This document shows, piece by piece, positions 1 to 64,000 of a stretch of 64,000 bases of DNA (positions are counted from its first letter, which is position 1; the number at the start of each line of letters is the position of its first letter). The position numbers and the translations under genes were made by a program. Below the pieces are notes generated by a model that saw only the letters and a list, made by a program, of their open reading frames with translations, searched no databases and was not told the DNA's origin. The DNA is taken from the IMG/VR virus record IMGVR_UViG_3300018962_000001, positions 124,001-188,000 of that record; one strand, 5' to 3'.

Positions 1-105
1 TTCTACGAGGACGGCACCTGGCATCAGCAGCGCGGTCTGTCGGGAGTCAAACGGGACGTGGAACGGTCCTATCGTGGATGGACCGCTGCCGTTGAGTTAG
101 GGTGA
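1..105 (+). CDS. 3' end of a CDS running in from the left edge
   Basis: Frame 1 open from base 1 (FYEDGTWHQQRG...VELG) to TGA at 103-105; same strand as downstream operon. Confidence 0.5.
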   Translation, partial: FYEDGTWHQQRGLSGVKRDVERSYRGWTAAVELG

Positions 106-164
106 ATCCCTAGCAAGGATCTCATCCTCCTGGATCATGGATGTCGGGCGAAAGGAGTGCTCTG

Positions 165-362
165 ATGCGAATCTGGGGGATTGGTTGGCTGGGCCGTCCG
201 TCGTTCTGGGAGGGCATCGCCCGCATTGTCGATCTGGGGGGGACGCTGAGTGATCCCTTGCCCGATTCCGACTATCAGGGATGGAACGCAGATCAGGCGG
301 CTCTTGCCGAGGATTGGCGTGTCGTGCTGGATGATCTGCTGCGGTTCCCACCACACGAGTAA
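165..362 (+). CDS. Small hypothetical protein
   Basis: AAGGAG RBS before ATG 165; operon packing. Confidence 0.7.
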   Translation: MRIWGIGWLGRPSFWEGIARIVDLGGTLSDPLPDSDYQGWNADQAALAEDWRVVLDDLLRFPPHE

Positions 363-372
363 GGAGCGCTGG

Positions 373-612
373 ATGCCATTTCGGCCATCGCCACGTCGTC
401 TGGTCCGCTGGGGATCAGCCGGTGCAATGCACCGGCTCTATGAGTATCTCTTTGCGATCCCGTACCTGGGCATGGTCTGCCCGATCTGTGATGTGCCGAT
501 TGACGATCTCGACACGTTTAAACAGGCCCGGTTCGGCCATCCCGGCGATCTGGTGCATCGGGCCTGTTGGCCGATCTACCTTATACGCTACCCGAAGGAT
601 CATCCACGATGA
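373..612 (+). CDS. Small hypothetical protein with CxxC...HxxC putative Zn site
   Basis: AAGGAG at 361; CPIC and HRAC; ATGA overlap with next gene. Confidence 0.6.
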   Translation: MPFRPSPRRLVRWGSAGAMHRLYEYLFAIPYLGMVCPICDVPIDDLDTFKQARFGHPGDLVHRACWPIYLIRYPKDHPR

Positions 613-1016
613 CACCGATACGACGACTTACCTCGGCTGAGGAGCACCAGGAAGCGCTGGAACGCCTGGGCACACTTGTGGAATCTGATCCGCCCCGCGA
701 TAGCCCACTCGGCCAGGAAGCGTATCTCCTGGGGCTGGTAATCGAGGACTATGAACGCCAGGCGTTCCCGATGCGATTTCCCGATCCCATTGACGCCATT
801 CACTTTCGGATGGAGCAGCAGGGTCTAGGATTGGGCGATCTCGTTCCCATCCTCGGAACACGCGTTGTCGTTTATGAGGTAATGCACCGACAGCGTCGTC
901 TGACTCTCTCGATGATCCGCAAAATCCATGCGGCCCTCAAGATTCCAGCCGAGAGCTTAATCCAACCGTACTTCCTGACTGGAAAGGGTCCATACGATGA
1001 TGCGAGGATCACATGA
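609..1016 (+). CDS. higA: HigA-family antitoxin / XRE HTH protein (no cognate toxin adjacent)
   Basis: Typical HigA pattern: EEHQEAL..L...IEDYE..AFP..PDPIDAIHFRMEQQGL...DL...G....VYEV....RRLTLSMIRKIHAALKIPAESLI. Confidence 0.85.
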   Translation: MTPIRRLTSAEEHQEALERLGTLVESDPPRDSPLGQEAYLLGLVIEDYERQAFPMRFPDPIDAIHFRMEQQGLGLGDLVPILGTRVVVYEVMHRQRRLTLSMIRKIHAALKIPAESLIQPYFLTGKGPYDDARIT

Positions 1017-1324
1017 TCTATGTTGATGAACTCCGTCGCTACTTCCAAGCGCCCAAGCCAGGATCGGAGCGCTGGTTTGGCAATGGCAAAGAGTCCTGCC
1101 ACCTGACCGCAGACACCCCGGAGGAGCTGCATGCCTTTGCCCAGCGACTCGGCCTCCGGCGATCGTGCGCACAAAGTAGTGGCTATACCCTTCACTATGA
1201 TCTCATTCCGCAGAAGCGCGCACGCGCCGTCGCGCTTGGGGCCAGGGAAGTCACCGCACGCGAGCGTGCGCGGATGATCGCGGCGCAGATTGAAAAGGAT
1301 CGCCCTGATGTGTCCGGCGTGTGA
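1013..1324 (+). CDS. DUF4031 family protein
   Basis: MIYVD...SCHLTADTPEELHAFAQRLGLRR...HYDL...RARAVALGA signature. Confidence 0.85.
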   Translation: MIYVDELRRYFQAPKPGSERWFGNGKESCHLTADTPEELHAFAQRLGLRRSCAQSSGYTLHYDLIPQKRARAVALGAREVTARERARMIAAQIEKDRPDVSGV

Positions 1325-1565
1325 GGGGCGGGGGGGATCGGAGGTTATCGCCTGTCCGGGCGCACGGCTCCTGTGGAAGTCCTGCGGGGCATGCGGGGGA
1401 CGCGGAACCATGACCGAGGCCGAGATCGCGGCGTATCACGAGCGGCAGGTGGTTGCGCGGGCCTTGCGCGAGGACCGGCGGCGGCGGCGGCGGACGATCG
1501 CCGAGGAAGCGGCGGCGCGCGGGATGGATCTGGTTGCCTATAGTCGGTTGGAACGGGGGTATTGA
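1308..1565 (+). CDS. DnaJ-type Zn finger fused to truncated HTH
   Basis: CPACEGRG and CGACGGRG (CxxCxGxG x2); C-terminal LREDR...TIAEEA...YSRLERG is XRE-like. Confidence 0.6.
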   Translation: MCPACEGRGGSEVIACPGARLLWKSCGACGGRGTMTEAEIAAYHERQVVARALREDRRRRRRTIAEEAAARGMDLVAYSRLERGY

Positions 1566-2362
1566 TGGAGGGTGGATCGAGTCTCCAGGAAATCCGCGCG
1601 GTGGATCTGTGGATGGCGGTGCAGTATTTGAGTTGGGAACCGCTGGGCGAGGATCGCTACGCCACGCCTGACGGGGAGCGGCGGGCAGATGACGCTCCCT
1701 ATCTCACGAGCAGCTGGGATTGGATGCTTCCACACCTCCCGCCCGGATGGTATGTATTCCGGGTTGAGCGCCTTGATCTGTGGAATGTCTGTGAGCGACG
1801 TTGGCCGTATGCGCCTGATCGGATCTGGGCACAACACTGGAATGGCCCTCTGGCGATTGGCCTTGCCCTCCAAGCGCATGCCCAGGGCCAGATCCATCAG
1901 ATCCCGCTTGATCCCAAGAACCCGTGGCTCTACATCGATGTCGATGGCGTGTTGAACGGTACCTATGAGGGATGGGTCCAACTCCGCCCAAATGCGATCG
2001 GCTTTCTTCGGTGGTGTACGGAGCATTTTAATTGTTTCTGGCTGACACGCTGGCCGAAATCTGAGCGTGATCGGCTGCTGCGGCTCTTATACGCGAGTGA
2101 TTTGATCCCAAAGATCCGAGAAACGCCCTATACCTCCTCAAAAGTTGATGCACTCGACTTAACGCAGGATTTCTACTGGATCGAGGATGGTATTCTGCCC
2201 GATGAACAGGCACGGTTAGACAGCCTGGGGAAAGGCGATCGGTATCTTGCGGTGCATGCCGAAGGCAAAGATGAGCTGGATCGTATTCAGGGCGAGCTTC
2301 GGAAGATTCTCGTCGATCGGATCAAAGAGCGGCTCCAGGACCGACACCGGAGGACGGAATGA
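1565..2362 (+). CDS. Two-domain protein with C-terminal HAD-superfamily phosphatase-like domain
   Basis: LYIDVDGVLN (motif I), FWLTRW (motif II T), SSK (motif III), FYWIEDG (motif IV). Confidence 0.75.
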   Translation: MEGGSSLQEIRAVDLWMAVQYLSWEPLGEDRYATPDGERRADDAPYLTSSWDWMLPHLPPGWYVFRVERLDLWNVCERRWPYAPDRIWAQHWNGPLAIGLALQAHAQGQIHQIPLDPKNPWLYIDVDGVLNGTYEGWVQLRPNAIGFLRWCTEHFNCFWLTRWPKSERDRLLRLLYASDLIPKIRETPYTSSKVDALDLTQDFYWIEDGILPDEQARLDSLGKGDRYLAVHAEGKDELDRIQGELRKILVDRIKERLQDRHRRTE

Positions 2363-2874
2363 CAGACACAGCAAAACCTCGCCATGCCGCAGGAACAACG
2401 GTCGGTGTGGATCGATCCCAAGCGGAGATTAAAAAGCTCCTTCGGGATCATGGGGCAACCGGCATCGCGTTCGGCTGGCGCGCTGATCCTCCGGCGCATG
2501 TGGTGGCGTTTGAAATCGACGATCGCAAGATTCGCTTCGTGCTGACCCTCCCGACACACGAATCCTTTCGTGTGCAATACCGTGGAGCGGTGGCTGCGCG
2601 CGAACGGACGCCAGGGGAGATTCGGAAGGTGGCGGACCAGGAAGAACAACGCCTGTGGCGAAGCCTGGCCGCGACCATCAAGGCTCGTCTCATTGCAATC
2701 GCCGACCATATTGAAACGGTCGAACAAGCCTTTCATGCCTATCTGGTCATGGCGAACGGACAAACGCTGGGAGAATGGTCAGCCCCGCAAATTGCTGCGA
2801 TGTATGACTCCGGCGCGATGCCACCCATCCTACCCGGCCTGCCGGATGCTGCGCCGCCGCAGTTAACGGACTAG
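2359..2874 (+). CDS. Conserved phage hypothetical protein
   Basis: GGAGG RBS, ATGA overlap; TTVGVDRSQAEIKKLL...WRSL..TIKARL...ETVEQAF pattern typical of a widespread phage family. Confidence 0.75.
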   Translation: MTDTAKPRHAAGTTVGVDRSQAEIKKLLRDHGATGIAFGWRADPPAHVVAFEIDDRKIRFVLTLPTHESFRVQYRGAVAARERTPGEIRKVADQEEQRLWRSLAATIKARLIAIADHIETVEQAFHAYLVMANGQTLGEWSAPQIAAMYDSGAMPPILPGLPDAAPPQLTD

Positions 2875-2878
2875 AATA

Positions 2879-2887
2879 TGCTATACT
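2879..2887 (+). promoter_or_regulatory. Extended -10 promoter (TGcTATACT)
   Basis: TG-C-TATACT directly after stop of upstream gene and before a 220-nt non-coding stretch. Confidence 0.55.
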
Positions 2888-2898
2888 ACCCGTGTCTT

Positions 2899-3055
2899 GG
2901 ATCGAGGGGCGTGGTTGACACGCAGGCGGAGTGGCCCGGACCCGGAGCGCGCAGCCGAGTTCGGTGACCCAGCAAGTCGTCACGGGTGACATCCGATAGT
3001 CGGAATCGAGAACCGCGGCTCGTTCTGACCCGATCCTCGCCACGTCCGCGTGGCG
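2899..3055 (+). ncRNA. Candidate structured RNA / leader
   Basis: Closing stem GGATCG(2899)/CGATCC(3031) encloses hairpins GCGTG/CACGC, GTGAC/GTCAC, TCCGA/TCGGA, AGAAC/GTTCT; then CGCCACG-TCCG-CGTGGCG. Confidence 0.4.
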
Positions 3056-3104
3056 GAACGATCTTTGCAGATGCCCTTCTGACGACCAACAGGAGGGCGT
3101 TTGT

Positions 3105-3785
3105 ATGCCAGCGAAACAAGAGCGACGGAAATCTCCCCAACGCACGCCACGGAAGGGCCTGGATATGCAGGCCAAGTTCACCCTGGAAGTCCGGCGTGTG
3201 CTCGGAGCCGAACAGAGTGGCCTGGAAGCGTTGCGCCAATTCAGCCAGGAGGCGCAGAATCCCAGTTTACGGGCGACGCTCGATCATCATGCGACGGAAA
3301 CCGAGCAGCAGATCGAGCGGTTGGAGGAAGTCTTAACGCTGTTGGGTGGGGCCACCAAGCCGGAAAAAGATGCCGTGACGGAAGCGCTGCGCAAGGACAC
3401 GGACAAACTGCTGAAACGCCTGACCGATCCAGCCCTAATCGACTGTGCCGTGTCGGCGGCGGCGGTGCGTGGTGAGCATCTGGAGATTGCCGCGTATCGC
3501 GATCTGGTCCAGGCCGCCGCAACCTTCCATCCTCAGATTCTTCAGTTGCTTCAGGCCAATCTTCAGCAGGAGGAGATGGCGGCATCACTGCTCGAAAGTA
3601 ATGCGCCAGGGCTCCTCCAGGCGATTCCCGCTGAGCTGCGCGGACAGCCGGTGGCACAGCCGTCAGCGGGAGCGCCGTCACAGATCGTCACTGCCGTTCA
3701 AGAAGCGCAGGCTGTGAGCGGTACCGCGTCTGGTGATCCGATTGCCCAGCAGGCCATCGCGGATGCCGCGCAGCGTGCCCCGTAG
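3105..3785 (+). CDS. YciF/DUF892 ferritin-like protein with Ala/Gln-rich tail
   Basis: AGGAGG RBS; AEQ...H..ETEQQIERLE...EHLEIAAY..L...LL..NL.QEE four-helix-bundle pattern. Confidence 0.8.
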   Translation: MPAKQERRKSPQRTPRKGLDMQAKFTLEVRRVLGAEQSGLEALRQFSQEAQNPSLRATLDHHATETEQQIERLEEVLTLLGGATKPEKDAVTEALRKDTDKLLKRLTDPALIDCAVSAAAVRGEHLEIAAYRDLVQAAATFHPQILQLLQANLQQEEMAASLLESNAPGLLQAIPAELRGQPVAQPSAGAPSQIVTAVQEAQAVSGTASGDPIAQQAIADAAQRAP

Positions 3786-3826
3786 CGTGGCCGATCGTCT
3801 TAGCCCCCCGAAAAGGAAGTGCTGAA

Positions 3827-4072
3827 ATGTCCACAGCCGACGAAAAAGAGCAAGCTGCTACGAAAGGGAATGAAGCGTTCCCTGATGGAAAAGTCCAGGT
3901 CGATGCGACGGAGGTGGGTGGCGAACACCGATCGACGAATCAGGCTCCCACGGATGATTATGATCACCGCCCGGCCCAAACGCAGAGTGCGGGAACCGTA
4001 ACAACACCCGCGTCAACGCCCCAACCGCCGCAGCCCGCAACCGAGTCCGGGCCGGAAAGCGTCGGTACCTAA
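3827..4072 (+). CDS. Small hydrophilic low-complexity protein
   Basis: AAGGAAG RBS, ATG 3827; T/P/Q/E-rich. Confidence 0.6.
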   Translation: MSTADEKEQAATKGNEAFPDGKVQVDATEVGGEHRSTNQAPTDDYDHRPAQTQSAGTVTTPASTPQPPQPATESGPESVGT

Positions 4073-4146
4073 CAAGGCTTGACACCGGCTGGGCAATTCC
4101 AGTATACTCATCCTATCTTCCCCAGCCGGGCACCTGCTCCCTGGCC

Positions 4147-4176
4147 CCCGCCGAGTCGCGACTCGGCGGGACTTTT
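4147..4176 (+). terminator. Rho-independent terminator
   Basis: Perfect palindrome CCCGCCGAGTCG/CGACTCGGCGGG followed by ACTTTT. Confidence 0.75.
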
Positions 4177-4189
4177 GTATGGTCATCCC

Positions 4190-4274
4190 TTGACAAGCGT
4201 ATGTATCTGCGCTATGATGGAGCTAGATAGATTGATGGCGCTGTCTTGACAAGCGCTTAAGGATACGCTACACT
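4190..4274 (+). promoter_or_regulatory. Two tandem sigma70-type promoters driving the tRNA region
   Basis: TTGACA-17-TATGAT (4190-4218) and TTGACA-17-TACACT (4246-4274). Confidence 0.8.
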
Positions 4275-4290
4275 ATGCGAGGAATGGTCT

Positions 4291-4506
4291 ATGCCGGAGA
4301 CAAAATTTACCGAAACCCGCGCGTTAGAATGTGTGCTTGCGGATGACGATGAGGGCTTAGCGCAGATTCTTGACGGGATGACGGAAACGGAGTTGGCACA
4401 TCTCGCAAGTGCCTGCCGGTATCTTGGCACCGAGGCAATGGATGTGTGGGCGCGCAAGCGGAATACCGATCGCATCCAGGGCACGGTAGCACCAGCAGCA
4501 GATTAA
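4291..4506 (+). CDS. Small hypothetical protein
   Basis: GAGGA RBS, ATG, directly downstream of promoters. Confidence 0.65.
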   Translation: MPETKFTETRALECVLADDDEGLAQILDGMTETELAHLASACRYLGTEAMDVWARKRNTDRIQGTVAPAAD

Positions 4507-4507
4507 T

Positions 4508-4585
4508 GGGATGGTAGTTCAGCCTGGTTAGAACACTGGCCTGTCACGCCAGAGGTCGTGGGTTCAAATCCCATCCATCTCGCCA
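4508..4585 (+). tRNA. trnD: tRNA-Asp (GTC)
   Basis: Acceptor GGGATGG/CCATCTC, anticodon arm CTGGC-CTGTCAC-GCCAG, T loop GTTCAAATC, discriminator G, encoded CCA. Confidence 0.97.
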
Positions 4586-4704
4586 CCCCAATTGCTGCCG
4601 GTCTGAGGGAGCCTTCGGGCGACATACCTCTGGATTGGGACCTACGGAGGCCTCCTGCCGTGGGCAGACAAGTGGAGGCAATACCTTAGTCGTGCGGAGG
4701 ATGT

Positions 4705-4887
4705 GTGAAAATTCTTGAGCGCGGTACACCGCCGTCCGAGCCGAGCTATGAGGTTCGCTGCAAGGCCTGTGGGAGTCTCATTTGCTTTCAAGAATCCGAG
4801 GCCAAAAAGACGGAGACTCAGTTCTATGGGACATCGATTGAGATCGCGTGTCCGGTGTGCCAGCAGACGATCACCATAACTCTGTAG
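4705..4887 (+). CDS. Small Zn-ribbon protein
   Basis: GGAGG RBS, GTG start; CKAC...CPVC. Confidence 0.75.
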   Translation: MKILERGTPPSEPSYEVRCKACGSLICFQESEAKKTETQFYGTSIEIACPVCQQTITITL

Positions 4888-4910
4888 AGGGAGGTCCGTG
4901 TCGGCACTAC

Positions 4911-4987
4911 GTCCATGTAGCTTAGTTGGATAGAGCATCAGTTTGCGGAACTGAAGGCCGGGGGTTCGACTCCCTCCGTGGACGCCA
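4911..4987 (+). tRNA. trnR: tRNA-Arg (GCG)
   Basis: Acceptor GTCCATG/CGTGGAC, anticodon arm TCAGT-TTGCGGA-ACTGA, GTTCGACTC, CCA. Confidence 0.95.
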
Positions 4988-4990
4988 TGA

Positions 4991-5065
4991 TCGGTCGCAG
5001 CTCGACGGTCGAGCAACACCCTGATACGGTGCAGGCTGCTGGTTCGAATCCAGCCGACCGAACCA
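4991..5065 (+). tRNA. trnI: tRNA-Ile (GAT), atypical
   Basis: Acceptor TCGGTCG/CGACCGA, anticodon arm CACC-CTGATAC-GGTG, GTTCGAATC, ACCA; C at position 8. Confidence 0.88.
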
Positions 5066-5092
5066 AGACAATTCTTTTGTCTGCTACCTGGC

Positions 5093-5117
5093 CTGCCCAT
5101 CCTTTTCGGATGGGCAG
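5093..5117 (+). terminator. GC-rich hairpin after tRNA cluster (terminator or processing/stability signal)
   Basis: CTGCCCATCC-TTTTC-GGATGGGCAG; no U tract. Confidence 0.45.
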
Positions 5118-5138
5118 CGCTAGTTAAAGGAGCGGAAT

Positions 5139-5828
5139 GTGGATCATCCAATCCTATTGTGCTTTCGCTGCAAGGATCGACGCGCCGATGCCGGTGAACG
5201 ATGGAAATGGCGATGGAGCGGATTTTCGCGGGGACCGTGTGCTGACTGTGGACACCGCTACGCAGAGCAATGGGACCCATGTCGACTCCTCGTGGTTGAG
5301 TTTGACAAGGATCTCCACCCGCTCCGAGCAACGGTGGAAACGATCCGGGAGCATGGCCCACATGAGGAGGAATTTGACTGTGCCTGGAGTCGCGCCGACC
5401 AGCGTATGTACTATCATGGTGTTGGTGGTGGTCCAGCCCACTTTGGAAGGGGGAAGACCCCGTATATCGTTGCTCAGTTGCTCTGTGGGCCAGGCTCTGT
5501 CGAATCGACCCCGGATACTCCTGCGGGGATGGGGTTCGCGCCGCATTTCGTCTGGGCAACTCCTGATGTGCGTTTGGACATCCAAAGCCGAACGTGTACG
5601 CGCCTTCCGACTCTGCCCGCTGGCTACGCCGAGATGGAGTTAATTGAGGCCTTTGAGCTTGATACGCGGACCGTGTACTGCCAGATGTGCCAGGATGAGT
5701 ATGCCGATGAGATCGGACGGACCTGTGATCACTTGATCTGGTGTGACCAATGCAGTGCCTGGTCGGGGACGGGAATGGTGCGCGAGGATAGTGGCTGTGA
5801 GCATTATCCTGAAGCGGTGGAATCCTGA
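5139..5828 (+). CDS. Cys-rich (multi-Zn) hypothetical protein
   Basis: AAGGAG RBS; CFRC, CADC, CQMC, CDH, CDQC, CEH. Confidence 0.7.
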   Translation: MDHPILLCFRCKDRRADAGERWKWRWSGFSRGPCADCGHRYAEQWDPCRLLVVEFDKDLHPLRATVETIREHGPHEEEFDCAWSRADQRMYYHGVGGGPAHFGRGKTPYIVAQLLCGPGSVESTPDTPAGMGFAPHFVWATPDVRLDIQSRTCTRLPTLPAGYAEMELIEAFELDTRTVYCQMCQDEYADEIGRTCDHLIWCDQCSAWSGTGMVREDSGCEHYPEAVES

Positions 5829-6238
5829 CTCCAGGCCGCACGGGCCGCCGCCGCCGCCGCCGGGATCGCCGACCGCACGGCCCGGCAGTGCGTCTCCACC
5901 AGGGCTGCGCCGCCGAGAACCGCCAGATGCGCCACTTGATCGCCCCAGATCGCGACGTGGATCGACACCGGATTCGCGGGATCAGTGGTTTGTCGAATCC
6001 GTCGTCGCCACCACTGGAGCGGTACGCGGGTGTCGATCAGGAGATGCGTGAGACCGATCGCGATTGCTACCGGCCAGGAATACACCAGGCGCTGCGCGAT
6101 CGTATGCAGGCCGCTATGCACGTAGGCCGCAGGATGGCGAAGGTCGGTCTTGTTGGTGGCTTGCCATTCGTTCTGCATCATCCAATCGACGATCCAATGA
6201 ATCAGCGTGCCCCAGACAAGCTTCTCGGTTGCGCGCAT
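5804..6238 (-). CDS. DUF3307 family membrane protein
   Basis: HWIVDW..Q, HSGLH, THLLID, DQVAH conserved His/Asp motifs on hydrophobic helices; GAAGGA RBS. Confidence 0.85.
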   Translation of the reverse strand: MRATEKLVWGTLIHWIVDWMMQNEWQATNKTDLRHPAAYVHSGLHTIAQRLVYSWPVAIAIGLTHLLIDTRVPLQWWRRRIRQTTDPANPVSIHVAIWGDQVAHLAVLGGAALVETHCRAVRSAIPAAAAAARAAWSQDSTASG

Positions 6239-6351
6239 GGCGGTGGTCCTTCCAAAACGAGGGGAGCGGTTCCCGACCACGCCCCCCAGCATAGTCGATT
6301 CCCACTCCCGCTTGTATCCTAGCACACCCGGTCATTCCCTGCAAGCATCAA

Positions 6352-6633
6352 TCAGGAGCGCGGTGCGATTCGTCGCAAGATCTCCAGATGCTGCATGTTG
6401 GTTTCCTTGATCCCGCGATACCGCCCAATCTCGTGATTGGCATTGGCAACCATCTGTTCGAGCTGGGTATCAATTTGCTGATTCTCCCATTCCAACCGCG
6501 CGATCATTTCTTCCACCGTTTGGGGATTCCCCGATGGTTCAGGCGATCCGCCAGTCGGTGGGGTATAGGGCGGTGGGTCCAGTCGTTGGGTTGGGCCAGT
6601 GGCCGCCTCTGATCCCGTGGGATTCTGAGTCAT
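6352..6633 (-). CDS. Small coiled-coil protein downstream of tail spike
   Basis: AGGAGG RBS; heptad helix IARLEWENQQIDTQLEQM. Confidence 0.75.
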   Translation of the reverse strand: MTQNPTGSEAATGPTQRLDPPPYTPPTGGSPEPSGNPQTVEEMIARLEWENQQIDTQLEQMVANANHEIGRYRGIKETNMQHLEILRRIAPRS

Positions 6634-6641
6634 GGGTCCTC

Positions 6642-6938
6642 CTAGCGAAGTAAGTGATCGAGTTCTTTGGTGATGACATTCATCAACCCGGTTAATTGCC
6701 CGGCGGCGGCGGCGGGCAGGGGTCGCCAGCTTGGGGGTGGGCCGGACACCACCCCATTTCCTGCGATGGTTGGACCGGGCACCTCACGCCACAACGTAAG
6801 ACTTCCTTGCTCCAGGACACGTCCGCCCTGCTGCGCTGGCTTATCCAGCAACGCATACACCACCGTGATGGTCTGATCCGCCGGATTGATCGTGATCATC
6901 TGAATATCGTACGCGGTGATTGTAACATTTCGGGGCAT
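6642..6938 (-). CDS. Small tail-spike-associated protein
   Basis: AAGGAGG RBS before ATG 6938; position right after spike gene. Confidence 0.7.
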   Translation of the reverse strand: MPRNVTITAYDIQMITINPADQTITVVYALLDKPAQQGGRVLEQGSLTLWREVPGPTIAGNGVVSGPPPSWRPLPAAAAGQLTGLMNVITKELDHLLR

Positions 6939-6948
6939 CCGATCCTCC

Positions 6949-9900
6949 TTATCCCGCGCGCAGGCGCGTGATTTCTGCTTCCAAGGTTTCCACACGCGCA
7001 ATGAGTTCTTTTAAGGCGACCAGCTCGGCCAGCGGCAGCTGCGATAAATCGCTCGTCAGCACCGGCGATCCGTCGATCAGGCGGTGATCGGCGTGGGTTC
7101 CCACCCATTCCGGGGCCACTCCCTGTAGCTCCTGGGCGATAAAGCCCACGGCAGATCGGCCAGCCGTGGTTCCGCCCAGACCATTGAAATCGAATCGATC
7201 AGGATGGGGCAGCCGCTTAATAAACTCAATCCCGTGCTCATAGGGCCGGATGTTCTCTTTCACACGCCGATCGGAGCTGTCGGCAAACGTGCCGCCACCC
7301 GGTTTGTACACGGTCGTGTCAAAGTACACGGCTCCTGGCGTGATCCCAATCTCACGATACCACGTGACGGACTCACCACGATACCCCGTCCCGGTTCGTT
7401 TGCGTGACCAGAAGAATCCCCAGGTTTGGGCATTCGCGTCCACTTCCATCATGGCCGCATTTGGATTGAAGGTTCCGGTATCCGTGCCCCATACACAGAT
7501 CCCCGGTGAGCGGAGCAGGTTGGCTTGGCTTGTTGGGTAGGCATGGAATAATAGCCCGATCGATTGCCCATAGGGATGATAGCCCCACCAGCTCCATCCG
7601 GCATTGCTTGCTGCGTTTAATTCCAGGCAGGGCCGACTGATCGAGGGCGATCCGTTGGCGTGGCGGAACGGACCCACCGAGATTGCGCTCATGCCGGTAA
7701 TAATGCCGGTGCCATTAATAGCATCGACCGTGACTTTTGCTCCTTGCAGAGTGGCCCCTGTTCCATTGAGCGTCACCAACGACGATCCACACACCAGGCG
7801 TGAGTCCGTTGTACCGACCTGAAGGAGTCCCTGATCGCCCACAATATGCGGGGCATTCGTGTACTGATCGCGCGCCAGTACCCGATACCGCGCTTGTCCA
7901 TAGACTCCCGCATGCACCACTTGAATGTAGTGGCCGATCCCGACCGGCGACCCTCCTCCATCGACCTCATGGGTGATGCGATCTTCGGACACCAGCCGCG
8001 CTGCGGTATCATACCAGCGATAGAGGAAGTAATCATCTGCACGGTTGATCGTCATACCTGCCGCACTTAAGATGAGATTCCCGCCTCCGGCCAGCACTCG
8101 ACCTGCCGCGCCGACAAACAGATCCCCGCTTACATTCAGTGACCCGGTATTCGCACTCACTGCCGATAGACTACTGGCCCGAATGGTATCTGACACAATC
8201 AAGTTGCCATGAATCTGCGCGTGGGCGATCTGCCGCAGGGACGGATTATAAAAGTCGTTGCGAACGGTCACTCCGGCATTATAGAAGTTCAAAAACCGAA
8301 GCCGAATATAGCGTGTGTTGGGAAGCATCCGATAATGCCAAAGCACGTTCTTGCCCTGCGGAATTTCCGGCTCCGTCGCACTTTGCCGAAGGAGATACAT
8401 CGCGAGATCGCGCCATTCACCGCCATACACCGATCCATACCACCAGTACGGGTTGAGCTGATCCGCTTCCCAGGTACGATTAATCGCGTGAAACGGCGTG
8501 ATCGCGATCGCTTGTTTATTCTCATCATAGGGCAAGAGGCCCACGAATCGGGTTCCGGTTGCGTCAGGATGATCGGAATACACGCTCAGGGTAAACTCGT
8601 AGGAACTATTCGGATCGACCTCGATCAAATCACTATGGACGATCGCATCACCACTGGTCGTGAGGCGTAACGTCCGCACCGGCACGCCCTGCTTGGTTCG
8701 ATCCATGACCAGAGTGCCCGCTGTTTCCCATCCGATCCAGCCGGTGAGTCGGTTGGTTTGTGAGAAGTTGTTGAGTAAATTGCTGGGTGATCCGAGGACA
8801 AGCTTTTGCGCGGTAATCGTTCCATCTTGCAGATGCACGCCACGCAGCTGCCGCCGTACATCGACCTCATCCAGATAGATGCTGAGGGGCGTTGCGGTGG
8901 TTGCGGTTGTGCGCACCGCGAACGATGCCCAGAGAACACCAGGAGGGACCGTATAGACATATTCGAACAACGTCCACGTTGCCGGGATCGGCACCCCACT
9001 GATGACATCCGACACGCTGGTCCTCGCGGTTGCGGTAATCCAGTCGCCCACGACATCAGCATTGGCTTCTTGCAGGCGTAGTGCGAACTGCCCCGCCCCG
9101 CCGGTGCCCATCACCTTGACGCGCACCGTATAGGTTGCGCCAGGGGTGACCGGAATCTTGCGTGCGCCCACCGCGCTGCTGGTGCTGGTGGTGCATTGAA
9201 TCGATGCTCGACCTTCGGTACGGTAGGTCGTCGAGATCCCCAGGGTGCCTGATCCTTCCACGATCGTCCACCCTTCGGTCCCGGCCTCGCCGGAGGGATT
9301 CAGGATCAGATTGTCACTCCAGGTTCCGATGGCAATCTTGGACGCCGTGATCGAGTTGGCGGCCAGCGCTGCCGCGGTGATCGTGCCGGTCTGAATGGCT
9401 CCGCCATTGATATTCGTAATCCCCCCACCATTCCCGACGACACTGAAAGCCGATCCATCATATTGAATATACTCACTGGCACTTCCGAAACGGAAGGTGC
9501 CATTATTTCGTATATAGACCGGCCAGGTGGTCCCCGTATAATAGCCGAGGTACTCTGCTGTCAGGTTTAACCCAGCCGTTGGCCCCCCGCCCGTCAAGGC
9601 TGCTCCATTGATAGCCGACGATCCCGGCTGAATCGTGACCTGGCCCTTCACGGCGAGAGTCGATCCATCCCAGCTCACGCCGCTCGTCAGTATGCCGTTT
9701 GCGGTTGCTCCAACGCGGAAGATACTGGTATGCGCGGGCACGCCATTGGGCGGGGTGGCTCCCGTGGTTTGCAGCCATACCCCGTTGCCGGACAACCAAT
9801 CCGTCGCCCCTGATCGGATCGCGCCACCACGCGCTACGACCAGGCCCGTGGATTCAAGCTGCACAGCGGGATTCGCCGCTGTGCCGCCAAAGCCGCCACG

Positions 9901-12873
9901 AGTCCACCAGAGCGTTCCTTGATTGTCGATGCGGCCCGTTTCCTGGCTGCCGAAATACCCCGAGATCGCCGACGTGGACATGACAAAGCCACTGCTTGTC
10001 GTCCCAACTCCCGGAGCACTTTCGACAATCAAGCCTTCGGTCAAGGACAGGCGGCGACCCATAAACAGCTGCGCGGCCTCATAGGTTTCGACCCGGATTT
10101 CACTTAAGGTGGTCGCCTGGGCAAAGTGGACGATCAACCGCCGTGTGGTGATATTCCGCACCAAGCGAGTTTCCGGGGCGATGTGGATGTCGCCGAAGCG
10201 CCAGGTTCGCGCATAGCTGGTCCCGATCGCCTGGAGTGGTTCGGCGACATAGAATGCTGCATGCGCTCCAGGGACCGTCTCGGCGACCCGCCGAAGGAGG
10301 ATATTGCCTGGTGTTCCAACGACCGTATGATCACTCGCACTATTGGCAACCAGGGCTGTTAACGTCCCATCAGTCTGCTCAAATTCGATCCACCAGGCGG
10401 GAGTCACCGCCGTTGCCGCGGCCAGGGTCAGTCCCGTGATATTGCGGGCAAGCGGAAACTCGATCGTAAACGACTCGCCAGCGGCGATCGGGATCGCGTC
10501 GGTATCCATCCGGCCATTGACCAGCGCCTCGATGCCTGGGTCGGACGCCGGGCGCAGCGTTGAAAACATGCGGAGCTGCTGCATCGTTGCCAGATCATGG
10601 AATCCGAGGTCGAGCGCCGCAACCATGATCTCCGCTGCCGGACTATACGGGCTTACCCGATTAAACACATCCTGCCAGCGATATTGGACCCGATAAGTCT
10701 GGGCCGCTGGGGCAAAGACGGTGGTGCGGCGATCCGGGGCCGGGATGGGGATCAGCAGATCCGGCGCGAGAATCGCATCACTATTGGGCGCACTCAGAAA
10801 GGGTGCTCCGTCAAAGAGCATCTGCGTGCTGCGAAGGAAGGCGGGCAACGGCTCTGTGACCGGAACACTGGCCGTCATTTGTTTAAAGATCGTCTCGATC
10901 GCGGGCGGGGTGCGGGGGGCTGCCGCGATCGGAGCAACACAGATCCGGGTGACCCACGCGCTGCGGCCCGCCGTGGGACTTGTCTGGGAAAAGACATCGA
11001 TGGATCGAATTGCAACCATCACGGTGGATTCCGGGTAGCGGGCGTGATCCGGCGACTCCGGGCTATCCTGAAGGTTCTCCGCAAGGGTGTATGTTGCGCG
11101 CACCGGCTGGCCCGGCAACCCGACCCGACGCCGAATCACTGCCTGAGACGATCGCCACTCCACCTCATAGCCCATCCAGGCCCGGCGCATCACTGGGGGC
11201 GTCCAGGTGACTTCCAGATCAGGGGTTGCGGTTTGTGCATTGTCCCAGGTGCTGATTAACTGGCTCGGCGGATCGGGCGGCGTTGGGTAGCGATTCACGA
11301 TCCCAACCCAGGCAGAGGTTCCGCCCAAGAAGACATCGCGCCGTCGTATGCGCAGGAATACCTCGCTTCGTAATCCGACCGTCACATGCGTGTCATACCG
11401 ATAGATGATCTGCGACGGATTCCCTGTCAGCAGCCCCGCGTGCAGCAGTTCAGTCTGATCGGCAGACCACCACTCGTACTCAATGCCCCGCCAACTATCC
11501 CGCGCCGCGACGTGATCCCACGTCACCACAATATCGAGGTCGGGTCCAGGTGCGGGTGTTTCGGGCGACCACGAGGTGCGTACTCCGGTCGGGGGACTCG
11601 GCGGCGAGGGATAGAGCACAGTCACGCGCTCCGATTCCGTCCTGCGCCCGAAGGCATCCTGCGCCGCGACGACCAGGCGCAGGTGCGCAACCGGCTGTTG
11701 GTCCGCCGCTTCGCTATCACTGGCATTTTGATCGAGCCGATACGTGTACTGCGGTGATCCTGCTGCAAGATCCACGATTCGCCGCGGGGACCCATCGAGA
11801 TTCAGAATGGTTAATTGATAATTTACAAGGGCCGGAAGGACCGGCTGGCTGTGCCAGCGCAGCGTCAAATCCACCGCGGGATCGGCCTCATCACGCCAGT
11901 TCATCCGGCTCCACAGGGGCGCAGGCAGCGGAGGATAGCGCGCACTAATTGCCGCTGGAGACGAGCGATTCCCATCGTGATCGCGCGTGCGGATGATGAT
12001 CGTCACCGCCGCCGCCGCCGCCGGGCCATCGCTCTGGTTGTCCTCAATCGCATAGGTGAACGTGCTCTGGATTCCGGCGATCTCCACGATCCGGCGCACC
12101 GATCCCTGGAAGTCTTGCACTTCCACGGTGTAGCCTGCGAAGTCGGACGGGATTAAGTCAGGATTCGTCCAGCGAATTGTAAGGCTGGGGTCCGGCAGCG
12201 AGGACGCCTCCCAGGAGGCACTATGCGTAGCCCCAGGCCGGAAATCAAAGCGGACGGGATCGGGCGGTGTGCGATCCGCCGTTGCGATCGCCGTATGTGG
12301 AGTGCTCCACTCGCCGGTTTCGCCAGTGCTTAGGACTGCCTGGACGTGGACCTGATACTCGCCAGGCGGAACGATGATCGTCCCTTGGTGGTCCGACGCC
12401 GGAACCCGGTGATCATGAATCGATCCTGTGGTCGATCGGGCTTGGAGTCGATACTCAGCCAGATGGGCGACCGCGACTCCTTCCCAGAACCCCGTTAGTT
12501 GCTTTACGCCACCCACCACAGCAGGATCACGCCACACGGGCGGCGCAATGCGTGGGGCGGTTGGGCGGGGGGCATACGATGGCGCGGAGCGGCGATCGGC
12601 GGTGGCGACCGCCGCCACCAGGCCCACGATCACGCCATCCCGGATCGTGACGGTTGGTGTTGTCCCCCGCTGCACAGCGGCAGCAAGGTGATCCGTGAGA
12701 TCGCGTCCGGCAATCGGCATCACGAGCGCACTGGGAGATCCCGCCATTCGAACGCGCGCGGTTTGATCATCTCGACTAACGCGATCCACATTCCCTTCGT
12801 GAAAACTCACCGAAGGAGTGGTGAGCGCGGACACCACGCGCCGCTGGATTGCTCGCAGATCTCGATTCGCCAT
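6949..12873 (-). CDS. Central tail fibre/spike: FN3-like repeats, two CBM-like domains, beta-rich shaft, C-terminal peptidase S74 intramolecular chaperone
   Basis: SSDRRVKENIRP...GFIAQEL...LKELIARVETLE (S74 + coiled coil); repeated L.I.W..P....Y.V FN3 units; NLILNPSGE / NLLNN CBM starts; IQTGTITAAALAANSITASKI repeats. Confidence 0.9.
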   Translation of the reverse strand: MANRDLRAIQRRVVSALTTPSVSFHEGNVDRVSRDDQTARVRMAGSPSALVMPIAGRDLTDHLAAAVQRGTTPTVTIRDGVIVGLVAAVATADRRSAPSYAPRPTAPRIAPPVWRDPAVVGGVKQLTGFWEGVAVAHLAEYRLQARSTTGSIHDHRVPASDHQGTIIVPPGEYQVHVQAVLSTGETGEWSTPHTAIATADRTPPDPVRFDFRPGATHSASWEASSLPDPSLTIRWTNPDLIPSDFAGYTVEVQDFQGSVRRIVEIAGIQSTFTYAIEDNQSDGPAAAAAVTIIIRTRDHDGNRSSPAAISARYPPLPAPLWSRMNWRDEADPAVDLTLRWHSQPVLPALVNYQLTILNLDGSPRRIVDLAAGSPQYTYRLDQNASDSEAADQQPVAHLRLVVAAQDAFGRRTESERVTVLYPSPPSPPTGVRTSWSPETPAPGPDLDIVVTWDHVAARDSWRGIEYEWWSADQTELLHAGLLTGNPSQIIYRYDTHVTVGLRSEVFLRIRRRDVFLGGTSAWVGIVNRYPTPPDPPSQLISTWDNAQTATPDLEVTWTPPVMRRAWMGYEVEWRSSQAVIRRRVGLPGQPVRATYTLAENLQDSPESPDHARYPESTVMVAIRSIDVFSQTSPTAGRSAWVTRICVAPIAAAPRTPPAIETIFKQMTASVPVTEPLPAFLRSTQMLFDGAPFLSAPNSDAILAPDLLIPIPAPDRRTTVFAPAAQTYRVQYRWQDVFNRVSPYSPAAEIMVAALDLGFHDLATMQQLRMFSTLRPASDPGIEALVNGRMDTDAIPIAAGESFTIEFPLARNITGLTLAAATAVTPAWWIEFEQTDGTLTALVANSASDHTVVGTPGNILLRRVAETVPGAHAAFYVAEPLQAIGTSYARTWRFGDIHIAPETRLVRNITTRRLIVHFAQATTLSEIRVETYEAAQLFMGRRLSLTEGLIVESAPGVGTTSSGFVMSTSAISGYFGSQETGRIDNQGTLWWTRGGFGGTAANPAVQLESTGLVVARGGAIRSGATDWLSGNGVWLQTTGATPPNGVPAHTSIFRVGATANGILTSGVSWDGSTLAVKGQVTIQPGSSAINGAALTGGGPTAGLNLTAEYLGYYTGTTWPVYIRNNGTFRFGSASEYIQYDGSAFSVVGNGGGITNINGGAIQTGTITAAALAANSITASKIAIGTWSDNLILNPSGEAGTEGWTIVEGSGTLGISTTYRTEGRASIQCTTSTSSAVGARKIPVTPGATYTVRVKVMGTGGAGQFALRLQEANADVVGDWITATARTSVSDVISGVPIPATWTLFEYVYTVPPGVLWASFAVRTTATTATPLSIYLDEVDVRRQLRGVHLQDGTITAQKLVLGSPSNLLNNFSQTNRLTGWIGWETAGTLVMDRTKQGVPVRTLRLTTSGDAIVHSDLIEVDPNSSYEFTLSVYSDHPDATGTRFVGLLPYDENKQAIAITPFHAINRTWEADQLNPYWWYGSVYGGEWRDLAMYLLRQSATEPEIPQGKNVLWHYRMLPNTRYIRLRFLNFYNAGVTVRNDFYNPSLRQIAHAQIHGNLIVSDTIRASSLSAVSANTGSLNVSGDLFVGAAGRVLAGGGNLILSAAGMTINRADDYFLYRWYDTAARLVSEDRITHEVDGGGSPVGIGHYIQVVHAGVYGQARYRVLARDQYTNAPHIVGDQGLLQVGTTDSRLVCGSSLVTLNGTGATLQGAKVTVDAINGTGIITGMSAISVGPFRHANGSPSISRPCLELNAASNAGWSWWGYHPYGQSIGLLFHAYPTSQANLLRSPGICVWGTDTGTFNPNAAMMEVDANAQTWGFFWSRKRTGTGYRGESVTWYREIGITPGAVYFDTTVYKPGGGTFADSSDRRVKENIRPYEHGIEFIKRLPHPDRFDFNGLGGTTAGRSAVGFIAQELQGVAPEWVGTHADHRLIDGSPVLTSDLSQLPLAELVALKELIARVETLEAEITRLRAG

Positions 12874-12877
12874 TGCC

Positions 12878-15800
12878 TTACTCCCGTGGTTGATAGTAGC
12901 GAGCGCGGACCAGGGCGGTTGCATTTTGCTCCTGGAGCCGAACCGTCATTTGTGCGCTCATCGCAGGACTCTGCTCCTGCCGCTCCCAGGAGCGCTGCAC
13001 GCCCATGATATACAGGGGGCCATTGGTATCGTCGAGCGTGTTGGTAACCTCGACCAGATCAAACCGTTCATATTGAAGGGACGGATGCACCGGATACGCG
13101 CGCGGACGGAGACTTCGCTCAATGGTTAACAACTCTTGCCAGGCGCGCTCCCGACATTCGTCCTCATCGCGTAATCCATCAACCGAGATGACCCGCCACA
13201 GGAGTCGTCCGATTCGCTCCGCGATGGTTGGCGAGTACGCTGATCCCCAGATTTGAAGGCCACTTGCGGTTTTGGAGACGACCCGGATGGCGCACGGCAA
13301 CTGGTCATAGGCCACGCTATAGCCGCCCCCCATGATTCGCGCATCGCGCAGCGTTCCAACCGGCGTGTGGGCCAGGGTCCGCCCCACACGCAGCGTTCGT
13401 CCATCGGCGACCATCCAGGCTTGGCGACCCTCCAGCAGCGTCGTCAGATATTTATCGAGCGTTTCCCCTGGCGGAATCGGATCGTAGTTGGCGAGGCCAA
13501 GCCACGGAATGCGTACCTGATAAATCGTCGTCGTTTGATGGGTGCCACCGACCATCCCTAGTCCCGCCGAAAGACCCCAATACCCTTCGGCTACCAAGGT
13601 CTCATCGTAGAAGGTCCGGGCGAGGACGCCATTGGCGTACACGCTATACCACGGTCCATCGACGACAAAGCGAAACCATGTCCGCCCCTCCCCATTCCCA
13701 AAGATCGGCACGAGACTTTCCGACTCGGCAAATCCCACAAAGGTCGGGCCTTCCGGCTGGGGCGCGTTCACATATAAGCGGACACGCGCCCAGCGCGGAT
13801 CAGTGGCATCGACACACCCACCGCCAATGGAGATCGTGAGCAGGGCATACCGTTGTCCGTCCGGACTGGCGCGCGCCAAGATCCCAAATCCGCCGGTCCC
13901 CTCCATTTGCATATCGAGATCGATCACGAGATTCTGCGCCCAGACCCCGCTTTGCAGCCCCCAGATCCGATACATTGGAGCACGCCCAGTATCCACATAC
14001 TGGAGGCGGCCCGGATCGACACGCCAGTGGCTTTCCGCAGGCTGGCCCGCGAGATCGCGTCCGCCCAGGACCGTCCAGCCGTTCAGTGATCCCGAAGCCC
14101 AGCGCTCATCCAGCTGGGCTTCGGCGCGGAGATGGGTAAAGCCGCGTTGCGTCGCGATCCGGTGTAAGAATTCCTCAACGGTGGTTTCGCGCTCGTGACT
14201 CACGACCCGAATCATATCAAAATGTGTTGCGACTGCATAGTCGTTGATCGTAACGGGTTTTTCGGGATCATTGAGATCCTGATGGGAATACAGCGCCGTT
14301 TGGACCTCCAAGGGCGGAATCTCGACTCGAACCGCACAGTTGGCAGTGGATTGCAGCTCTCCGTAGCTCTGTCCATCTGGTCCAGCGAGCAAGACATCCA
14401 AGAGGGGCACCGGGTCCTCAATATTAATATAGGTAAATCCATCGATCTGCACGAGAATGCGGTGCATTTGGTGAGTCACTTCGACCTCATGGAATTGCGG
14501 CCAGGTCGTTTGCGCTCCCTCAATCATCGGCACGGCGCTGGATCGTGCCAGCAGGGTCCGATAGATGTTCTGCCGGAGGTCACGGGTGGCTTTGCCCGTT
14601 TGGGGATCGCGATACTCATACGTTGCTCGGACTTTCCACAGCTCCATCCCGACGCAAGTCCGCCCCCACTTCACAATATAGTATTGTGAGAAGTCGCTGG
14701 ATGCGCCGAACACAATGCCGACTGTTTGACGACCTCCCAGATCGGGATCTTCTGGCATCACCGTGATCGCATGATGCGGATGCATGGTGCGGACGTTCAC
14801 CGCAATGGTGACCCGCCCTGCCAAGCCGGTGGTAAATCCGAGCCAGTGGACACCGGGTTCCATGCCCCCCTCGTCGTGGGAAGCGGTCGTAATATACTGT
14901 TCGCCGTGCGCTTGATCATTAACCCAGCGCCATTTTGACTGGGCCACCGGCACCAGTGCTTGCAAATCCGATTCGGTATCAAAGCGATAGGTGACGCGCT
15001 CTCCCGGATCGGGCACCACAATGGCGCGATCGGTTTGGCCGTGCCGGATCTGATTGCTATAATCCGTGGCTTGTACCTGAAGGGTCCCCGCCACGTTCGC
15101 AACATCCTGGGGTCCGACCTGATCAATATGTCCTTGAAACACCCGCACAAGCTCGGTGTCTCGCCAGACTGATTCGCCGGTTGTGTACGCGCTCACCTGG
15201 GAGCCGTGTTCGAGCTGGGCTGCGTCTGCGAAAAAACTCTGGTGGAGATCCGTGACTCCGGTAAATCGCACAAAAAAGGCCGCGTGCGTCCGATCCGGCT
15301 GATCTGCCCGAAACGGGGCGGACACTCGTCGCCAGGTGCCAACTGCCTCGGCGACCAAACCGACGAGCAGCACCTGCGCCGCCGCCGCCACCGCGCCGCC
15401 GCGATACACGGCATGCAGCTCGATCGTCCCGGTGCCGGGAACTGTCTCATTGCGGACATGGATCGAGAAGGTATCGGTGACCGCAGGATCGATCGGCTGA
15501 TCCGTCACTCCGACCTGAAGAAACGTGGTTGGTTGGACCGCGATCACATGCAGCCCAACCACGCCGTCATAGGCCGCGTGGGCACTTCGCTCCAGATGAG
15601 AGGCCGAATCCCCCGTCGTCCATCCGACCGAATCTGACTCGACCGAAGGATTCCGCAGCCGGTTGACCAGCGTGCCCTGGCCGACATAGCCCGCCCGGAT
15701 CTCCAATTCTCCCCCATAGCGAACAAGGGGATGATCGTGATACAGGCGCAGCTCATTCTTCAGCGTAATATCTCCCTGTGCCGCCGCCGTTGGGTTTTCG

Positions 15801-17158
15801 GGTTCATCGACCCGAACACTGCGAACATGCGCCGTTACATCCAGTGCGGGGCCTTCAATCCCGCGCAGGGGATCACCGAACAGGCTCGTTGGTTCGGTGC
15901 GCCAGAGGCTATCATTCCCGACCAACCAGAGTGCCTTGCGCCACAGGATCGGCGTGCCCCAGTTATAGGGCGCTCCTTCATTGACGGGATCATAGCCGGG
16001 ATCACCCGGTCCTGCGCCGCTGGACTCTCCAATATAGTAGGCATCTGACCAATCTCGCCCATTGGTGCTGTAATACAGCACGCCGTGCCGGGCATGCACA
16101 AAATCGCTATCACTCAGGATACGACGGCCTGCGAGAACGACCTTATCTCCGATCCGACTTGCCCGAAACCCACGAATCTCATCTTGCTCAGGCTCAGCGA
16201 AATCGATAGCCTCGACGGGATAATGATCGGAAAACATGCGATTTTCATAGAGCACGGCAGCGGGTCGTCCCGCCAGATCATCCATATACACCAGCACACA
16301 GCTCCCGCGATCAGGGTCAACGATGGCCGCCGTAAACTGAAATTCTCCATCCCAGAATGCCTGCGAGGAGACCAACCGGGCACGAGTGCTACTCTTAATA
16401 TGCCGAGTCCGTTGCCAATAGGCGTTCGGACGGGACACGCCCTGGGAGTCCGTGCCGGAAGGGAAGAGTTGCCAGGCATGGAGATCAATCCACATGGTGC
16501 CCGGATCGCCATTGGTATGTCCGGCGTGTTGGCGCGAGGCAGCAAACAGGAGATCGGGCCGCGGCGCGGCCAGCGCCGTAAGATTCCAGTGACGACTCCC
16601 GTCGAGGCGCACTGGGTTAAGCCAGGACATCCCCGGTCGGGTTGGGTGCCGCATCGAATCTTGATACCAAATCGCGCCATCGTGCTGGCTAATCCAGAAA
16701 CAGCGGAGCCAGTGCCCAACCGAGGCTGAAAAGGCAGCGACCGCTTCGCGCGTCCCTTGCAACATGGTTGCGTTGGGGACGCGCGACCACTGCTGAAGCA
16801 GCGAAAGGACGCTGGTCTCGGCAGCCGTTCCAGGCACCGTGTTTAAAAAGATCGGTCCTTCCCGCCAATAGCGTTGGGGAACCCCAAAACTCCGCACCAG
16901 CGTATCGTCGGGAGTGACGCACACAGAGCCGGTGGTTCCACCTCCATGAATGGCGTCCGCTCCTTGCCACCCATAGGCCGCCCCAGGACTTCCAGCGGCT
17001 TCCATGCCGGTTGGAATGACACCGGCTCGGCCCGTCCGCGAATAAATGCGATTCCACCGCAGAACTGTTGGGTTGGGGCGGATAACCGCCTGGACTCGCG
17101 GCGTTTGAATCGCCGCGGAATCGGCGCGGAGAAAGTCGAGACTCAGATCCGTGCGCAC
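12878..17158 (-). CDS. Tail tip / baseplate hub protein with inserted CBM-like and lectin-like domains
   Basis: 1426 aa; LDVTAHVRSVRV...GDITLKN...ELEIRAGY and VFQGHID...ATD hub motifs split by an NRLRNPSVE...DAAQLE CBM; hub-like C-terminus. Confidence 0.8.
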   Translation of the reverse strand: MRTDLSLDFLRADSAAIQTPRVQAVIRPNPTVLRWNRIYSRTGRAGVIPTGMEAAGSPGAAYGWQGADAIHGGGTTGSVCVTPDDTLVRSFGVPQRYWREGPIFLNTVPGTAAETSVLSLLQQWSRVPNATMLQGTREAVAAFSASVGHWLRCFWISQHDGAIWYQDSMRHPTRPGMSWLNPVRLDGSRHWNLTALAAPRPDLLFAASRQHAGHTNGDPGTMWIDLHAWQLFPSGTDSQGVSRPNAYWQRTRHIKSSTRARLVSSQAFWDGEFQFTAAIVDPDRGSCVLVYMDDLAGRPAAVLYENRMFSDHYPVEAIDFAEPEQDEIRGFRASRIGDKVVLAGRRILSDSDFVHARHGVLYYSTNGRDWSDAYYIGESSGAGPGDPGYDPVNEGAPYNWGTPILWRKALWLVGNDSLWRTEPTSLFGDPLRGIEGPALDVTAHVRSVRVDEPENPTAAAQGDITLKNELRLYHDHPLVRYGGELEIRAGYVGQGTLVNRLRNPSVESDSVGWTTGDSASHLERSAHAAYDGVVGLHVIAVQPTTFLQVGVTDQPIDPAVTDTFSIHVRNETVPGTGTIELHAVYRGGAVAAAAQVLLVGLVAEAVGTWRRVSAPFRADQPDRTHAAFFVRFTGVTDLHQSFFADAAQLEHGSQVSAYTTGESVWRDTELVRVFQGHIDQVGPQDVANVAGTLQVQATDYSNQIRHGQTDRAIVVPDPGERVTYRFDTESDLQALVPVAQSKWRWVNDQAHGEQYITTASHDEGGMEPGVHWLGFTTGLAGRVTIAVNVRTMHPHHAITVMPEDPDLGGRQTVGIVFGASSDFSQYYIVKWGRTCVGMELWKVRATYEYRDPQTGKATRDLRQNIYRTLLARSSAVPMIEGAQTTWPQFHEVEVTHQMHRILVQIDGFTYINIEDPVPLLDVLLAGPDGQSYGELQSTANCAVRVEIPPLEVQTALYSHQDLNDPEKPVTINDYAVATHFDMIRVVSHERETTVEEFLHRIATQRGFTHLRAEAQLDERWASGSLNGWTVLGGRDLAGQPAESHWRVDPGRLQYVDTGRAPMYRIWGLQSGVWAQNLVIDLDMQMEGTGGFGILARASPDGQRYALLTISIGGGCVDATDPRWARVRLYVNAPQPEGPTFVGFAESESLVPIFGNGEGRTWFRFVVDGPWYSVYANGVLARTFYDETLVAEGYWGLSAGLGMVGGTHQTTTIYQVRIPWLGLANYDPIPPGETLDKYLTTLLEGRQAWMVADGRTLRVGRTLAHTPVGTLRDARIMGGGYSVAYDQLPCAIRVVSKTASGLQIWGSAYSPTIAERIGRLLWRVISVDGLRDEDECRERAWQELLTIERSLRPRAYPVHPSLQYERFDLVEVTNTLDDTNGPLYIMGVQRSWERQEQSPAMSAQMTVRLQEQNATALVRARYYQPRE

Positions 17159-17162
17159 ATGC

Positions 17163-20100
17163 CTATCCTTTCAAGATATACCACCGATGTAAGCAGGCCG
17201 TCCCTTCACTGACCGCCAGCATTGCCAGCGGCACCTCGCTCAGAGTCACCGGCCACGGAATCGTTCCGACACTCACCATCCGTTTGCGATTCTGCCAGAT
17301 TTCGAGTCGTGCCCCCCCAGGCCGCGCCGCCAGCACGACGAGATAGCGGCCTGCCACACGACCGTCGACACTGCCCGCGACTCGTGCTGTCTGGCCGGTT
17401 GGATCAGCGGGGTCCACCCCCCATAGGAGAAAGCCCTGCGTTCGCCATTCTAACCAGATCCCGGCGCTGCCAAATCGTCGGTCGCGGGAGCTTGGGAGGG
17501 ACAATCCGATTTTGCCGGTTGCCGCCCCGCGCACGGCCTGAATCGTTAGATCGGCGACCAACGTGGGCTGGAATCGTGTCCCCGCTGCGCGTTCCCGAAT
17601 CGACGTACTTGCGAGGTGCGAGCCGTTCCCCGTCAAGACGATTCCAACATCCGGCTCATGGTCCACAACCCCCTGGATCGTATACAGCGGAGCAGGCAGA
17701 TCGCTATAGGCGAACGCCCCCGTGGCTGATCGCCAAAAGACATCGGCCAGGGCTACGTCATGGCGGACGCGCCAGGTCGTTTGATACTGATCGGTTCCGC
17801 GCGCATAGTGTCCCCGAACGCTGTGTGCGCGCAGCTCCGGCGTTTCGACCGCCACGCGCGTCCCATCCAGTAAAATCATGGGAAGAACGCCTGGGAGGGC
17901 CAGGAGACGCGGAAGGACTGCCGCCGTCGCCGCATCCGGCGGATAGGGTTCAACGGTCAGCGTTGTCAGATGGACGGCGCTCCGTTGGGCCACCGTTCGG
18001 CCACTCGTGGTTTCGGTAGCCTGAACCATGCCGCCACCAAAGCCGCGCTCAATCGTCCCTGCGCGGGTGTATAACGCCACCCCGCCCAGGAACAGCATAT
18101 TCCTGGGCACCTCCGACTCTGCCGGAAGGGTGGCTCCCGGTACCGGCGGCGACCACGGCGAGGGGCCACTTGGCCCCACGGTACGAATCTGGTACCAGTA
18201 CACACTTCCGCGTGGGAGGGGAACGTGATCCCACTGATAGGTGCGCTGCGTCGGATCGATCGGCAGCTGCGCGACGGGAGTCCACGTCAGCGCAGCTAAG
18301 GCATACGCGATTTCAAACCGCTGGGCAGTCGGGCTTGCCTGGGGATCGAAGGTCCAGTGGACTCGAATCCGATCAGCAAAGCCGCTCTCCGTCCGTACCG
18401 ACTCCGGCGGCGGCGGCAGGACCGGCAAGGAGCCACTGACAAAGGACGACCACGGAGACACGCGCATGCCACTGACGGCGCGAACCGCATACGTCACAAC
18501 GGTTCCGGGAGGCACCTGCGGATGCACCAACATCGGATGCGTCGCAGGCACGGATGGGAAACGGTACCACTGGCGGCGGTCAATGGTCCAGATCAGCTCA
18601 TTACTTTCTACCAGCGGCGTTGGATTGGTCCACTGGACCACGAGATCCGGTGCTTGCGGAATTACCACTAGATCAACGGGAGCTGCGAGCGACACTTCTT
18701 CGTGCCGGACGAGCGCGGCATGCTGGGTGGGGCGTCGCCCCGCTGCTCCGAGCAACATCGGCACCATGCGCAGGAGGACATGGTTTCCAGGGCGTCGTGG
18801 AATCACCGCCCCACCCTGGGCCAGAGTATGCAGGAAATCAAGTCCGGCGACAGCGGGGTGGCGATTCCACCCCGGACTTCCGCCCAATGGATGCCGCAGA
18901 CCACTGATCGTTGCCGCCGCTCCTGCCATTCGCACGGGCATGGCTCCCCCAAGCGGATGGTGGCGATCGAAGGCGGCGGTGGGTGCGCGGGGTGCGGCTG
19001 GGACCGATCCGCGTAGACTCACCTGGACCTGAAGCAGTGCGGCCCCGCCCTTCGCGGCTGCATGCTGGTGCCCCTGGATCGCGTGGCCGACTCGCACGGA
19101 GGCCGCCCCGGTAGGCCGGTGGCCGAAACTCGTCCCTTGGAGTGACGCGGCGGGAATCGCGGGCGTGCTACTCAGGAGCGCCACGGGCCGGACACGGCGG
19201 GCCGCCGCTGCCGCCCATAAGGTCGTCACTCCCCCACCCCAGGTAAGGCCACCCTGGATCGGGACGATCGCGGTCCCGTCCCGGCGACCCACGGTGCGCC
19301 GCAGGAGCCGCCCCTGGAGTCCCATACTGGCAGGAACCATACGGCGCAGGAGGGTACGGCGCAGGAGGGTTGTTCCCGGTGCTCCTGGGAGTGTAGGAAG
19401 GGCTACCGTGCGCCACTTCTGGCGATGAACGGCCAGGGCTGCTAGAATCGAGTGTGTGCCCGTGCGTTGGAGCACCACGCGCCGGAGCACACTTCCCTCC
19501 ACGCCCACCGTTGCTGCCACACCGCGCGCACGCCCCGTTCGCCACCCCACGGTGATGAGCAGCGCCGCCCCGGCCTGCTGGAACCGAGCACGGCCCACAC
19601 GGTATCCCAGGCTGGTCGTATTCGGGGTGGTCGCCGCAACAGCCCGCGGGACCGCCACACGGATCGTCAGATCCGTGGCGGCGCGACTCCGGCTCAAACT
19701 CGCCCCGGTAATGGCATGGGTCGTCATGAGGGCATTCACGTTATCGTAGGCGAGGGTATTCGGGGCACTTAGCGCTCCACCCGTACTGACATACGAATCG
19801 AATCGCACTCTGGTCGTGGCAAGCTGGCCCGCCGTGTAGAATCCTTGCCAGGCCAGATTCCATCCTGGCGGGTTCGTCCAGGTCGTGCCATCCGGCGAGA
19901 ACTCAGCATAGATCGTCCCGCCGGTTTCCCGAATTCGTGCCCAGCGATTAGCATTCAAGTCAAGCGGTGCGGAGGCAATCGTGGTATCCACGCCTGCCAC
20001 ACGCCGCTCAAAACTTAATGTCGCCCCAATGATTCGGATCTGAATCCAATGGCTTGAGTCAAAGCGGAGCGTGATTTGGTTGCGTTGCCGACTATCCAGC

Positions 20101-23100
20101 GTGCCGAAGTCCGTAAATTGCCAGTGCAACCCGGATTCGGTGAGATCATAGGTCCCAGCACTCTGAAGCACCGGGAAAATGCCCGGCGCACTGGTATCAA
20201 ACGCGATCTGGAGCACTTCCTGCTGGGTAATGGTCGCCCCCATCGCTGCCGTCATCGCCCAGCGGGTGGAATCGATCGTCGTCCCGGTAAAGCGATCGAC
20301 CAGATCACTCAATCGCCGAGATTCGAGTCGTCCTCCAAGACTAAAGGCCGTTTCCGACGCCTGGAGGTGCCCACTCACGCCAAAGCTCAGATCCTGAAGT
20401 GCCCGCAGCTGGCCGCTCACCAGAAATGACGCATCCAGTTGTTGCAGGAGCGCGGCCTTGATTTCGACCGCATGGAGCACCCAGTAGGTTGCGGCAGCAA
20501 AGGTGCCATCCAGAGTCACCTGCCCTGGCACCGGAACATCCGCGTACTCAATCGACACACTGGAGTTTGCGGATGCCGAGCTGGCTCCGGCGCGATGATT
20601 CAGGCGCAGGGGACTTTCGCCCTCACCCACGGCGAAGGTCGCATCCCGTGTCCCAACAATGGCAAGCGCACGCGCCTGGGCCGAGGTCGTCGATAACGCC
20701 ACACTTGGCGTGGTTTCTTGGGCCGTATCCTTCGTCGTCACGGGAACGCCGAATGCGCCACTCCCGCCGCTTCCCGTCGTGGCCGCATTGGTAAGCGGGA
20801 CTGCGAGAATAACCGCCGAGTCGGACACCGCACTGAGGGTGGCAGTGGTTGGCCCGGTGGTTGGCGCAGCGCCAATACCACGAAACACGGCGAGCTGCGA
20901 TCGTCCGCCACCATCAAAATCGTGAGTGATCCGAGTCCAGGTGATTCCATTCCCGGCCACCGAGTCGATCGTGAGGGGGACTTGCCGCCGCGCAACCACG
21001 GCGACCAGAATGGGCGTATTCGACGGCGGGGACCAGGTGCTCGTGGCGACCGTTTGCGCGGCAAGCGCTGATCCCACCACCTCGGTGCCGAATCCCAGCG
21101 GCGCAATCTGTGGCGGAGCTTGCAGCTTTGCTCCCACGCTGAAGCTGCACTCTCGTTCCTCAACGGTCATGATCGCAGGTTGAATCACCAGAACCGAGGC
21201 CGCCGCCGCCGCCGCATACGTGAACCCCGATGTTTTCACGCCACTGGGGGAAAGAGCACTGAGGTGTTGTGATGCGGTGGCGAAGCTGATTTGGACGCCG
21301 GAGGTTTTTCCCTGTGCCTGGATCGTCATCTCGCCTGGTGGGGTGATCGTATTCAGCGCGCCAATGGAGGAAACAAAAAGCAATAAGAGTCCATCGGCGA
21401 CATCTGGTTGGAGTGACGGAGCAAGGATCTGGGATTCGGTCGACAGATTGGTTGAGCCATCGATCACATTGACCAGGCTGGAACGGTCCACATTGTTGAG
21501 GGTATAGATCGTTCCCCCACTCGGGACCGCTTCTTCAAGGGTAAAGGTAAACGGCTGCGCTCCACCCGCCGGGGCGTAGCGTCCAAACACCGCGTCGGCG
21601 ACCGAATAGTCTTTGTTGGTTCGGATCAGGAGACTCCACCCTTCGGGCGGCGTAATCTCCACGCGCGGTAACGTCCCTGTATTACGAATGGCAACATGCG
21701 CAATCAGCGCCTGATCCGCGAGGGTCTGTGCCACGCTCGTGAGCGTGATCGTCCCCGCAGCGGCTTGGGGTGGCGTGACGCCCACCCCGACAATCGAGAT
21801 CGGCTTCGATTGCACACGCTGTCCAACGTGCAGCATGCCGCCAAGCGGAACCAGGAGCGAATGTTCGCCCGTGGTCGTGCCTGCTGCAATTTTGCCCCCT
21901 ACCGTAAAGGACCGATCCACAACCGTGATCCCGGCACTCGCTGCTAAGACCGAGATCGATCCCAGGAGATAGGAATCATCGGCTTGTTTTCCGTTCTGAG
22001 CGAGCCGGAGATTCGGGGCTTTGCCCGCCTGATCCACGATGACCACATGCAGGTTATACGATCCAGCGGGAACCGTGAGCGGTATATTGATGGTATCAAG
22101 GACGGTCACCGGCGCTTCGCCGGTGGGCAGCAGTTTCGTGAGATCGAGACTCGATGCGGGACTTTGCCACGTGACCGTTCCCGTCGAGGGATGGCGGAAT
22201 TGGTAATAGATTAGCCAGCGGAGAAAGCTGCGGCTCACGCCCAGGTTCTTCCACTCGCTGGTGATCGTCGTTTGTTGCCCTGCACGAATCGTGGTCCCTC
22301 GGATGCCAGTCATCGCATAGCGATACCCCGACGTGGACATACAGAGGATAAAGTTCTGCTGTTCTTCAAGCGTTAAGTTGCTATATGCCTGTGAGATGTT
22401 GCCATTCATCACCGAATCGACGCCGTAATAGCGGATGTGATCGAGGGTCAGGGCATAGTTCTCGCTGCCTCGGTACCATTCCCCGGTAAACGGCGCATCA
22501 TAGATCTGGGTCCGCAGCAGTGCCCATAGGGTACGACTCGCCCCCATTTTGCGGCGGAGGTCAAAATGCTCGATCTTGCCGAGGCTTTCGCGTCGCGCGC
22601 CGACCCAGGGATAGGTCGATCGGGCATATTCGTAGGAATAGGTGTCATCGGTCATGATGTACACAAACGTGTTTGGAAACATCGCCACCAGTTGATCGAT
22701 GACATATTGCTTGGTCGCGTTCGTTGCAAAATACGGGGCGTTGCCCGGAAGATACCCCTCCCCAAATTGTCCATACCAGAACAGATCGATCGCCTCGAAG
22801 TTCACATTCTTATCGTAGCGAGTCGCAATCGCTTGAAAGCAAGCGAGCAACCGTTCCAAGAAGTAGGCATGATTCCAGTTCGGACACCACAGGTCGCCGA
22901 GCCACGCGCCATACGGGGAAACCGTGAGGTAGCCGGGCACTTTTGATCCGGTATAACCGCCCCCACCCATCGGGTTTAACCCAAACTGGAAACGTCGCCC
23001 TTTCTGGGTTGCCCACCCGACCCAGGTATCCAGCGAGGACCAGTCATACACGCCCTGGCTGGTTTCAAAGTCATTCCAGAACCGCCGTCGATACGAGACG

Positions 23101-23870
23101 CGCCCCGGCATCGCAACGACCTGCGAACTAAACCATTCAACCGAGCCACGCATGGGATTGGGAATCTCATTGGCGGCAACCGTGGAATACGGGATCAGGG
23201 TGGGAGTAAACTGAAATGCGGGGGACGGCGGAACCGTGCCGGGCGCGAGCCGCAGGACAACCATTTGCCCGATATTGGTCGCCGCCGCCGCCGCCGAGGC
23301 GGTTAAGGAGGCAATCGTGCTGGCATTCAGGATCGTGCGATCGGCGACGGAGACGGTCAGGCTTAGGTTGGCGGCACGTGCTTGGGGAGTCCAGGTAGTC
23401 GGATCGGTGATCGTGGTTCCCGCAGCGGTCGCCGTAAAGACGAGGACATGGACATCCGCCACCTGGGGGAGCGTAACCCCAGGAATCGCGATCCCCGTGC
23501 TGGTACTGGTAAAGACGCCGGTGGAGTCGAGGACGGGAGCGGTCGGATCGAGTCCACCCAGACAGGCAATGGCACCCGCAGCTTGGTACTTGGTGTCAAA
23601 GGTTGCAAGATGATAGCGTGGCTCAGTCGCCGTCACCTTACGGATATACAGCGCCGAGGCGATCGTCGATCCCGACTGCGTACGTCGGATGGGCGTCCAG
23701 TTGGGCAGCGTGATCGTCACCGTGGCACTGGTGACCGCGATCTGCGCGATCAGCCATTCGCCGGGCACGGCATTATACGGAGTCACGAGGAGGAGAAAGT
23801 CGGCGAGCGCCGCTCCCCCACTCGTCGTTCCGTTGTGATCGGCGAGAATGCCGCGCCGGACAATTGGCAT
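17163..23870 (-). CDS. Giant (2235 aa) tail appendage protein: beta-sandwich repeats, glycoside-hydrolase-like (GH42-like/DUF4832) domain, LamG-like domain, periodic spacer, FN3 pair, Dit-like C-terminal region
   Basis: PNPMRG...WNDFETSQGVYDWS...WYGQFGEG...GYRY...WKNLG TIM-barrel + DUF4832 pattern; WARIRETGGTIYAEFSPDGTTW; YAVRAV and YQIRTV FN3 motifs. Confidence 0.8.
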   Translation of the reverse strand: MPIVRRGILADHNGTTSGGAALADFLLLVTPYNAVPGEWLIAQIAVTSATVTITLPNWTPIRRTQSGSTIASALYIRKVTATEPRYHLATFDTKYQAAGAIACLGGLDPTAPVLDSTGVFTSTSTGIAIPGVTLPQVADVHVLVFTATAAGTTITDPTTWTPQARAANLSLTVSVADRTILNASTIASLTASAAAAATNIGQMVVLRLAPGTVPPSPAFQFTPTLIPYSTVAANEIPNPMRGSVEWFSSQVVAMPGRVSYRRRFWNDFETSQGVYDWSSLDTWVGWATQKGRRFQFGLNPMGGGGYTGSKVPGYLTVSPYGAWLGDLWCPNWNHAYFLERLLACFQAIATRYDKNVNFEAIDLFWYGQFGEGYLPGNAPYFATNATKQYVIDQLVAMFPNTFVYIMTDDTYSYEYARSTYPWVGARRESLGKIEHFDLRRKMGASRTLWALLRTQIYDAPFTGEWYRGSENYALTLDHIRYYGVDSVMNGNISQAYSNLTLEEQQNFILCMSTSGYRYAMTGIRGTTIRAGQQTTITSEWKNLGVSRSFLRWLIYYQFRHPSTGTVTWQSPASSLDLTKLLPTGEAPVTVLDTINIPLTVPAGSYNLHVVIVDQAGKAPNLRLAQNGKQADDSYLLGSISVLAASAGITVVDRSFTVGGKIAAGTTTGEHSLLVPLGGMLHVGQRVQSKPISIVGVGVTPPQAAAGTITLTSVAQTLADQALIAHVAIRNTGTLPRVEITPPEGWSLLIRTNKDYSVADAVFGRYAPAGGAQPFTFTLEEAVPSGGTIYTLNNVDRSSLVNVIDGSTNLSTESQILAPSLQPDVADGLLLLFVSSIGALNTITPPGEMTIQAQGKTSGVQISFATASQHLSALSPSGVKTSGFTYAAAAAASVLVIQPAIMTVEERECSFSVGAKLQAPPQIAPLGFGTEVVGSALAAQTVATSTWSPPSNTPILVAVVARRQVPLTIDSVAGNGITWTRITHDFDGGGRSQLAVFRGIGAAPTTGPTTATLSAVSDSAVILAVPLTNAATTGSGGSGAFGVPVTTKDTAQETTPSVALSTTSAQARALAIVGTRDATFAVGEGESPLRLNHRAGASSASANSSVSIEYADVPVPGQVTLDGTFAAATYWVLHAVEIKAALLQQLDASFLVSGQLRALQDLSFGVSGHLQASETAFSLGGRLESRRLSDLVDRFTGTTIDSTRWAMTAAMGATITQQEVLQIAFDTSAPGIFPVLQSAGTYDLTESGLHWQFTDFGTLDSRQRNQITLRFDSSHWIQIRIIGATLSFERRVAGVDTTIASAPLDLNANRWARIRETGGTIYAEFSPDGTTWTNPPGWNLAWQGFYTAGQLATTRVRFDSYVSTGGALSAPNTLAYDNVNALMTTHAITGASLSRSRAATDLTIRVAVPRAVAATTPNTTSLGYRVGRARFQQAGAALLITVGWRTGRARGVAATVGVEGSVLRRVVLQRTGTHSILAALAVHRQKWRTVALPTLPGAPGTTLLRRTLLRRMVPASMGLQGRLLRRTVGRRDGTAIVPIQGGLTWGGGVTTLWAAAAARRVRPVALLSSTPAIPAASLQGTSFGHRPTGAASVRVGHAIQGHQHAAAKGGAALLQVQVSLRGSVPAAPRAPTAAFDRHHPLGGAMPVRMAGAAATISGLRHPLGGSPGWNRHPAVAGLDFLHTLAQGGAVIPRRPGNHVLLRMVPMLLGAAGRRPTQHAALVRHEEVSLAAPVDLVVIPQAPDLVVQWTNPTPLVESNELIWTIDRRQWYRFPSVPATHPMLVHPQVPPGTVVTYAVRAVSGMRVSPWSSFVSGSLPVLPPPPESVRTESGFADRIRVHWTFDPQASPTAQRFEIAYALAALTWTPVAQLPIDPTQRTYQWDHVPLPRGSVYWYQIRTVGPSGPSPWSPPVPGATLPAESEVPRNMLFLGGVALYTRAGTIERGFGGGMVQATETTSGRTVAQRSAVHLTTLTVEPYPPDAATAAVLPRLLALPGVLPMILLDGTRVAVETPELRAHSVRGHYARGTDQYQTTWRVRHDVALADVFWRSATGAFAYSDLPAPLYTIQGVVDHEPDVGIVLTGNGSHLASTSIRERAAGTRFQPTLVADLTIQAVRGAATGKIGLSLPSSRDRRFGSAGIWLEWRTQGFLLWGVDPADPTGQTARVAGSVDGRVAGRYLVVLAARPGGARLEIWQNRKRMVSVGTIPWPVTLSEVPLAMLAVSEGTACLHRWYILKG

Positions 23871-23872
23871 GC

Positions 23873-24271
23873 CTATGCTTCTCCGGTCGTCAGTTTCAGA
23901 TCACCGTTCGGATAGATGTACAGACGCACCGCGCGGACGCTGGTGATCTCAAGCTTGTCCGCAACGAGGCTCTGGGTCACCGTTCCCTGCATCACCTGGA
24001 GACTTTTCTCAACCACCCATGTTTTCGCCCAGCGTTCGTCAGCCGCCACCTCCAGGATGATCCGGCGGTGCGTTAAGTAGATGGGGGTGAGCACGATACG
24101 TCGCAGGGCCGACTCGCGCACCACGTCGATCGATTGTTCAACCCATCGATCGTGCTCCCAGCGATATTGGGAAATCGTGGTCCCATCCACCAGATCCGCG
24201 TTCCAGATGTACCCCCCGCGGAGATTCTCGACGCCCACCTGAGCCACCAGATCGACAACCGATAGATCCAT
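23873..24271 (-). CDS. Hypothetical protein co-encoded with putative fibre subunits (possible assembly factor)
   Basis: AAGGAGG RBS; YIWNADLVDGTTISQY; tight operon spacing. Confidence 0.7.
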   Translation of the reverse strand: MDLSVVDLVAQVGVENLRGGYIWNADLVDGTTISQYRWEHDRWVEQSIDVVRESALRRIVLTPIYLTHRRIILEVAADERWAKTWVVEKSLQVMQGTVTQSLVADKLEITSVRAVRLYIYPNGDLKLTTGEA

Positions 24272-24280
24272 CCAGCCTCC

Positions 24281-24787
24281 TTAGGTTTCGTCATACCGAT
24301 ACGTCAGCGTATAGTTTGGAAGCACCCCGGCGGCGGCGGCGGCGGTCACGCCCATTTGCGCATGCACATAATCTTGTGTGCCAACGCCGGTGCTGGCACT
24401 CAGCACCGTCCCCGCATTCACCACAAGGGGACTGGCGGCGGTATAGGAGGCCGCACTGACTCCATTGGAAATCCGCGTGGTTTCTTCCGCCGCATTGGGC
24501 TGGCTATAGGTCGAAGTTGTGCGGAGATACAAGGTTACGCCGGTTGCCCAAGCCCCTGATCCAAACAGCCGCAGATTGCTAATGCTGCCACTTGGCGCGG
24601 TGGTCGCTTCCATCTTAAAATACTTCGACCAGGAAAAGACCTCCCCCTGTCCCGGTATCTGCACGGGAACCGTTGCGACATCGGTGGTCGGATCACTATC
24701 ACCTTTATGAAACCGCCCACCAGCAGCCAGCGCGGTCCCTGCCGCCACCGCACCGTGATAGGAAAGTGCCCGCGTGGTTGCTGGCAT
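24281..24787 (-). CDS. Small beta-sandwich virion structural protein (putative fibre subunit, ends YRYDET)
   Basis: AAGGAGG RBS; all-beta Ala/Thr/Gly-rich; PVQIP...SWSKY...ISNLRLF...DYVHAQM...LTYRYDET. Confidence 0.7.
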   Translation of the reverse strand: MPATTRALSYHGAVAAGTALAAGGRFHKGDSDPTTDVATVPVQIPGQGEVFSWSKYFKMEATTAPSGSISNLRLFGSGAWATGVTLYLRTTSTYSQPNAAEETTRISNGVSAASYTAASPLVVNAGTVLSASTGVGTQDYVHAQMGVTAAAAAGVLPNYTLTYRYDET

Positions 24788-24798
24788 GGAGAGCCTCC

Positions 24799-25428
24799 TT
24801 AGCCTTCATAGAGCGCCAGTGCGCCGGGGGCAATCGACGGCGCACTATCGCCCGCGTTGATCGTGCGTGGCAAGCCCAGCAGCACGCCTGCGGAGTCCGT
24901 GTGCCCGGTTGCTCCAGCACCGCGCGTCACGGTCCACACGGTGGTTCCTTGCCCGGCGGTCACCGTCAGTTGCTCATCGTCGATCGTGATGGTATAGCTC
25001 CCGGAGGTGGGAAAGCCACTCGCAGACGCGACGGTGATCGTCGTCGCCACGGCAGTGATTGCGCCGACCAACAAGGTGTACGCGCCGACCGGACCACCTT
25101 CCCAATAATTGCCCCCCACCGCCGCATCCCAGATTCCAAAGAAGGCCACCGTTCCCCAGTTCGCGCCGGTCGGCACCGGAAACGTAATGGCATTCACATT
25201 CGTAATGCGCTGCACCTCATTCCCCACGGCAACGGGCGCAAACCACGAGGCATCGCCAACCGGCACCGCCACGCGGGCATAGCCTCCTCCGGACACCTCA
25301 TTCGCGCCGGTATCTCCTGGATCGCCGGTATGGAGGGATACATACACGGTGGTTGGTTTTGCCAGGGTGGCCGATCGGTAGCGATGATTCAGGAGGGCTG
25401 CCTCCAAGTAGTTCGACTTTCCAGCCAT
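24799..25428 (-). CDS. Phage minor tail/fibre subunit (SNYLE...VSLHTGDPG...EVSGGGYAR family) with inserted small beta domain
   Basis: Family motifs SNYLEAALLNH, LHTGDPG, EVSGGGYARV, ITFP, WGTV.FFGIWDA..GGN, RTINAGD. Confidence 0.85.
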   Translation of the reverse strand: MAGKSNYLEAALLNHRYRSATLAKPTTVYVSLHTGDPGDTGANEVSGGGYARVAVPVGDASWFAPVAVGNEVQRITNVNAITFPVPTGANWGTVAFFGIWDAAVGGNYWEGGPVGAYTLLVGAITAVATTITVASASGFPTSGSYTITIDDEQLTVTAGQGTTVWTVTRGAGATGHTDSAGVLLGLPRTINAGDSAPSIAPGALALYEG

Positions 25429-25433
25429 ACGGC

Positions 25434-25742
25434 TTAGACTCCTTCCATGACAATTTCAAGGATCTCCAGCGTCAGCGTCACCGGGCGCTGCGGGTCGGGG
25501 ATCGCAACCGGCGTGATCGCTCCTGCCGGAAGGTGGATTCCAGATGGCAAGGTGATCGGGAGCGGCATGCCACCCATCGCCAGCAGCAGGGCGGATTCTT
25601 GGGCGGGTGTTTCCACCACCACACCGATTTGCCAGCGCCGTGCCGCCTGCCAGATCTGTCCCCCGCCGAGTTGTTGGGTTTCCGATCCGGCAACCGTGTA
25701 GAACGGGGTCGATCCGAGATAGAATGGGCTTAATAGTACCAT
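25434..25742 (-). CDS. Small distal-tail (Dit)-position protein
   Basis: Immediately after tape measure; similar to the C-terminal region of 17163..23870. Confidence 0.55.
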   Translation of the reverse strand: MVLLSPFYLGSTPFYTVAGSETQQLGGGQIWQAARRWQIGVVVETPAQESALLLAMGGMPLPITLPSGIHLPAGAITPVAIPDPQRPVTLTLEILEIVMEGV

Positions 25743-25754
25743 CCCCTGGACTCC

Positions 25755-28700
25755 TTAAATATATCCAGCGGCACGCAGATCGCGCAAAAAGCCTGCCCAG
25801 GCTTCTTCTTGCCGGGCATCAATCATCCGGGCAATTTGATCAAGGGTATAATTGACGCCCTCAATCTGGTAGGTCGGAGCATAGGTGATGGGCGGCAGGT
25901 TCAGCCGGGTCGCCACGGCAGCCAGCGCGGGCGCTGCTGTTTGTGCCCGGAATCGGTCAAAGGTCGCAGCGCCGCCACCAAGCGAACGGTCGAGCAATCC
26001 ATGCTCCAGCTCCTGTGTCAATGCGACTAATTGATCCTCCATCGCCGCCCGCAATCGCGCGAGTCGTTCGCGTAACCGATCGACGGGAACGACGACCTCC
26101 GGCCCAGCCTCGCCCAATAAGTAATTGGTACCAGTATGCGCCCCGATCCCGGTCACCGGCTCCCGAATGACGCCACCTGTGGCATACCCAACCCAGCCAC
26201 CACCACGCATCACCGACTGGACCCCAGGCAGATCACGAATATGGCCGTACCGGCGTTTAATATAATTAATCGCGGCGATCAGGTTTTCAATGGGATCATA
26301 GATGTCTCCGGGATTGCCAAGATCCCGTCCGTTCGCATAGCCCAGATCTCCGGTATAGGCACGGGCGGATGCCCGTTTGTTGGCATTAAAGGTTTGCGGA
26401 ATCGTTTGAGCCAGGCCGCGCGATGGATACCCCGCGCGAAAATTCGAGTCCCATAGATTGATAGATCGGGGATTCCAGCCTGACTCATACTTGCCAAGAA
26501 TGGACAGCCCCTGAAGCCAATCGCGGGTAACCGCAGCCCCTGCCAGTGCCTCGCTGATCCACGATCGCGCTGGCCCCGGTGTGCCCGGCCAGTACTCGCC
26601 ACCCCGTGGGTCCGGCGTGTCTTGAGTCACGCCCCGCAGTTCGCGGAGGAAGGCCGCGAGTTCCAGCTTGGGATCAACCCAATTGCCCCGTTTGTCACTA
26701 ATCTGATAGTGGAGGTGATCGACCATTTCCCCGTCGCGGTAGGGCGTATGCCCGACGTTGCCGATGTCATAGCCCCGCTCGATCTGCTGGCCCGCGCGGA
26801 AGTTGGCTGGATCAACGAGGTGGGCATAGTAGTGTTCGCGACCCGATTGCCCGCGAATTTGAATATAGTTTCCACCGAATCCGTTCCAGCCCTGATAGGA
26901 AACGACGCCGCTCTCCAGTGCTCGGATGATCGTCCCTTCATCGGCGAGAATGTCGATGCCCTCGTGTCTCCCGGTGGTATCAGGACGCGCATCCCCCCAC
27001 CACGATACGATCTCCCGGCTGCCGACCATAAACTCGGCAGCGTCATAGACATCGGTCCCGACCTGGGCATCCTCAAAGGCACGCAGTAAGCCTTCGACCA
27101 GCGCGAGTGCCCACTCTTTCACTTTGCCGAAGATCGCCGTGCCCACACCAGCAAAGGCATCACCAGCAAAGTCGAACGACTCGAATCCCACGGCGCTCAG
27201 CCCACGATCCAGCACCCACCCCGCACCTTGACTGATCCAGTTAATGACATCGCCGATCGCGTCGCCAATGCCAAGTTCATAGGCCGGGTAGTTCCCCGGT
27301 AGCAACCCACGCCGCCGCAGGCGCGCGGTCTCCTGATGCGGGAGGACCGTTGAGCCGCGCGGCAACATAACGATTTCCGGTCCCTTTTCTCCCACAATGG
27401 CCGGGCCACCTGGATGGTACCCCCGCCGCGTGCCCCGCGCATATTGGGGAATGGTCGGAAGATTAAAGGTATCGGGAAGCGGCGCGGCAGCACCGAGCTT
27501 CTCGGCAATCCAATTGATCGCGTCGCGGAATTTGTTGACAAAGAACTCAAACCCTTTAATGGCAGCATTAAGTCCCGACGATCCATCCGCCGGGCCGATG
27601 GCCGTGTTTGCCATCTTTTTCATAATGGTGCCGATCTCGTTAGCAGCTCCCACGAACGGGGCGAGAATGGCCTCCTTGATCTCGCTGATTCGGTCGCTCA
27701 TCCCTTTCCAGGCGCGATAGCCTCCATTGAGCACGCCATTGCCCCGGTCATCCCAGGTGCCGACAAAATCACGCATCGCGGTTTTGCCACCCTCGACGAG
27801 ATTCGCAAAGAGTCCCAGCACGCCAGGGCCACCAACGGTGTACGTTCCCACCAAATTGTTCCGAATAAGATTCGGAAGATTAACGACCAGTTGTGCCACC
27901 TGGCCGATTAAGGAGTCGCCGCTGGTATCACTCAGCCCAATCCACTGCTTCACGGTGCGACTGGTATCGTTGATTAACCCCCAGAATAGCCCAAGGACGC
28001 CGCCGCCGCCGGACGCATAGCGCCCGACCAACTCGCCGATGAGTCGGAAGAATCCATTCGCGAGGCGTTGGATCGTGCCTAACATCGATCCGGCAGCAGA
28101 ATCCGATCCGACCCAGGCAATCAGCGCATCGAGGCCTTCATTGACAAGCCAATACAGCCAGCCCAGTACCCCGTTCTGCCCGGACGCATACGTGCCAACC
28201 ATCCATCTGATCGCAGCGAGATAGTCATCCGCAAGCGTGCGGATCAGACCGAGCATCCCCCCCTGTTGGTAGGCTCCGATCCATCGCTCAATATTTGTTA
28301 GCGCGGTATCCACCAGCGTTGCCAGGAGTCCAAGCAGACCGCCGCCGCCGGGAGTCCACGTGCCGACCATCCAACGGATGGTCTGAAGCATGGCATCCGC
28401 GAGACCCTGGATTTTCGCAAGCCCCCAGTCCCATAAGTTCTGGAACCACCGCACGATCCCGTTGACCATATCGGGAATAATCGAGTGCCCAACCAGATCC
28501 ACCCACAGCTGGTAAAAGGCGTTTTTCACCCCTTCCCACAAGCCAACTGCCAGGCCGATCACCGTGGTCACTGCCCCGGTGAAGATCGATACTACACTGT
28601 CAATAATCCCCTGGACAAAATCGCCAACCGCTTGCCAAAGCGGCTGCCAATCGCCGGTATAGAATCCGTAGATGATTCCCGCAACAATCCGCACCACCCC

Positions 28701-31700
28701 GGTGATCACCGTCGCGATTAGTTGAATCACGCCAAGGAAGACCTCAATGATTCCGCCAAGCCCGACGATCACGCCCGGCAGCACCCCGGACAGCAGATTG
28801 ATGATGAATCCCAGGACATAGAGAAACGTCGTTCCCAGAATCGTGCCCACCGTCACCAATACCGCAGCGATACCTCCTAAGATGGGCATGAGCGACCGCA
28901 GGGTATTGAAAAAGATGGTGACCAGAGGACTCAGCACCTGGAACGCGGTTTGGAGATTCGCCCAGAGGCGTCCGAACGCTAACCCAACCGCTCCCACGGC
29001 ACGTTGAAAATCATGAAAGAGCGGTTGCAGGAAGGCGATGAATCGACTCCAGGTCGGCGTGACCGTGGTGTTCCAGTACTGAACAAACTCGGCGACGCGC
29101 CCCTGAATATTGCCCCAGTTCTTCAGCCACGCCACCGTTAACAGCCCGATCACCAGCGCGATCGCGCCAATCGCGAGGGTGACGGGGTTGATCGCGACCG
29201 CTAAGGCTGAGAAGATGGCTGGCCCGGTGCGGAATAGCCCCAGGAGGTTGCTGACAGGATTGGTCAGCATGGTGAGCGGGTTCAATGCCCGCCAGATTGC
29301 GCTGAACACCGGTCCCAGCCGTGATCCCACGGCTGCCAGGACCGGGAAGCGCGTGCCGAGGGCCGTAAATAGGCCCGTAACCGTGTTGACAGGGTGGATT
29401 AACAGTTGGAATGGATTCAGGATTCCGCGCAGCGCAGGGGCTAGGGGACCAAGGTAGGTTGTCACCCCTTGGATTCCAAGATGAATCGCACCGCCAACGC
29501 GGAAGACGGCAAAGGCCGTCCCAATCCCCGCGACGACACTGAGAATCGTCCCGCCATTGGTTTGCAAGAAGGCAAAGAAGGGCTGGATTTCGGCCCGCAC
29601 CCCTTGCATCGTCGCCCGCAGATTGGCAAACTCATCGGGGAGTTGACCGAGTCCGCCGAACTCGGATTCCCAATCCACCCGTGCTTCGCCCCCCGCAGGC
29701 ATCGGAGGCAGCGGGATGTCGGGAGCCGTCATGCCAAAGAGGGCAGTGACAAATTGGACAACCGCATTGCGGGCTAAGTCGATTCGCTCCTTAGCCGTAT
29801 CAATCGTGGTGCTGAATGATTGCCATGCTTGTTGGCCTTGGGCCAGGCCAGTCGTGATATTGTCGGTGAGCTGCGTGATCGCCTGGGTCGCGTCACCAAA
29901 GGTCGATTGTTGTCCACGAGCCGCTTGATCGGCTGCTTTTTGCGCCTTTTCCTGAATGTTCAGGATCATCTGCTCAATTTCTGAGTACTCTTGTGATCCC
30001 TCGGCATAGCGACTGCGAAGGCCCATCAACAGCTCAAGGGCTTCGTTATATCGTCCTTGATCCGTCAGGAGGCGCGCTTGGGCCTTGATCTGCCGCTCAT
30101 AGGCGTTTTCTGCCTTGATCCCCGAACTTGCGATCGAACGATCCCGCTGGGCTTGCAGACGCTCAATCTGCGCCTCGATGTTGAGCCACTCTTTCGATCC
30201 CTCGGCAAAGTGCGACTGTCGCTCCCGCAGCTTCGCAATCGCTCCATCATAATCGCCGGTTGCCTTTTCCAGATTGGCTTGCGCGGCGATCTGTTGATCC
30301 ATCGCCTTCGCAGCCTTGCCGGTTGCCTCCTCCTGCAACCGTGCCCGGCGTTCTTCGAGCACCTGGATCTGGCGCAGCGTGTCAAAGTACTCCTTGCTCC
30401 CCGGCTCCAAGCCCGCCAACTTTTCGCGCAAGATGGCGATCTGCCCGTTGGTGTCCTCCAGTTCCAGGTTGTATTTTTCCTGGGCGGTTCCCACCTTGGC
30501 AGCATCGCGGGCGGCGTCCTCCGCTTGCTGGCGTTGGAGATTGGCGATCTGCTCCATGATGCGGTAGCGCTCTGCCGGATCAGTGGTTCGTTCAAGCTCC
30601 TCGTTAAGCAACGCGATTTTGCCGGGCGTATCCGCAATGGCGAGCTGGTAGTCGAGGAGGGCTTTTCGCTGCCGTTCCTGTTCTTCCGTCGCTTCACGCC
30701 GGGCTTGATTGAGTTCTCGCTCCGCTTCCAGATATTCCAGTGTGCCGGGGGTCAATTCACTTAAGCGTTGCTCTAGGATCGCGGTCTTTTCCGCCGCCGT
30801 CGCCGTTTCGAGGGCATTGCGGCGCTGCGCCTCGGCCAAGGCTTCCGCTTCTTTGCGCGACTTTTCTTCAGCCGCCGCCTGAAGCTGCGCCAACTGGGTC
30901 CGCAGCCGGTATCCTTCTTCAGACTCTTCGCCAACCGCCGCGATCCGGTCGCGCAACATTTGCTGGCGTGTTGCATCATCGGCAATCGCGTATTGATAAT
31001 CCCACTGTGCGTCCGCTAAGCGCTTGAGCCGATCTTCTTCCTTTTTGGTCCCACTTTCGCGTTCATCGGCCAGGCGATGCTCCAGGTCATAGATCTGCGC
31101 GAGAATCTTGTAGTATTCTTCACTTCCATGCTCAACATTCGCAAGTTCACCGCGCAGGATCGCCAGTTTCCCGGCAGTATCGGCAATATGGAAGTTGTAG
31201 TCGCGCTGGGCTTTCGCGCGGCGGTTGGCTTCCAAGACCGCCTCGCGTTCCCCCGGCGTCATGCCCGGCAGCAGCCCAAGTTTGCGATCTTCATTGATCT
31301 GGCGTTGAATTTGCAGCACCTGCTCCATGAAGCGGAGTTCCCGCTCTTGGAGGCGGTCGGCGGCGGCAAATCCGGCCAAACGGTCGGCGACCACCTGCTG
31401 CTGCTGTTTCAAAATCTCAAGCTGCTGCTGGAGTTGGGTCTTTTGATCGTCTTGGGCCTGTTCCTGGGCCTCCAACATCGCCAGCTGATCGCGCGCGGCA
31501 CGTTGTTGCGTAAAGGTGCGTGCGTTGCGCAGGGCACGTTCTGCCGAGCGTGTTGCTTCTTGGAGACGGCGGCGGGCGGCGGGATCATCCAAGGCCCGCA
31601 GCTTCGCTTGCACCTCATCGATCTGTTGGGTAAGAACGGCCTGATTCAACCGCTCTTGAATACGTAGGAAGATGTCGCGGTTTTGTTCGCCGAGGCGCGA

Positions 31701-33398
31701 CTCGATCTGCATCAATGATTCGGCACTGATCCTCCCCGTTTGATTGATGGAGTCGATCGCCTGCGCGACCAGTTGCGTGATCCCCGGATCTCCATTGGTG
31801 CCCACGGAGATGCGAATCGCTTCCTCAGCACTAATTTTGCCCGCCGTAACCAGCGCCGTCAGCCGATCTTGAACCTCCTCGGCGATCGTCGTCAGTGCGC
31901 CAAAGTCCGAATCGTCCCACTCAAGATAGGCCCGGAGGACCGGACTAAACCACGTGTCAATGGTCGAGAGCGGCCCTTCTCGCGGCGGCGAGAAACCACG
32001 CAAGAACGCTTCGATCCGGCTAGTGATTGCCAGGATTGCCATCTCGACGTAGCTACTGGCTCCTGCTAACATGCCATCGGCGAAGGCTGCAATGCTGTTC
32101 ACACCGCCAAGGAACAGTTCACGCGACAGGTTCTGAATCAGGCGAAGAATGAGTCCACTTAATCCCAGCAGGAGATTCGTAATCTGGGTGGCAGCCGTGC
32201 CGAAATCGCCGCTAAACAGGGAGATCAAGGCTCCCCGGAGCGGCGCGAGCGCGGCCAGCACCTGCGCTGCAAACTGGCCGTATCCTCCCACGACCCGATC
32301 CACAAAGGCCAGCGCTGGGGCGGTTGCCTGGCTGAATCCGGTTGCCATTGCCTGAACCGTGCTGATAGCGAGGCGCATGCCTGCGGCAATGCCCTGCCCC
32401 AGCGTGGCGGCGGCGGCGAATAACGCCGGGTCTTTCAGTAAATTTTCGAGGCCAACCAACTGCTCTTTGATGACATCAAAGATTGGTGCTCCGAACACGC
32501 TGCGCAGCATGAACCAGCGGTCAGAAATATTCGACAGAATACCGTCCATCGATCGGGCGGCAAGTTGGGCGGCACCGCCGAACTTCTCGGCAAGAATCTC
32601 GTTGAGGGCGGTGAGCGCCTGATCCGCCGTGCCGAGATACGTTCCCTGCGCATCGAACTTGAGTCCCTTCATCTCAAGATCGGAGCGAGTCGCAATCGCA
32701 AGCTCTCGGAGGCGGCGGAAGGCATCGCCGAAGTCACCCGTTCCAACACGAGCAATCGCGAAGGTGACTTGTTCCAATTGGCTGCTTAAATCACGGATCG
32801 CCGGACGAGTGACGACCGCTGCGTTGGCGACGTTGAGGAGAAATTCTTGCGTGCGCGCGCCAGCAACCTGGAGTTGCCGATCCGCTTCCACCAGCGCGGG
32901 CAGATCAAACGGGGTTTGCACATTAATCGCCTGCAATTCGGCAAGGCGACTTCGGGCGCGCGCGAGCATCTGCGCTGTCGTATCGCCTTCCTGTCGCAGC
33001 AGGGTCATGTAGGAGATGATGCTGTTTTCGAGTTGCTGGTTGGGACCAACCAGCCCGGAGAGTGCTGCCGAGGCAATCCGGCCTAACTCACGGAATCCAA
33101 AGGTCAACGCGCCCACGCGCGTGATCAGGCCGACCATCCCCCCGCCTAAGACGTTGATCGACGATGACAATCCTGACGAGGTTTGCTGGGCACGGACGAA
33201 CGTGTCGCGAAGCACGGAAGCCAGGGTTCGGGCTGACGCGGTAAGTGAACTCATGGATCGCGTGCTCGTCTGCGTGTTGACGTTAAACCCCTGGAGCTGT
33301 GATCCAAGCGCTTGAAGATTTGACCCGATGGCGCGGAGGGCGTTCAGCGCCGACTGGGCATTGCCCGTAAAATTTAAGAGAACCTGAATTTGATTCAC
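25755..33398 (-). CDS. Tape measure protein with C-terminal M23 peptidase and lytic transglycosylase domains
   Basis: GGAGG RBS + GTG 33398; TPFDLPAL..A..QL and GILSNISD TMP motifs; long amphipathic repeats; HEGID/YAHL/HLH (M23); ESGWNP..IN.WDSN, GLAQ, DPIENL.AA..YI..RYG (SLT). Confidence 0.95.
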   Translation of the reverse strand: MNQIQVLLNFTGNAQSALNALRAIGSNLQALGSQLQGFNVNTQTSTRSMSSLTASARTLASVLRDTFVRAQQTSSGLSSSINVLGGGMVGLITRVGALTFGFRELGRIASAALSGLVGPNQQLENSIISYMTLLRQEGDTTAQMLARARSRLAELQAINVQTPFDLPALVEADRQLQVAGARTQEFLLNVANAAVVTRPAIRDLSSQLEQVTFAIARVGTGDFGDAFRRLRELAIATRSDLEMKGLKFDAQGTYLGTADQALTALNEILAEKFGGAAQLAARSMDGILSNISDRWFMLRSVFGAPIFDVIKEQLVGLENLLKDPALFAAAATLGQGIAAGMRLAISTVQAMATGFSQATAPALAFVDRVVGGYGQFAAQVLAALAPLRGALISLFSGDFGTAATQITNLLLGLSGLILRLIQNLSRELFLGGVNSIAAFADGMLAGASSYVEMAILAITSRIEAFLRGFSPPREGPLSTIDTWFSPVLRAYLEWDDSDFGALTTIAEEVQDRLTALVTAGKISAEEAIRISVGTNGDPGITQLVAQAIDSINQTGRISAESLMQIESRLGEQNRDIFLRIQERLNQAVLTQQIDEVQAKLRALDDPAARRRLQEATRSAERALRNARTFTQQRAARDQLAMLEAQEQAQDDQKTQLQQQLEILKQQQQVVADRLAGFAAADRLQERELRFMEQVLQIQRQINEDRKLGLLPGMTPGEREAVLEANRRAKAQRDYNFHIADTAGKLAILRGELANVEHGSEEYYKILAQIYDLEHRLADERESGTKKEEDRLKRLADAQWDYQYAIADDATRQQMLRDRIAAVGEESEEGYRLRTQLAQLQAAAEEKSRKEAEALAEAQRRNALETATAAEKTAILEQRLSELTPGTLEYLEAERELNQARREATEEQERQRKALLDYQLAIADTPGKIALLNEELERTTDPAERYRIMEQIANLQRQQAEDAARDAAKVGTAQEKYNLELEDTNGQIAILREKLAGLEPGSKEYFDTLRQIQVLEERRARLQEEATGKAAKAMDQQIAAQANLEKATGDYDGAIAKLRERQSHFAEGSKEWLNIEAQIERLQAQRDRSIASSGIKAENAYERQIKAQARLLTDQGRYNEALELLMGLRSRYAEGSQEYSEIEQMILNIQEKAQKAADQAARGQQSTFGDATQAITQLTDNITTGLAQGQQAWQSFSTTIDTAKERIDLARNAVVQFVTALFGMTAPDIPLPPMPAGGEARVDWESEFGGLGQLPDEFANLRATMQGVRAEIQPFFAFLQTNGGTILSVVAGIGTAFAVFRVGGAIHLGIQGVTTYLGPLAPALRGILNPFQLLIHPVNTVTGLFTALGTRFPVLAAVGSRLGPVFSAIWRALNPLTMLTNPVSNLLGLFRTGPAIFSALAVAINPVTLAIGAIALVIGLLTVAWLKNWGNIQGRVAEFVQYWNTTVTPTWSRFIAFLQPLFHDFQRAVGAVGLAFGRLWANLQTAFQVLSPLVTIFFNTLRSLMPILGGIAAVLVTVGTILGTTFLYVLGFIINLLSGVLPGVIVGLGGIIEVFLGVIQLIATVITGVVRIVAGIIYGFYTGDWQPLWQAVGDFVQGIIDSVVSIFTGAVTTVIGLAVGLWEGVKNAFYQLWVDLVGHSIIPDMVNGIVRWFQNLWDWGLAKIQGLADAMLQTIRWMVGTWTPGGGGLLGLLATLVDTALTNIERWIGAYQQGGMLGLIRTLADDYLAAIRWMVGTYASGQNGVLGWLYWLVNEGLDALIAWVGSDSAAGSMLGTIQRLANGFFRLIGELVGRYASGGGGVLGLFWGLINDTSRTVKQWIGLSDTSGDSLIGQVAQLVVNLPNLIRNNLVGTYTVGGPGVLGLFANLVEGGKTAMRDFVGTWDDRGNGVLNGGYRAWKGMSDRISEIKEAILAPFVGAANEIGTIMKKMANTAIGPADGSSGLNAAIKGFEFFVNKFRDAINWIAEKLGAAAPLPDTFNLPTIPQYARGTRRGYHPGGPAIVGEKGPEIVMLPRGSTVLPHQETARLRRRGLLPGNYPAYELGIGDAIGDVINWISQGAGWVLDRGLSAVGFESFDFAGDAFAGVGTAIFGKVKEWALALVEGLLRAFEDAQVGTDVYDAAEFMVGSREIVSWWGDARPDTTGRHEGIDILADEGTIIRALESGVVSYQGWNGFGGNYIQIRGQSGREHYYAHLVDPANFRAGQQIERGYDIGNVGHTPYRDGEMVDHLHYQISDKRGNWVDPKLELAAFLRELRGVTQDTPDPRGGEYWPGTPGPARSWISEALAGAAVTRDWLQGLSILGKYESGWNPRSINLWDSNFRAGYPSRGLAQTIPQTFNANKRASARAYTGDLGYANGRDLGNPGDIYDPIENLIAAINYIKRRYGHIRDLPGVQSVMRGGGWVGYATGGVIREPVTGIGAHTGTNYLLGEAGPEVVVPVDRLRERLARLRAAMEDQLVALTQELEHGLLDRSLGGGAATFDRFRAQTAAPALAAVATRLNLPPITYAPTYQIEGVNYTLDQIARMIDARQEEAWAGFLRDLRAAGYI

Positions 33399-33410
33399 GG
33401 TTGTCCCTCC

Positions 33411-33439
33411 TTGCCGAAGGGACGAACGTGATCTACAGT
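33411..33439 (+). promoter_or_regulatory. Sigma70-type promoter for orphan pentamer RNA
   Basis: TTGCCG-17-TACAGT, 11 nt upstream of the GGNNN tract. Confidence 0.55.
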
Positions 33440-33450
33440 GCGGTGAACGC

Positions 33451-33530
33451 GGCCTGGATCGGCCTGAGACGGCATCGACGGGCAAGGCACGGTTGGGCTA
33501 TCCGTGGCTAGGTATGGTTGGGCGTGGCGC
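33451..33530 (+). ncRNA. Orphan (GGY-NN)16 pentamer-tract RNA, candidate guide
   Basis: 16 in-register pentamers, 13 starting GG; flanked by promoter and terminator. Confidence 0.65.
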
Positions 33531-33559
33531 AGCACCTCACATGTGTGAGGTGCTGTTTG
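33530..33559 (+). terminator. Rho-independent terminator
   Basis: CAGCACCTCAC-ATGT-GTGAGGTGCTG-TTT. Confidence 0.75.
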
Positions 33560-33688
33560 ATTCTTGGGATGCCAACGGTGCCCCATCCGAGCCTCGCACG
33601 ATACGGATCATGTGTCGGATGGGCGAGCACGGGGGAATGGTGGCCCATATAGGAGAAGTCGGGGCAGATGCGCGGACTTCTGCCCCGT

Positions 33689-33717
33689 AGTATAGCAAAG
33701 ACCAGCGGCGTCGTCTA
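33689..33717 (-). promoter_or_regulatory. Promoter re-starting transcription towards tape measure gene
   Basis: TAGACG-17-TATACT with extended -10 TG; followed by hairpin CGGGGCAGA...TCTGCCCCG. Confidence 0.65.
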
Positions 33718-33906
33718 GGATGGGTCGGTGGGGGACTCCCACGGGAAGGGAATCCCATTGGCGAGAAAATACTTCCGCCAAAACTCGGTGTCGAAGGGAT
33801 GGCGATCCGGCGGCGGCGGCGTGAGATGGCGCGTCTTAATGGCTGCCGCGATTGCCACCAGCGAACGGTAGATCACGGCCCAGAACAAGCGATCGGCGTT
33901 CTTCAT
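33715..33906 (-). CDS. Small hypothetical protein
   Basis: AAGGAGG RBS before ATG 33906 (MKNADRLFW...). Confidence 0.65.
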   Translation of the reverse strand: MKNADRLFWAVIYRSLVAIAAAIKTRHLTPPPPDRHPFDTEFWRKYFLANGIPFPWESPTDPS

Positions 33907-33916
33907 TGTTCCTCCT

Positions 33917-34924
33917 TTAAGGAGCAGTGCGCTCCGCTGCTTCGATGGTGTGAATCCCGGTGAGAAGTTGATAATACGCCAAGCTTCCAGGCTGAAATAA
34001 GAGCAGATAGCCTTGGAGCAACTCTTTCCGCGTGGCACGCGCGGGTTCTAAGGTGATGCGTGCTCGAATCAGCGCCATCCGTTCGTCATCCGTCAACTGC
34101 GGATCGGCCAGCCGATCTTCAAGCAGCAGGATCTTCTGGACGCGCGCAGCGGCAGCGAGGGCCATTGTGGTCGGCGAGATGATCGAGTCGGAGTCGTCCT
34201 CCGGTGGCGTATAAGGCCGGGGGGCAGCTAATCGGGTGGTTGGCCCCGTCGCCGGACGCAGACGTTGATAAATCTCGACCCACGACAGGCCCAACCGCCG
34301 GAGTGCGAGGATTTCCGCACGCCGGTTCGGCAGATTCTGATAGGCCACCGACTGACGCAGATCCTCCCAGAGCGGCTGAATCTCGCTGAACCACTGCTGA
34401 CGGCGGAGAACATCCTGTGGCCCCGGATCAAGCACTCGCACCTCCTCCGGCCAGAAAGCAATCGCCTGATCGATCTGGAGATTAATGAGTCCCAGTGGCA
34501 CGCCCGCAGCATCGCACTCAACACCATCTTGATCGATCCACGGCTTGTGCGGTGATCGCCGGATGAGATGGGGTTTCGTTCCCTGGATGACCGGGAAGAT
34601 CGCCGGATCGAGTGGGGGGACAAAGGCCGCATGCGACGTGGGATCATCCACGCGGGCCAGATCTGGGATCGTGTGCCCACACCCGGAACAAAACTTCGCA
34701 CCGGGTTCGATTCCACGATACCCACAGCGGGTACACTGATTTGCTGCGCGCGCGCGCTGTAGGCACTGATTTGCGAGCAATGTCCGGGACCGAAACTCTG
34801 CCAGATCAGATCGATAGAGCAGGGTGGTCCGGTAGGCTGCATACAAGGTCGCCATCAGGACTCCTACCTGAACTCCCTCACTCGAAAGATGGAATAGGAG
34901 ATCCACGAACCAATCATTCATCAC
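33917..34924 (-). CDS. Membrane-anchored Zn-ribbon protein
   Basis: N-terminal hydrophobic helix; CTRCG...GAKFCSGCG; coupled to upstream HTH gene. Confidence 0.7.
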   Translation of the reverse strand: MMNDWFVDLLFHLSSEGVQVGVLMATLYAAYRTTLLYRSDLAEFRSRTLLANQCLQRARAANQCTRCGYRGIEPGAKFCSGCGHTIPDLARVDDPTSHAAFVPPLDPAIFPVIQGTKPHLIRRSPHKPWIDQDGVECDAAGVPLGLINLQIDQAIAFWPEEVRVLDPGPQDVLRRQQWFSEIQPLWEDLRQSVAYQNLPNRRAEILALRRLGLSWVEIYQRLRPATGPTTRLAAPRPYTPPEDDSDSIISPTTMALAAAARVQKILLLEDRLADPQLTDDERMALIRARITLEPARATRKELLQGYLLLFQPGSLAYYQLLTGIHTIEAAERTAP

Positions 34925-35136
34925 TCCTCCCGTTCCTCCGGCGGCGGCGGCGCGAACAATGCCAGCAACGGCACACCGAGCGCGGCAGCCATTTTGTCAA
35001 GCGATCCGATCGTTAACGTCTCGACGTGGCGATTATGCCAGGCTTTGCGAACCGTCCCCACCCCCAGATCGGCCCGTCGTGCCAGCTTCGAGATATTTAA
35101 CGCCTGGGCGGTGGCGATAACAGCTACTTGAAACAT
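34921..35136 (-). CDS. Cro/C1-type (XRE) HTH regulator
   Basis: LNISKLARRADLGVGTVRKAW...TIGSLDKMAAALGV; AAGGAGG RBS. Confidence 0.85.
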   Translation of the reverse strand: MFQVAVIATAQALNISKLARRADLGVGTVRKAWHNRHVETLTIGSLDKMAAALGVPLLALFAPPPPEEREE

Positions 35137-35176
35137 TCGATCCTCCTTCCTCGTGTGGAGCGCGCATCATTGTGCA

Positions 35177-35260
35177 TTGACAGACCGCATATCTATGTTA
35201 TACTGTCATTATAATGTATAGTATATAGAGTATAGCATACAAAACCTATGCTACATTATA
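35177..35260. promoter_or_regulatory. AT-rich divergent promoter/operator region between HTH gene and pentamer array
   Basis: TTGACA-16-TATACT (35177-35204); near-palindrome TATACTGTCATTATAATGTATAGTATA; inverted repeat TAGCATA-N7-TATGCTA (35233-35253). Confidence 0.7.
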
Positions 35261-35309
35261 CTCCCACTCCCGGCAGAATGCTAGACATTCGACAGATGAA
35301 TTCGGACAT

Positions 35310-35710
35310 GGTTGGGTGTGGATTGGCTAGGCTAGGAGAGGCACGGTGAGGTCTGGCACGGATGACTCTGCACTGAGTCCAATCCCTTCGGGGTATCTGG
35401 GTATGGCATGGGAACGGTTGGGTCCGGTAAGGATCGGCTGGGAGCGGCAAGGTGTGGCAAGGTCGGGCTGGGCCGGGCAACGCAGGGCACGGATGGCGGT
35501 GTATTCCGCCACCATTCCCCACCAGGGGAATACGAGGATGGCTGGGCGCGGGCATGGCGAGGCGTGGCAAGTCGAGGCTGGGCCGCGCTAGGTGCGGCAA
35601 GGCACGGATGATCGTGGATTCGATCACCATCCCTCACACGAGGGTTATTTGGCTCGGATCGGTCAGGATTGGCTAGGTCAGGTGGGGCTGGGTGAGGCTT
35701 GGTTTGGTAC
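35310..35710 (+). repeat. Array 1: four (GGY-NN)n pentamer units, the first three each closed by two hairpins (candidate guide RNA array)
   Basis: Tracts of 10, 16-18, 11-13 and 12 pentamers at 35310, 35400, 35540, 35651; conserved GGCAC-GGATG-stem-TGNAYT-stem end. Confidence 0.9.
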
Positions 35711-35720
35711 AAGGAGCAGT

Positions 35721-36359
35721 ATGATGGCATCCAACATGATTCAAGCGACGGTTGAGATCCAGGGAACGAAGCCACTGTTGTGGCACGCCTTTACGCCCGA
35801 CAGCATTCCGGCGGACGGCAAGAAGGAAAAGACCGGGGTGGCGGGTAACGATCCCCAGGAATGGCGGCGATCCTTCCTGGCGGATCACGAAGGCCGCTTG
35901 TTTGTGAACCCGGAATACATCTTCGGCTGCCTGCGCGATGGCGCGCGACACACCAAAAAAGGCCGTGGATCGATTATGTCGAATGTGGCGGCAACGCTTC
36001 AGATCGTGGACGAGCGGATCTACACCGATCGCTATTTCCCACGCAACGGCGCGACTGGCCCCTTTGATCCGGCATCGGCGGATCGCCCGCCGATCGAGAT
36101 CACCGAGCCGGTTTATCTCGACGTGCGATCGGTGAAGAACCCGTCCACGAAAGGTCGGAACGTCCGCTACCGGGTGGCGGCGAGTCCAGGGTGGCGGGCG
36201 AGCTTTACGATTCTGTGGGACAAAACCATTGTCAGCCGCACCGAGATGGAGGCGGTCATTACTGATGCGGGCCGACTCGTCGGGCTGGGTGATGGCCGAT
36301 CGATCGGCTTTGGTCGATTCATGGTGGTGCCAGGGTCCATCACGTTTACCGAGGTCTAG
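35721..36359 (+). CDS. Stand-alone RAMP / Cas7-like RNA-binding protein (Vipr-like)
   Basis: AAGGAG RBS; VEIQGTKPLL (beta1), LFVNPEYIFGCLRDGA (alpha1), C-terminal Gly-rich loop GLGDGRSIGFGRF, all RAMP hallmarks; no other cas genes. Confidence 0.85.
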   Translation: MMASNMIQATVEIQGTKPLLWHAFTPDSIPADGKKEKTGVAGNDPQEWRRSFLADHEGRLFVNPEYIFGCLRDGARHTKKGRGSIMSNVAATLQIVDERIYTDRYFPRNGATGPFDPASADRPPIEITEPVYLDVRSVKNPSTKGRNVRYRVAASPGWRASFTILWDKTIVSRTEMEAVITDAGRLVGLGDGRSIGFGRFMVVPGSITFTEV

Positions 36360-36369
36360 AGTCTTTCGA

Positions 36370-36427
36370 GGCGAGGCATGGTGAGGTGAGGTATGGGGTG
36401 GTTGGCGAGGTACGGCCTGGCAAGGAG
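36370..36427 (+). repeat. Pentamer tract (unit 5) forming the leader of the HNH gene
   Basis: GGCGA GGCAT GGTGA GGTGA GGTAT GGGGT GGTT GGCGA GGTAC GGCCT GGCAA GGAG. Confidence 0.85.
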
Positions 36428-36434
36428 TTTGAAC

Positions 36435-36752
36435 ATGGGCATGAAACGACAACCTCCGAAGATCTGGGAAGGAACCCGCAAACGAATATTCGAACGCGAT
36501 CGGGGGATCTGCCAATCTCCCCTGGCTCCACCCCTGTGTCAAGGGAAACGCGGCGAGTTAACGCTTGCCACGGCGCATATCGACCACCGGCGAAGCGGTC
36601 GGTTTGGCACGAATGCGGATAGCAACCTCCGGGTGCTCTGCCGCGCGTGCCACGTCCTCCGCGACGATCCGCGCCACCGAGGCATGATCGGCGGAGCCTT
36701 GCGCGACGGGATCATCCCTCCCCATTGGCGGGAGCTAACCTGGGGAGAGTAG
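36435..36752 (+). CDS. HNH endonuclease
   Basis: RKRIFERDRGICQ...C...AHIDH......GTN.DSNLRVLCRACH. Confidence 0.9.
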   Translation: MGMKRQPPKIWEGTRKRIFERDRGICQSPLAPPLCQGKRGELTLATAHIDHRRSGRFGTNADSNLRVLCRACHVLRDDPRHRGMIGGALRDGIIPPHWRELTWGE

Positions 36753-36974
36753 ATGGGTCGTCCAAGGCACAGAACGGGTGCCGTGCGCCAGCTGCCGTGG
36801 CGCAGAGTCGTCACGGCAGCACGTGATGGCGGAATCATGGGGGCGGTGCTGGGAGGGGTGTTCTTTGGCCCTTCTGGCGCGCTGGTGACCAGCTTAGTAG
36901 GAGCGGTGGCAGCGGCGGCGGTTCGCTGGTATCGAAGCGTCAAGGCGAGAGGTCGCATGGGAAGGCATGGATGA
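36753..36974 (+). CDS. Small glycine-zipper membrane protein
   Basis: GGAG RBS, starts at HNH stop; GGIMGAVLGGVFFGPSGALVTSLVGAVAAAAV followed by basic residues. Confidence 0.6.
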   Translation: MGRPRHRTGAVRQLPWRRVVTAARDGGIMGAVLGGVFFGPSGALVTSLVGAVAAAAVRWYRSVKARGRMGRHG

Positions 36975-37325
36975 TCGTGGATCGATCCCACTTCTCGGTT
37001 GGGCAAGCGAGGGTCTGGCAAGGACAGGCAAGGCTTGGCTCGGCAGGGTCGGGTTCGGCTGGGCAAGGATACTGGTGTTTCCAGTACCATCGATTGGGTG
37101 TGGCGGGGCGGTGGTAGGGTGGGGCTTGGCTTGGTCCGGCACGGCAGGGATGATGGTGTCTCCATTCCACCTCATGGTCGGGCGAGGAGGGGCGAGGCAG
37201 GGCTAGGCGGGGCAAGGTGAGGCCCGGCAAGGTTCGGCACCGATCCTCGTGTCATCGAGGCCACCACGGGGTATGCCGAGGCGTGGTAAGGTGAGGCTAG
37301 GCTGCGGTGAGGTCCGGCGAGACGG
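36943..37325 (+). repeat. Array 2: one degenerate plus four (GGY-NN)n units with single hairpins
   Basis: Tracts at 36997 (14), 37097 (10), 37176 (13), 37270 (about 11); hairpins TACTGG-TGTTT-CCAGTA, ATGG-TGTCT-CCAT, CCTCG-TGTCAT-CGAGG. Confidence 0.9.
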
Positions 37326-37327
37326 GG

Positions 37328-37358
37328 AACAGGACGGGTGCTGGTCACCCGTCCTGTT
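37328..37358. terminator. Strong hairpin between convergent array and tail chaperone gene
   Basis: AACAGGACGGGTG-CTGGT-CACCCGTCCTGTT, 13-bp perfect stem. Confidence 0.7.
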
Positions 37359-37830
37359 GATTCTCCGGTGCCTGGTCGGCGAACTCATCAACCTTGTTGG
37401 CACGTTTGTAGGCTTGCCAGAAGGCTGACTGCATCGGCGGCGGCGGCGGCGGGGCGAATGGATCTTGATAGACCTTCTCAAACGGCGGCAGCGCCTGCGG
37501 TTTCTTGCCACCGAACGCGGGTCCAAGGACGCGGGCCAGGGCGGTTTCGAGGGCCATAATCTGACTCATTTGCTGGTCCCAGCGATTCCGCGCGACCTGC
37601 TGGTACTCGCGATGGAGTCGCCGCCACCGCCAGCCCAGCACCTCCTCCAGGGGCAAATGCCGGGTTGCCACGATCTCGGTCACCATGTCGTCGATCAGGG
37701 TGCCAATGGCTCCTATGATGTCGAAGGCGAGTTGACCACCGTTGCGCCAGCTGGTGGTGGAGTCTTGGCCGGTTGTTGATTGCGCTTGCCCCACAGCTCC
37801 ACCGCTTGCCGGGCGAGCGTGAAGTTTCCC
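37345..37830 (-). CDS. Tail assembly chaperone, -1 frameshift extension (gpGT-like T part)
   Basis: Open in the -1 frame from slippery site 37830; LPLEEVLGWRWRRL resembles gpT-type motif. Confidence 0.8.
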   Translation of the reverse strand, partial: GKLHARPASGGAVGQAQSTTGQDSTTSWRNGGQLAFDIIGAIGTLIDDMVTEIVATRHLPLEEVLGWRWRRLHREYQQVARNRWDQQMSQIMALETALARVLGPAFGGKKPQALPPFEKVYQDPFAPPPPPPMQSAFWQAYKRANKVDEFADQAPENQQDG

Positions 37831-38378
37831 AGTGCCGCTGCCAAGTCTTCGGACTGCCGGATGCGCCAGGCCAGTGCCTTCACAATCGGCGCGACCTTTA
37901 CATCGTCCTCCGACAGCTGCCGGAAAAACAACTCCGCCTCTTTCTTCTGGTGATCCTTGCCACCGAACAACACGATCGCGGCAATCCGCAAAAAGTGTTG
38001 CACATTGATGGTTGCAAGCAAGGCGAAGATCGTGGCTTCAAATGGCTGCGCCGACTGGACCTTGCCGTTCACCAGCGCTGTAAACGCACTGCCCAGCTGC
38101 CCGGCGAGGTATTTTTCAGCCCGCAACGACACGTCCCCAATCACATTACACAGTGCCAAGATCGCGTGAATATCGGGTTCTCCGATCTCAAAGACTCGTC
38201 CGCCAAAGGTGACTCGATAGTCCACCACTTCCTCGACCACCGCCTCCGTAGGCCCGTCCTCGGCAGCTGGTGGAAACAAGGGTTCATCGGGCGCAGCGAT
38301 CGGTTCCGATCCCCAGAGCGATTGGTCGTTGGGCAAGGGAGCCTGGCCCCCCAGGTCGAAGCTATTGCCGTCTGCCAT
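37713..38378 (-). CDS. Tail assembly chaperone (gpG-like)
   Basis: Directly after major tail gene; acidic N-terminus; contains slippery site. Confidence 0.8.
   Translation of the reverse strand: MADGNSFDLGGQAPLPNDQSLWGSEPIAAPDEPLFPPAAEDGPTEAVVEEVVDYRVTFGGRVFEIGEPDIHAILALCNVIGDVSLRAEKYLAGQLGSAFTALVNGKVQSAQPFEATIFALLATINVQHFLRIAAIVLFGGKDHQKKEAELFFRQLSEDDVKVAPIVKALAWRIRQSEDLAAALGNFTLARQAVELWGKRNQQPAKTPPPAGATVVNSPSTS
37824..37830 (-). other. Programmed -1 ribosomal frameshift site G GGA AAC
   Basis: X XXY YYZ heptamer in frame with gpG ORF; -1 frame continues without stop to 37345. Confidence 0.85.
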
Positions 38379-38390
38379 AGCGAATCCTTC

Positions 38391-39056
38391 TTAGGTAAGC
38401 TCAAACAAGAGTCCGAAGTCCGAGCCGTCCGTGACGCCGGGATCGGGCAGGATGTTAAAGCTAAACTCGTTCGTGGTCGTGCCACGCGATTGAATTTGGA
38501 AGTCTCCGGCGGAGGCGATCCGCGCTTTCCGCAAGAAGAACATGCGAATCTTGCCGGTCACATCATTTTGCTGGAGCACCACCAGCGGGCGCTCGATCAA
38601 GGCAGATGGCGCACCAAGCCCTACCCGTCGCTGCGCAGCGTTGGCGGGCGTCCCGCTCGGGTTTGCGGAAATCGCGGTGATCGCGCCGAGTGCCCACAAC
38701 CATTTCATACGGTCGAGACTGGTATCCATACTGGTCCCGCCGAGCGTCATGGCAAAGTTATTCGGACGACCGCCGCGCAGCGGATAATCGCGTTGATCGA
38801 TATTGATGCCGTCTTGTATATCAAAGCTGCGACCGAGCGTAATTCCATCCTCACTGGTCGCCCCGAAGTCATGATAGCCATCTTCCAGGGCGTAGCTCGT
38901 CAGATTCAGGATGTCCTCAATGTAGCGCGGCACCGCCTGAGTCGGCACCGGCGTTTCCGGCGCGACCGCGGCATAAACGAGGCGTGCCCCGCCTTGCCAG
39001 ATGCGCGCATCTGCGCTGGCATCAATACTAATGGCACTAACCAGTTGCGTTGCCAT
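38391..39056 (-). CDS. Major tail (tube) protein
   Basis: RIWQGGARL...DFGATSEDGITL...FSFNIL tube-protein pattern and position. Confidence 0.85.
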   Translation of the reverse strand: MATQLVSAISIDASADARIWQGGARLVYAAVAPETPVPTQAVPRYIEDILNLTSYALEDGYHDFGATSEDGITLGRSFDIQDGINIDQRDYPLRGGRPNNFAMTLGGTSMDTSLDRMKWLWALGAITAISANPSGTPANAAQRRVGLGAPSALIERPLVVLQQNDVTGKIRMFFLRKARIASAGDFQIQSRGTTTNEFSFNILPDPGVTDGSDFGLLFELT

Positions 39057-39069
39057 CTACTCCCTCCTT

Positions 39070-39579
39070 CTAGTCCGTTGAGTCGGTGCCACTGGTCCGA
39101 CTTCCGCGACTTCCTGCACCAGTGGCACGGGGGGGAGTTCCAGGCGTGCTACCCGGTGTGGGATCGGCGGCGGTGCTCGTGTGGACCGTACCGGGTGCGT
39201 CCACACCGCCCTGCCCAACGCTTCCGCCGCCGCCGTGTGGCGTGGTTGCGCCCGTCGTCAGCGCGGCCCCCGACTGGAGATGCGCACTGATCTCCGCGGA
39301 GTAACGCTGCTCGGCAAGCCGCCGCTGTTTCGGCGACAACCCCCGCAGCGCTTCGTCCCGGCTGGGCGGCGGCGTCGCTTCCTTGATGTGAAATTTAAAG
39401 TCAGGATGCCCGCGGAGATACTCGGCCATGTCGCCATCCACCGGAACGGCGACACCCCGCGCAAAGGTCAGGTCATCGATCTCGACCGCATCGGCGTAAA
39501 AGTGTCGCCCGGCCACGAACTCAGCCAGGTAGCTTGTGGGCTGATCCTGGGTGGGCGCATCATCTTGCTGCTTTGGCAT
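39070..39579 (-). CDS. Hypothetical neck/tail-region protein with disordered C-terminus
   Basis: ATG 39579; TFARGVAVPVDGDMAEYL small domain; G/T/P-rich tail. Confidence 0.65.
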   Translation of the reverse strand: MPKQQDDAPTQDQPTSYLAEFVAGRHFYADAVEIDDLTFARGVAVPVDGDMAEYLRGHPDFKFHIKEATPPPSRDEALRGLSPKQRRLAEQRYSAEISAHLQSGAALTTGATTPHGGGGSVGQGGVDAPGTVHTSTAADPTPGSTPGTPPRATGAGSRGSRTSGTDSTD

Positions 39580-39583
39580 CGCA

Positions 39584-40093
39584 TTATCCCATCGTTCCCA
39601 GCGCATCGCGCGCCACCTGCCGCAAACGAGCGATCGTCTCGGCCTGCGTCCGCTGCCACGCGCGTTCAATAAATGGATTGGGCCGAGTACCGGGATGATT
39701 GACCTTCCGAAAGAAGTAGATCCCCCCGGTCCCAAACGGCGCATTCGGCCATTCAAACGCCAAGGCCCGGCCACGGCGCGATCGAATGACGTGAGGCGGT
39801 GATCCTTCCACGACCAGCGGGATCAGATCGGCATGCGGGCCTTCGGCAATGATTTGTGCTTGTGCCCGACCTGGCCCGAGCGAACGAATCCGATACGTGA
39901 TCGAATCGGCCATGTGCGGATCGGCCCGATTCGCCTCAGTTCGCACACCGCGCGGCGCTTCGGCACGCAGCGCCTCCACGACTCGCTCGGCTTCTTCCCG
40001 CAGCCGTTGGATCTGGGCACGCTCTAAACTGCTGGAATACCGGGCATAGCGACCTTGCGCATCGCGGAGTCCCGTCGTCGTCAGGGTAATCAT
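39584..40093 (-). CDS. HK97 gp10-like tail completion protein
   Basis: AEAP....HMADSI...VVEGSPPHVIR...ALAF...VNHPGTRPNPFIERA. Confidence 0.85.
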   Translation of the reverse strand: MITLTTTGLRDAQGRYARYSSSLERAQIQRLREEAERVVEALRAEAPRGVRTEANRADPHMADSITYRIRSLGPGRAQAQIIAEGPHADLIPLVVEGSPPHVIRSRRGRALAFEWPNAPFGTGGIYFFRKVNHPGTRPNPFIERAWQRTQAETIARLRQVARDALGTMG

Positions 40094-40623
40094 CGCGTGT
40101 ACCTCACTTGCAGGCCGATCGTGGTTGATCCTCCGGCGAGCAGGCCCAACTCCGCGCCAATGTTCGGGCCGGTGTCCGGGCGCAGGCTCGATGCTTGGCC
40201 TTCGTCCACCGGCGGCGTGATCGACATGATCTCGTAGGGCCAGCGTGGCTCTGCGGCGAGGATCGTTTCCAGCAGGGCTTCGCCATACCGCCAGCCCATC
40301 AGGGTTGCTTCTCGTACAGTTGGTCCCAGGACCTGCCATTCCACCAGCACGCTGTGGAGCGCCAGCGCAATCTTCTGACTTGTCTGGCCCGGTAGCGGCG
40401 ACCGAGGCGCAGCGATCACGGCTACGCGCGGAAAGTCGTCGATAAACAAATCCAGCACGTTCTCCCGAAAGCCGAACGTGATCTCGGCAGGCGGGGGGAG
40501 CACAATCGGCTCACGGGCTGCCCAGCGCGTTTGCACCGTGCTCAGCCAGGTAGGCAGATCCGCGCGAATGGCCTCCTCGACGGCCCGCGCCACATACTCG
40601 GTTTGCAGCGCTGGTGTTGCCAC
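40090..40623 (-). CDS. Putative tail terminator protein
   Basis: Position, size, FPRVAVI motif. Confidence 0.65.
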   Translation of the reverse strand: MATPALQTEYVARAVEEAIRADLPTWLSTVQTRWAAREPIVLPPPAEITFGFRENVLDLFIDDFPRVAVIAAPRSPLPGQTSQKIALALHSVLVEWQVLGPTVREATLMGWRYGEALLETILAAEPRWPYEIMSITPPVDEGQASSLRPDTGPNIGAELGLLAGGSTTIGLQVRYTR

Positions 40624-40994
40624 TAGCTCGGTCCTCCTCGATTCCGGCGAAGATGAATGTCCAGGCGATACACGATCCCCATCCCACCCTCGTCGTTGAT
40701 TCGCCGGATACCATATTCGCCTTCTGTGACCATCCGATCATGCACAACCGTTGCTTTATCAGCGGTCGTGACCACGGGAATCCCGGTGGGAACGAGCGCT
40801 GCCGGAACGTACACCAAGAAATCCACATCATCATGATCGGGATCAGTCTGAATCACCGCCGCGAGATCCTGCCACTCCGGAATAGGCACCCAGGTTCGCG
40901 TTTCGTGAACAAAGCGCCAGATCGTGACCGTTCCATTAAACGCTTCGAGGTCTTGGAGCAGGCCGAGGGCATCCTCATCCGAAATCAGGCCCAT
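40623..40994 (-). CDS. Putative head closure (stopper) protein
   Basis: Position, all-beta 123 aa, VTIWR...EYGIRRI. Confidence 0.6.
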   Translation of the reverse strand: MGLISDEDALGLLQDLEAFNGTVTIWRFVHETRTWVPIPEWQDLAAVIQTDPDHDDVDFLVYVPAALVPTGIPVVTTADKATVVHDRMVTEGEYGIRRINDEGGMGIVYRLDIHLRRNRGGPS

Positions 40995-41482
40995 TCATCC
41001 TCCCGGACACCACCCAATGGGATCGGCGTCACGGACGCTTGGCGTCCGGCAACATGGTTGAGATGGATTAACGCCAGTTCCCAGGAGGCATCGGCTTCCA
41101 CGATCAGGCCGCGCTGCTGCATGGCAACCGCTGCCCCATACACTTTGTTATCCAGCAGATCCTTAAGATGGGCGAAGGTTTGGGATCGGGCCTTGCTCAT
41201 CGCCAGCCCACCGCCCATTTGGACATTCACCTGCGGCACGGCCTTCCGAAGAAAGCGCAGCAGCGCGAAATAGGTCGCCGCCCACTGCACGTCATCCACC
41301 GAGCTATAGTGCAGGCCGGGGATTAACTCAGCAGGCGGCGGATGAATTCCACTAAACAACCGCAGGGTTGCGTCGAGGACGGGCTTATAGCCATCGGGAT
41401 CGTCGCGATCCGACAGCTTAAGTTCAGCAGTGACCGCTGAAAACTCATTCCGTAGCCAACTCAGCAATTCCCCACGTAGCAT
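40985..41482 (-). CDS. Putative head-tail adaptor
   Basis: Helical 165 aa, position after capsid; SKARSQTFAHL motif. Confidence 0.6.
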   Translation of the reverse strand: MLRGELLSWLRNEFSAVTAELKLSDRDDPDGYKPVLDATLRLFSGIHPPPAELIPGLHYSSVDDVQWAATYFALLRFLRKAVPQVNVQMGGGLAMSKARSQTFAHLKDLLDNKVYGAAVAMQQRGLIVEADASWELALIHLNHVAGRQASVTPIPLGGVREDEWA

Positions 41483-42036
41483 TAGCGCCTCTGCTGCTTG
41501 GTCGCGATCGGGACGCCATCGGCGTCCACTTCCACGCCACCGACGATATAGACCGGGCCGCCAGGTCCAGCCTGGTCTAAGCCCAGCCCGGCCAGTTCCG
41601 CAGCGGCACTCGCCGCCTGGGCGGATCGCAGGATTGCCTCACTAATCACGATCTGGCCGCCGCCGTGGGCCGCCGCCGCCGCCGACTGGGCTGCCTGAAC
41701 ATCCTGCGCCAACGTCCGTTCGCGCTGCGTTTGCTGCTGGATCGAGACCTGCGTGGTCGCCTGGGCTGCTTCCTCCGCGCGCGGCGCGCGCACTTCGCCC
41801 GTCGTTAGCTCTTTGCCATCCGGCGGATTCTGCGCCAAGGTGTCTGCGAGCGCCTGCTCCCGCGCCAAGCGTTCTTTTGTCGCCGCACGTAGCTCCTCGC
41901 GCCGGGCTTCCTGCTGCTCCTGTTCCTGGCGGGCTTGGGCCTCGGCGACCTCTTTCGTGGTCTGATCCGCGACCTTCGTGGCTTCCCGGTCCAGTGCCGC
42001 ATCCCGCTTGGCCTGCTCGTCTTTCTTCTCAGCCAT
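41482..42036 (-). CDS. Hypothetical Ala/Gln/Glu-rich protein after major capsid
   Basis: AAGGA RBS; coiled coil; C-terminal GGPVYIVGGVEVDADG. Confidence 0.7.
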   Translation of the reverse strand: MAEKKDEQAKRDAALDREATKVADQTTKEVAEAQARQEQEQQEARREELRAATKERLAREQALADTLAQNPPDGKELTTGEVRAPRAEEAAQATTQVSIQQQTQRERTLAQDVQAAQSAAAAAHGGGQIVISEAILRSAQAASAAAELAGLGLDQAGPGGPVYIVGGVEVDADGVPIATKQQRR

Positions 42037-42078
42037 GATCGGTTCCTTTATGCCGTGCGCCCGGAGGCGCGATTCGGC

Positions 42079-43140
42079 CTAGATCGTTGGAGCCGTATAG
42101 GTTGCGCCCCCAACATAGAGGACGGCCCCGTTCGTCCTATTCCAGACCCCGATCCCAAACTCCCTGTCCATCGTCTGGGCGCGCAGTGGATAGTGCTCGT
42201 GGTCGGCAGCAATCGTCAGATCCCCGGCGAGACCACCATCACGGGTGCGCAGCACCAGCGGTTTCAGCGGCGAGGCGGCATCGAAGCAGAAAAGGTAGCC
42301 GGATGGAACCCACGGCTTCACCCACACCTCCGCTGGCCCGAAGATCCCGATGGCGCGGTTATACATCGTGCCCATATCGAGAGTCCGACCCGGTGCGGTT
42401 CGCTCGTTGGCTCCCGGCTGAATCCGCATATCGAAATAGGGCGTGAAGTTCGAGAATGCCCGGAACGTGGCTTCCGACGCGCGATTGATATACAGCCGGA
42501 CCCCTACGCCAAACCCGTGCTCGACCACCGTCTCAACCACGTTCAGCGCTGCCGCTTCGGTCAGCGTGGTGGTTGCGAGGTAGTGGGTATGTGTGCTTGA
42601 ATCAAACGGCTGCCCGTAGGGATCGTTGGGGATGGCCGTCCCATCCGCATTGACCAACGCCCGCAGCGGCACGTTGACGTTATCCACCAACCGATCGATG
42701 TAGGCAAGGTTGTTCGTTGGGGTAAATAACGCACGCTTAATCTGCCGTTGGATATTCCGAATATCCGCCGTGCGGGCCGCGACATATTGTGCGTCCAGCT
42801 CGGCGACGGTTCGGTTCATCATGTAGAGTCGCGTCCATTGAATCGAGTACTGGAACAGGCGCATCGGAAAGCCCACGGTAACACCGGCGGCGATCTTCTG
42901 CGCGTCTGCCGTGCCGTACTCGTCAACTTCGACCATCTCGCCCTCGGCCACGCCACCGTAGCGGCGCTGGCGATCGACGGTCGGATCGACCAGATCCCCG
43001 ATCATTTCGCGCACAATCATATTGTGGGCATCGAGGTTGGCTTGAATCGCGGCGAACGCACGGTCCTCCCCAAACTGCGCAATCGTCTGATTGGCGGCCT
43101 GGGTGTCAAGGACCTGTAAGGTACCGTATGAGGTTGCCAT
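42079..43140 (-). CDS. Major capsid protein (HK97 fold)
   Basis: 353 aa after scaffold and decoration genes; GGGAGG RBS; HTHYL, FGIGVWNRTNGAVL, YTAPTI terminus typical of lambda-E-like capsids. Confidence 0.85.
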   Translation of the reverse strand: MATSYGTLQVLDTQAANQTIAQFGEDRAFAAIQANLDAHNMIVREMIGDLVDPTVDRQRRYGGVAEGEMVEVDEYGTADAQKIAAGVTVGFPMRLFQYSIQWTRLYMMNRTVAELDAQYVAARTADIRNIQRQIKRALFTPTNNLAYIDRLVDNVNVPLRALVNADGTAIPNDPYGQPFDSSTHTHYLATTTLTEAAALNVVETVVEHGFGVGVRLYINRASEATFRAFSNFTPYFDMRIQPGANERTAPGRTLDMGTMYNRAIGIFGPAEVWVKPWVPSGYLFCFDAASPLKPLVLRTRDGGLAGDLTIAADHEHYPLRAQTMDREFGIGVWNRTNGAVLYVGGATYTAPTI

Positions 43141-43152
43141 TGCAGATCCTCC

Positions 43153-43551
43153 CTAGTATGAGCGCATCGTATGGATGCGCGTGCCGTCGAGCGTTCGTCC
43201 AACCGGCACGGTGCCACCCGTCGAGGCCACCGTATCATAGCCACCCGGCACCGTGCCGGACAGGTACAAGAAGATTCCGGGCGTTAGGCCCGCGCCATAG
43301 CGCACGTTCACATCGTAGTTCAACGTGCATGCTTCACCAATGGCCGCTGCCTGTAACGCCATACCGTCCACCACGGCGGCGGCATTGGCCGCCGCCCCGG
43401 ACGAGCGGTAGATCCGCCCGTCCACTGCGGAGATATAGCACAGGTCACCGGCAGCGATCGGCTCGCCTGCGATCAAGCCCGTATAGCGATTAACGGCGGG
43501 CGGGACCACATGCGAGAGGGTTGGAACCCCACTTTTCGCGATAGCAGCCAT
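43153..43551 (-). CDS. Capsid decoration/cement protein
   Basis: AGEPIAAGDLCYI...GMAL.AAAIGE...LTPG..LYLS...G beta-tulip pattern. Confidence 0.8.
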   Translation of the reverse strand: MAAIAKSGVPTLSHVVPPAVNRYTGLIAGEPIAAGDLCYISAVDGRIYRSSGAAANAAAVVDGMALQAAAIGEACTLNYDVNVRYGAGLTPGIFLYLSGTVPGGYDTVASTGGTVPVGRTLDGTRIHTMRSY

Positions 43552-43566
43552 AATGCTGAGACCTCA

Positions 43567-44370
43567 CTACAGGGAATACATGCCTGTCTGGTGCAGGCGT
43601 GCGCGCTGTTCATCGGTCGCTTGCTGCGAGGCCGATGGCTGCGCACTCCCATCTGGTTTCGGGGGGCGCGGATTACCGGGCGGGATTGGGGTCATGAGTC
43701 GCTGGGCAAGCGATCGTGCTTGTTTCGCCCACTGGACCCGCTGCTCCAGGGCAGCCGCTCCGGGGTCGAGCACTTTCACTTCAGTCGGCCATTCACCCGT
43801 TTCCGTGTCGATTAATTCATTGACCATCGCGGCATACCGCTCGGCCTGGGCACGCGCCGTGGCGAGTTCGCCCTGCGCTTGCTCCTGCTGCACGGTCAGC
43901 TGGGTCGTCAGTTGCGTGGTCTGGGCTTCCAACTCGGTGACTCGGCGTTTGTGATCACCGATCTCGCGTTCGCGTTTATCGGCGAGCTTTTGCCACTGTC
44001 GTTGTTTTTCAGCTTCCTCCTCCTCGGCTTTGCGCGCGGCCTCCGCGGCCTCCGCTGCTGCCGTCGCCGCCGCCGCCGCCGCTTCCTCCTGGGCCACCCG
44101 TTCCTGGGTTTCGCGGTCCAGAATTTGTTGCCGCAAGCGCGCCGCTTCCGCCTCCGCATCCTGCTTGGCCTTGTTCACTTCGTCAAACCGGGCCTTGGGG
44201 ATCATATGGTCCGCCGGGGCAGGCGTTGGTGCGGGGCTGGGCGTTGGTGCAGGATCGGTCCCCGTAGGCGCAGGATCACCGTCACCCGGCGCAGGATCAG
44301 TCGTGAATGACCGGGTAAGGAGGAATAACGACCACAGCGCCAATTGTGGGAGCATGAATGTGCCAAACAT
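43567..44370 (-). CDS. Capsid scaffolding protein
   Basis: DPAP repeats, IPKARFDEVN, QWQKLA coiled coil; GGAG RBS before ATG 44370. Confidence 0.85.
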   Translation of the reverse strand: MFGTFMLPQLALWSLFLLTRSFTTDPAPGDGDPAPTGTDPAPTPSPAPTPAPADHMIPKARFDEVNKAKQDAEAEAARLRQQILDRETQERVAQEEAAAAAATAAAEAAEAARKAEEEEAEKQRQWQKLADKREREIGDHKRRVTELEAQTTQLTTQLTVQQEQAQGELATARAQAERYAAMVNELIDTETGEWPTEVKVLDPGAAALEQRVQWAKQARSLAQRLMTPIPPGNPRPPKPDGSAQPSASQQATDEQRARLHQTGMYSL

Positions 44371-44474
44371 ACAGGAATCTCCGGTACGATCCGTTTCGAG
44401 TTTTTCGTGCAACGCCACGGGATCAATACTGCTAGGATGGGGGGATTGAGCAGCTGCTTCAGCGGGGGAGGTTA

Positions 44475-44520
44475 AACAACAACAGCGCTCGAACTACCTC
44501 GTGAGGTAGTCTGAGCGCTG
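44475..44520 (-). terminator. Terminator-like hairpin in scaffold leader
   Basis: CAGCGCTC-AG-ACTACCTC-AC-GAGGTAGT-TC-GAGCGCTG then TTGTTGTTT. Confidence 0.65.
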
Positions 44521-44556
44521 ACGAAACCGTGCTCCGCAGCTATACGTAATGCCCAT

Positions 44557-44585
44557 AGTATAAGGACCGCTGGTGCTGGTGTCAA
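44557..44585 (-). promoter_or_regulatory. Near-consensus sigma70 promoter for capsid operon
   Basis: TTGACA-17-TATACT. Confidence 0.8.
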
Positions 44586-44599
44586 TAGCGGGGGTTGAC

Positions 44600-44854
44600 T
44601 CAGGCGGGATCTCGCCTCGATTCTGGGTCGGAATCGAGCAGCGGTGAGCTGGAATCATGGCGCAGCCGCTGACGATCCGCGCGGCGTTCCGTTCGCGACA
44701 GCACGCTATGCGGGAGTCCCAAATAGTCCTCCAGGCTGGTCAACAGCAAAATCAGCGCCTGACGTGCCGCCATGCCGAGTCGATAGTGATCTCCTTGGGC
44801 ACTTGGCCGGAGCGGTACCGGAGATTTCGTGGGCGAATCGTGAGCCATACCCAT
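44600..44854 (-). CDS. Small hypothetical protein
   Basis: GAAGGA RBS; helix MAARQALILLLTSLEDYLGL. Confidence 0.6.
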   Translation of the reverse strand: MGMAHDSPTKSPVPLRPSAQGDHYRLGMAARQALILLLTSLEDYLGLPHSVLSRTERRADRQRLRHDSSSPLLDSDPESRRDPA

Positions 44855-44867
44855 TCCTTCTTGCTCC

Positions 44868-45233
44868 CTACAGGGGATTCAGATCTTCGATCACTCGAAT
44901 GGTAAAATAATCGTCGGTTGGAATTGTGAGTCGCTGATCTGGCGACCCATACTGGACCTCGATTTCGGCGAGATAATCCCCCGGCGGGAGCGCGGTCTCG
45001 CCCGGAAGCCACTGAAACTGAAAGCGCGTGGTTACCCGCCCATCATACGTTCCGGTTTCCGCCGTTCCAGGACGTTGAATGACCAACACCCCCCGCTCAT
45101 TCCGCACGAAAAACCAGAACACGCCATTGAGTGTTGGGAGGGGCGTGCCATCCGCCTGCCACAGATCGGCCCGAAACGGCGTGAGTGTATCATTGCGCTT
45201 CTGATAATGAACCAGATTTGACCCGCGATTCAT
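44868..45233 (-). CDS. BppU N-terminal-like Ig-fold anchor protein
   Basis: KRNDT..F...L...G...QWLPGET..PGDYLAEIEV.Y...TIPT...I.V; GGAGGTG RBS. Confidence 0.8.
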   Translation of the reverse strand: MNRGSNLVHYQKRNDTLTPFRADLWQADGTPLPTLNGVFWFFVRNERGVLVIQRPGTAETGTYDGRVTTRFQFQWLPGETALPPGDYLAEIEVQYGSPDQRLTIPTDDYFTIRVIEDLNPL

Positions 45234-45237
45234 TGTG

Positions 45238-48200
45238 TCACCTCCGTACCTGGGCGCGTGTTCGGCTGGGGAGCACCATGCTGCGACAACGATGGCTGAC
45301 CACTGCTGCGCGCATCCGCAGATCACGCACGACGGCGCGAATTGGGAGCGCGAGCGTCGGGATCGCGCCCTGAAGATCGCCTGCCACGACCGCAAAACTG
45401 AGCACGGCGTGGCCGATCGATCGACTCAGCACCTGCCCGGCCCGCAGGGAAGCCTCCACGCTGAGCACGACCAACAGCGCACGCTGTCGGTGCGCTGTCG
45501 CGCCTGGCCCGACATCAAGCGCGATTCCGGCAGTCACCGATCGATACCCCGCACGTCGGGTGCCAGCAGCAATGATACTCGGTGCTGCGCTGACCAGGCT
45601 CCGAGCCACCGTGCTTTTGGCATGGAGGCTTCCCGTTCCAGCGGCGGTGCTGGTGAGCTGCCGCTGGGAATCTCGTCGCACCTGGGCGGTCATCAGATCG
45701 AGGACGCTTATCGCAATCGTATGCCCCCGCGCACTGATTCGATCGACGGTCCCCTGTACCGGGCCATGCCATCCACCAGGCCGGTGCGATTCTTGTGCCC
45801 GCGCGCCGGTGATGGTGGTGGCATGATCCACCTCGCCGAACCGAGTAGCCCCACCCCGACGCAGCACGTGGGCTTCCCCAACGACCCCCGCCGACACTCC
45901 CTGCCGGACCAGTGCTTGCCGGGCCAGCTGGAGACCGGTCTCCAGCGGAACGCCGAGACCGCGCACGGTGCTTGCCTGCGACCCAATCACAGCCTCAGCT
46001 TCCGCGTCCACCGTCCCGCTTCGATCGCGTCGACTCCACCGTTCAGCAAAGGTGCTCCCCGGAATAACGAATCCCGCATGGCGGGCACTTTGCCCCCCCG
46101 GACTCACCAGCGGGACCGCTGCCAGGCTGTCGCTCACGGCCCGAATCAGGCGTTGATCGCCACGCAGCCACGCCACCGCCAGCGCCCCCCACGGAGCTGC
46201 GCGACCAAAGCCCCGTCGCGTCGCGCTGGCCGGGTCGATCCCTTGGCTCACTGAGGGCGCGCGCGCGAGGATCTGGCGGCCTCCGGTTGTCGCGACCGGA
46301 GCAATTGCCTCTGCCACCCACTGGATCATGGTTGTGACTCGATCCCCGATCGTGGTTGTGACGATGGCGATCGGAGCCGTGCGGCGCTGGGCAAGGATGC
46401 GCGTCCCAACACTCATGACTCCCGTACCCCAGCCTGGCACACGGCGCACGGCCTGATGGGCCGCGAGGCCGATCGCTGGAAGATTTGCAGTTGCCGTTTG
46501 GCGAGACGCCGCCGTTCCCGCAGCGATGCCGGTGCCGATCGGCATCACTTGACTACGCAGGCGGGTTAACGCTTGGGCAGTGCGTAGCAGGCCGATCCCT
46601 GGCAGGTCCAGTAGCACGCCCCGCAGCGCCTCACGGCGCTGGGTAAGTCCGGCGGCGGCGGCGGCGATCGCCATGATCCCCCGGCGAATCGTTTGCTGTC
46701 CGCCCAGCGCGAGGGTGCTGCCGGTTCCCGCCGCGATCTGGCGCTGGGTCATGGTGCGATACCCAAGCCCACTGTTCGCCGCCTGGGTGCTGCCGATCCC
46801 GCGCAGGCCGTGGGTCATACGACTCGTGGTCATGGTGATGGGGACGGGCACCGCTGGGACCTTCAGTGCGTGTCCGCCTTTTGCCAGAGGGACCCCGATC
46901 TCGGTGGCGATTGCCACCGAGCGCGTCACCACTTGGCCCGCAGCAACGGTTGTATAATCGAGGTGATAGTCGTCAACATCAAAGATTTGCTGGGTTCCCG
47001 CAGGGACATTATCGATCTGCAAGGCGGCAACAATCCGGGGTGAGTTCCACATATCCACCACGCCCGGATAGCTTTCGTTCAGGACAAACAGCACGCCATC
47101 CGAAAGAAGCCAGCGGTAGGTAATCTGGTCATTCGCGATGTCCACAACAAACTCCAGGCGATGCCATACATCTGGGTCTAGCTCCTGCGTGAATCCATAG
47201 GCTTGCTCCGTTGAGGGCCGGTTGGCATCCCAGCCACGAGTCGCGCCAAACGGTCGCCAGTGCCGCGTTGGCGCGGTGATGATGTACGTAAAGGCAGCCT
47301 CCAAGCGCCGTCCCTGCTGGTACACCGAAAACGGAAACTCGACGGCTTGCGGGGCATTGACCGTGCCCGCATAGCGCCAGTTGATCCGGTAGATCCATCG
47401 CACGGCATCGACCCACGGAAGATCCTGGTACCGATACACATTGACATAGACCGGCTCACTCCCCGTATTGACCCCACCTGAGGTGGTGATTTCGATTTGA
47501 TAGATCTGTCCATCGCCCGATGGAGCCGATGCGTCCGCGACGATTCGATGGGTCTGCGTCATCGTATAGCCGGGCGACCCATCATTCGGGTTGAAGGTTG
47601 TGAGCGCGCCGTGAGTCCAAAATGCCTCGGTGTAGAGTTTCCATGCACTCAGCGCCGCCTGATCCAGCGGACCAAAAAATCCCTGGCTGCTACTGTCTCG
47701 CCGGGTCAGCGCTCCACTTGCAGGGAGGTTGACCCCTCCAGCGCGCTGGAGTGCCCGCCGCCCAATAGGCAGAGCGGCACTGTTTGCGAGGGTTGTGACT
47801 GCCTGGCGGCGTGCGGCGATCGTCCGCCAGATGCCGCGACTTCCGGGCAGCAACACACTGAGTTGTTTCGTGGCCTGGCCGCGCAGGCTTAACGCGGCCA
47901 GGGCTGGCCCGACCCAGGAGCCAGCAAGATGGGCACCTATGCGACGGACCAGCAGGCCGTTAACAGGGATGATGTGGTCCACCCCGCGCGGCTGTCCGAT
48001 CCTCCGCCCAGCACTCGTCTCCAAGGCGATCGAGGTCGTGGCAGCGCGCGTGATCGCGTTGCCAGCCGCAGGCGGGGCATTTAGATTGTCAAAGCTCGCG
48101 GTGTAGGCAGCGGCAGCGGCTCCCGCCGAGGACGTGCGTGCCCCAAATTGGACATATACCGACTCCAGCTCCGCGCCGGTGAGGATGGAGGTACTTTTCC

Positions 48201-50298
48201 ACGCGGTTGTCCCATCCGGCAAGGCATCAGGATGACTCCAGGTCAGCCCGTCTGCCGATACATCTCCATACAGAACCCCCGCCGTTTCCCGAATCCGCCA
48301 CCATCGATGGGCTGCCTCCTGGTAGCTGATCGTAATCGCTCCAATCCCGGTTTGCTGCCATTCCAGCGCCTGGGTATTCCCGTTATACTGAATCCAGACC
48401 GCATCCGCACTGGGATTGACGACCGCGGTTGCTTGCACCCGCAGCAGCACCCGCACGTTCGTTGTTGCGACTAAGGGGAGCACTTCCACGTGAATCGCTT
48501 GGCCGGTCAGGCGATAGGCGCTCGCAGAGGTGTAATAGCCGTAGTCACTCCCTGCTCCGGCGGAGGAAAGACTGATCTGAAGAACGGCTCCCGTTTCTGT
48601 CAGCGTTGGGGTTGCTGTCTTGTGGACGGTCCACATCGGACTCGCCACCGTGTCACTAAACGTATCGACCAGGCTTCCAAGGTTGGCGGTACTACTCATC
48701 ATCTGGATCGTCGGTTCGACGCCAACACCCACCGCCGGACCGATAAAGGCACCGCGCGCCACCGAGTCGATCGAATTTACTCCCAGAGACGCATTCCCGC
48801 TGATCAGCGCTCCTCGGCCAGTGCTTCGGATCGGTGCGGGTCCTGCCGTGGCGGGTATCGCGACGGTGCTGGATCGTGGATAGGCGGATCGATCGCCAAG
48901 TCCTGATGTGTTTGGCGAGGCAATCGTGCTGGCACGGCGAATACTAACGCCCACGCCAACACCGGGGGTGACACTGACTCCGACCGTTGGCTGACGGATG
49001 ACCGCCGTGGCTCCGGCGGCGGCCTCCTTATAGGTCACAATACCGCCAATCCAGGTTGCCGTGGCCGACAGGGTAAAGCCCACGGTTTCCGCTGCCCCAC
49101 CCACAAGGTCGCGGGTCCCCACGGTTAACGCGGCAGTCGTGGCGTCAGGATAACTCCCGCGACTCGCGTATGGACTGGCAACGCTGACCGACGCGACGGT
49201 CGCCGCATTCGCCAGCAGGCCGATCGCGAGGCGATTGCCACTGCCAAGGGCGGCACTGGTCGTCGCACTCGCAGCAGTCCCCATCCCGCCGCTGAACCCC
49301 GTGCGATCAACGGGATTGGTTGTGGCAATGCCAACAAACTCAAATGCGATGATCGAAAGATTGCCGGACCCAGCGCCACGCTGCACGGTGATCAAGGGAT
49401 TCGTGGTTGTCTGATTGTTTGCGTAGCGCCAGATCTGAATTTCATCACTCCCGCTAACCTGAACAAAATCGCGCGTGAAGCCGAGACCGCTGTTGTAGCT
49501 GACACTGGTAATCTCACTGGTTCCCGACATGCGATTATTCAGGGCGACGATCAGGGACGATCCTGATCGCGCGGCTTGCGGGAAGGAAAGGTTAAAGGTC
49601 GTGGTCGAGATTCCCTGGTTCCGGGCGGATTGGCAGAGGCCAAACGCACTGGGGGTCGCTGGGACGAGAAACACCGTGAGTCCACTATAGGCTCCGCTTC
49701 CCGCGTCATGCGATCGTGATCCGGTGACTCCTTCGGCAAGATCGTAGCCATACGCGACAAACTGGCGGCAATGAGCCGTGGTGGTCCCACCACTATTTTG
49801 ATCGGTCTCCTTGAACATCCGCCAATCCGCGGTGTACGTCGTGCCGGGCACCGCGCTCGTCTCTACCGTTAACCGCATCGCGCCGCGATAGCCAAGCCCT
49901 GCCCCATTGGTGGCAGCCGCATCCGTATGGGTGGTTCCGGTGGTACCACTGTACGACAAGAGACCGACCGCGCGCGCGCCCGCCGTGGTGAGCACGCCAG
50001 AGATCCCGCAACATGACCAGACACCGCGGCCCGATGTTCCCCAGGAAATGACGGGCGCGGCGGCGTTCCAGGCCGCTGAGAACAGCGCGGTACAGGTGGC
50101 GTTCGTCGAATCCTGGACCTGGCCTTCCTTGGTCCATCCGGTCGTTGCCGTTGTCACGGTGATGGCCGTGCTCGTTTTGATCGACACAAACACCCACAGC
50201 GTATCCTCGCTTGTCAGTGCAGGCGAGGATGGCAACGTGGGCGTTACCGACGCGGCGCTGAAGGTGCCCGTGGTTTTGTTTTTATGGCGAATGGGCAC
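45238..50298 (-). CDS. Giant (1686 aa) virion appendage protein: beta-sandwich, LamG-like and jelly-roll domains separated by 20-aa periodic spacers
   Basis: WWRIRETAGVLYGDVSADGLTW LamG-like motif; 5+6+26 twenty-residue units starting with Arg. Confidence 0.8.
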   Translation of the reverse strand: MPIRHKNKTTGTFSAASVTPTLPSSPALTSEDTLWVFVSIKTSTAITVTTATTGWTKEGQVQDSTNATCTALFSAAWNAAAPVISWGTSGRGVWSCCGISGVLTTAGARAVGLLSYSGTTGTTHTDAAATNGAGLGYRGAMRLTVETSAVPGTTYTADWRMFKETDQNSGGTTTAHCRQFVAYGYDLAEGVTGSRSHDAGSGAYSGLTVFLVPATPSAFGLCQSARNQGISTTTFNLSFPQAARSGSSLIVALNNRMSGTSEITSVSYNSGLGFTRDFVQVSGSDEIQIWRYANNQTTTNPLITVQRGAGSGNLSIIAFEFVGIATTNPVDRTGFSGGMGTAASATTSAALGSGNRLAIGLLANAATVASVSVASPYASRGSYPDATTAALTVGTRDLVGGAAETVGFTLSATATWIGGIVTYKEAAAGATAVIRQPTVGVSVTPGVGVGVSIRRASTIASPNTSGLGDRSAYPRSSTVAIPATAGPAPIRSTGRGALISGNASLGVNSIDSVARGAFIGPAVGVGVEPTIQMMSSTANLGSLVDTFSDTVASPMWTVHKTATPTLTETGAVLQISLSSAGAGSDYGYYTSASAYRLTGQAIHVEVLPLVATTNVRVLLRVQATAVVNPSADAVWIQYNGNTQALEWQQTGIGAITISYQEAAHRWWRIRETAGVLYGDVSADGLTWSHPDALPDGTTAWKSTSILTGAELESVYVQFGARTSSAGAAAAAYTASFDNLNAPPAAGNAITRAATTSIALETSAGRRIGQPRGVDHIIPVNGLLVRRIGAHLAGSWVGPALAALSLRGQATKQLSVLLPGSRGIWRTIAARRQAVTTLANSAALPIGRRALQRAGGVNLPASGALTRRDSSSQGFFGPLDQAALSAWKLYTEAFWTHGALTTFNPNDGSPGYTMTQTHRIVADASAPSGDGQIYQIEITTSGGVNTGSEPVYVNVYRYQDLPWVDAVRWIYRINWRYAGTVNAPQAVEFPFSVYQQGRRLEAAFTYIITAPTRHWRPFGATRGWDANRPSTEQAYGFTQELDPDVWHRLEFVVDIANDQITYRWLLSDGVLFVLNESYPGVVDMWNSPRIVAALQIDNVPAGTQQIFDVDDYHLDYTTVAAGQVVTRSVAIATEIGVPLAKGGHALKVPAVPVPITMTTSRMTHGLRGIGSTQAANSGLGYRTMTQRQIAAGTGSTLALGGQQTIRRGIMAIAAAAAGLTQRREALRGVLLDLPGIGLLRTAQALTRLRSQVMPIGTGIAAGTAASRQTATANLPAIGLAAHQAVRRVPGWGTGVMSVGTRILAQRRTAPIAIVTTTIGDRVTTMIQWVAEAIAPVATTGGRQILARAPSVSQGIDPASATRRGFGRAAPWGALAVAWLRGDQRLIRAVSDSLAAVPLVSPGGQSARHAGFVIPGSTFAERWSRRDRSGTVDAEAEAVIGSQASTVRGLGVPLETGLQLARQALVRQGVSAGVVGEAHVLRRGGATRFGEVDHATTITGARAQESHRPGGWHGPVQGTVDRISARGHTIAISVLDLMTAQVRRDSQRQLTSTAAGTGSLHAKSTVARSLVSAAPSIIAAGTRRAGYRSVTAGIALDVGPGATAHRQRALLVVLSVEASLRAGQVLSRSIGHAVLSFAVVAGDLQGAIPTLALPIRAVVRDLRMRAAVVSHRCRSMVLPSRTRAQVRR

Positions 50299-50300
50299 CG

Positions 50301-50612
50301 TCAGGCTCCAAGATCATCAAATCCGTAGGAGAACTCGTCGCTAACCGTATTGACGTTAAACAGCCCCGCACCGATCGGCGGGGTGCTCGCTATGGGACTG
50401 CCGGTCGTGGGATGGCGTGGACTGGGGGGCACCTCATAGGTCCACCGCCGCCGCCGCCGGACGTTGGCGGCCCAGAACCGCAGGGTGTTGGGCGTGAGGT
50501 TCGTAATCACGATTCCGTTTTCGACATTCGCGCCGGTCACCGTGTCATACGAAACAAGGACTCGAATCAACCCCTGCTCGTATTCAGCCACCAGATCCGT
50601 CACCACAGCCAT
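50301..50612 (-). CDS. Small beta-rich hypothetical (structural) protein
   Basis: AAGGAGG RBS; operon position. Confidence 0.7.
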   Translation of the reverse strand: MAVVTDLVAEYEQGLIRVLVSYDTVTGANVENGIVITNLTPNTLRFWAANVRRRRRWTYEVPPSPRHPTTGSPIASTPPIGAGLFNVNTVSDEFSYGFDDLGA

Positions 50613-50627
50613 GATCCCTCCTTCGCG

Positions 50628-51272
50628 CTAGTTGGAGATGGTCCAATCCACGCGCAGGGTGTCATTGGTGGCTAAGACGGCATTCGACGAGAAATTGTCC
50701 TCCGCATACAGCACCGATCCCGCCACTGTCGCCGAGTCAAATAATCCGGCTCCATACGCCGTGGCCGCGCCGGTGGCGGTATAGGTGTACTGGACAAGCT
50801 GGCTGAATTGTGCGCCGTTGGTGGCGGGAGCCGTGTAGTTGCCCGTAATCACCGTTGCCGCCGCACGCGCGAGGCCCAGGGTCGTGAACTCGTTGGTGGT
50901 AACCCCCGCCGAGGTTGACCCGAGCGACAGATTGGCTTTCGATTTGGTGAGGGCAGCGCTGGCAACAGCGATAATCTTAAACTGGTTGGTATTGACCGCC
51001 CCCGGCGAGGCTCCGCCCCCAAAGATCTGAAGCGCCTGACGATTCGCACCCGAATCGACGCGCTCGTTACAGGACAGATCGACCCAGAGGGTGTCCCACC
51101 TCAAGATCTGCCCCGCCTCCATCACAGGTCGCCGTTGCACGGCGACGACCAACCCAAATTCTCCCGGCTGCCGGGTGGCTTTCCGGCCACCAGGGTAGAT
51201 CCGCATGGCATCCCAGGAGGCCGGGCGAAAAATGCGTCCCAGCAGGGGATGCGTATAGAGCACCTGCGTCAT
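50628..51272 (-). CDS. Beta-sandwich virion fibre subunit (N..V..G...IAV...E....GLAR...GLFD...GS.L....F...L...DTL.V.W family)
   Basis: AAGGAG RBS; motif pattern typical of phage minor tail/fibre proteins, related in pattern to 24799..25428. Confidence 0.75.
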   Translation of the reverse strand: MTQVLYTHPLLGRIFRPASWDAMRIYPGGRKATRQPGEFGLVVAVQRRPVMEAGQILRWDTLWVDLSCNERVDSGANRQALQIFGGGASPGAVNTNQFKIIAVASAALTKSKANLSLGSTSAGVTTNEFTTLGLARAAATVITGNYTAPATNGAQFSQLVQYTYTATGAATAYGAGLFDSATVAGSVLYAEDNFSSNAVLATNDTLRVDWTISN

Positions 51273-51940
51273 GACCCGGACTCCTTCTGCTGTGTGGCGG
51301 TGGCATCGCTACTCAGATCCTCGCCTTGGCGGGACCGTTCGGCACGAGCGAGCGTTTCGGCGGCCTGGTCGGCTTGCTGCCGGAGCTGTTCCTCCGGCGG
51401 CGGCGCAGTCTGATTCGTCGGATTGAGATTCATCGCCCGAAACCCGTCCCCCTTCCGGTATAACCGCTCCTGGCTGGGATCAACGTCCCAGGATCGTCCA
51501 TGTGGATCAGTGACCGTGACCGGGGTGGACCGGGGACTCGTCTGGTACTGGCGGAGCGCACTATCCCGCAAGATCGTCCACTGGGCGACCAGGGTATTCA
51601 CCGCAACCTCCGCCGCCGCCAGTGCGCCTTCATCTGCCGCATCGACGACTCCGTCGTCTTCCACGCCTTTGAGAAAGGTGGTAATCGCGGTTCGTGCGCC
51701 ATCAAAAACCGGCTTTAAGTCACGGGCCAGGGTTTTGAGGTCAGCCCGATAGGGATTCCAGCCCTGCGCCTGGAGCGCGGCCACGGCTGTTTGGGGGGCT
51801 TTAATACAGATTTCGCCGCGCGCATCCCAGAGATCAACGAGCACATCACCATTGACCTCAACCGTGGTCGCTGCCTGAGAGGCAAGCTGAACAGCCCCGC
51901 CACTTTCGACGGTCGCGCCGATGGCTTGTGGATCAGCCAT
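51269..51940 (-). CDS. Hypothetical protein, first gene of structural operon
   Basis: AGGAGG RBS; ATGA overlap with next gene. Confidence 0.75.
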   Translation of the reverse strand: MADPQAIGATVESGGAVQLASQAATTVEVNGDVLVDLWDARGEICIKAPQTAVAALQAQGWNPYRADLKTLARDLKPVFDGARTAITTFLKGVEDDGVVDAADEGALAAAEVAVNTLVAQWTILRDSALRQYQTSPRSTPVTVTDPHGRSWDVDPSQERLYRKGDGFRAMNLNPTNQTAPPPEEQLRQQADQAAETLARAERSRQGEDLSSDATATQQKESGS

Positions 51941-51976
51941 ACGTATCCTCCTGGTGTCGGTGGGGGGCGTGCCTAC

Positions 51977-52004
51977 AGTATAGCATCTGCCACGCGGTTG
52001 TCAC
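51977..52004 (-). promoter_or_regulatory. Promoter of structural operon
   Basis: GTGACA-16-TATACT with extended -10 TG. Confidence 0.65.
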
Positions 52005-52034
52005 ATGGTCCGTGCAAACTCCGATCGATGCCCC

Positions 52035-52063
52035 TTGACATACGCTGATACATGCGCTAAGCT
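52035..52063 (+). promoter_or_regulatory. Phage-motif sigma70 promoter
   Basis: TTGACA-17-TAAGCT with shared spacer motif. Confidence 0.75.
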
Positions 52064-52090
52064 GGGAGCAAGCAAGGGAGGTACCGGACA

Positions 52091-52486
52091 ATGAGGGATC
52101 GTGAACTGCTGAACCGGGTCCGCGAAATATTAGCCCGCATCGGATTGAAGCCGACGCACCAGCAAAGCGGCCTGGATACGCGACGGATCGATCCGACCAT
52201 GCTTGCCAGGAGCGGCGGGCGCATGCCGTATCGGATGAAACCACAGCACCGCGCCGGGTATCGACTCGCCAACCATGTCCTCCGAGTTGCGGATCAGCAC
52301 CAGCACACGATGCGGATCGTGTGGCAACCGGAGTCGGACAACTACGCAGCGACCACCATGCCCCAATACCAGTATGTGTTGGAGCGTGCCCGTGCCGCCT
52401 GCGAATCCGCAGGCGTTCGGGTCATCACCGATACGCAGTATCCATATGATCTCATTCTTTTGCCCACTGAGGAGGATCGCCCATGA
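52091..52486 (+). CDS. Hypothetical protein
   Basis: GGGAGG RBS; first gene after promoter. Confidence 0.75.
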   Translation: MRDRELLNRVREILARIGLKPTHQQSGLDTRRIDPTMLARSGGRMPYRMKPQHRAGYRLANHVLRVADQHQHTMRIVWQPESDNYAATTMPQYQYVLERARAACESAGVRVITDTQYPYDLILLPTEEDRP

Positions 52487-53205
52487 CTCGATCGATTGGC
52501 CCTGGATGGAATGGCTACGCCACCATCGATAACCTGGAGGCCATTGCCACGGCCATCAGGACGCTTCTCGCCGGACGCCGCTATGTATTTATCGCGGTTA
52601 ACGAATCGTATCCCTACCGAGTCGACGCCCGCACCGGCCAGCGACTTAGCCCGGAAAAAGCCACCTCGCGCCAGTCCCTGCGAGTCTGGTATAACGATGA
52701 CGTGAAGCACCCGGCGACCGCGCGCTTTGGCGGCCTCACCGCGATCGATACCTATGGAACCTGGGGAATTACGACCAGCGCGCGGGACACCATGAAAGTT
52801 AATGAGCTGGACACGTTGCAAACCCCTTACATCAGCTTCGATGGGCGCGGGGAGCACGCGAAAATCCAGATCCGGCACTACAATGGCATGAGCGAGGTGT
52901 TAAACTGGACCATCGCCGTTGAAGCCGAGCCGGATGCCGATGCGACTTGGTGGCCGCGCCTGTCGCCGGAGCGGGTCATGGAGCGGCTTACGCAGCAGCG
53001 AGTCAACGTCACCGCCTGCTATATGGACGGGGGAACGCATCATCCCTATTGGGTGATCGCAGGCTATACCAGCGGCGGCGAATTTGCGGTGCTATACGAC
53101 GATACCACCTGGAGCGTTCGGGGTGATCGATCGATGCAGCCGGTGGTTGAGGAGTGGCTCGCGCCGATCCTGGGTGGGCGAGTCTATCGGGAACGCCCGG
53201 TATGA
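52483..53205 (+). CDS. Hypothetical protein
   Basis: GAGGAGG RBS; ATGA overlaps. Confidence 0.75.
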   Translation: MTRSIGPGWNGYATIDNLEAIATAIRTLLAGRRYVFIAVNESYPYRVDARTGQRLSPEKATSRQSLRVWYNDDVKHPATARFGGLTAIDTYGTWGITTSARDTMKVNELDTLQTPYISFDGRGEHAKIQIRHYNGMSEVLNWTIAVEAEPDADATWWPRLSPERVMERLTQQRVNVTACYMDGGTHHPYWVIAGYTSGGEFAVLYDDTTWSVRGDRSMQPVVEEWLAPILGGRVYRERPV

Positions 53206-53513
53206 GCCCTCATACCCCTGGCTACTTTTACGCGATCCGGTGTGTCTGTGGGTGTATTCACGGCTGGATCACCCACCCTGCCGTTCGCAAAGTGACCCGC
53301 GAATCGCGAACGGCGATGGAAACTGTCTGGTACTGCCCGGCATGCGGTCGCCAACATCGCACCACCGATGGTACCTGGCTAGGCCAACCTCGCAAAGCCT
53401 ATGAGGAAATCACGGACGAATCGCAGCTGCCCACACAAGGCAGTCGTGGTCATGGGCCAAGGCGGATACGGAACGGGCAGATCTTCGAGGTTCCTGAGGA
53501 GGATAGCTGGTGA
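53202..53513 (+). CDS. Zn-finger hypothetical protein
   Basis: CVCGC and CPACG; ATGA overlap. Confidence 0.7.
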   Translation: MSPHTPGYFYAIRCVCGCIHGWITHPAVRKVTRESRTAMETVWYCPACGRQHRTTDGTWLGQPRKAYEEITDESQLPTQGSRGHGPRRIRNGQIFEVPEEDSW

Positions 53514-53950
53514 GTGATTCATTGGTGTCGGAGGGAGCGTATCGGCATCCGCGTGGCGTCTATTTTGCGCACGAGTGGGATGCGTGGCGCAAGCGCGTTG
53601 TCGCCGCCCAGGAGGCCGTGAGTGCCGCCAATCGGGCAGCAGAGCGTGCTACGGAGGAGTATGATGCCGCGATGGCCGAGTATGCCGAACGGCTGGTGAC
53701 GCGCTGGGCCACATATAGCGCGGGTGGGGTGCTGCCAGATGTCATCTATGCCCGGCTGCGGCAGGAGGGACATCCCGGCCAGCTCATTGCCGATAGCATC
53801 TGGTGGGTCTGGCGGCGACTCGATCGCGAGTTTTATGCCATCGAGCATATTACGGACGATCAGGCGCGGACAGGGTATGAACAGCTCGATCAGTTTCGCA
53901 CGTGGTGGTCGATCGCCAATCGCTGTGCCGAACAGGAAGGCACCGCATGA
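53510..53950 (+). CDS. Hypothetical protein
   Basis: GAGGAGG RBS; GTGA overlap. Confidence 0.7.
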   Translation: MSDSLVSEGAYRHPRGVYFAHEWDAWRKRVVAAQEAVSAANRAAERATEEYDAAMAEYAERLVTRWATYSAGGVLPDVIYARLRQEGHPGQLIADSIWWVWRRLDREFYAIEHITDDQARTGYEQLDQFRTWWSIANRCAEQEGTA

Positions 53951-54426
53951 TTCTGCAAGTTGGGAATATGTGGGATATGTGGGATACTGCCGACCTGTTT
54001 CTCATTACGACCAACAGCACGATCAAAAAGAACGGCGCGCTCGTGATGGGTCGCGGGATTGCGCACCAGGCACGCGACCGTTTTTCAGGGATCGATCATA
54101 CGTGGGGCCAGCACATTGAGCAGCTGTGTGGACATCTCGGAGTCTATGGCCTGCTCATCAGCGCCGCGTGGCCCGACAAGAAGATTGGGGCGTTCCAGGT
54201 CAAACAACATTTCCGCGATCGGGCAGATCCGGCGCTGATTGCCGCCAGTGCTGCTCGCCTGCGGGCGTGGTGTACGACTCATCCCCAGGCCACCGTGCAT
54301 CTCAACTTTCCCGGCATTGGGAATGGTCGTTTAGATCGATCGGTCGTCCTGCCCCTGCTTCATCGCTTACCGGATTCGGTAACGGTCTGGGAATTGCCCA
54401 AGGAGACTCACGATGACCCGGCCTGA
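53947..54426 (+). CDS. Macrodomain (ADP-ribose binding/hydrolase) protein
   Basis: GNMW...LITTN...GALVMGRGIA...F.VK.HF...FPGIGNGRL; TARG1/DarG-like macro pattern. Confidence 0.85.
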   Translation: MILQVGNMWDMWDTADLFLITTNSTIKKNGALVMGRGIAHQARDRFSGIDHTWGQHIEQLCGHLGVYGLLISAAWPDKKIGAFQVKQHFRDRADPALIAASAARLRAWCTTHPQATVHLNFPGIGNGRLDRSVVLPLLHRLPDSVTVWELPKETHDDPA

Positions 54427-54754
54427 TTCCCCCATTGTCACCATTTCCGGCGATGTCAGCAGCCCGACAGAGGGGTCGGCTACCTATGCCATCGGAGCAC
54501 TGCGCGGTGGGCCGGTTCGCCGGGTCTTTGTGTATGGTCCCGGCGAAGGGATGCCGCCCATGTTTGAAATGATCGGTGTCGTCCGTGGGCGCACCCCTGG
54601 GGACGCAATCGCGACGTGGCTCCAAGATCGCTTTCGCGAGGCCAGGGAAATTCACGCCAGCATCTTCTGGCATCCGAAAAATGTCCAGCTGCGCCGATTT
54701 GTGTACGATGTTCATATCCAGATTGCGGGAGAAGAACGCGATGCCACGATTTAA
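54413..54754 (+). CDS. Hypothetical protein
   Basis: AAGGAG RBS. Confidence 0.7.
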   Translation: MTRPDSPIVTISGDVSSPTEGSATYAIGALRGGPVRRVFVYGPGEGMPPMFEMIGVVRGRTPGDAIATWLQDRFREAREIHASIFWHPKNVQLRRFVYDVHIQIAGEERDATI

Positions 54755-55049
54755 CCGCTCCAAGACCTTATTCCGGGTGTATCGATTGCTGTGCATTCCC
54801 TTGCCCCAAGGCGGCGGCGGCACGAAGTCTGCCGCAACGACCGGCTATGTATCCTTTAGCGAAGATATGCGCCATGCCTTGCCGCTGATTCAGGACGTGA
54901 TCCGCCAGTGTTATCAAGGCGAGGATTACCAGGGATCGGTAGAGGAAACGTTAACCAAACTGGAAGCCTGGCATGCCGCGCGTACCCGTGCGAATTGGGA
55001 TTTTGCCGGGTCTGGGTGGAAACAACGGGTGTCGGAGGACGGCCAATGA
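54741..55049 (+). CDS. Hypothetical protein (paralogue of next gene)
   Basis: GGAG RBS; similarity to 55046..55309. Confidence 0.7.
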   Translation: MPRFNRSKTLFRVYRLLCIPLPQGGGGTKSAATTGYVSFSEDMRHALPLIQDVIRQCYQGEDYQGSVEETLTKLEAWHAARTRANWDFAGSGWKQRVSEDGQ

Positions 55050-55309
55050 CGATTCAAGAAGCACTCCAACGACTCGGACGGGTGATCCGCATCCCGATTC
55101 ACAATGGCAGTAATCAGTATGCTGCCGACCTGATGTATGCCCTGCCAAAGATCGAAGCGGTTATTGATGAATGCTCTCGCAACACCCCCGATATGGAGAT
55201 CATCGAGCAAACACTCCAGCTCATGGAACGCTGGCACGCCATCCGCGTCGAGGAGGGGTGGAGCTACCTGGGCGCGGGCATTGTGGGCGTGATCCGGCGC
55301 GCTCCCTGA
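55046..55309 (+). CDS. Hypothetical protein (paralogue of previous gene)
   Basis: GGAGG RBS; ATGA overlap. Confidence 0.7.
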   Translation: MTIQEALQRLGRVIRIPIHNGSNQYAADLMYALPKIEAVIDECSRNTPDMEIIEQTLQLMERWHAIRVEEGWSYLGAGIVGVIRRAP

Positions 55310-55383
55310 TATTATTTCCGGTTGTGGCCCTCCGAGACGATTAACAGAGTGGGAGCCTTTTCCCGTCGTAGGAGTGTCACGAT

Positions 55384-55692
55384 ATGCCACGGAAACCAAT
55401 CACGGAAATCCTGCGCGAAGTAACGGAGCAACTGGAGCGCGAAACCCCGGAAGAACGCGAGGCGCGGCATCGCGCGCAAATCCCTGGCGATCTGGTGTGT
55501 GAGTGGTTGATCCAGAAAGAGGACGAGCGGCAGGCACGCGAGTCAGGGACTCCCATCCCGACCCTGCGCCTGCACACCTTTGTCACCCGGTTATACCACC
55601 ACTACGGCCAGGAGGTGGCCCATGAGGTCGTCGAGTTGATCCTGCTCCATCACCAGATGACCGACTATGAAAGCCTCGAACCCGAAGTCTAG
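55384..55692 (+). CDS. Hypothetical protein
   Basis: AGGAG RBS. Confidence 0.7.
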   Translation: MPRKPITEILREVTEQLERETPEEREARHRAQIPGDLVCEWLIQKEDERQARESGTPIPTLRLHTFVTRLYHHYGQEVAHEVVELILLHHQMTDYESLEPEV

Positions 55693-56057
55693 GTTTCGTC
55701 GCGGGGGCGCGTCTCGCCCGCCCGCTTACATGCCAGGAGCTGGCGCGCGGTATCAGTTGGCATCGATTCGATATGGAGATCATCGCCCACGACAACCGTG
55801 GGCGATCGTTTCGTCCATCCCGCCACCAATGCTTCACCGAACGACTGCGCAAACGCCGCCGCCGCCGGATCATCGGCATCGAACCCGATCAGGACAATGG
55901 CGCGTGCCGACGAGACCACCTCGCGAATAGTTGTCCGCAGCCCCAACTGTTCTTCAAGCCACTGAATGCGCGCGTAGCAGCGCTCCAGATGGTCGTGTGC
56001 AGCCCGTTCTCCATCGGTTAAGGGACGGGCATCGGGCGGCCAGGTTGCTTCACTCAT
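55689..56057 (-). CDS. Hypothetical protein (lone - strand gene with own promoter)
   Basis: GGGAGG RBS; TTGCAC-16-TATACT upstream at about 56092-56119. Confidence 0.65.
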   Translation of the reverse strand: MSEATWPPDARPLTDGERAAHDHLERCYARIQWLEEQLGLRTTIREVVSSARAIVLIGFDADDPAAAAFAQSFGEALVAGWTKRSPTVVVGDDLHIESMPTDTARQLLACKRAGETRPRDET

Positions 56058-56136
56058 CGAATTAATCCTCCCTGATAGGCATACCAGGAGCAGTATAGCG
56101 ACCTTTGGAATCTGTGCAATCTGCGCGATGTGCCTC

Positions 56137-56165
56137 TTGACATTCGCGTGTATATGCGCTATTCT
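56137..56165 (+). promoter_or_regulatory. Phage-motif sigma70 promoter
   Basis: TTGACA-17-TATTCT with shared spacer motif. Confidence 0.75.
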
Positions 56166-56224
56166 ACCCTCATCGGAACCGCGTGACGAAGAAACGGGCC
56201 ATATACGAAAGGACAGGAAGCCAC

Positions 56225-57304
56225 ATGGACAACATTCTCGGCGATCGCTTCATTATGCACGGGACGGATGAACGGGACAAAGCCTGGCACCGCAAGGGAA
56301 ACACCTTCACAAAGGATGTCATGTCAGCAATGGAAGCCTACGAGCGCCTGGGGCGCATGCCGGTTCGCCTGGTCCCACTGCAAACCGCGCCGGAGATCGC
56401 GCCTGATGGCAGCACCATCCCTGGGATCACGATCCCGAATCGGGCGATCATGCGCGGCCCGATCCCGGAGGACCAAACGGATGTGTGCTTCGGAGTCGTC
56501 GGGCCGGAGTATGTCCTCATCACCCCGGAGCAAGTCGCCCGTATCTGGGACGAGGTTTCAGGGCAGGGTCGAATCGAAACGATGGGCTTTCTGGGCCAGG
56601 GCGAGCGTCTGTTCGTCACGCGCAAGGAACGCCCGCTGGAAATCGACGGCGACGAGGTGGAGATGTACACGGTCCTCGACTCGCCGATGCAGCAGGGCTA
56701 TAGCGCCCAGATCTTGATCACGCCCTGGCGAGTTGTCTGCCAAAATACGCTGATTGCAGCGATCGAAGGGGCACGCGAACGCTGGCAAATTGCCCACAGC
56801 GAGGGGGCACATATCAAGCTGATGGAATGGCTCTCGCTCGCCTTCGCGCGCACCGACGAGAAGGTTAACAACATCAAGACCGCCTTTGAAGCCCTGGCTG
56901 CCGGAGGCTCCTGCACGATCGAGGAGATCGAATACGTCGCGATCCAGACCTATCCCGATCCGAAAAAGCCCCGCCGCAACTGCCCGCCCGCGCAGTACAC
57001 GCAGCGCATGGAAATCTTCGAGGACGTGCTGACTCGGCAGCGCAACCGGCGCGCGGCGGCGATCGAGTTTGCGCAGGGGAAGGGTGCAGGGCTGGCGGAT
57101 CGCGCGATCACCCCCTGGGTCATCTATAATGCAATGGCCGAGCACGCCCAATACTGCTCATCCACACGGGGCAAGATCGGTGCGGACACGTTGTTCGGAG
57201 AGCGGGCAAAGTGGATCGCGAATGCCTTTAACGCATCGATGGATCTGGTGACGGGCAAGCGGCACGCGACTCCCGAAGTCGAAATGGCCGCGCTCGCCAA
57301 CTAG
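56225..57304 (+). CDS. DUF932 (TIGR03299-like phage/plasmid) protein
   Basis: AWHRKG, GVVGPEY, IETMGFL..G.RLFV, TPWRVVCQNTL, TPW..YNA..E. Confidence 0.88.
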   Translation: MDNILGDRFIMHGTDERDKAWHRKGNTFTKDVMSAMEAYERLGRMPVRLVPLQTAPEIAPDGSTIPGITIPNRAIMRGPIPEDQTDVCFGVVGPEYVLITPEQVARIWDEVSGQGRIETMGFLGQGERLFVTRKERPLEIDGDEVEMYTVLDSPMQQGYSAQILITPWRVVCQNTLIAAIEGARERWQIAHSEGAHIKLMEWLSLAFARTDEKVNNIKTAFEALAAGGSCTIEEIEYVAIQTYPDPKKPRRNCPPAQYTQRMEIFEDVLTRQRNRRAAAIEFAQGKGAGLADRAITPWVIYNAMAEHAQYCSSTRGKIGADTLFGERAKWIANAFNASMDLVTGKRHATPEVEMAALAN

Positions 57305-57372
57305 AATCGCTCTGGGGGGAAGCAACCTCTCGCTTCCCCCACCGTATCTCTCCTTAAGAGAAAGGAATCGCT

Positions 57373-57954
57373 ATGTTAAGCTTCATGCACCGCTGGATTG
57401 GCCTGCTGCTCGTACTCCTGATGCTGGCCGCTTGCGGCACGAACAACGCCCCGCCACCACAAAGTGATGCGCGCGGGACGAGCTGGAATGTCTCAACCTT
57501 CGGCGGTGATCTCGCCGTCGATGTCGATCGCGCCTACTACCGGATTGAAGGCGAGGTGATTGGGGAGCTGCGCGATCTGGAGCGCTATCGCAGCAGCAGT
57601 TCCTTTACTGCCGTGAATGGGGTTGCGTCCGGCTCCAGTTGGAGTGAAACAGACGGAAAAGGGTTTGTCCGGGTGCGTGTCTCTCGGATCGAACCCGCAG
57701 CGCCCCATATCGGCACGGTCGAGCAAGTGCTCCTGCTCAAATCCACGGATAGCAAGATTAAGGCGGTCTTGCCCGGCGATCGGGTGACCTTTATCTGCCG
57801 GGCGAATTTTGAAGCGGTTGCCCCCGTCCTCGTCGATCAGGTGTACACCGCCGAGGATAAAGAGCAAGGCGGCGTATGGGAATTCGATTACTGCCGTATG
57901 GACACGCCGCAGCTGGGCGTTCCCGACCCCACCCCCACCATCCCCAAGGAGTAA
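57373..57954 (+). CDS. Lipoprotein
   Basis: Signal peptide with lipobox LAAC; AAGGA RBS. Confidence 0.8.
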   Translation: MLSFMHRWIGLLLVLLMLAACGTNNAPPPQSDARGTSWNVSTFGGDLAVDVDRAYYRIEGEVIGELRDLERYRSSSSFTAVNGVASGSSWSETDGKGFVRVRVSRIEPAAPHIGTVEQVLLLKSTDSKIKAVLPGDRVTFICRANFEAVAPVLVDQVYTAEDKEQGGVWEFDYCRMDTPQLGVPDPTPTIPKE

Positions 57955-58023
57955 CGACTCAATCCACACACGGAAGGGGGGATCATCACGATCCCCCCTC
58001 GGCTTGCTGAAAGGAAGAACGCG

Positions 58024-58761
58024 ATGCCTAAATATCACACGGCACACGATACGCTGCGCACCAAGAACCAGCTTCACGTGGTAGGGCACTGTCCAATCTC
58101 GCACAAGCGCCAGTTTGCTGCCTTGGAACCGGCGACCAGCGAGGCCAAGCGACTCAGCGACGAGTCCGGGTATGTCATCCTTCCCTACCAAGCAGTGTGT
58201 TGCCCGTATTACCACGTCGGCAAGCAGCGGTGTCCCCGTTGTTCGGGGTATCTGAAGCTGGCAGGCCATGTGTGCCCCAATCCTGATATGACCGTGCCAC
58301 CACGCGGCTTCGATCTAGCCGATCTTCCCGCGATTGACTCCGAGTATGCTGCGCTGGGCGCGCAGCTCACGGCCCTTTCACGCGATCTCGCGCAGATTCG
58401 CCAGGGCATTCTCGATCCGGCGCTCCGGGCGGGCCAGCCCGTGGCGGTGTATCGGGCAATGGCAATCGCTGAATGTGAGCGAATCAAAGATCGCCGCCGG
58501 GAGCTTCAGCCGATTCGCCATCGCCTCCATCAGTTTCGCGACTATCAGGCAAAAGTCGCGCGGATCAGCACGTGGAGCGCCGATCCCCCGGATCTCGCCG
58601 ACACCCGTGATCTCCTCATGCAGATTCGGACCTATTTTGCCATCCGTGAGATCGAGGGCGATCTCACGCCTGTGGAACAGGCACTCCGAACGGCAATCTC
58701 ACGCTGGCTTGTGGCAAATCAGCCCCCCGACCCACTGGAAGCTGCCGATGAAGCCCCTTGA
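58024..58761 (+). CDS. Hypothetical protein with Zn-binding motifs and coiled coil
   Basis: CP..HKRQF, CCPYYHVG, CPRC...HVC. Confidence 0.7.
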   Translation: MPKYHTAHDTLRTKNQLHVVGHCPISHKRQFAALEPATSEAKRLSDESGYVILPYQAVCCPYYHVGKQRCPRCSGYLKLAGHVCPNPDMTVPPRGFDLADLPAIDSEYAALGAQLTALSRDLAQIRQGILDPALRAGQPVAVYRAMAIAECERIKDRRRELQPIRHRLHQFRDYQAKVARISTWSADPPDLADTRDLLMQIRTYFAIREIEGDLTPVEQALRTAISRWLVANQPPDPLEAADEAP

Positions 58762-58786
58762 CTTGCGCGCCGGAATACGCTAAGAT
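58758..58786 (+). promoter_or_regulatory. Phage-motif sigma70 promoter
   Basis: TTGACT-17-TAAGAT with shared spacer motif. Confidence 0.7.
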
Positions 58787-58814
58787 GAGTGAGTAGCAAG
58801 ACAGGAGCGCACGT

Positions 58815-59468
58815 ATGACATATCCACTCACGCAGGAGGGACCGGCGGCGGCGGGCCGGTATCTGACACGCGAGGAAGCCCGGCAGATCTACCACCAGTA
58901 CGACTCGGAGCATACCGCCCTGAAGGGTCAGATCGATCGTCTCAGCGAGTGTGTGCTGGCACGCGAGATCGCTGAAGGGGCAGCGGCGGCGGTTCGCTTT
59001 GCCGATGATCTGACCTCTGACCCGTGGACCGGATTCTTTCTGTCGGTTGCGGAGCAACCGACGCGGTTTCCCGGCGTCTTTTGCAATGCCCGCTGCGAGG
59101 CAGAGGGACGAATCGCGTATCCCGACAAGTCCGATGCCGCGTGGCATGGCGCGCAAACGGGACATTGCCATGCCCCGACCTGCGGCCAATGGGATGTACG
59201 GCACGAGGCTCCGTTATGGAGTCCCCAGAACCCCATCTATCTGATCGTGCGGCACCGCAGCGCGGCGCTGGACTATCTGGATGGCTATGCCGTGATCGCC
59301 GCGCGCGTGGGAGCCTTCCTGATCGCCGCTGTGCGGCCCCAGGATGCCGTCTATTGCCGCGACCGCATGATCAGCGGTATCCGGGTGCTGGGCGCGCGCG
59401 AGTTCTTTCCCACGCTCGCCACGGCGGTCACGGTGGCGGCGGGGCTGGATCGGTTTGAAAGAGTCTAA
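58815..59468 (+). CDS. Hypothetical protein
   Basis: AGGAG RBS. Confidence 0.7.
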   Translation: MTYPLTQEGPAAAGRYLTREEARQIYHQYDSEHTALKGQIDRLSECVLAREIAEGAAAAVRFADDLTSDPWTGFFLSVAEQPTRFPGVFCNARCEAEGRIAYPDKSDAAWHGAQTGHCHAPTCGQWDVRHEAPLWSPQNPIYLIVRHRSAALDYLDGYAVIAARVGAFLIAAVRPQDAVYCRDRMISGIRVLGAREFFPTLATAVTVAAGLDRFERV

Positions 59469-59469
59469 C

Positions 59470-59787
59470 ATGGTACAGCCATTTACCGAGAAAACTCCTG
59501 CCCACACGATTGCGCAGGAACCATTGTCGGAGCAGCGCCAGAGTGATCAAAGCATTGTGATTGTTGCCGCGCGCCGCCTCCTGCGAATCTCGCCCTATCC
59601 GTGGACCTTTCGCCGATGTACACCGGGAAGTCAAGTCGTCGAGTTTCAAGCCCTGATCCCAGGGGACGGCGTGATTGCGACCTATTACCCGTTTACACGG
59701 CTCATCACCTTCGCGTTCATGTCCGGGTTACAGGCGCGGATTGAGTTTACCGCGCCGCTGGAGCCGGACTCAACCGGCACTAGCTAA
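59470..59787 (+). CDS. Hypothetical protein
   Basis: AAGGAG RBS before ATG 59470. Confidence 0.7.
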   Translation: MVQPFTEKTPAHTIAQEPLSEQRQSDQSIVIVAARRLLRISPYPWTFRRCTPGSQVVEFQALIPGDGVIATYYPFTRLITFAFMSGLQARIEFTAPLEPDSTGTS

Positions 59788-59800
59788 AAGGAGCGTGTGC

Positions 59801-60211
59801 ATGTCGACTCAGGATGATCTGATCCCACCACGATCCAAGGAGCGATTCCTGGTTCAGTTTGAATCTACCCGTGAGGAAGTGGACGCCCTGCTGCGGTTGC
59901 TCGCTTGCGCGCCATCGATTGTGTCGATCGTCGATCCCGACAGCTTCCATCTTCTGCGCATCGAACCAGCCGTGCATAGCGCGCTCCTCCTCCCTCTGCC
60001 GCTGGATGGGCCGACCGTGCCATCCTTGGAGCTGTATCAGCTTGAAATGCAGCTCGCGCAGGCGCGGCAGAACGCCTGGGAGTCGCTGACGCGCTCGGTA
60101 GCGGAGGCGGATCGCAACGCCGCCTTCGAGGCGCTGGAACGGGCGCGAGTCGCCTACGATCAAGCACTGGGGCGACTTCCAGGCCGCGAAGCACCTGAGG
60201 AGTCCCGATGA
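59801..60211 (+). CDS. Hypothetical protein
   Basis: AAGGAG RBS before ATG 59801. Confidence 0.7.
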   Translation: MSTQDDLIPPRSKERFLVQFESTREEVDALLRLLACAPSIVSIVDPDSFHLLRIEPAVHSALLLPLPLDGPTVPSLELYQLEMQLAQARQNAWESLTRSVAEADRNAAFEALERARVAYDQALGRLPGREAPEESR

Positions 60212-60681
60212 AACCACCCCTGTTTGACGAGCCGCCCCCAGTTGACGAGCCGCCGCCGGATCTCAGCCTTGCACTCCGGCAGGTGGCGGCCTGGGAGCAG
60301 ATCGCCGCCGCCGCCGCCGGGAGGGTTGCCATTCTCCGGGCAATCTTCGTTCTTCTCATCCTGTATATCTTGATGTACGGGTACTTCCTCTCTCCAAGCG
60401 CCGACGATCTGCGCATTCAAACCCTGCCCGGCGCAACCTGCGTCTGGATTGAAGGCCAAATGCGACTTACGATGCAGTGCGTCCCGAATGGTCGGGCCAC
60501 GATTCCATCACAGGAGGAGACCCCCGATGACTCTGTCCCGATGGGGCGAACTAACCACCGTTCAGGTAGCCTACTTTCGCACGGGCGATCACCCCTGGAC
60601 GGCGCTGGACGGACCGATTGCCACGAGCGCAGAGTCGGACTCTGCGCTCGTGGGGACCGTCATTGCCGGGTTGTCGATTGA
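60208..60681 (+). CDS. Single-pass membrane protein (3' end overlaps next gene by 155 nt)
   Basis: GAGGAG RBS; TM helix AIFVLLILYILMYGYFL. Confidence 0.55.
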   Translation: MKPPLFDEPPPVDEPPPDLSLALRQVAAWEQIAAAAAGRVAILRAIFVLLILYILMYGYFLSPSADDLRIQTLPGATCVWIEGQMRLTMQCVPNGRATIPSQEETPDDSVPMGRTNHRSGSLLSHGRSPLDGAGRTDCHERRVGLCARGDRHCRVVD

Positions 60682-61540
60682 GCCATTTTCGACCGATGAG
60701 CTGGAGCGGCTCGTCGACGCAGCGGAGATGCCCGCACCCTCCGAAGCCAGTCCTCTGCGACTGTGCGGCTGTTGCGGGGCGGTATTAAGCGGATCGCCGC
60801 CGTTTGATCCGGTCTGGTGGCAAGGTGGCGAACTCTGGTGGTTGGCCGACCAAGACTATGGCACCGTGGAAACCGCCTGGGACGAGGCGACCGGCCTGCT
60901 GTTGTGCGACGCGGCACGATTCGAGATCGCGGCGATCGCCTGGGGATCGACCGATGAGCCAGGAAACGGTCCCAGCTATCTCGCCACAGAGATCGGGAAT
61001 GTCAGTATGCGCGACCTGTTTGCGCCGTTTCTCGGGGATCTGAAGGTCGCTGCCGATTGGGTCCGCTGGCGGCGCGGTGAAGGGCGCGATCGGTTCGTCA
61101 GCTTCGTGGTCTTGTGGGAATGTTCCCAGGAGATCGGAGGCGGCTATTTTGGCGATGATTGGGAGGTGGCGGTGGATTTCGTCGGGATTGTGCGGCCCAC
61201 ACGCACCGGCCTCGATGTGATCCCTCCCGCCCAGTACGATACACGAGGAGGACCGCAGATGCAAATTACAACCCAGCGCCGATCCGGCGATTGGATGGCG
61301 TGCCTGGATGGGGATCTCACCAAGTTTGAAACCGGACGGACGGAGGAGGAGGCGGTTGGGACGCTGATTCGGACTCGTGCCGCCGAAGTGCCCGATCATA
61401 CCGTGATCCAAACGCAGCTGACCAACTGGCGGGCAAGCCGGGCGGGCGTGGCGGTGCTCGGAGCGGAGGCGATCGCCTCCGGCAGCGTCCAGATCCGGCG
61501 GCTTCCTCCCGAATCGGGTGGAACTGGAGCCCCACGATGA
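60527..61540 (+). CDS. Hypothetical protein, probable fusion of two genes
   Basis: AGGAGG RBS before ATG 60527; second in-frame GAGGAGG + ATG at 61259. Confidence 0.65.
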   Translation: MTLSRWGELTTVQVAYFRTGDHPWTALDGPIATSAESDSALVGTVIAGLSIEPFSTDELERLVDAAEMPAPSEASPLRLCGCCGAVLSGSPPFDPVWWQGGELWWLADQDYGTVETAWDEATGLLLCDAARFEIAAIAWGSTDEPGNGPSYLATEIGNVSMRDLFAPFLGDLKVAADWVRWRRGEGRDRFVSFVVLWECSQEIGGGYFGDDWEVAVDFVGIVRPTRTGLDVIPPAQYDTRGGPQMQITTQRRSGDWMACLDGDLTKFETGRTEEEAVGTLIRTRAAEVPDHTVIQTQLTNWRASRAGVAVLGAEAIASGSVQIRRLPPESGGTGAPR

Positions 61541-61893
61541 GCACCGAGACTCCCGATTCCTTGGATCTGTTGCGCCATTGGCCGACCCCGTGGACCGTTC
61601 GCCCCGTAACCCGGTATCACATTGGACTCTATGATGCCGTGGGAAAGCTGGTGCTATCCGCAGAAACGAGTCACCAGACCTTGCTGCTCAGTCTCATCGC
61701 TACCTGTGTGAATCAGGCCGCGGCAACGAAGGACCTGATCGCCGCTGCGCGCGCGCTGTCGGCGGATTGGGAGCCGTTCACCGATGATCAGGAACGGCTG
61801 GTCGTTGCCCCGCCGTATATCCGGGCTGTCCAGCGGGCGGTCGCCCGCTACGACGGCAAACCAACCTGGCCCTATGAAGGAGGTCCGGCATGA
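61537..61893 (+). CDS. Hypothetical protein
   Basis: GGAG RBS; ATGA overlaps. Confidence 0.7.
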   Translation: MSTETPDSLDLLRHWPTPWTVRPVTRYHIGLYDAVGKLVLSAETSHQTLLLSLIATCVNQAAATKDLIAAARALSADWEPFTDDQERLVVAPPYIRAVQRAVARYDGKPTWPYEGGPA

Positions 61894-62177
61894 CCCAGTG
61901 CAGTCATCAGCGGGCCGTGGAACACCACCAGTACAAATCCCTGATTCCACGCTTGGATCAAGGACACCTTTTTACCGAGCGCGTGCCCTGCCCGGATTGC
62001 GCGCTCCCCGTTACCCTGATCCCGCAATATAGTCGTCCGGTTCCTCATCTGTTGGTCGTCACCGACGACTACGCGATCACGGCGGATTTCGCGTTCTACG
62101 GCGGCCAGCTCTATCAGACGGTGCAAACCGAGCCACGGACCTATCCGCCGCCGTACGAACGGGAGGTGGGTGGATGA
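61890..62177 (+). CDS. Hypothetical protein (CxH...CxxC)
   Basis: AAGGAGG RBS; ATGA overlaps. Confidence 0.7.
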   Translation: MTQCSHQRAVEHHQYKSLIPRLDQGHLFTERVPCPDCALPVTLIPQYSRPVPHLLVVTDDYAITADFAFYGGQLYQTVQTEPRTYPPPYEREVGG

Positions 62178-62536
62178 CGATCTCGTTTCCGAATGATCCA
62201 CAAGCCTTCTTTCTCCACCTTGCCAACTATTGTGACGGGCCGGTCACGGCGGTAACCCTGAGCTTCCACGCCGATCCGGTGGCCTTTGGGTGGCGAATCT
62301 CGGCAAATTACTATCCTGAGTCCCGGCGGCTGATGCGCGACCACTTTTATCTCACCGCTGATCCGCAGATGGATCGGTTGATCCAACTCAGCATTGAGGG
62401 GCGCATCATTGAGGCCGTGCCAGGCGGGATTCCAGGGCCGGATGGTGATCCGCCGTATCGCCTGTGTGCGGGGATTATGCCCGATACCGATTCCCGGTCC
62501 AACCCGCTGCGCCTGGAGGACCGACATGGCGCTTAG
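62174..62536 (+). CDS. Hypothetical protein
   Basis: GGAGGT RBS. Confidence 0.7.
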   Translation: MTISFPNDPQAFFLHLANYCDGPVTAVTLSFHADPVAFGWRISANYYPESRRLMRDHFYLTADPQMDRLIQLSIEGRIIEAVPGGIPGPDGDPPYRLCAGIMPDTDSRSNPLRLEDRHGA

Positions 62537-62822
62537 CCCGGATCTGGTGTGTGCGATTAATACGTGGTTTGCCTTTCGGCGAACTCCGCGATGGATCAAT
62601 CACGAAGGCCGGAGTCGCCGGGCTGGTGGTCGCGCGGTGCAGATTCTGACCTGGCCGGATGACCGGACCAAGCAGATGATCGAGGAGCATGTCATCACCG
62701 TGGCCGCTGCGCACGGGATCGCGGTCACGATCCGGCAGTCGGGCATGCTGCTGCTGGCGTGCGGCGATGATCGCTGGATCATCACGGAGCCGATTCCTCC
62801 GTGGGAGGACCGAACGCAATGA
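62526..62822 (+). CDS. Hypothetical protein, paralogue 1 of 3
   Basis: GGAGG RBS; MALS..L..AINTWFAFRRTP. Confidence 0.75.
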   Translation: MALSPDLVCAINTWFAFRRTPRWINHEGRSRRAGGRAVQILTWPDDRTKQMIEEHVITVAAAHGIAVTIRQSGMLLLACGDDRWIITEPIPPWEDRTQ

Positions 62823-63286
62823 ATCTCAGTATGAACCTGCTGGCCGCGCTAAACACCTATTTCGCCTTCCAGACCATGCCACACCAGCACGGCACGGTCC
62901 AGGTGGTTGGATGGCGCGATGACCCCACGCGCCAGCGGGTCTGTGCCGCGCTGACGGCTACTGCCGAGGAGGATGGGTGGCGGATCGCCATCCGTTCGGA
63001 CGGTATTGCCCTGTTTCGTGATGACGAGTCCCATCTCATCACCGGCCCGATCGAGATTCCACGCCACGCGCCCGGACGGATTCCTACCCGGCTGGCGGAG
63101 TATCTCTGGACCTATACGTGTCTGTGTTTGGGTGATCCGCGCATGACCGGGCCAATTGCCCTGTTTGCCCTGTCGGTGGATGCCGACGCCCACCGGGAGC
63201 AGCTTGCCAGCACGTATCACCAACGCGAGGTGGTGCTCCTTGGCTTCGACGACTGGTGTGATCGTTTTGAAGGAGGATCGGTCTAA
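62819..63286 (+). CDS. Hypothetical protein, paralogue 2 of 3, with C-terminal extension
   Basis: GGAGG RBS; MNLS..L.AALNTYFAF. Confidence 0.75.
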   Translation: MNLSMNLLAALNTYFAFQTMPHQHGTVQVVGWRDDPTRQRVCAALTATAEEDGWRIAIRSDGIALFRDDESHLITGPIEIPRHAPGRIPTRLAEYLWTYTCLCLGDPRMTGPIALFALSVDADAHREQLASTYHQREVVLLGFDDWCDRFEGGSV

Positions 63287-63546
63287 TGCGCCTGAGTGCT
63301 GCGATGAAAGCCGCGATTAATACCTATTATGCGTTCCGGCGGACCCCAACCCGCGTGGCAACACTGGAACGTGGTGGATCGCTCTACAACGTCGGCTGGC
63401 CCGACAGTGCGACCAAGGAGCGGATCTGCCAACACGTGTGTGATGTTGCCGCTACGCACGGGATCAGTGTGTCGATTGTGCCGGGGACCATCTTCCTCCG
63501 GCGTGGCACGCAACGCCTGCAAGTGAATGGACCAATCGAGCCATGA
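63286..63546 (+). CDS. Hypothetical protein, paralogue 3 of 3
   Basis: AAGGAGG RBS; MRLS..M.AAINTYYAFRRTP. Confidence 0.75.
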   Translation: MRLSAAMKAAINTYYAFRRTPTRVATLERGGSLYNVGWPDSATKERICQHVCDVAATHGISVSIVPGTIFLRRGTQRLQVNGPIEP

Positions 63547-64000
63547 GTGACCACCGAACCCTGCGCAGCGATGGGACGCTGCGCTATGCTGATGGAATCT
63601 ACCGACTCGCGCAGTTCGAGGGCGGCGACCCTGACGGCGAGTGGTGGAATCAACGAGTTGATCCGTATCTAGGAAAGCGGGTGGAGGTGGAGCTGGACGA
63701 CGGGATTCAACTCGGAAAATTGGCCGTGTCTGATCCACGCACGGGCGACTTCCTCTTTTATATGTTTCGCGATCAGGACGTTGGTCCGCCGCCGCCGCCA
63801 CTGGATACCCAGGTGGCGGAAGATGGCGCGGTGTATTATTCCTGGCGCTGGTGGATGCCGGAAGCCCCCGCTTCAGTCTGGCGGCGCTGGATCGGCAAGG
63901 TGGTGCATCTCCATGATGATCCCGACGCGCCCCAGGATCGAGTTCAGGTCGTTGATCCGGCGACCGGCACCACCCTGTGGTGGGCGCTCATCGTGCCACT
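63543..64000 (+). CDS. Hypothetical protein, truncated by window edge
   Basis: ATGA overlap at 63543, frame open to window end (MSDHRTLRSDG...). Confidence 0.65.
   Translation, partial: MSDHRTLRSDGTLRYADGIYRLAQFEGGDPDGEWWNQRVDPYLGKRVEVELDDGIQLGKLAVSDPRTGDFLFYMFRDQDVGPPPPPLDTQVAEDGAVYYSWRWWMPEAPASVWRRWIGKVVHLHDDPDAPQDRVQVVDPATGTTLWWALIVP

What the first reader, a model, noticed from the sequence alone, without database searches (positions are those of the whole stretch)
45364..48996. Cryptic exact 20-residue ruler in the 1686-aa virion protein
Seen: apparently low-complexity spacers resolve into units of exactly 20 aa with no nucleotide-level repeat. There are 5 units at 48996-48697, 6 at 48048-47686 (one of 21 aa) and 26 consecutive units at 46923-45364 (exactly 26 x 60 nt). 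In the 26-unit block, position 1 is Arg in 22 units (others K, Q, Q, H), e.g. RGIGSTQAANSGLGYRTMTQ / RQIAAGTGSTLALGGQQTIR / RGIMAIAAAAAGLTQRREAL. Units are small/hydrophobic with a second basic patch near positions 15-16. Strict length without sequence identity implies a structural register. Inference: each unit is a beta strand donated to one copy of the small beta-sandwich protein 50628..51272. The giant protein would then be a tape measure for a beaded filament carrying lectin-like domains at set distances, anchored through the BppU-like protein 44868..45233.
Basis: partly seen in the sequence, partly recalled or inferred. Interest (0 to 1): 0.82.

Follow-up and report, generated by a model that had tools for sequence, protein, structure and literature searches.

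The report
Giant phage fibre "rope" with 20-residue units
A 1686-residue structural protein of an uncultured jumbo phage really does contain 37 units of exactly 20 amino acids; they most likely act as docking sites that string many copies of a small fibre protein into a long beaded adhesion fibre, an architecture only recently seen in a few phages by cryo-EM.

Summary
In ORF 45238..50298(-), Arg recurs every 20 residues (22 of 26 units in aa 1126-1645, P about 5e-17). A hydrophobic pattern has the same period and a period of 2. There is no nucleotide repeat. The protein is not the tape measure: that is the 2576-aa ORF 25755..33485. It alternates lectin-like globular domains with three arrays of 5, 6 and 26 units, and has no full-length homologue among 5.8 billion proteins. 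Its domain B (aa 535-750) is the hallmark of an uncharacterised phage family (phrog_14065, e.g. Streptomyces phage Hiyaa gp13), in which the domain is followed by 2-37 strictly 20-residue units. AlphaFold2 leaves such an array unfolded (pLDDT 28). The neighbour g214 resembles the Gp80 fibre subunit of podophage GP4. In GP4, Bas63 and A1002, Gp80-like dimers dock in tandem by beta-sheet augmentation on an extended "rope" (about 24 residues per dimer in A1002). Binding is untested, and a self-assembling trimeric beta-hairpin shaft remains a serious rival. Novelty: new variant of a known kind.

The parts
45238..50298 (-). Giant structural protein (1686 aa, GTG start, weak SD): proposed rope / fibre-dock protein
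   Evidence: ORF. Best coding potential in this frame throughout. No Pfam or PHROG hit. Only itself found among 5.8e9 proteins.
48997..50298 (-). N-terminal region aa 1-434, small-residue-rich, beta-like, no 20-aa period; function unknown
   Evidence: No R-R pairs at lag 20 before about aa 340. No family hits.
48697..48996 (-). Array 1: five 20-aa units (aa 435-534), R at position 1 of all five
   Evidence: (z=5.6 at lag 20).
48049..48696 (-). Domain B (aa 535-750): lectin-like domain, hallmark of the phrog_14065 family
   Evidence: tblastn to Streptomyces phages Hiyaa, Spocter and Ponzi. blastp to Hiyaa gp13, 3e-12. blastp to orf2235 aa 1187-1395, 6e-17. Hits 24 of 47 array proteins from viral contigs, down to 1.6e-13.
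47686..48048 (-). Array 2: six units (aa 751-871), one of 21 aa, least regular; the first unit resembles the canonical family unit by eye
   Evidence: The blastp alignments to Hiyaa gp13 and orf2235 run into the first unit(s).
46924..47685 (-). Domain C (aa 872-1125): Trp/Tyr-rich globular domain, possibly a second ConA/LamG-like domain
   Evidence: Only a weak blastp match to the N-terminal domain of Hiyaa gp13 (E=0.28). No relative of similar length found.
45364..46923 (-). Array 3: 26 consecutive 20-aa units (aa 1126-1645), net charge +33. Unit pattern: R-x-h-x-h-x-h-(P/A/G)-x-x-h-x-L-x-(R)-(R)-Q-x-h-x
45241..45363 (-). C-terminal 41-aa basic tail (aa 1646-1686); possible anchor
   Evidence: Sequence only; role inferred.
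50628..51272 (-). g214: candidate docked fibre subunit, Gp80-like beta-sandwich in its C-terminal two thirds; strong SD + ATG
   Evidence: ESM Atlas: feature score 0.95 with 210 shared features to a PF23140 Gp80 cluster; structure TM 0.63/0.72 to a cluster in which 16% of members carry PF23140. hhalign against a Gp80 alignment: E=0.019 over aa 134-206. Pfam hmmscan negative. SD.
51269..51940 (-). g223: first gene of the cassette; its stop overlaps the g214 start; function unknown
   Evidence: Coordinates. No hits. No similarity to g214.
50301..50612 (-). g103: small protein immediately upstream of the giant gene (2-nt gap); function unknown
44868..45233 (-). g121: BppU_N-like small beta protein immediately downstream (4-nt gap); candidate anchor or adaptor
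   Evidence: ESM Atlas: features 0.96; structure TM 0.77-0.80 to BppU_N-containing clusters.
19242..20312 (-). Paralogous cassette in tail protein orf2235 (17163..23870): domain-B homologue (aa 1187-1395) followed by about 7 units of 20 aa with R at positions 1 and 6 (aa 1404-1543)

Best explanation
The 1686-aa protein is the 'rope' (fibre-dock protein) of a very long chain-like fibre. Its three arrays of 20-residue units (5 + 6 + 26) are extended segments that are unfolded on their own. Each unit would offer short beta strands (hydrophobic at positions 3, 5, 7 and 11, 13) plus an Arg anchor. A copy, probably a dimer, of a small beta-sandwich fibre protein would dock there by beta-sheet augmentation. 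The best candidate is the Gp80-like g214, encoded two genes upstream. The lectin-like globular domains between the arrays sit at distances fixed by the unit count. The BppU_N-like g121 or the basic C-terminal tail would tie the fibre to the virion.

Scaling from A1002 (11 dimers in about 300 A), 37 units would give roughly 100 nm of beaded fibre, used for reversible binding to host surface glycans.

Shown: the register, the domain architecture, the homology of domain B, the tight operon, and the Gp80-likeness of g214 (moderate evidence).

Inferred: docking, stoichiometry, attachment point and function.
For: (1) The exact 20-aa register holds over 26 units without one indel. It is selected at the protein level only.

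(2) The unit has beta-strand character: period 2 and hydrophobic period 20. Composition is rich in V, I, T, A and G, so it is not a typical disordered linker.

(3) A related array (Hiyaa gp13 family, 17-sequence alignment) gets pLDDT 28 and almost no secondary structure in AlphaFold2. This is as expected for a segment that folds only in a complex.

(4) g214 resembles Gp80 fibre-subunit clusters, with weak profile support.

(5) Precedent from cryo-EM:
- A1002 gp39 fibre-dock has 268 residues for 11 dimers, about 24 residues per dimer and about 300 A. A globular Ig domain interrupts its rope. Each dimer forms an augmented beta sheet with the rope (PMC13730344).
- GP4 has five gp80 dimers on a separate rope protein. 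Bas63 has two whisker dimers on a rope extension of the collar protein (PMC12609058).

(6) In GP4 the gene next to gp80 (gp79, 325 aa) is Gly/Ala-rich with Gly period 10/20 and Asp/Glu period 20.

(7) Gene order is Gp80-like, small gene, giant gene, BppU_N-like, with 2-15-nt gaps or overlaps. The small genes have strong SD + ATG; the giant gene has GTG and a weak SD. That fits many subunits per rope.

(8) In the related family the array gene is nearly always preceded by a highly conserved 148-aa beta-sandwich gene. Arrays were detected in 42 of 47 downstream ORFs, with unit numbers from 2 to about 37.
Against: - No prediction or measurement of binding was possible.
- g214 has no Pfam PF23140 hit, no BLAST similarity to gp80 and no detectable homologues. 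Its assignment rests on language-model features, a predicted-structure TM of 0.6-0.7, and an hhalign E of 0.019 with probability 2.4%.
- The arrays show no sequence similarity to any solved chain.
- That GP4 gp79 is the rope is my inference. It is not in the PDB by sequence.
- The partner conserved in the Hiyaa-type family (phrog_26662) is not Gp80-like by hhalign or Foldseek. It looks like tail-collar-fibre N-terminal domains and a Bxb1 tail-tip chain. It also occurs in cyanophage Pam4 without an array neighbour, so it could be an adaptor rather than a docked bead.
- AlphaFold2 monomer runs also fail on trimeric fibre shafts.
- Our units do not match the canonical unit of that family.
Confidence: 0.42

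Rival explanations
1. The arrays form a self-assembling homotrimeric fibre shaft built from one short beta hairpin per 20 residues, like a triple beta-spiral or another intertwined beta fibre. It would act as a rigid spacer between lectin-like domains. The small neighbouring proteins would be adaptors or chaperones, not beads.
For: - The unit pattern is hydrophobic at 3, 5, 7, then Pro/Gly/Ala at 8-10, then hydrophobic at 11, 13, then a polar/basic loop. From my own knowledge, this resembles the adenovirus/reovirus shaft motif (hydrophobic c, e, g, k, m with a Gly/Pro turn).
- Fibres with alternating shafts and globular domains are common in phages.
- AlphaFold2 monomer failure is also typical of trimeric shafts.
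- The partner of the related family looks like an attachment domain of tail-collar fibres and can occur without arrays.
- Unit number varies from 2 to about 37, like a stalk of adjustable length.
Against: - Covariation among 186 non-redundant canonical double units shows i,i+2 and i,i+20 couplings but no antiparallel i+j=constant ladder. There is no charge pairing between the conserved basic and acidic positions.
- Net charge is +33 over 520 residues, with an Arg at every unit start. A threefold-packed shaft would concentrate this charge.
- No trimerisation or chaperone domain was recognised.
Confidence: 0.3
2. Each unit binds one repeating subunit of the virion lattice itself, either capsid capsomers or major-tail-protein rings. 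The protein would lie along the head or tail as a decoration or ruler and display the lectin domains.
For: - The gene lies in the head module, just upstream of the scaffold-like gene and the major capsid protein. In Hiyaa it lies between the major capsid protein and the head-to-tail adaptor.
- Length is strictly conserved across 17 homologues of the Hiyaa array: 511 residues almost without indels, and one 41-residue (two-unit) deletion.
Against: - Unit number does not scale with tape-measure length in the two phages compared. Hiyaa has about 22 units for a TMP of about 941 aa. This phage has 26-37 units for a TMP of 2576 aa.
- The same cassette sits in a tail-tip-side protein (orf2235) in this genome.
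- Relatives of the capsid protein lack the gene.
Confidence: 0.1
3. The arrays fold on their own as a single-chain beta-solenoid with one 20-residue rung per turn and a ladder of stacked Arg. It would possibly bind a polyanion such as DNA or teichoic acid.
For: - Twenty residues per rung is typical of several beta-solenoids (own knowledge: pentapeptide-repeat proteins, FHA-type and curli-type repeats).
- i,i+20 couplings are seen in the canonical units.
- The arrays carry a strong positive charge.
Against: - AlphaFold2 with an alignment gave no structure at all for the more regular Hiyaa-type array (pLDDT 28). In my experience it normally predicts regular solenoids confidently.
- No Pfam repeat family matches.
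- i,i+20 coupling can equally come from recent tandem duplication.
Confidence: 0.08

Closest known systems
Rope / fibre-dock proteins of chain-like fibres: GP4 rope protein with gp80 dimers (PDB 8JOU), A1002 nozzle-rope gp39 with gp40/gp41 dimers, Bas63 collar protein with whisker gp5
   Same: - An extended polypeptide carries tandem docking sites of about 20-25 residues.
- A small Gp80-like beta-sandwich gene lies close by.
- A globular domain is embedded in the rope (the Ig domain in A1002 gp39).
- The genes lie in the head/neck part of the structural module.
- The rope is not expected to fold alone.
   Different: - There are 37 units, against 2, 5 and 11 dimers in the solved cases.
- The virus is a jumbo siphophage-like phage rather than a podophage or myophage.
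- The rope is interrupted by large lectin-like domains.
- The unit motif is Arg-phased rather than the Gly-rich pattern of GP4 gp79.
- There is no sequence similarity to known ropes.
- Docking is untested here.
phrog_14065 family (Streptomyces phage Hiyaa gp13 'minor tail protein', Keanu gp13, Galactica gp11, and more than 40 IMG/VR contigs); function unknown
   Same: - It has a homologous domain B immediately followed by arrays of exactly 20 residues.
- A basic residue sits at position 1 of the units.
- Unit number is variable (2 to about 37).
- The gene lies in a structural operon.
- There is no Pfam family, no solved structure and no AlphaFold fold.
   Different: - The canonical unit K-T-R-x-L-G-x-A-x-E-T-D-T-A-x-P-L is absent here.
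- The PHROG model does not hit our protein.
- The family's conserved 148-aa neighbour (phrog_26662) is missing from the window.
- Our protein has three arrays and extra domains.
Tail tape measure proteins
   Same: Very long virion protein with a length-related periodicity.
   Different: - The real TMP of this phage is ORF 25755..33485 (phrog_167, with M23 and SLT domains).
- From my own knowledge TMPs are mostly alpha-helical, whereas this protein is beta-like, carries lectin domains, and lies upstream of the capsid gene.
Triple beta-spiral shafts (adenovirus fibre, reovirus sigma1)
   Same: Repeats of 15-20 residues with alternating hydrophobic residues and a Pro/Gly turn, acting as a spacer that carries a receptor-binding domain.
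   Different: There is no evidence of trimerisation, each repeat has a conserved Arg, no hairpin covariation is seen in the related family, and there is no sequence relation.

Membership tests
Chain-like-fibre rope / fibre-dock protein | Extended segment made of tandem docking sites of about 20-25 residues | tested here: met
   37 units of 20 residues. A1002 has 268 residues for 11 dimers.
Chain-like-fibre rope / fibre-dock protein | A Gp80-fold fibre subunit (PF23140) is encoded nearby | tested here: inconclusive
   g214: Atlas features 0.95 with 210 shared; TM 0.63/0.72 to a partly PF23140 cluster; hhalign E=0.019, probability 2.4%. Pfam hmmscan and BLAST are negative.
Chain-like-fibre rope / fibre-dock protein | Subunit dimers dock on the rope by beta-sheet augmentation | not testable with these tools
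   No multimer prediction was available, and fused constructs are not accepted by the structure tool.
Chain-like-fibre rope / fibre-dock protein | The rope segment has no fold of its own | tested here: inconclusive
   The Hiyaa-type array with a 17-sequence alignment gave pLDDT 28.
Chain-like-fibre rope / fibre-dock protein | Sequence homology to a solved rope | tested here: not met
   Profiles A1 and A2 against the PDB gave no relevant hit.
phrog_14065 (Hiyaa gp13-like) | Domain B homologue | tested here: met
   blastp 1.6e-13 to 3e-3 against 24 family members; Hiyaa gp13 3e-12.
phrog_14065 (Hiyaa gp13-like) | Array of exact 20-residue units with a basic first residue directly after domain B | tested here: met
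   Array 2 follows domain B. Family arrays.
phrog_14065 (Hiyaa gp13-like) | Canonical unit motif K-T-R-x-L-G-x-A-x-E-T-D-T-A, or a match to the PHROG model | tested here: not met
   The unit HMM scores our arrays no better than shuffles. No PHROG hit.
phrog_14065 (Hiyaa gp13-like) | Adjacent conserved 148-aa gene (phrog_26662) | tested here: not met
   The HMM of 48 members finds nothing in the window.
Tail tape measure protein | Match to TMP families and position between the tail chaperones and the distal tail protein | tested here: not met
   No TMP PHROG hit. The real TMP is 25755..33485. Our gene lies upstream of the capsid gene.
Single-chain beta-solenoid repeats (pentapeptide, FHA-type) | Match to a repeat family, or a confident solenoid model | tested here: not met
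   No Pfam hit at E<=0.1. The related array is unfolded in AlphaFold2.
Triple beta-spiral shaft | Homotrimeric intertwined hairpin repeats | not testable with these tools
   Only the sequence pattern could be compared. Covariation in the related family shows no hairpin ladder.

The most novel reading that the evidence does not exclude
The exact 20-residue unit is a general, so far undescribed docking module of phage fibres. Proteins with 2 to about 37 such units (phrog_14065 relatives and this divergent giant) would be programmable ropes. They would string tens of small beta-sandwich subunits and lectin domains into beaded adhesins up to about 100 nm long, with fibre length and valency set simply by unit number. 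This would extend the chain-like-fibre principle from three or four podo/myophages to siphophages of actinobacteria and to jumbo phages.
Probability: 0.3. Interest if true: 0.75.

Novelty: new variant of a known kind. Interest (0 to 1): 0.62.

Why it matters
Chain-like fibres built from a rope plus docked dimers were first seen in 2023 and are known from only a handful of cryo-EM structures, with 2-11 docked dimers. A rope with 37 sites interrupted by lectin domains would be the largest by far and the first in a long-tailed jumbo phage.

The work also uncovered a widespread, unannotated 20-residue repeat family. It has no Pfam entry, its PHROG is labelled 'unknown function', and SEA-PHAGES calls it 'minor tail protein' or 'hypothetical protein'. 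The family occurs in culturable Streptomyces phages (Hiyaa, Keanu, Galactica, Spocter), so the mechanism can be tested at the bench.

If unit number sets fibre length and valency, these proteins are a natural, modular scaffold for displaying binding domains at fixed spacing. They would also help annotate host-recognition genes that sequence methods currently miss.

Tried and rejected
- Tape measure protein: rejected. The true TMP is the 2576-aa ORF.
- Wrong-frame artefact of GC-rich DNA for the Ala/Gly/Arg-rich C-terminus: rejected by six-frame coding potential.
- Full-length or domain-C homologues among 5.8e9 proteins: none. The first search hit the candidate cap because of low-complexity words.
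- Megablast to phage genomes: no match.
- Profile of 40-residue double units against 1.84e9 representatives: only the protein itself and two translated satellite repeats, which are spurious.
- Relatives of the capsid protein (13 viral contigs): they lack the giant gene and its small neighbours.
- ESM Atlas on the array: uninformative.
- PDB sequence searches with the protein, the unit profile and the Hiyaa-array profile: nothing relevant.
- Homologues of g214 in viral and metagenome contigs: none, so g214 could not be folded with an alignment.
- Test that the Hiyaa-type partner (phrog_26662) is Gp80-like: not supported by hhalign or Foldseek.
- Test that our units are homologous to the canonical K-T-R...E-T-D-T-A unit: not supported.
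- Hairpin charge-pair covariation in canonical units: absent.
- Fetching a relative of A1002 through accession LC064302 was a wrong guess; it is an N4-like phage.
- The GP4 and Bxb1 papers are not held in the library. So the identity of the GP4 rope gene and of chain 9D93_Ra stays unverified.
Full report
**Origin and context.** The window belongs to IMG/VR contig IMGVR_UViG_3300018962_000001 (204.7 kb), an uncultured jumbo phage. It has no nucleotide match to any sequenced phage.

The minus strand carries a long structural operon:
- The major capsid protein is 42079..43140 (phrog_3990, 1e-32).
- The true tape measure protein is the 2576-aa ORF 25755..33485 (phrog_167 6e-74, with M23 peptidase and SLT domains).
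- Three further giant ORFs of 2235, 1426 and 1991 aa follow it. The last has tail-fibre PHROG hits.

The 1686-aa ORF of the finding (45238..50298) lies upstream of a coiled-coil scaffold-like gene and the capsid gene. It sits in a tightly packed cassette, g223-g214-g103-giant-g121-g84, with overlaps or gaps of 2-15 nt.

**The observation.**
- Arg autocorrelation peaks only at lags 20, 40 and 60 (z=9.5, 7.8, 6.7).
- In aa 1126-1645, position 1 is Arg in 22 of 26 units, P about 5e-17 after correcting for phase.
- Hydrophobic residues share the period of 20 and also alternate with period 2 in a phase kept across the whole block.
- The unit profile is R-x-h-x-h-x-h-(P/A/G)-x-x-h-x-L-x-(R)-(R)-Q-x-h-x.
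- Beyond Arg the units are only slightly alike: 10.9% identity in register against 8.7% out of register. A BLOSUM autocorrelation without Arg is weak.
- There is no DNA repeat. Nucleotide identity is 0.33 in register against 0.29 out of register, and position 1 uses four Arg codons.
- The annotated frame wins the coding-potential comparison everywhere, so the odd composition is not a frame artefact.

Array 2 is the least regular.

**What the protein is related to.** It has no Pfam or PHROG hit and no full-length relative among 5.8 billion proteins. One piece, domain B (aa 535-750), does have relatives.

- *Within the genome.* Domain B matches aa 1187-1395 of the tail protein orf2235 (E=6e-17). 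There it is again followed by about seven 20-residue units with Arg at positions 1 and 6.
- *Outside the genome.* It matches Streptomyces phage Hiyaa gp13. That is a 1110-aa 'minor tail protein' encoded between the capsid gene and the head-to-tail adaptor. The C-terminal roughly 450 residues of Hiyaa gp13 are also cut into 20-residue units (Lys lag 20, z=8.2).
- *Length conservation.* Seventeen homologues down to 26% identity align over 511 residues almost without indels. The one large deletion is 41 residues, i.e. two units.
- *The conserved neighbour.* The gene just upstream of Hiyaa gp13 (gp12, 149 aa, phrog_26662) is far more conserved than the array protein. Using it as bait brought in 59 viral loci. 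In 42 of the 47 loci with a called downstream ORF, that ORF carries the array. Unit numbers run from 2 to about 37, and the canonical unit is K-T-R-x-L-G-x-A-x-E-T-D-T-A-x-P-L-x-x-x.
- *Domain B again.* It hits 24 of these proteins.
- *Annotation status.* None of these proteins has a Pfam repeat family. The PHROG (14065) is of unknown function.

Our units do not score against the canonical unit model better than shuffles do. The window therefore holds a divergent variant of this family, not a member in the strict sense.

**Structure.** AlphaFold2 on the Hiyaa-type array with its 17-sequence alignment gave pLDDT 28 and essentially no secondary structure. In my experience, regular single-chain solenoids are usually predicted confidently. 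So an autonomous monomeric fold is unlikely. A fold that needs partners, hetero- or homo-oligomeric, is the natural reading.

**The neighbours.**
- g214 (50628..51272) resembles clusters of the 'Podophage GP4 fiber I protein gp80' family PF23140. The feature score is 0.95 with 210 shared features, and TM is 0.63/0.72. An alignment of GP4-like Gp80 proteins aligns to g214 aa 134-206 with hhalign E=0.019 but a probability of only 2.4%. Pfam and BLAST see nothing. g214 has no detectable homologues. So this assignment is moderate, not firm.

**The precedent.** Gp80 is the bead of the 'chain-like fibre'.
- In GP4, five gp80 dimers are linked by an elongated, separately encoded rope protein.
- In Bas63, two whisker dimers sit on a rope-like extension of the collar protein (PMC12609058).
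- In A1002, eleven dimers of gp40/gp41 dock on the fibre-dock domain of gp39. The domain spans residues 243-468, 3-32 and 96-107, i.e. 268 residues, and is about 300 A long. An Ig-like domain interrupts it. Each dimer forms an augmented beta sheet with the rope (PMC13730344). That is about 24 rope residues and about 27 A per dimer.
- In the GP4 genome, gp80 (PF23140 6.5e-41; PDB 8JOU, ten chains) is followed by gp79. This is a 325-aa Gly/Ala-rich protein with Gly period 10/20 (z=4.8/4.1) and Asp/Glu period 20 (z=5.8). I infer that gp79 is the rope, but could not confirm it.

**Synthesis.** The following features match the rope-and-bead architecture:
- exact short units with beta character;
- no fold of their own;
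- a Gp80-like gene in the same tight cassette;
- a small anchor-like beta protein just downstream;
- globular domains embedded in the rope;
- strong ribosome-binding sites with ATG on the small genes, against GTG with a weak site on the giant gene.

Scaling from A1002, 37 units give roughly 100 nm. I therefore put the rope model first, at about 0.42.

**Why not higher.**
- Docking is untested.
- The Gp80 assignment of g214 is soft.
- The conserved partner of the better-sampled Hiyaa-type family folds confidently (pLDDT 90) but is not Gp80-like. Its best matches are a chain of the mycobacteriophage Bxb1 tail tip (9D93_Ra, TM 0.75 by target) and N-terminal parts of 'tail collar fiber' proteins.
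- That partner also occurs in cyanophage Pam4 next to proteins without arrays. It could therefore be an attachment adaptor.
- The arrays could then be a homotrimeric hairpin shaft. The pattern of hydrophobic residues at 3, 5, 7, a Pro/Gly turn, and hydrophobic residues at 11, 13 is reminiscent of triple beta-spirals (own knowledge). AlphaFold2 monomer runs fail on those too.
- Against the shaft: covariation in 186 non-redundant canonical double units shows same-face (i,i+2) and unit-to-unit (i,i+20) couplings but no antiparallel ladder or charge pairing. The net charge of +33 would also be concentrated in a trimer.
- A lattice-binding ruler along head or tail is less likely. Unit number does not follow tape-measure length in the two phages compared, and the cassette also sits in a tail-end protein.

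**Verdict.**
- The register is real and selected at the protein level.
- The thing is best called a new variant of a known kind: a giant, lectin-studded, Arg-phased rope.
- It belongs, through its domain B, to a broad and undescribed family of 20-residue arrays.
- That family includes culturable Streptomyces phages, in which the decisive experiments are easy.

Noticed in passing
window 17163..23870 (-), especially 19242..20312: The 2235-aa tail protein after the tape measure carries a paralogous cassette. It has a domain-B homologue (aa 1187-1395) followed by about 7 units of 20 aa with Arg at positions 1 and 6, then an odd Ala/Gly/Pro/Arg/His-rich stretch (aa about 1544-1760).
   Followed up: partly
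window 25755..33485 (-): The true tape measure protein is 2576 aa, with M23 peptidase (aa 2173-2272) and SLT transglycosylase (aa 2325-2417) domains. At 1.5 A per residue this implies a tail of roughly 380 nm.
   Followed up: partly
window 42079..52878 (-) versus loci L003-L015: Relatives of the capsid protein have the order terminase, portal, a roughly 230-aa gene, a roughly 295-aa gene, capsid. In this jumbo phage, portal and terminase are not upstream. Only g132 (43153..43551) and the capsid gene are shared. g132 matches the N-terminal part of the roughly 295-aa protein of the relatives.
   Followed up: partly
loci L026-L084 (IMG/VR); Hiyaa MK279841 9071..12871: A conserved gene pair occurs in dozens of viral contigs and in Streptomyces phages Hiyaa, Spocter, Keanu and Galactica. 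It consists of a 148-aa protein (phrog_26662) followed by a domain-B protein with a 20-residue array of 2 to about 37 units (phrog_14065). There is no Pfam family for the repeat. The partner is 65% identical where the array protein is only 26-28% identical.
   Followed up: yes
L019 (Ralstonia phage GP4 MH638294) 57947..58924 of the record: GP4 gp79, encoded right after the fibre subunit gp80, is Gly/Ala-rich with 10/20-residue periodicity (e.g. IDIGAAGDSKIAMLLSGAGR / IDLTGSGLLEAAMLGSGIGS). It is probably the 'rope' of the solved fibre I, but it is absent from the PDB by sequence.
   Followed up: partly
model mea09cf71f2bc (Hiyaa gp12 family): The only significant PDB match of the 148-aa partner is chain Ra of the mycobacteriophage Bxb1 tail-tip model 9D93 (TM 0.75 by target, 23% identity). 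I could not find out which Bxb1 protein this chain is.
   Followed up: no
L097 (Pseudanabaena phage Pam4 ON014756) 22383..22829 of the record: Cyanophage Pam4 gp34 is 62% identical to Hiyaa gp12. It sits after the tape measure and baseplate genes, and the next genes (gp35 'polysaccharide lyase', gp36) have no 20-residue array. So the partner protein is not restricted to array-bearing fibres.
   Followed up: partly
P0002, P0003: The only other hits of the unit profile among 1.84 billion representatives are translations of perfect tandem DNA satellites, probably eukaryotic. They are false positives.
   Followed up: yes
Hiyaa-family alignment A2, last 45 columns: The array proteins of the Hiyaa group end in a strongly conserved tail (K-Q-R-P-A-D-x-L-x-P-G, then three G-P-x-L nonamers, then T-T-S-G-G-S). 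It might be the virion anchor. Our protein ends in an unrelated basic 41-residue tail.
   Followed up: no
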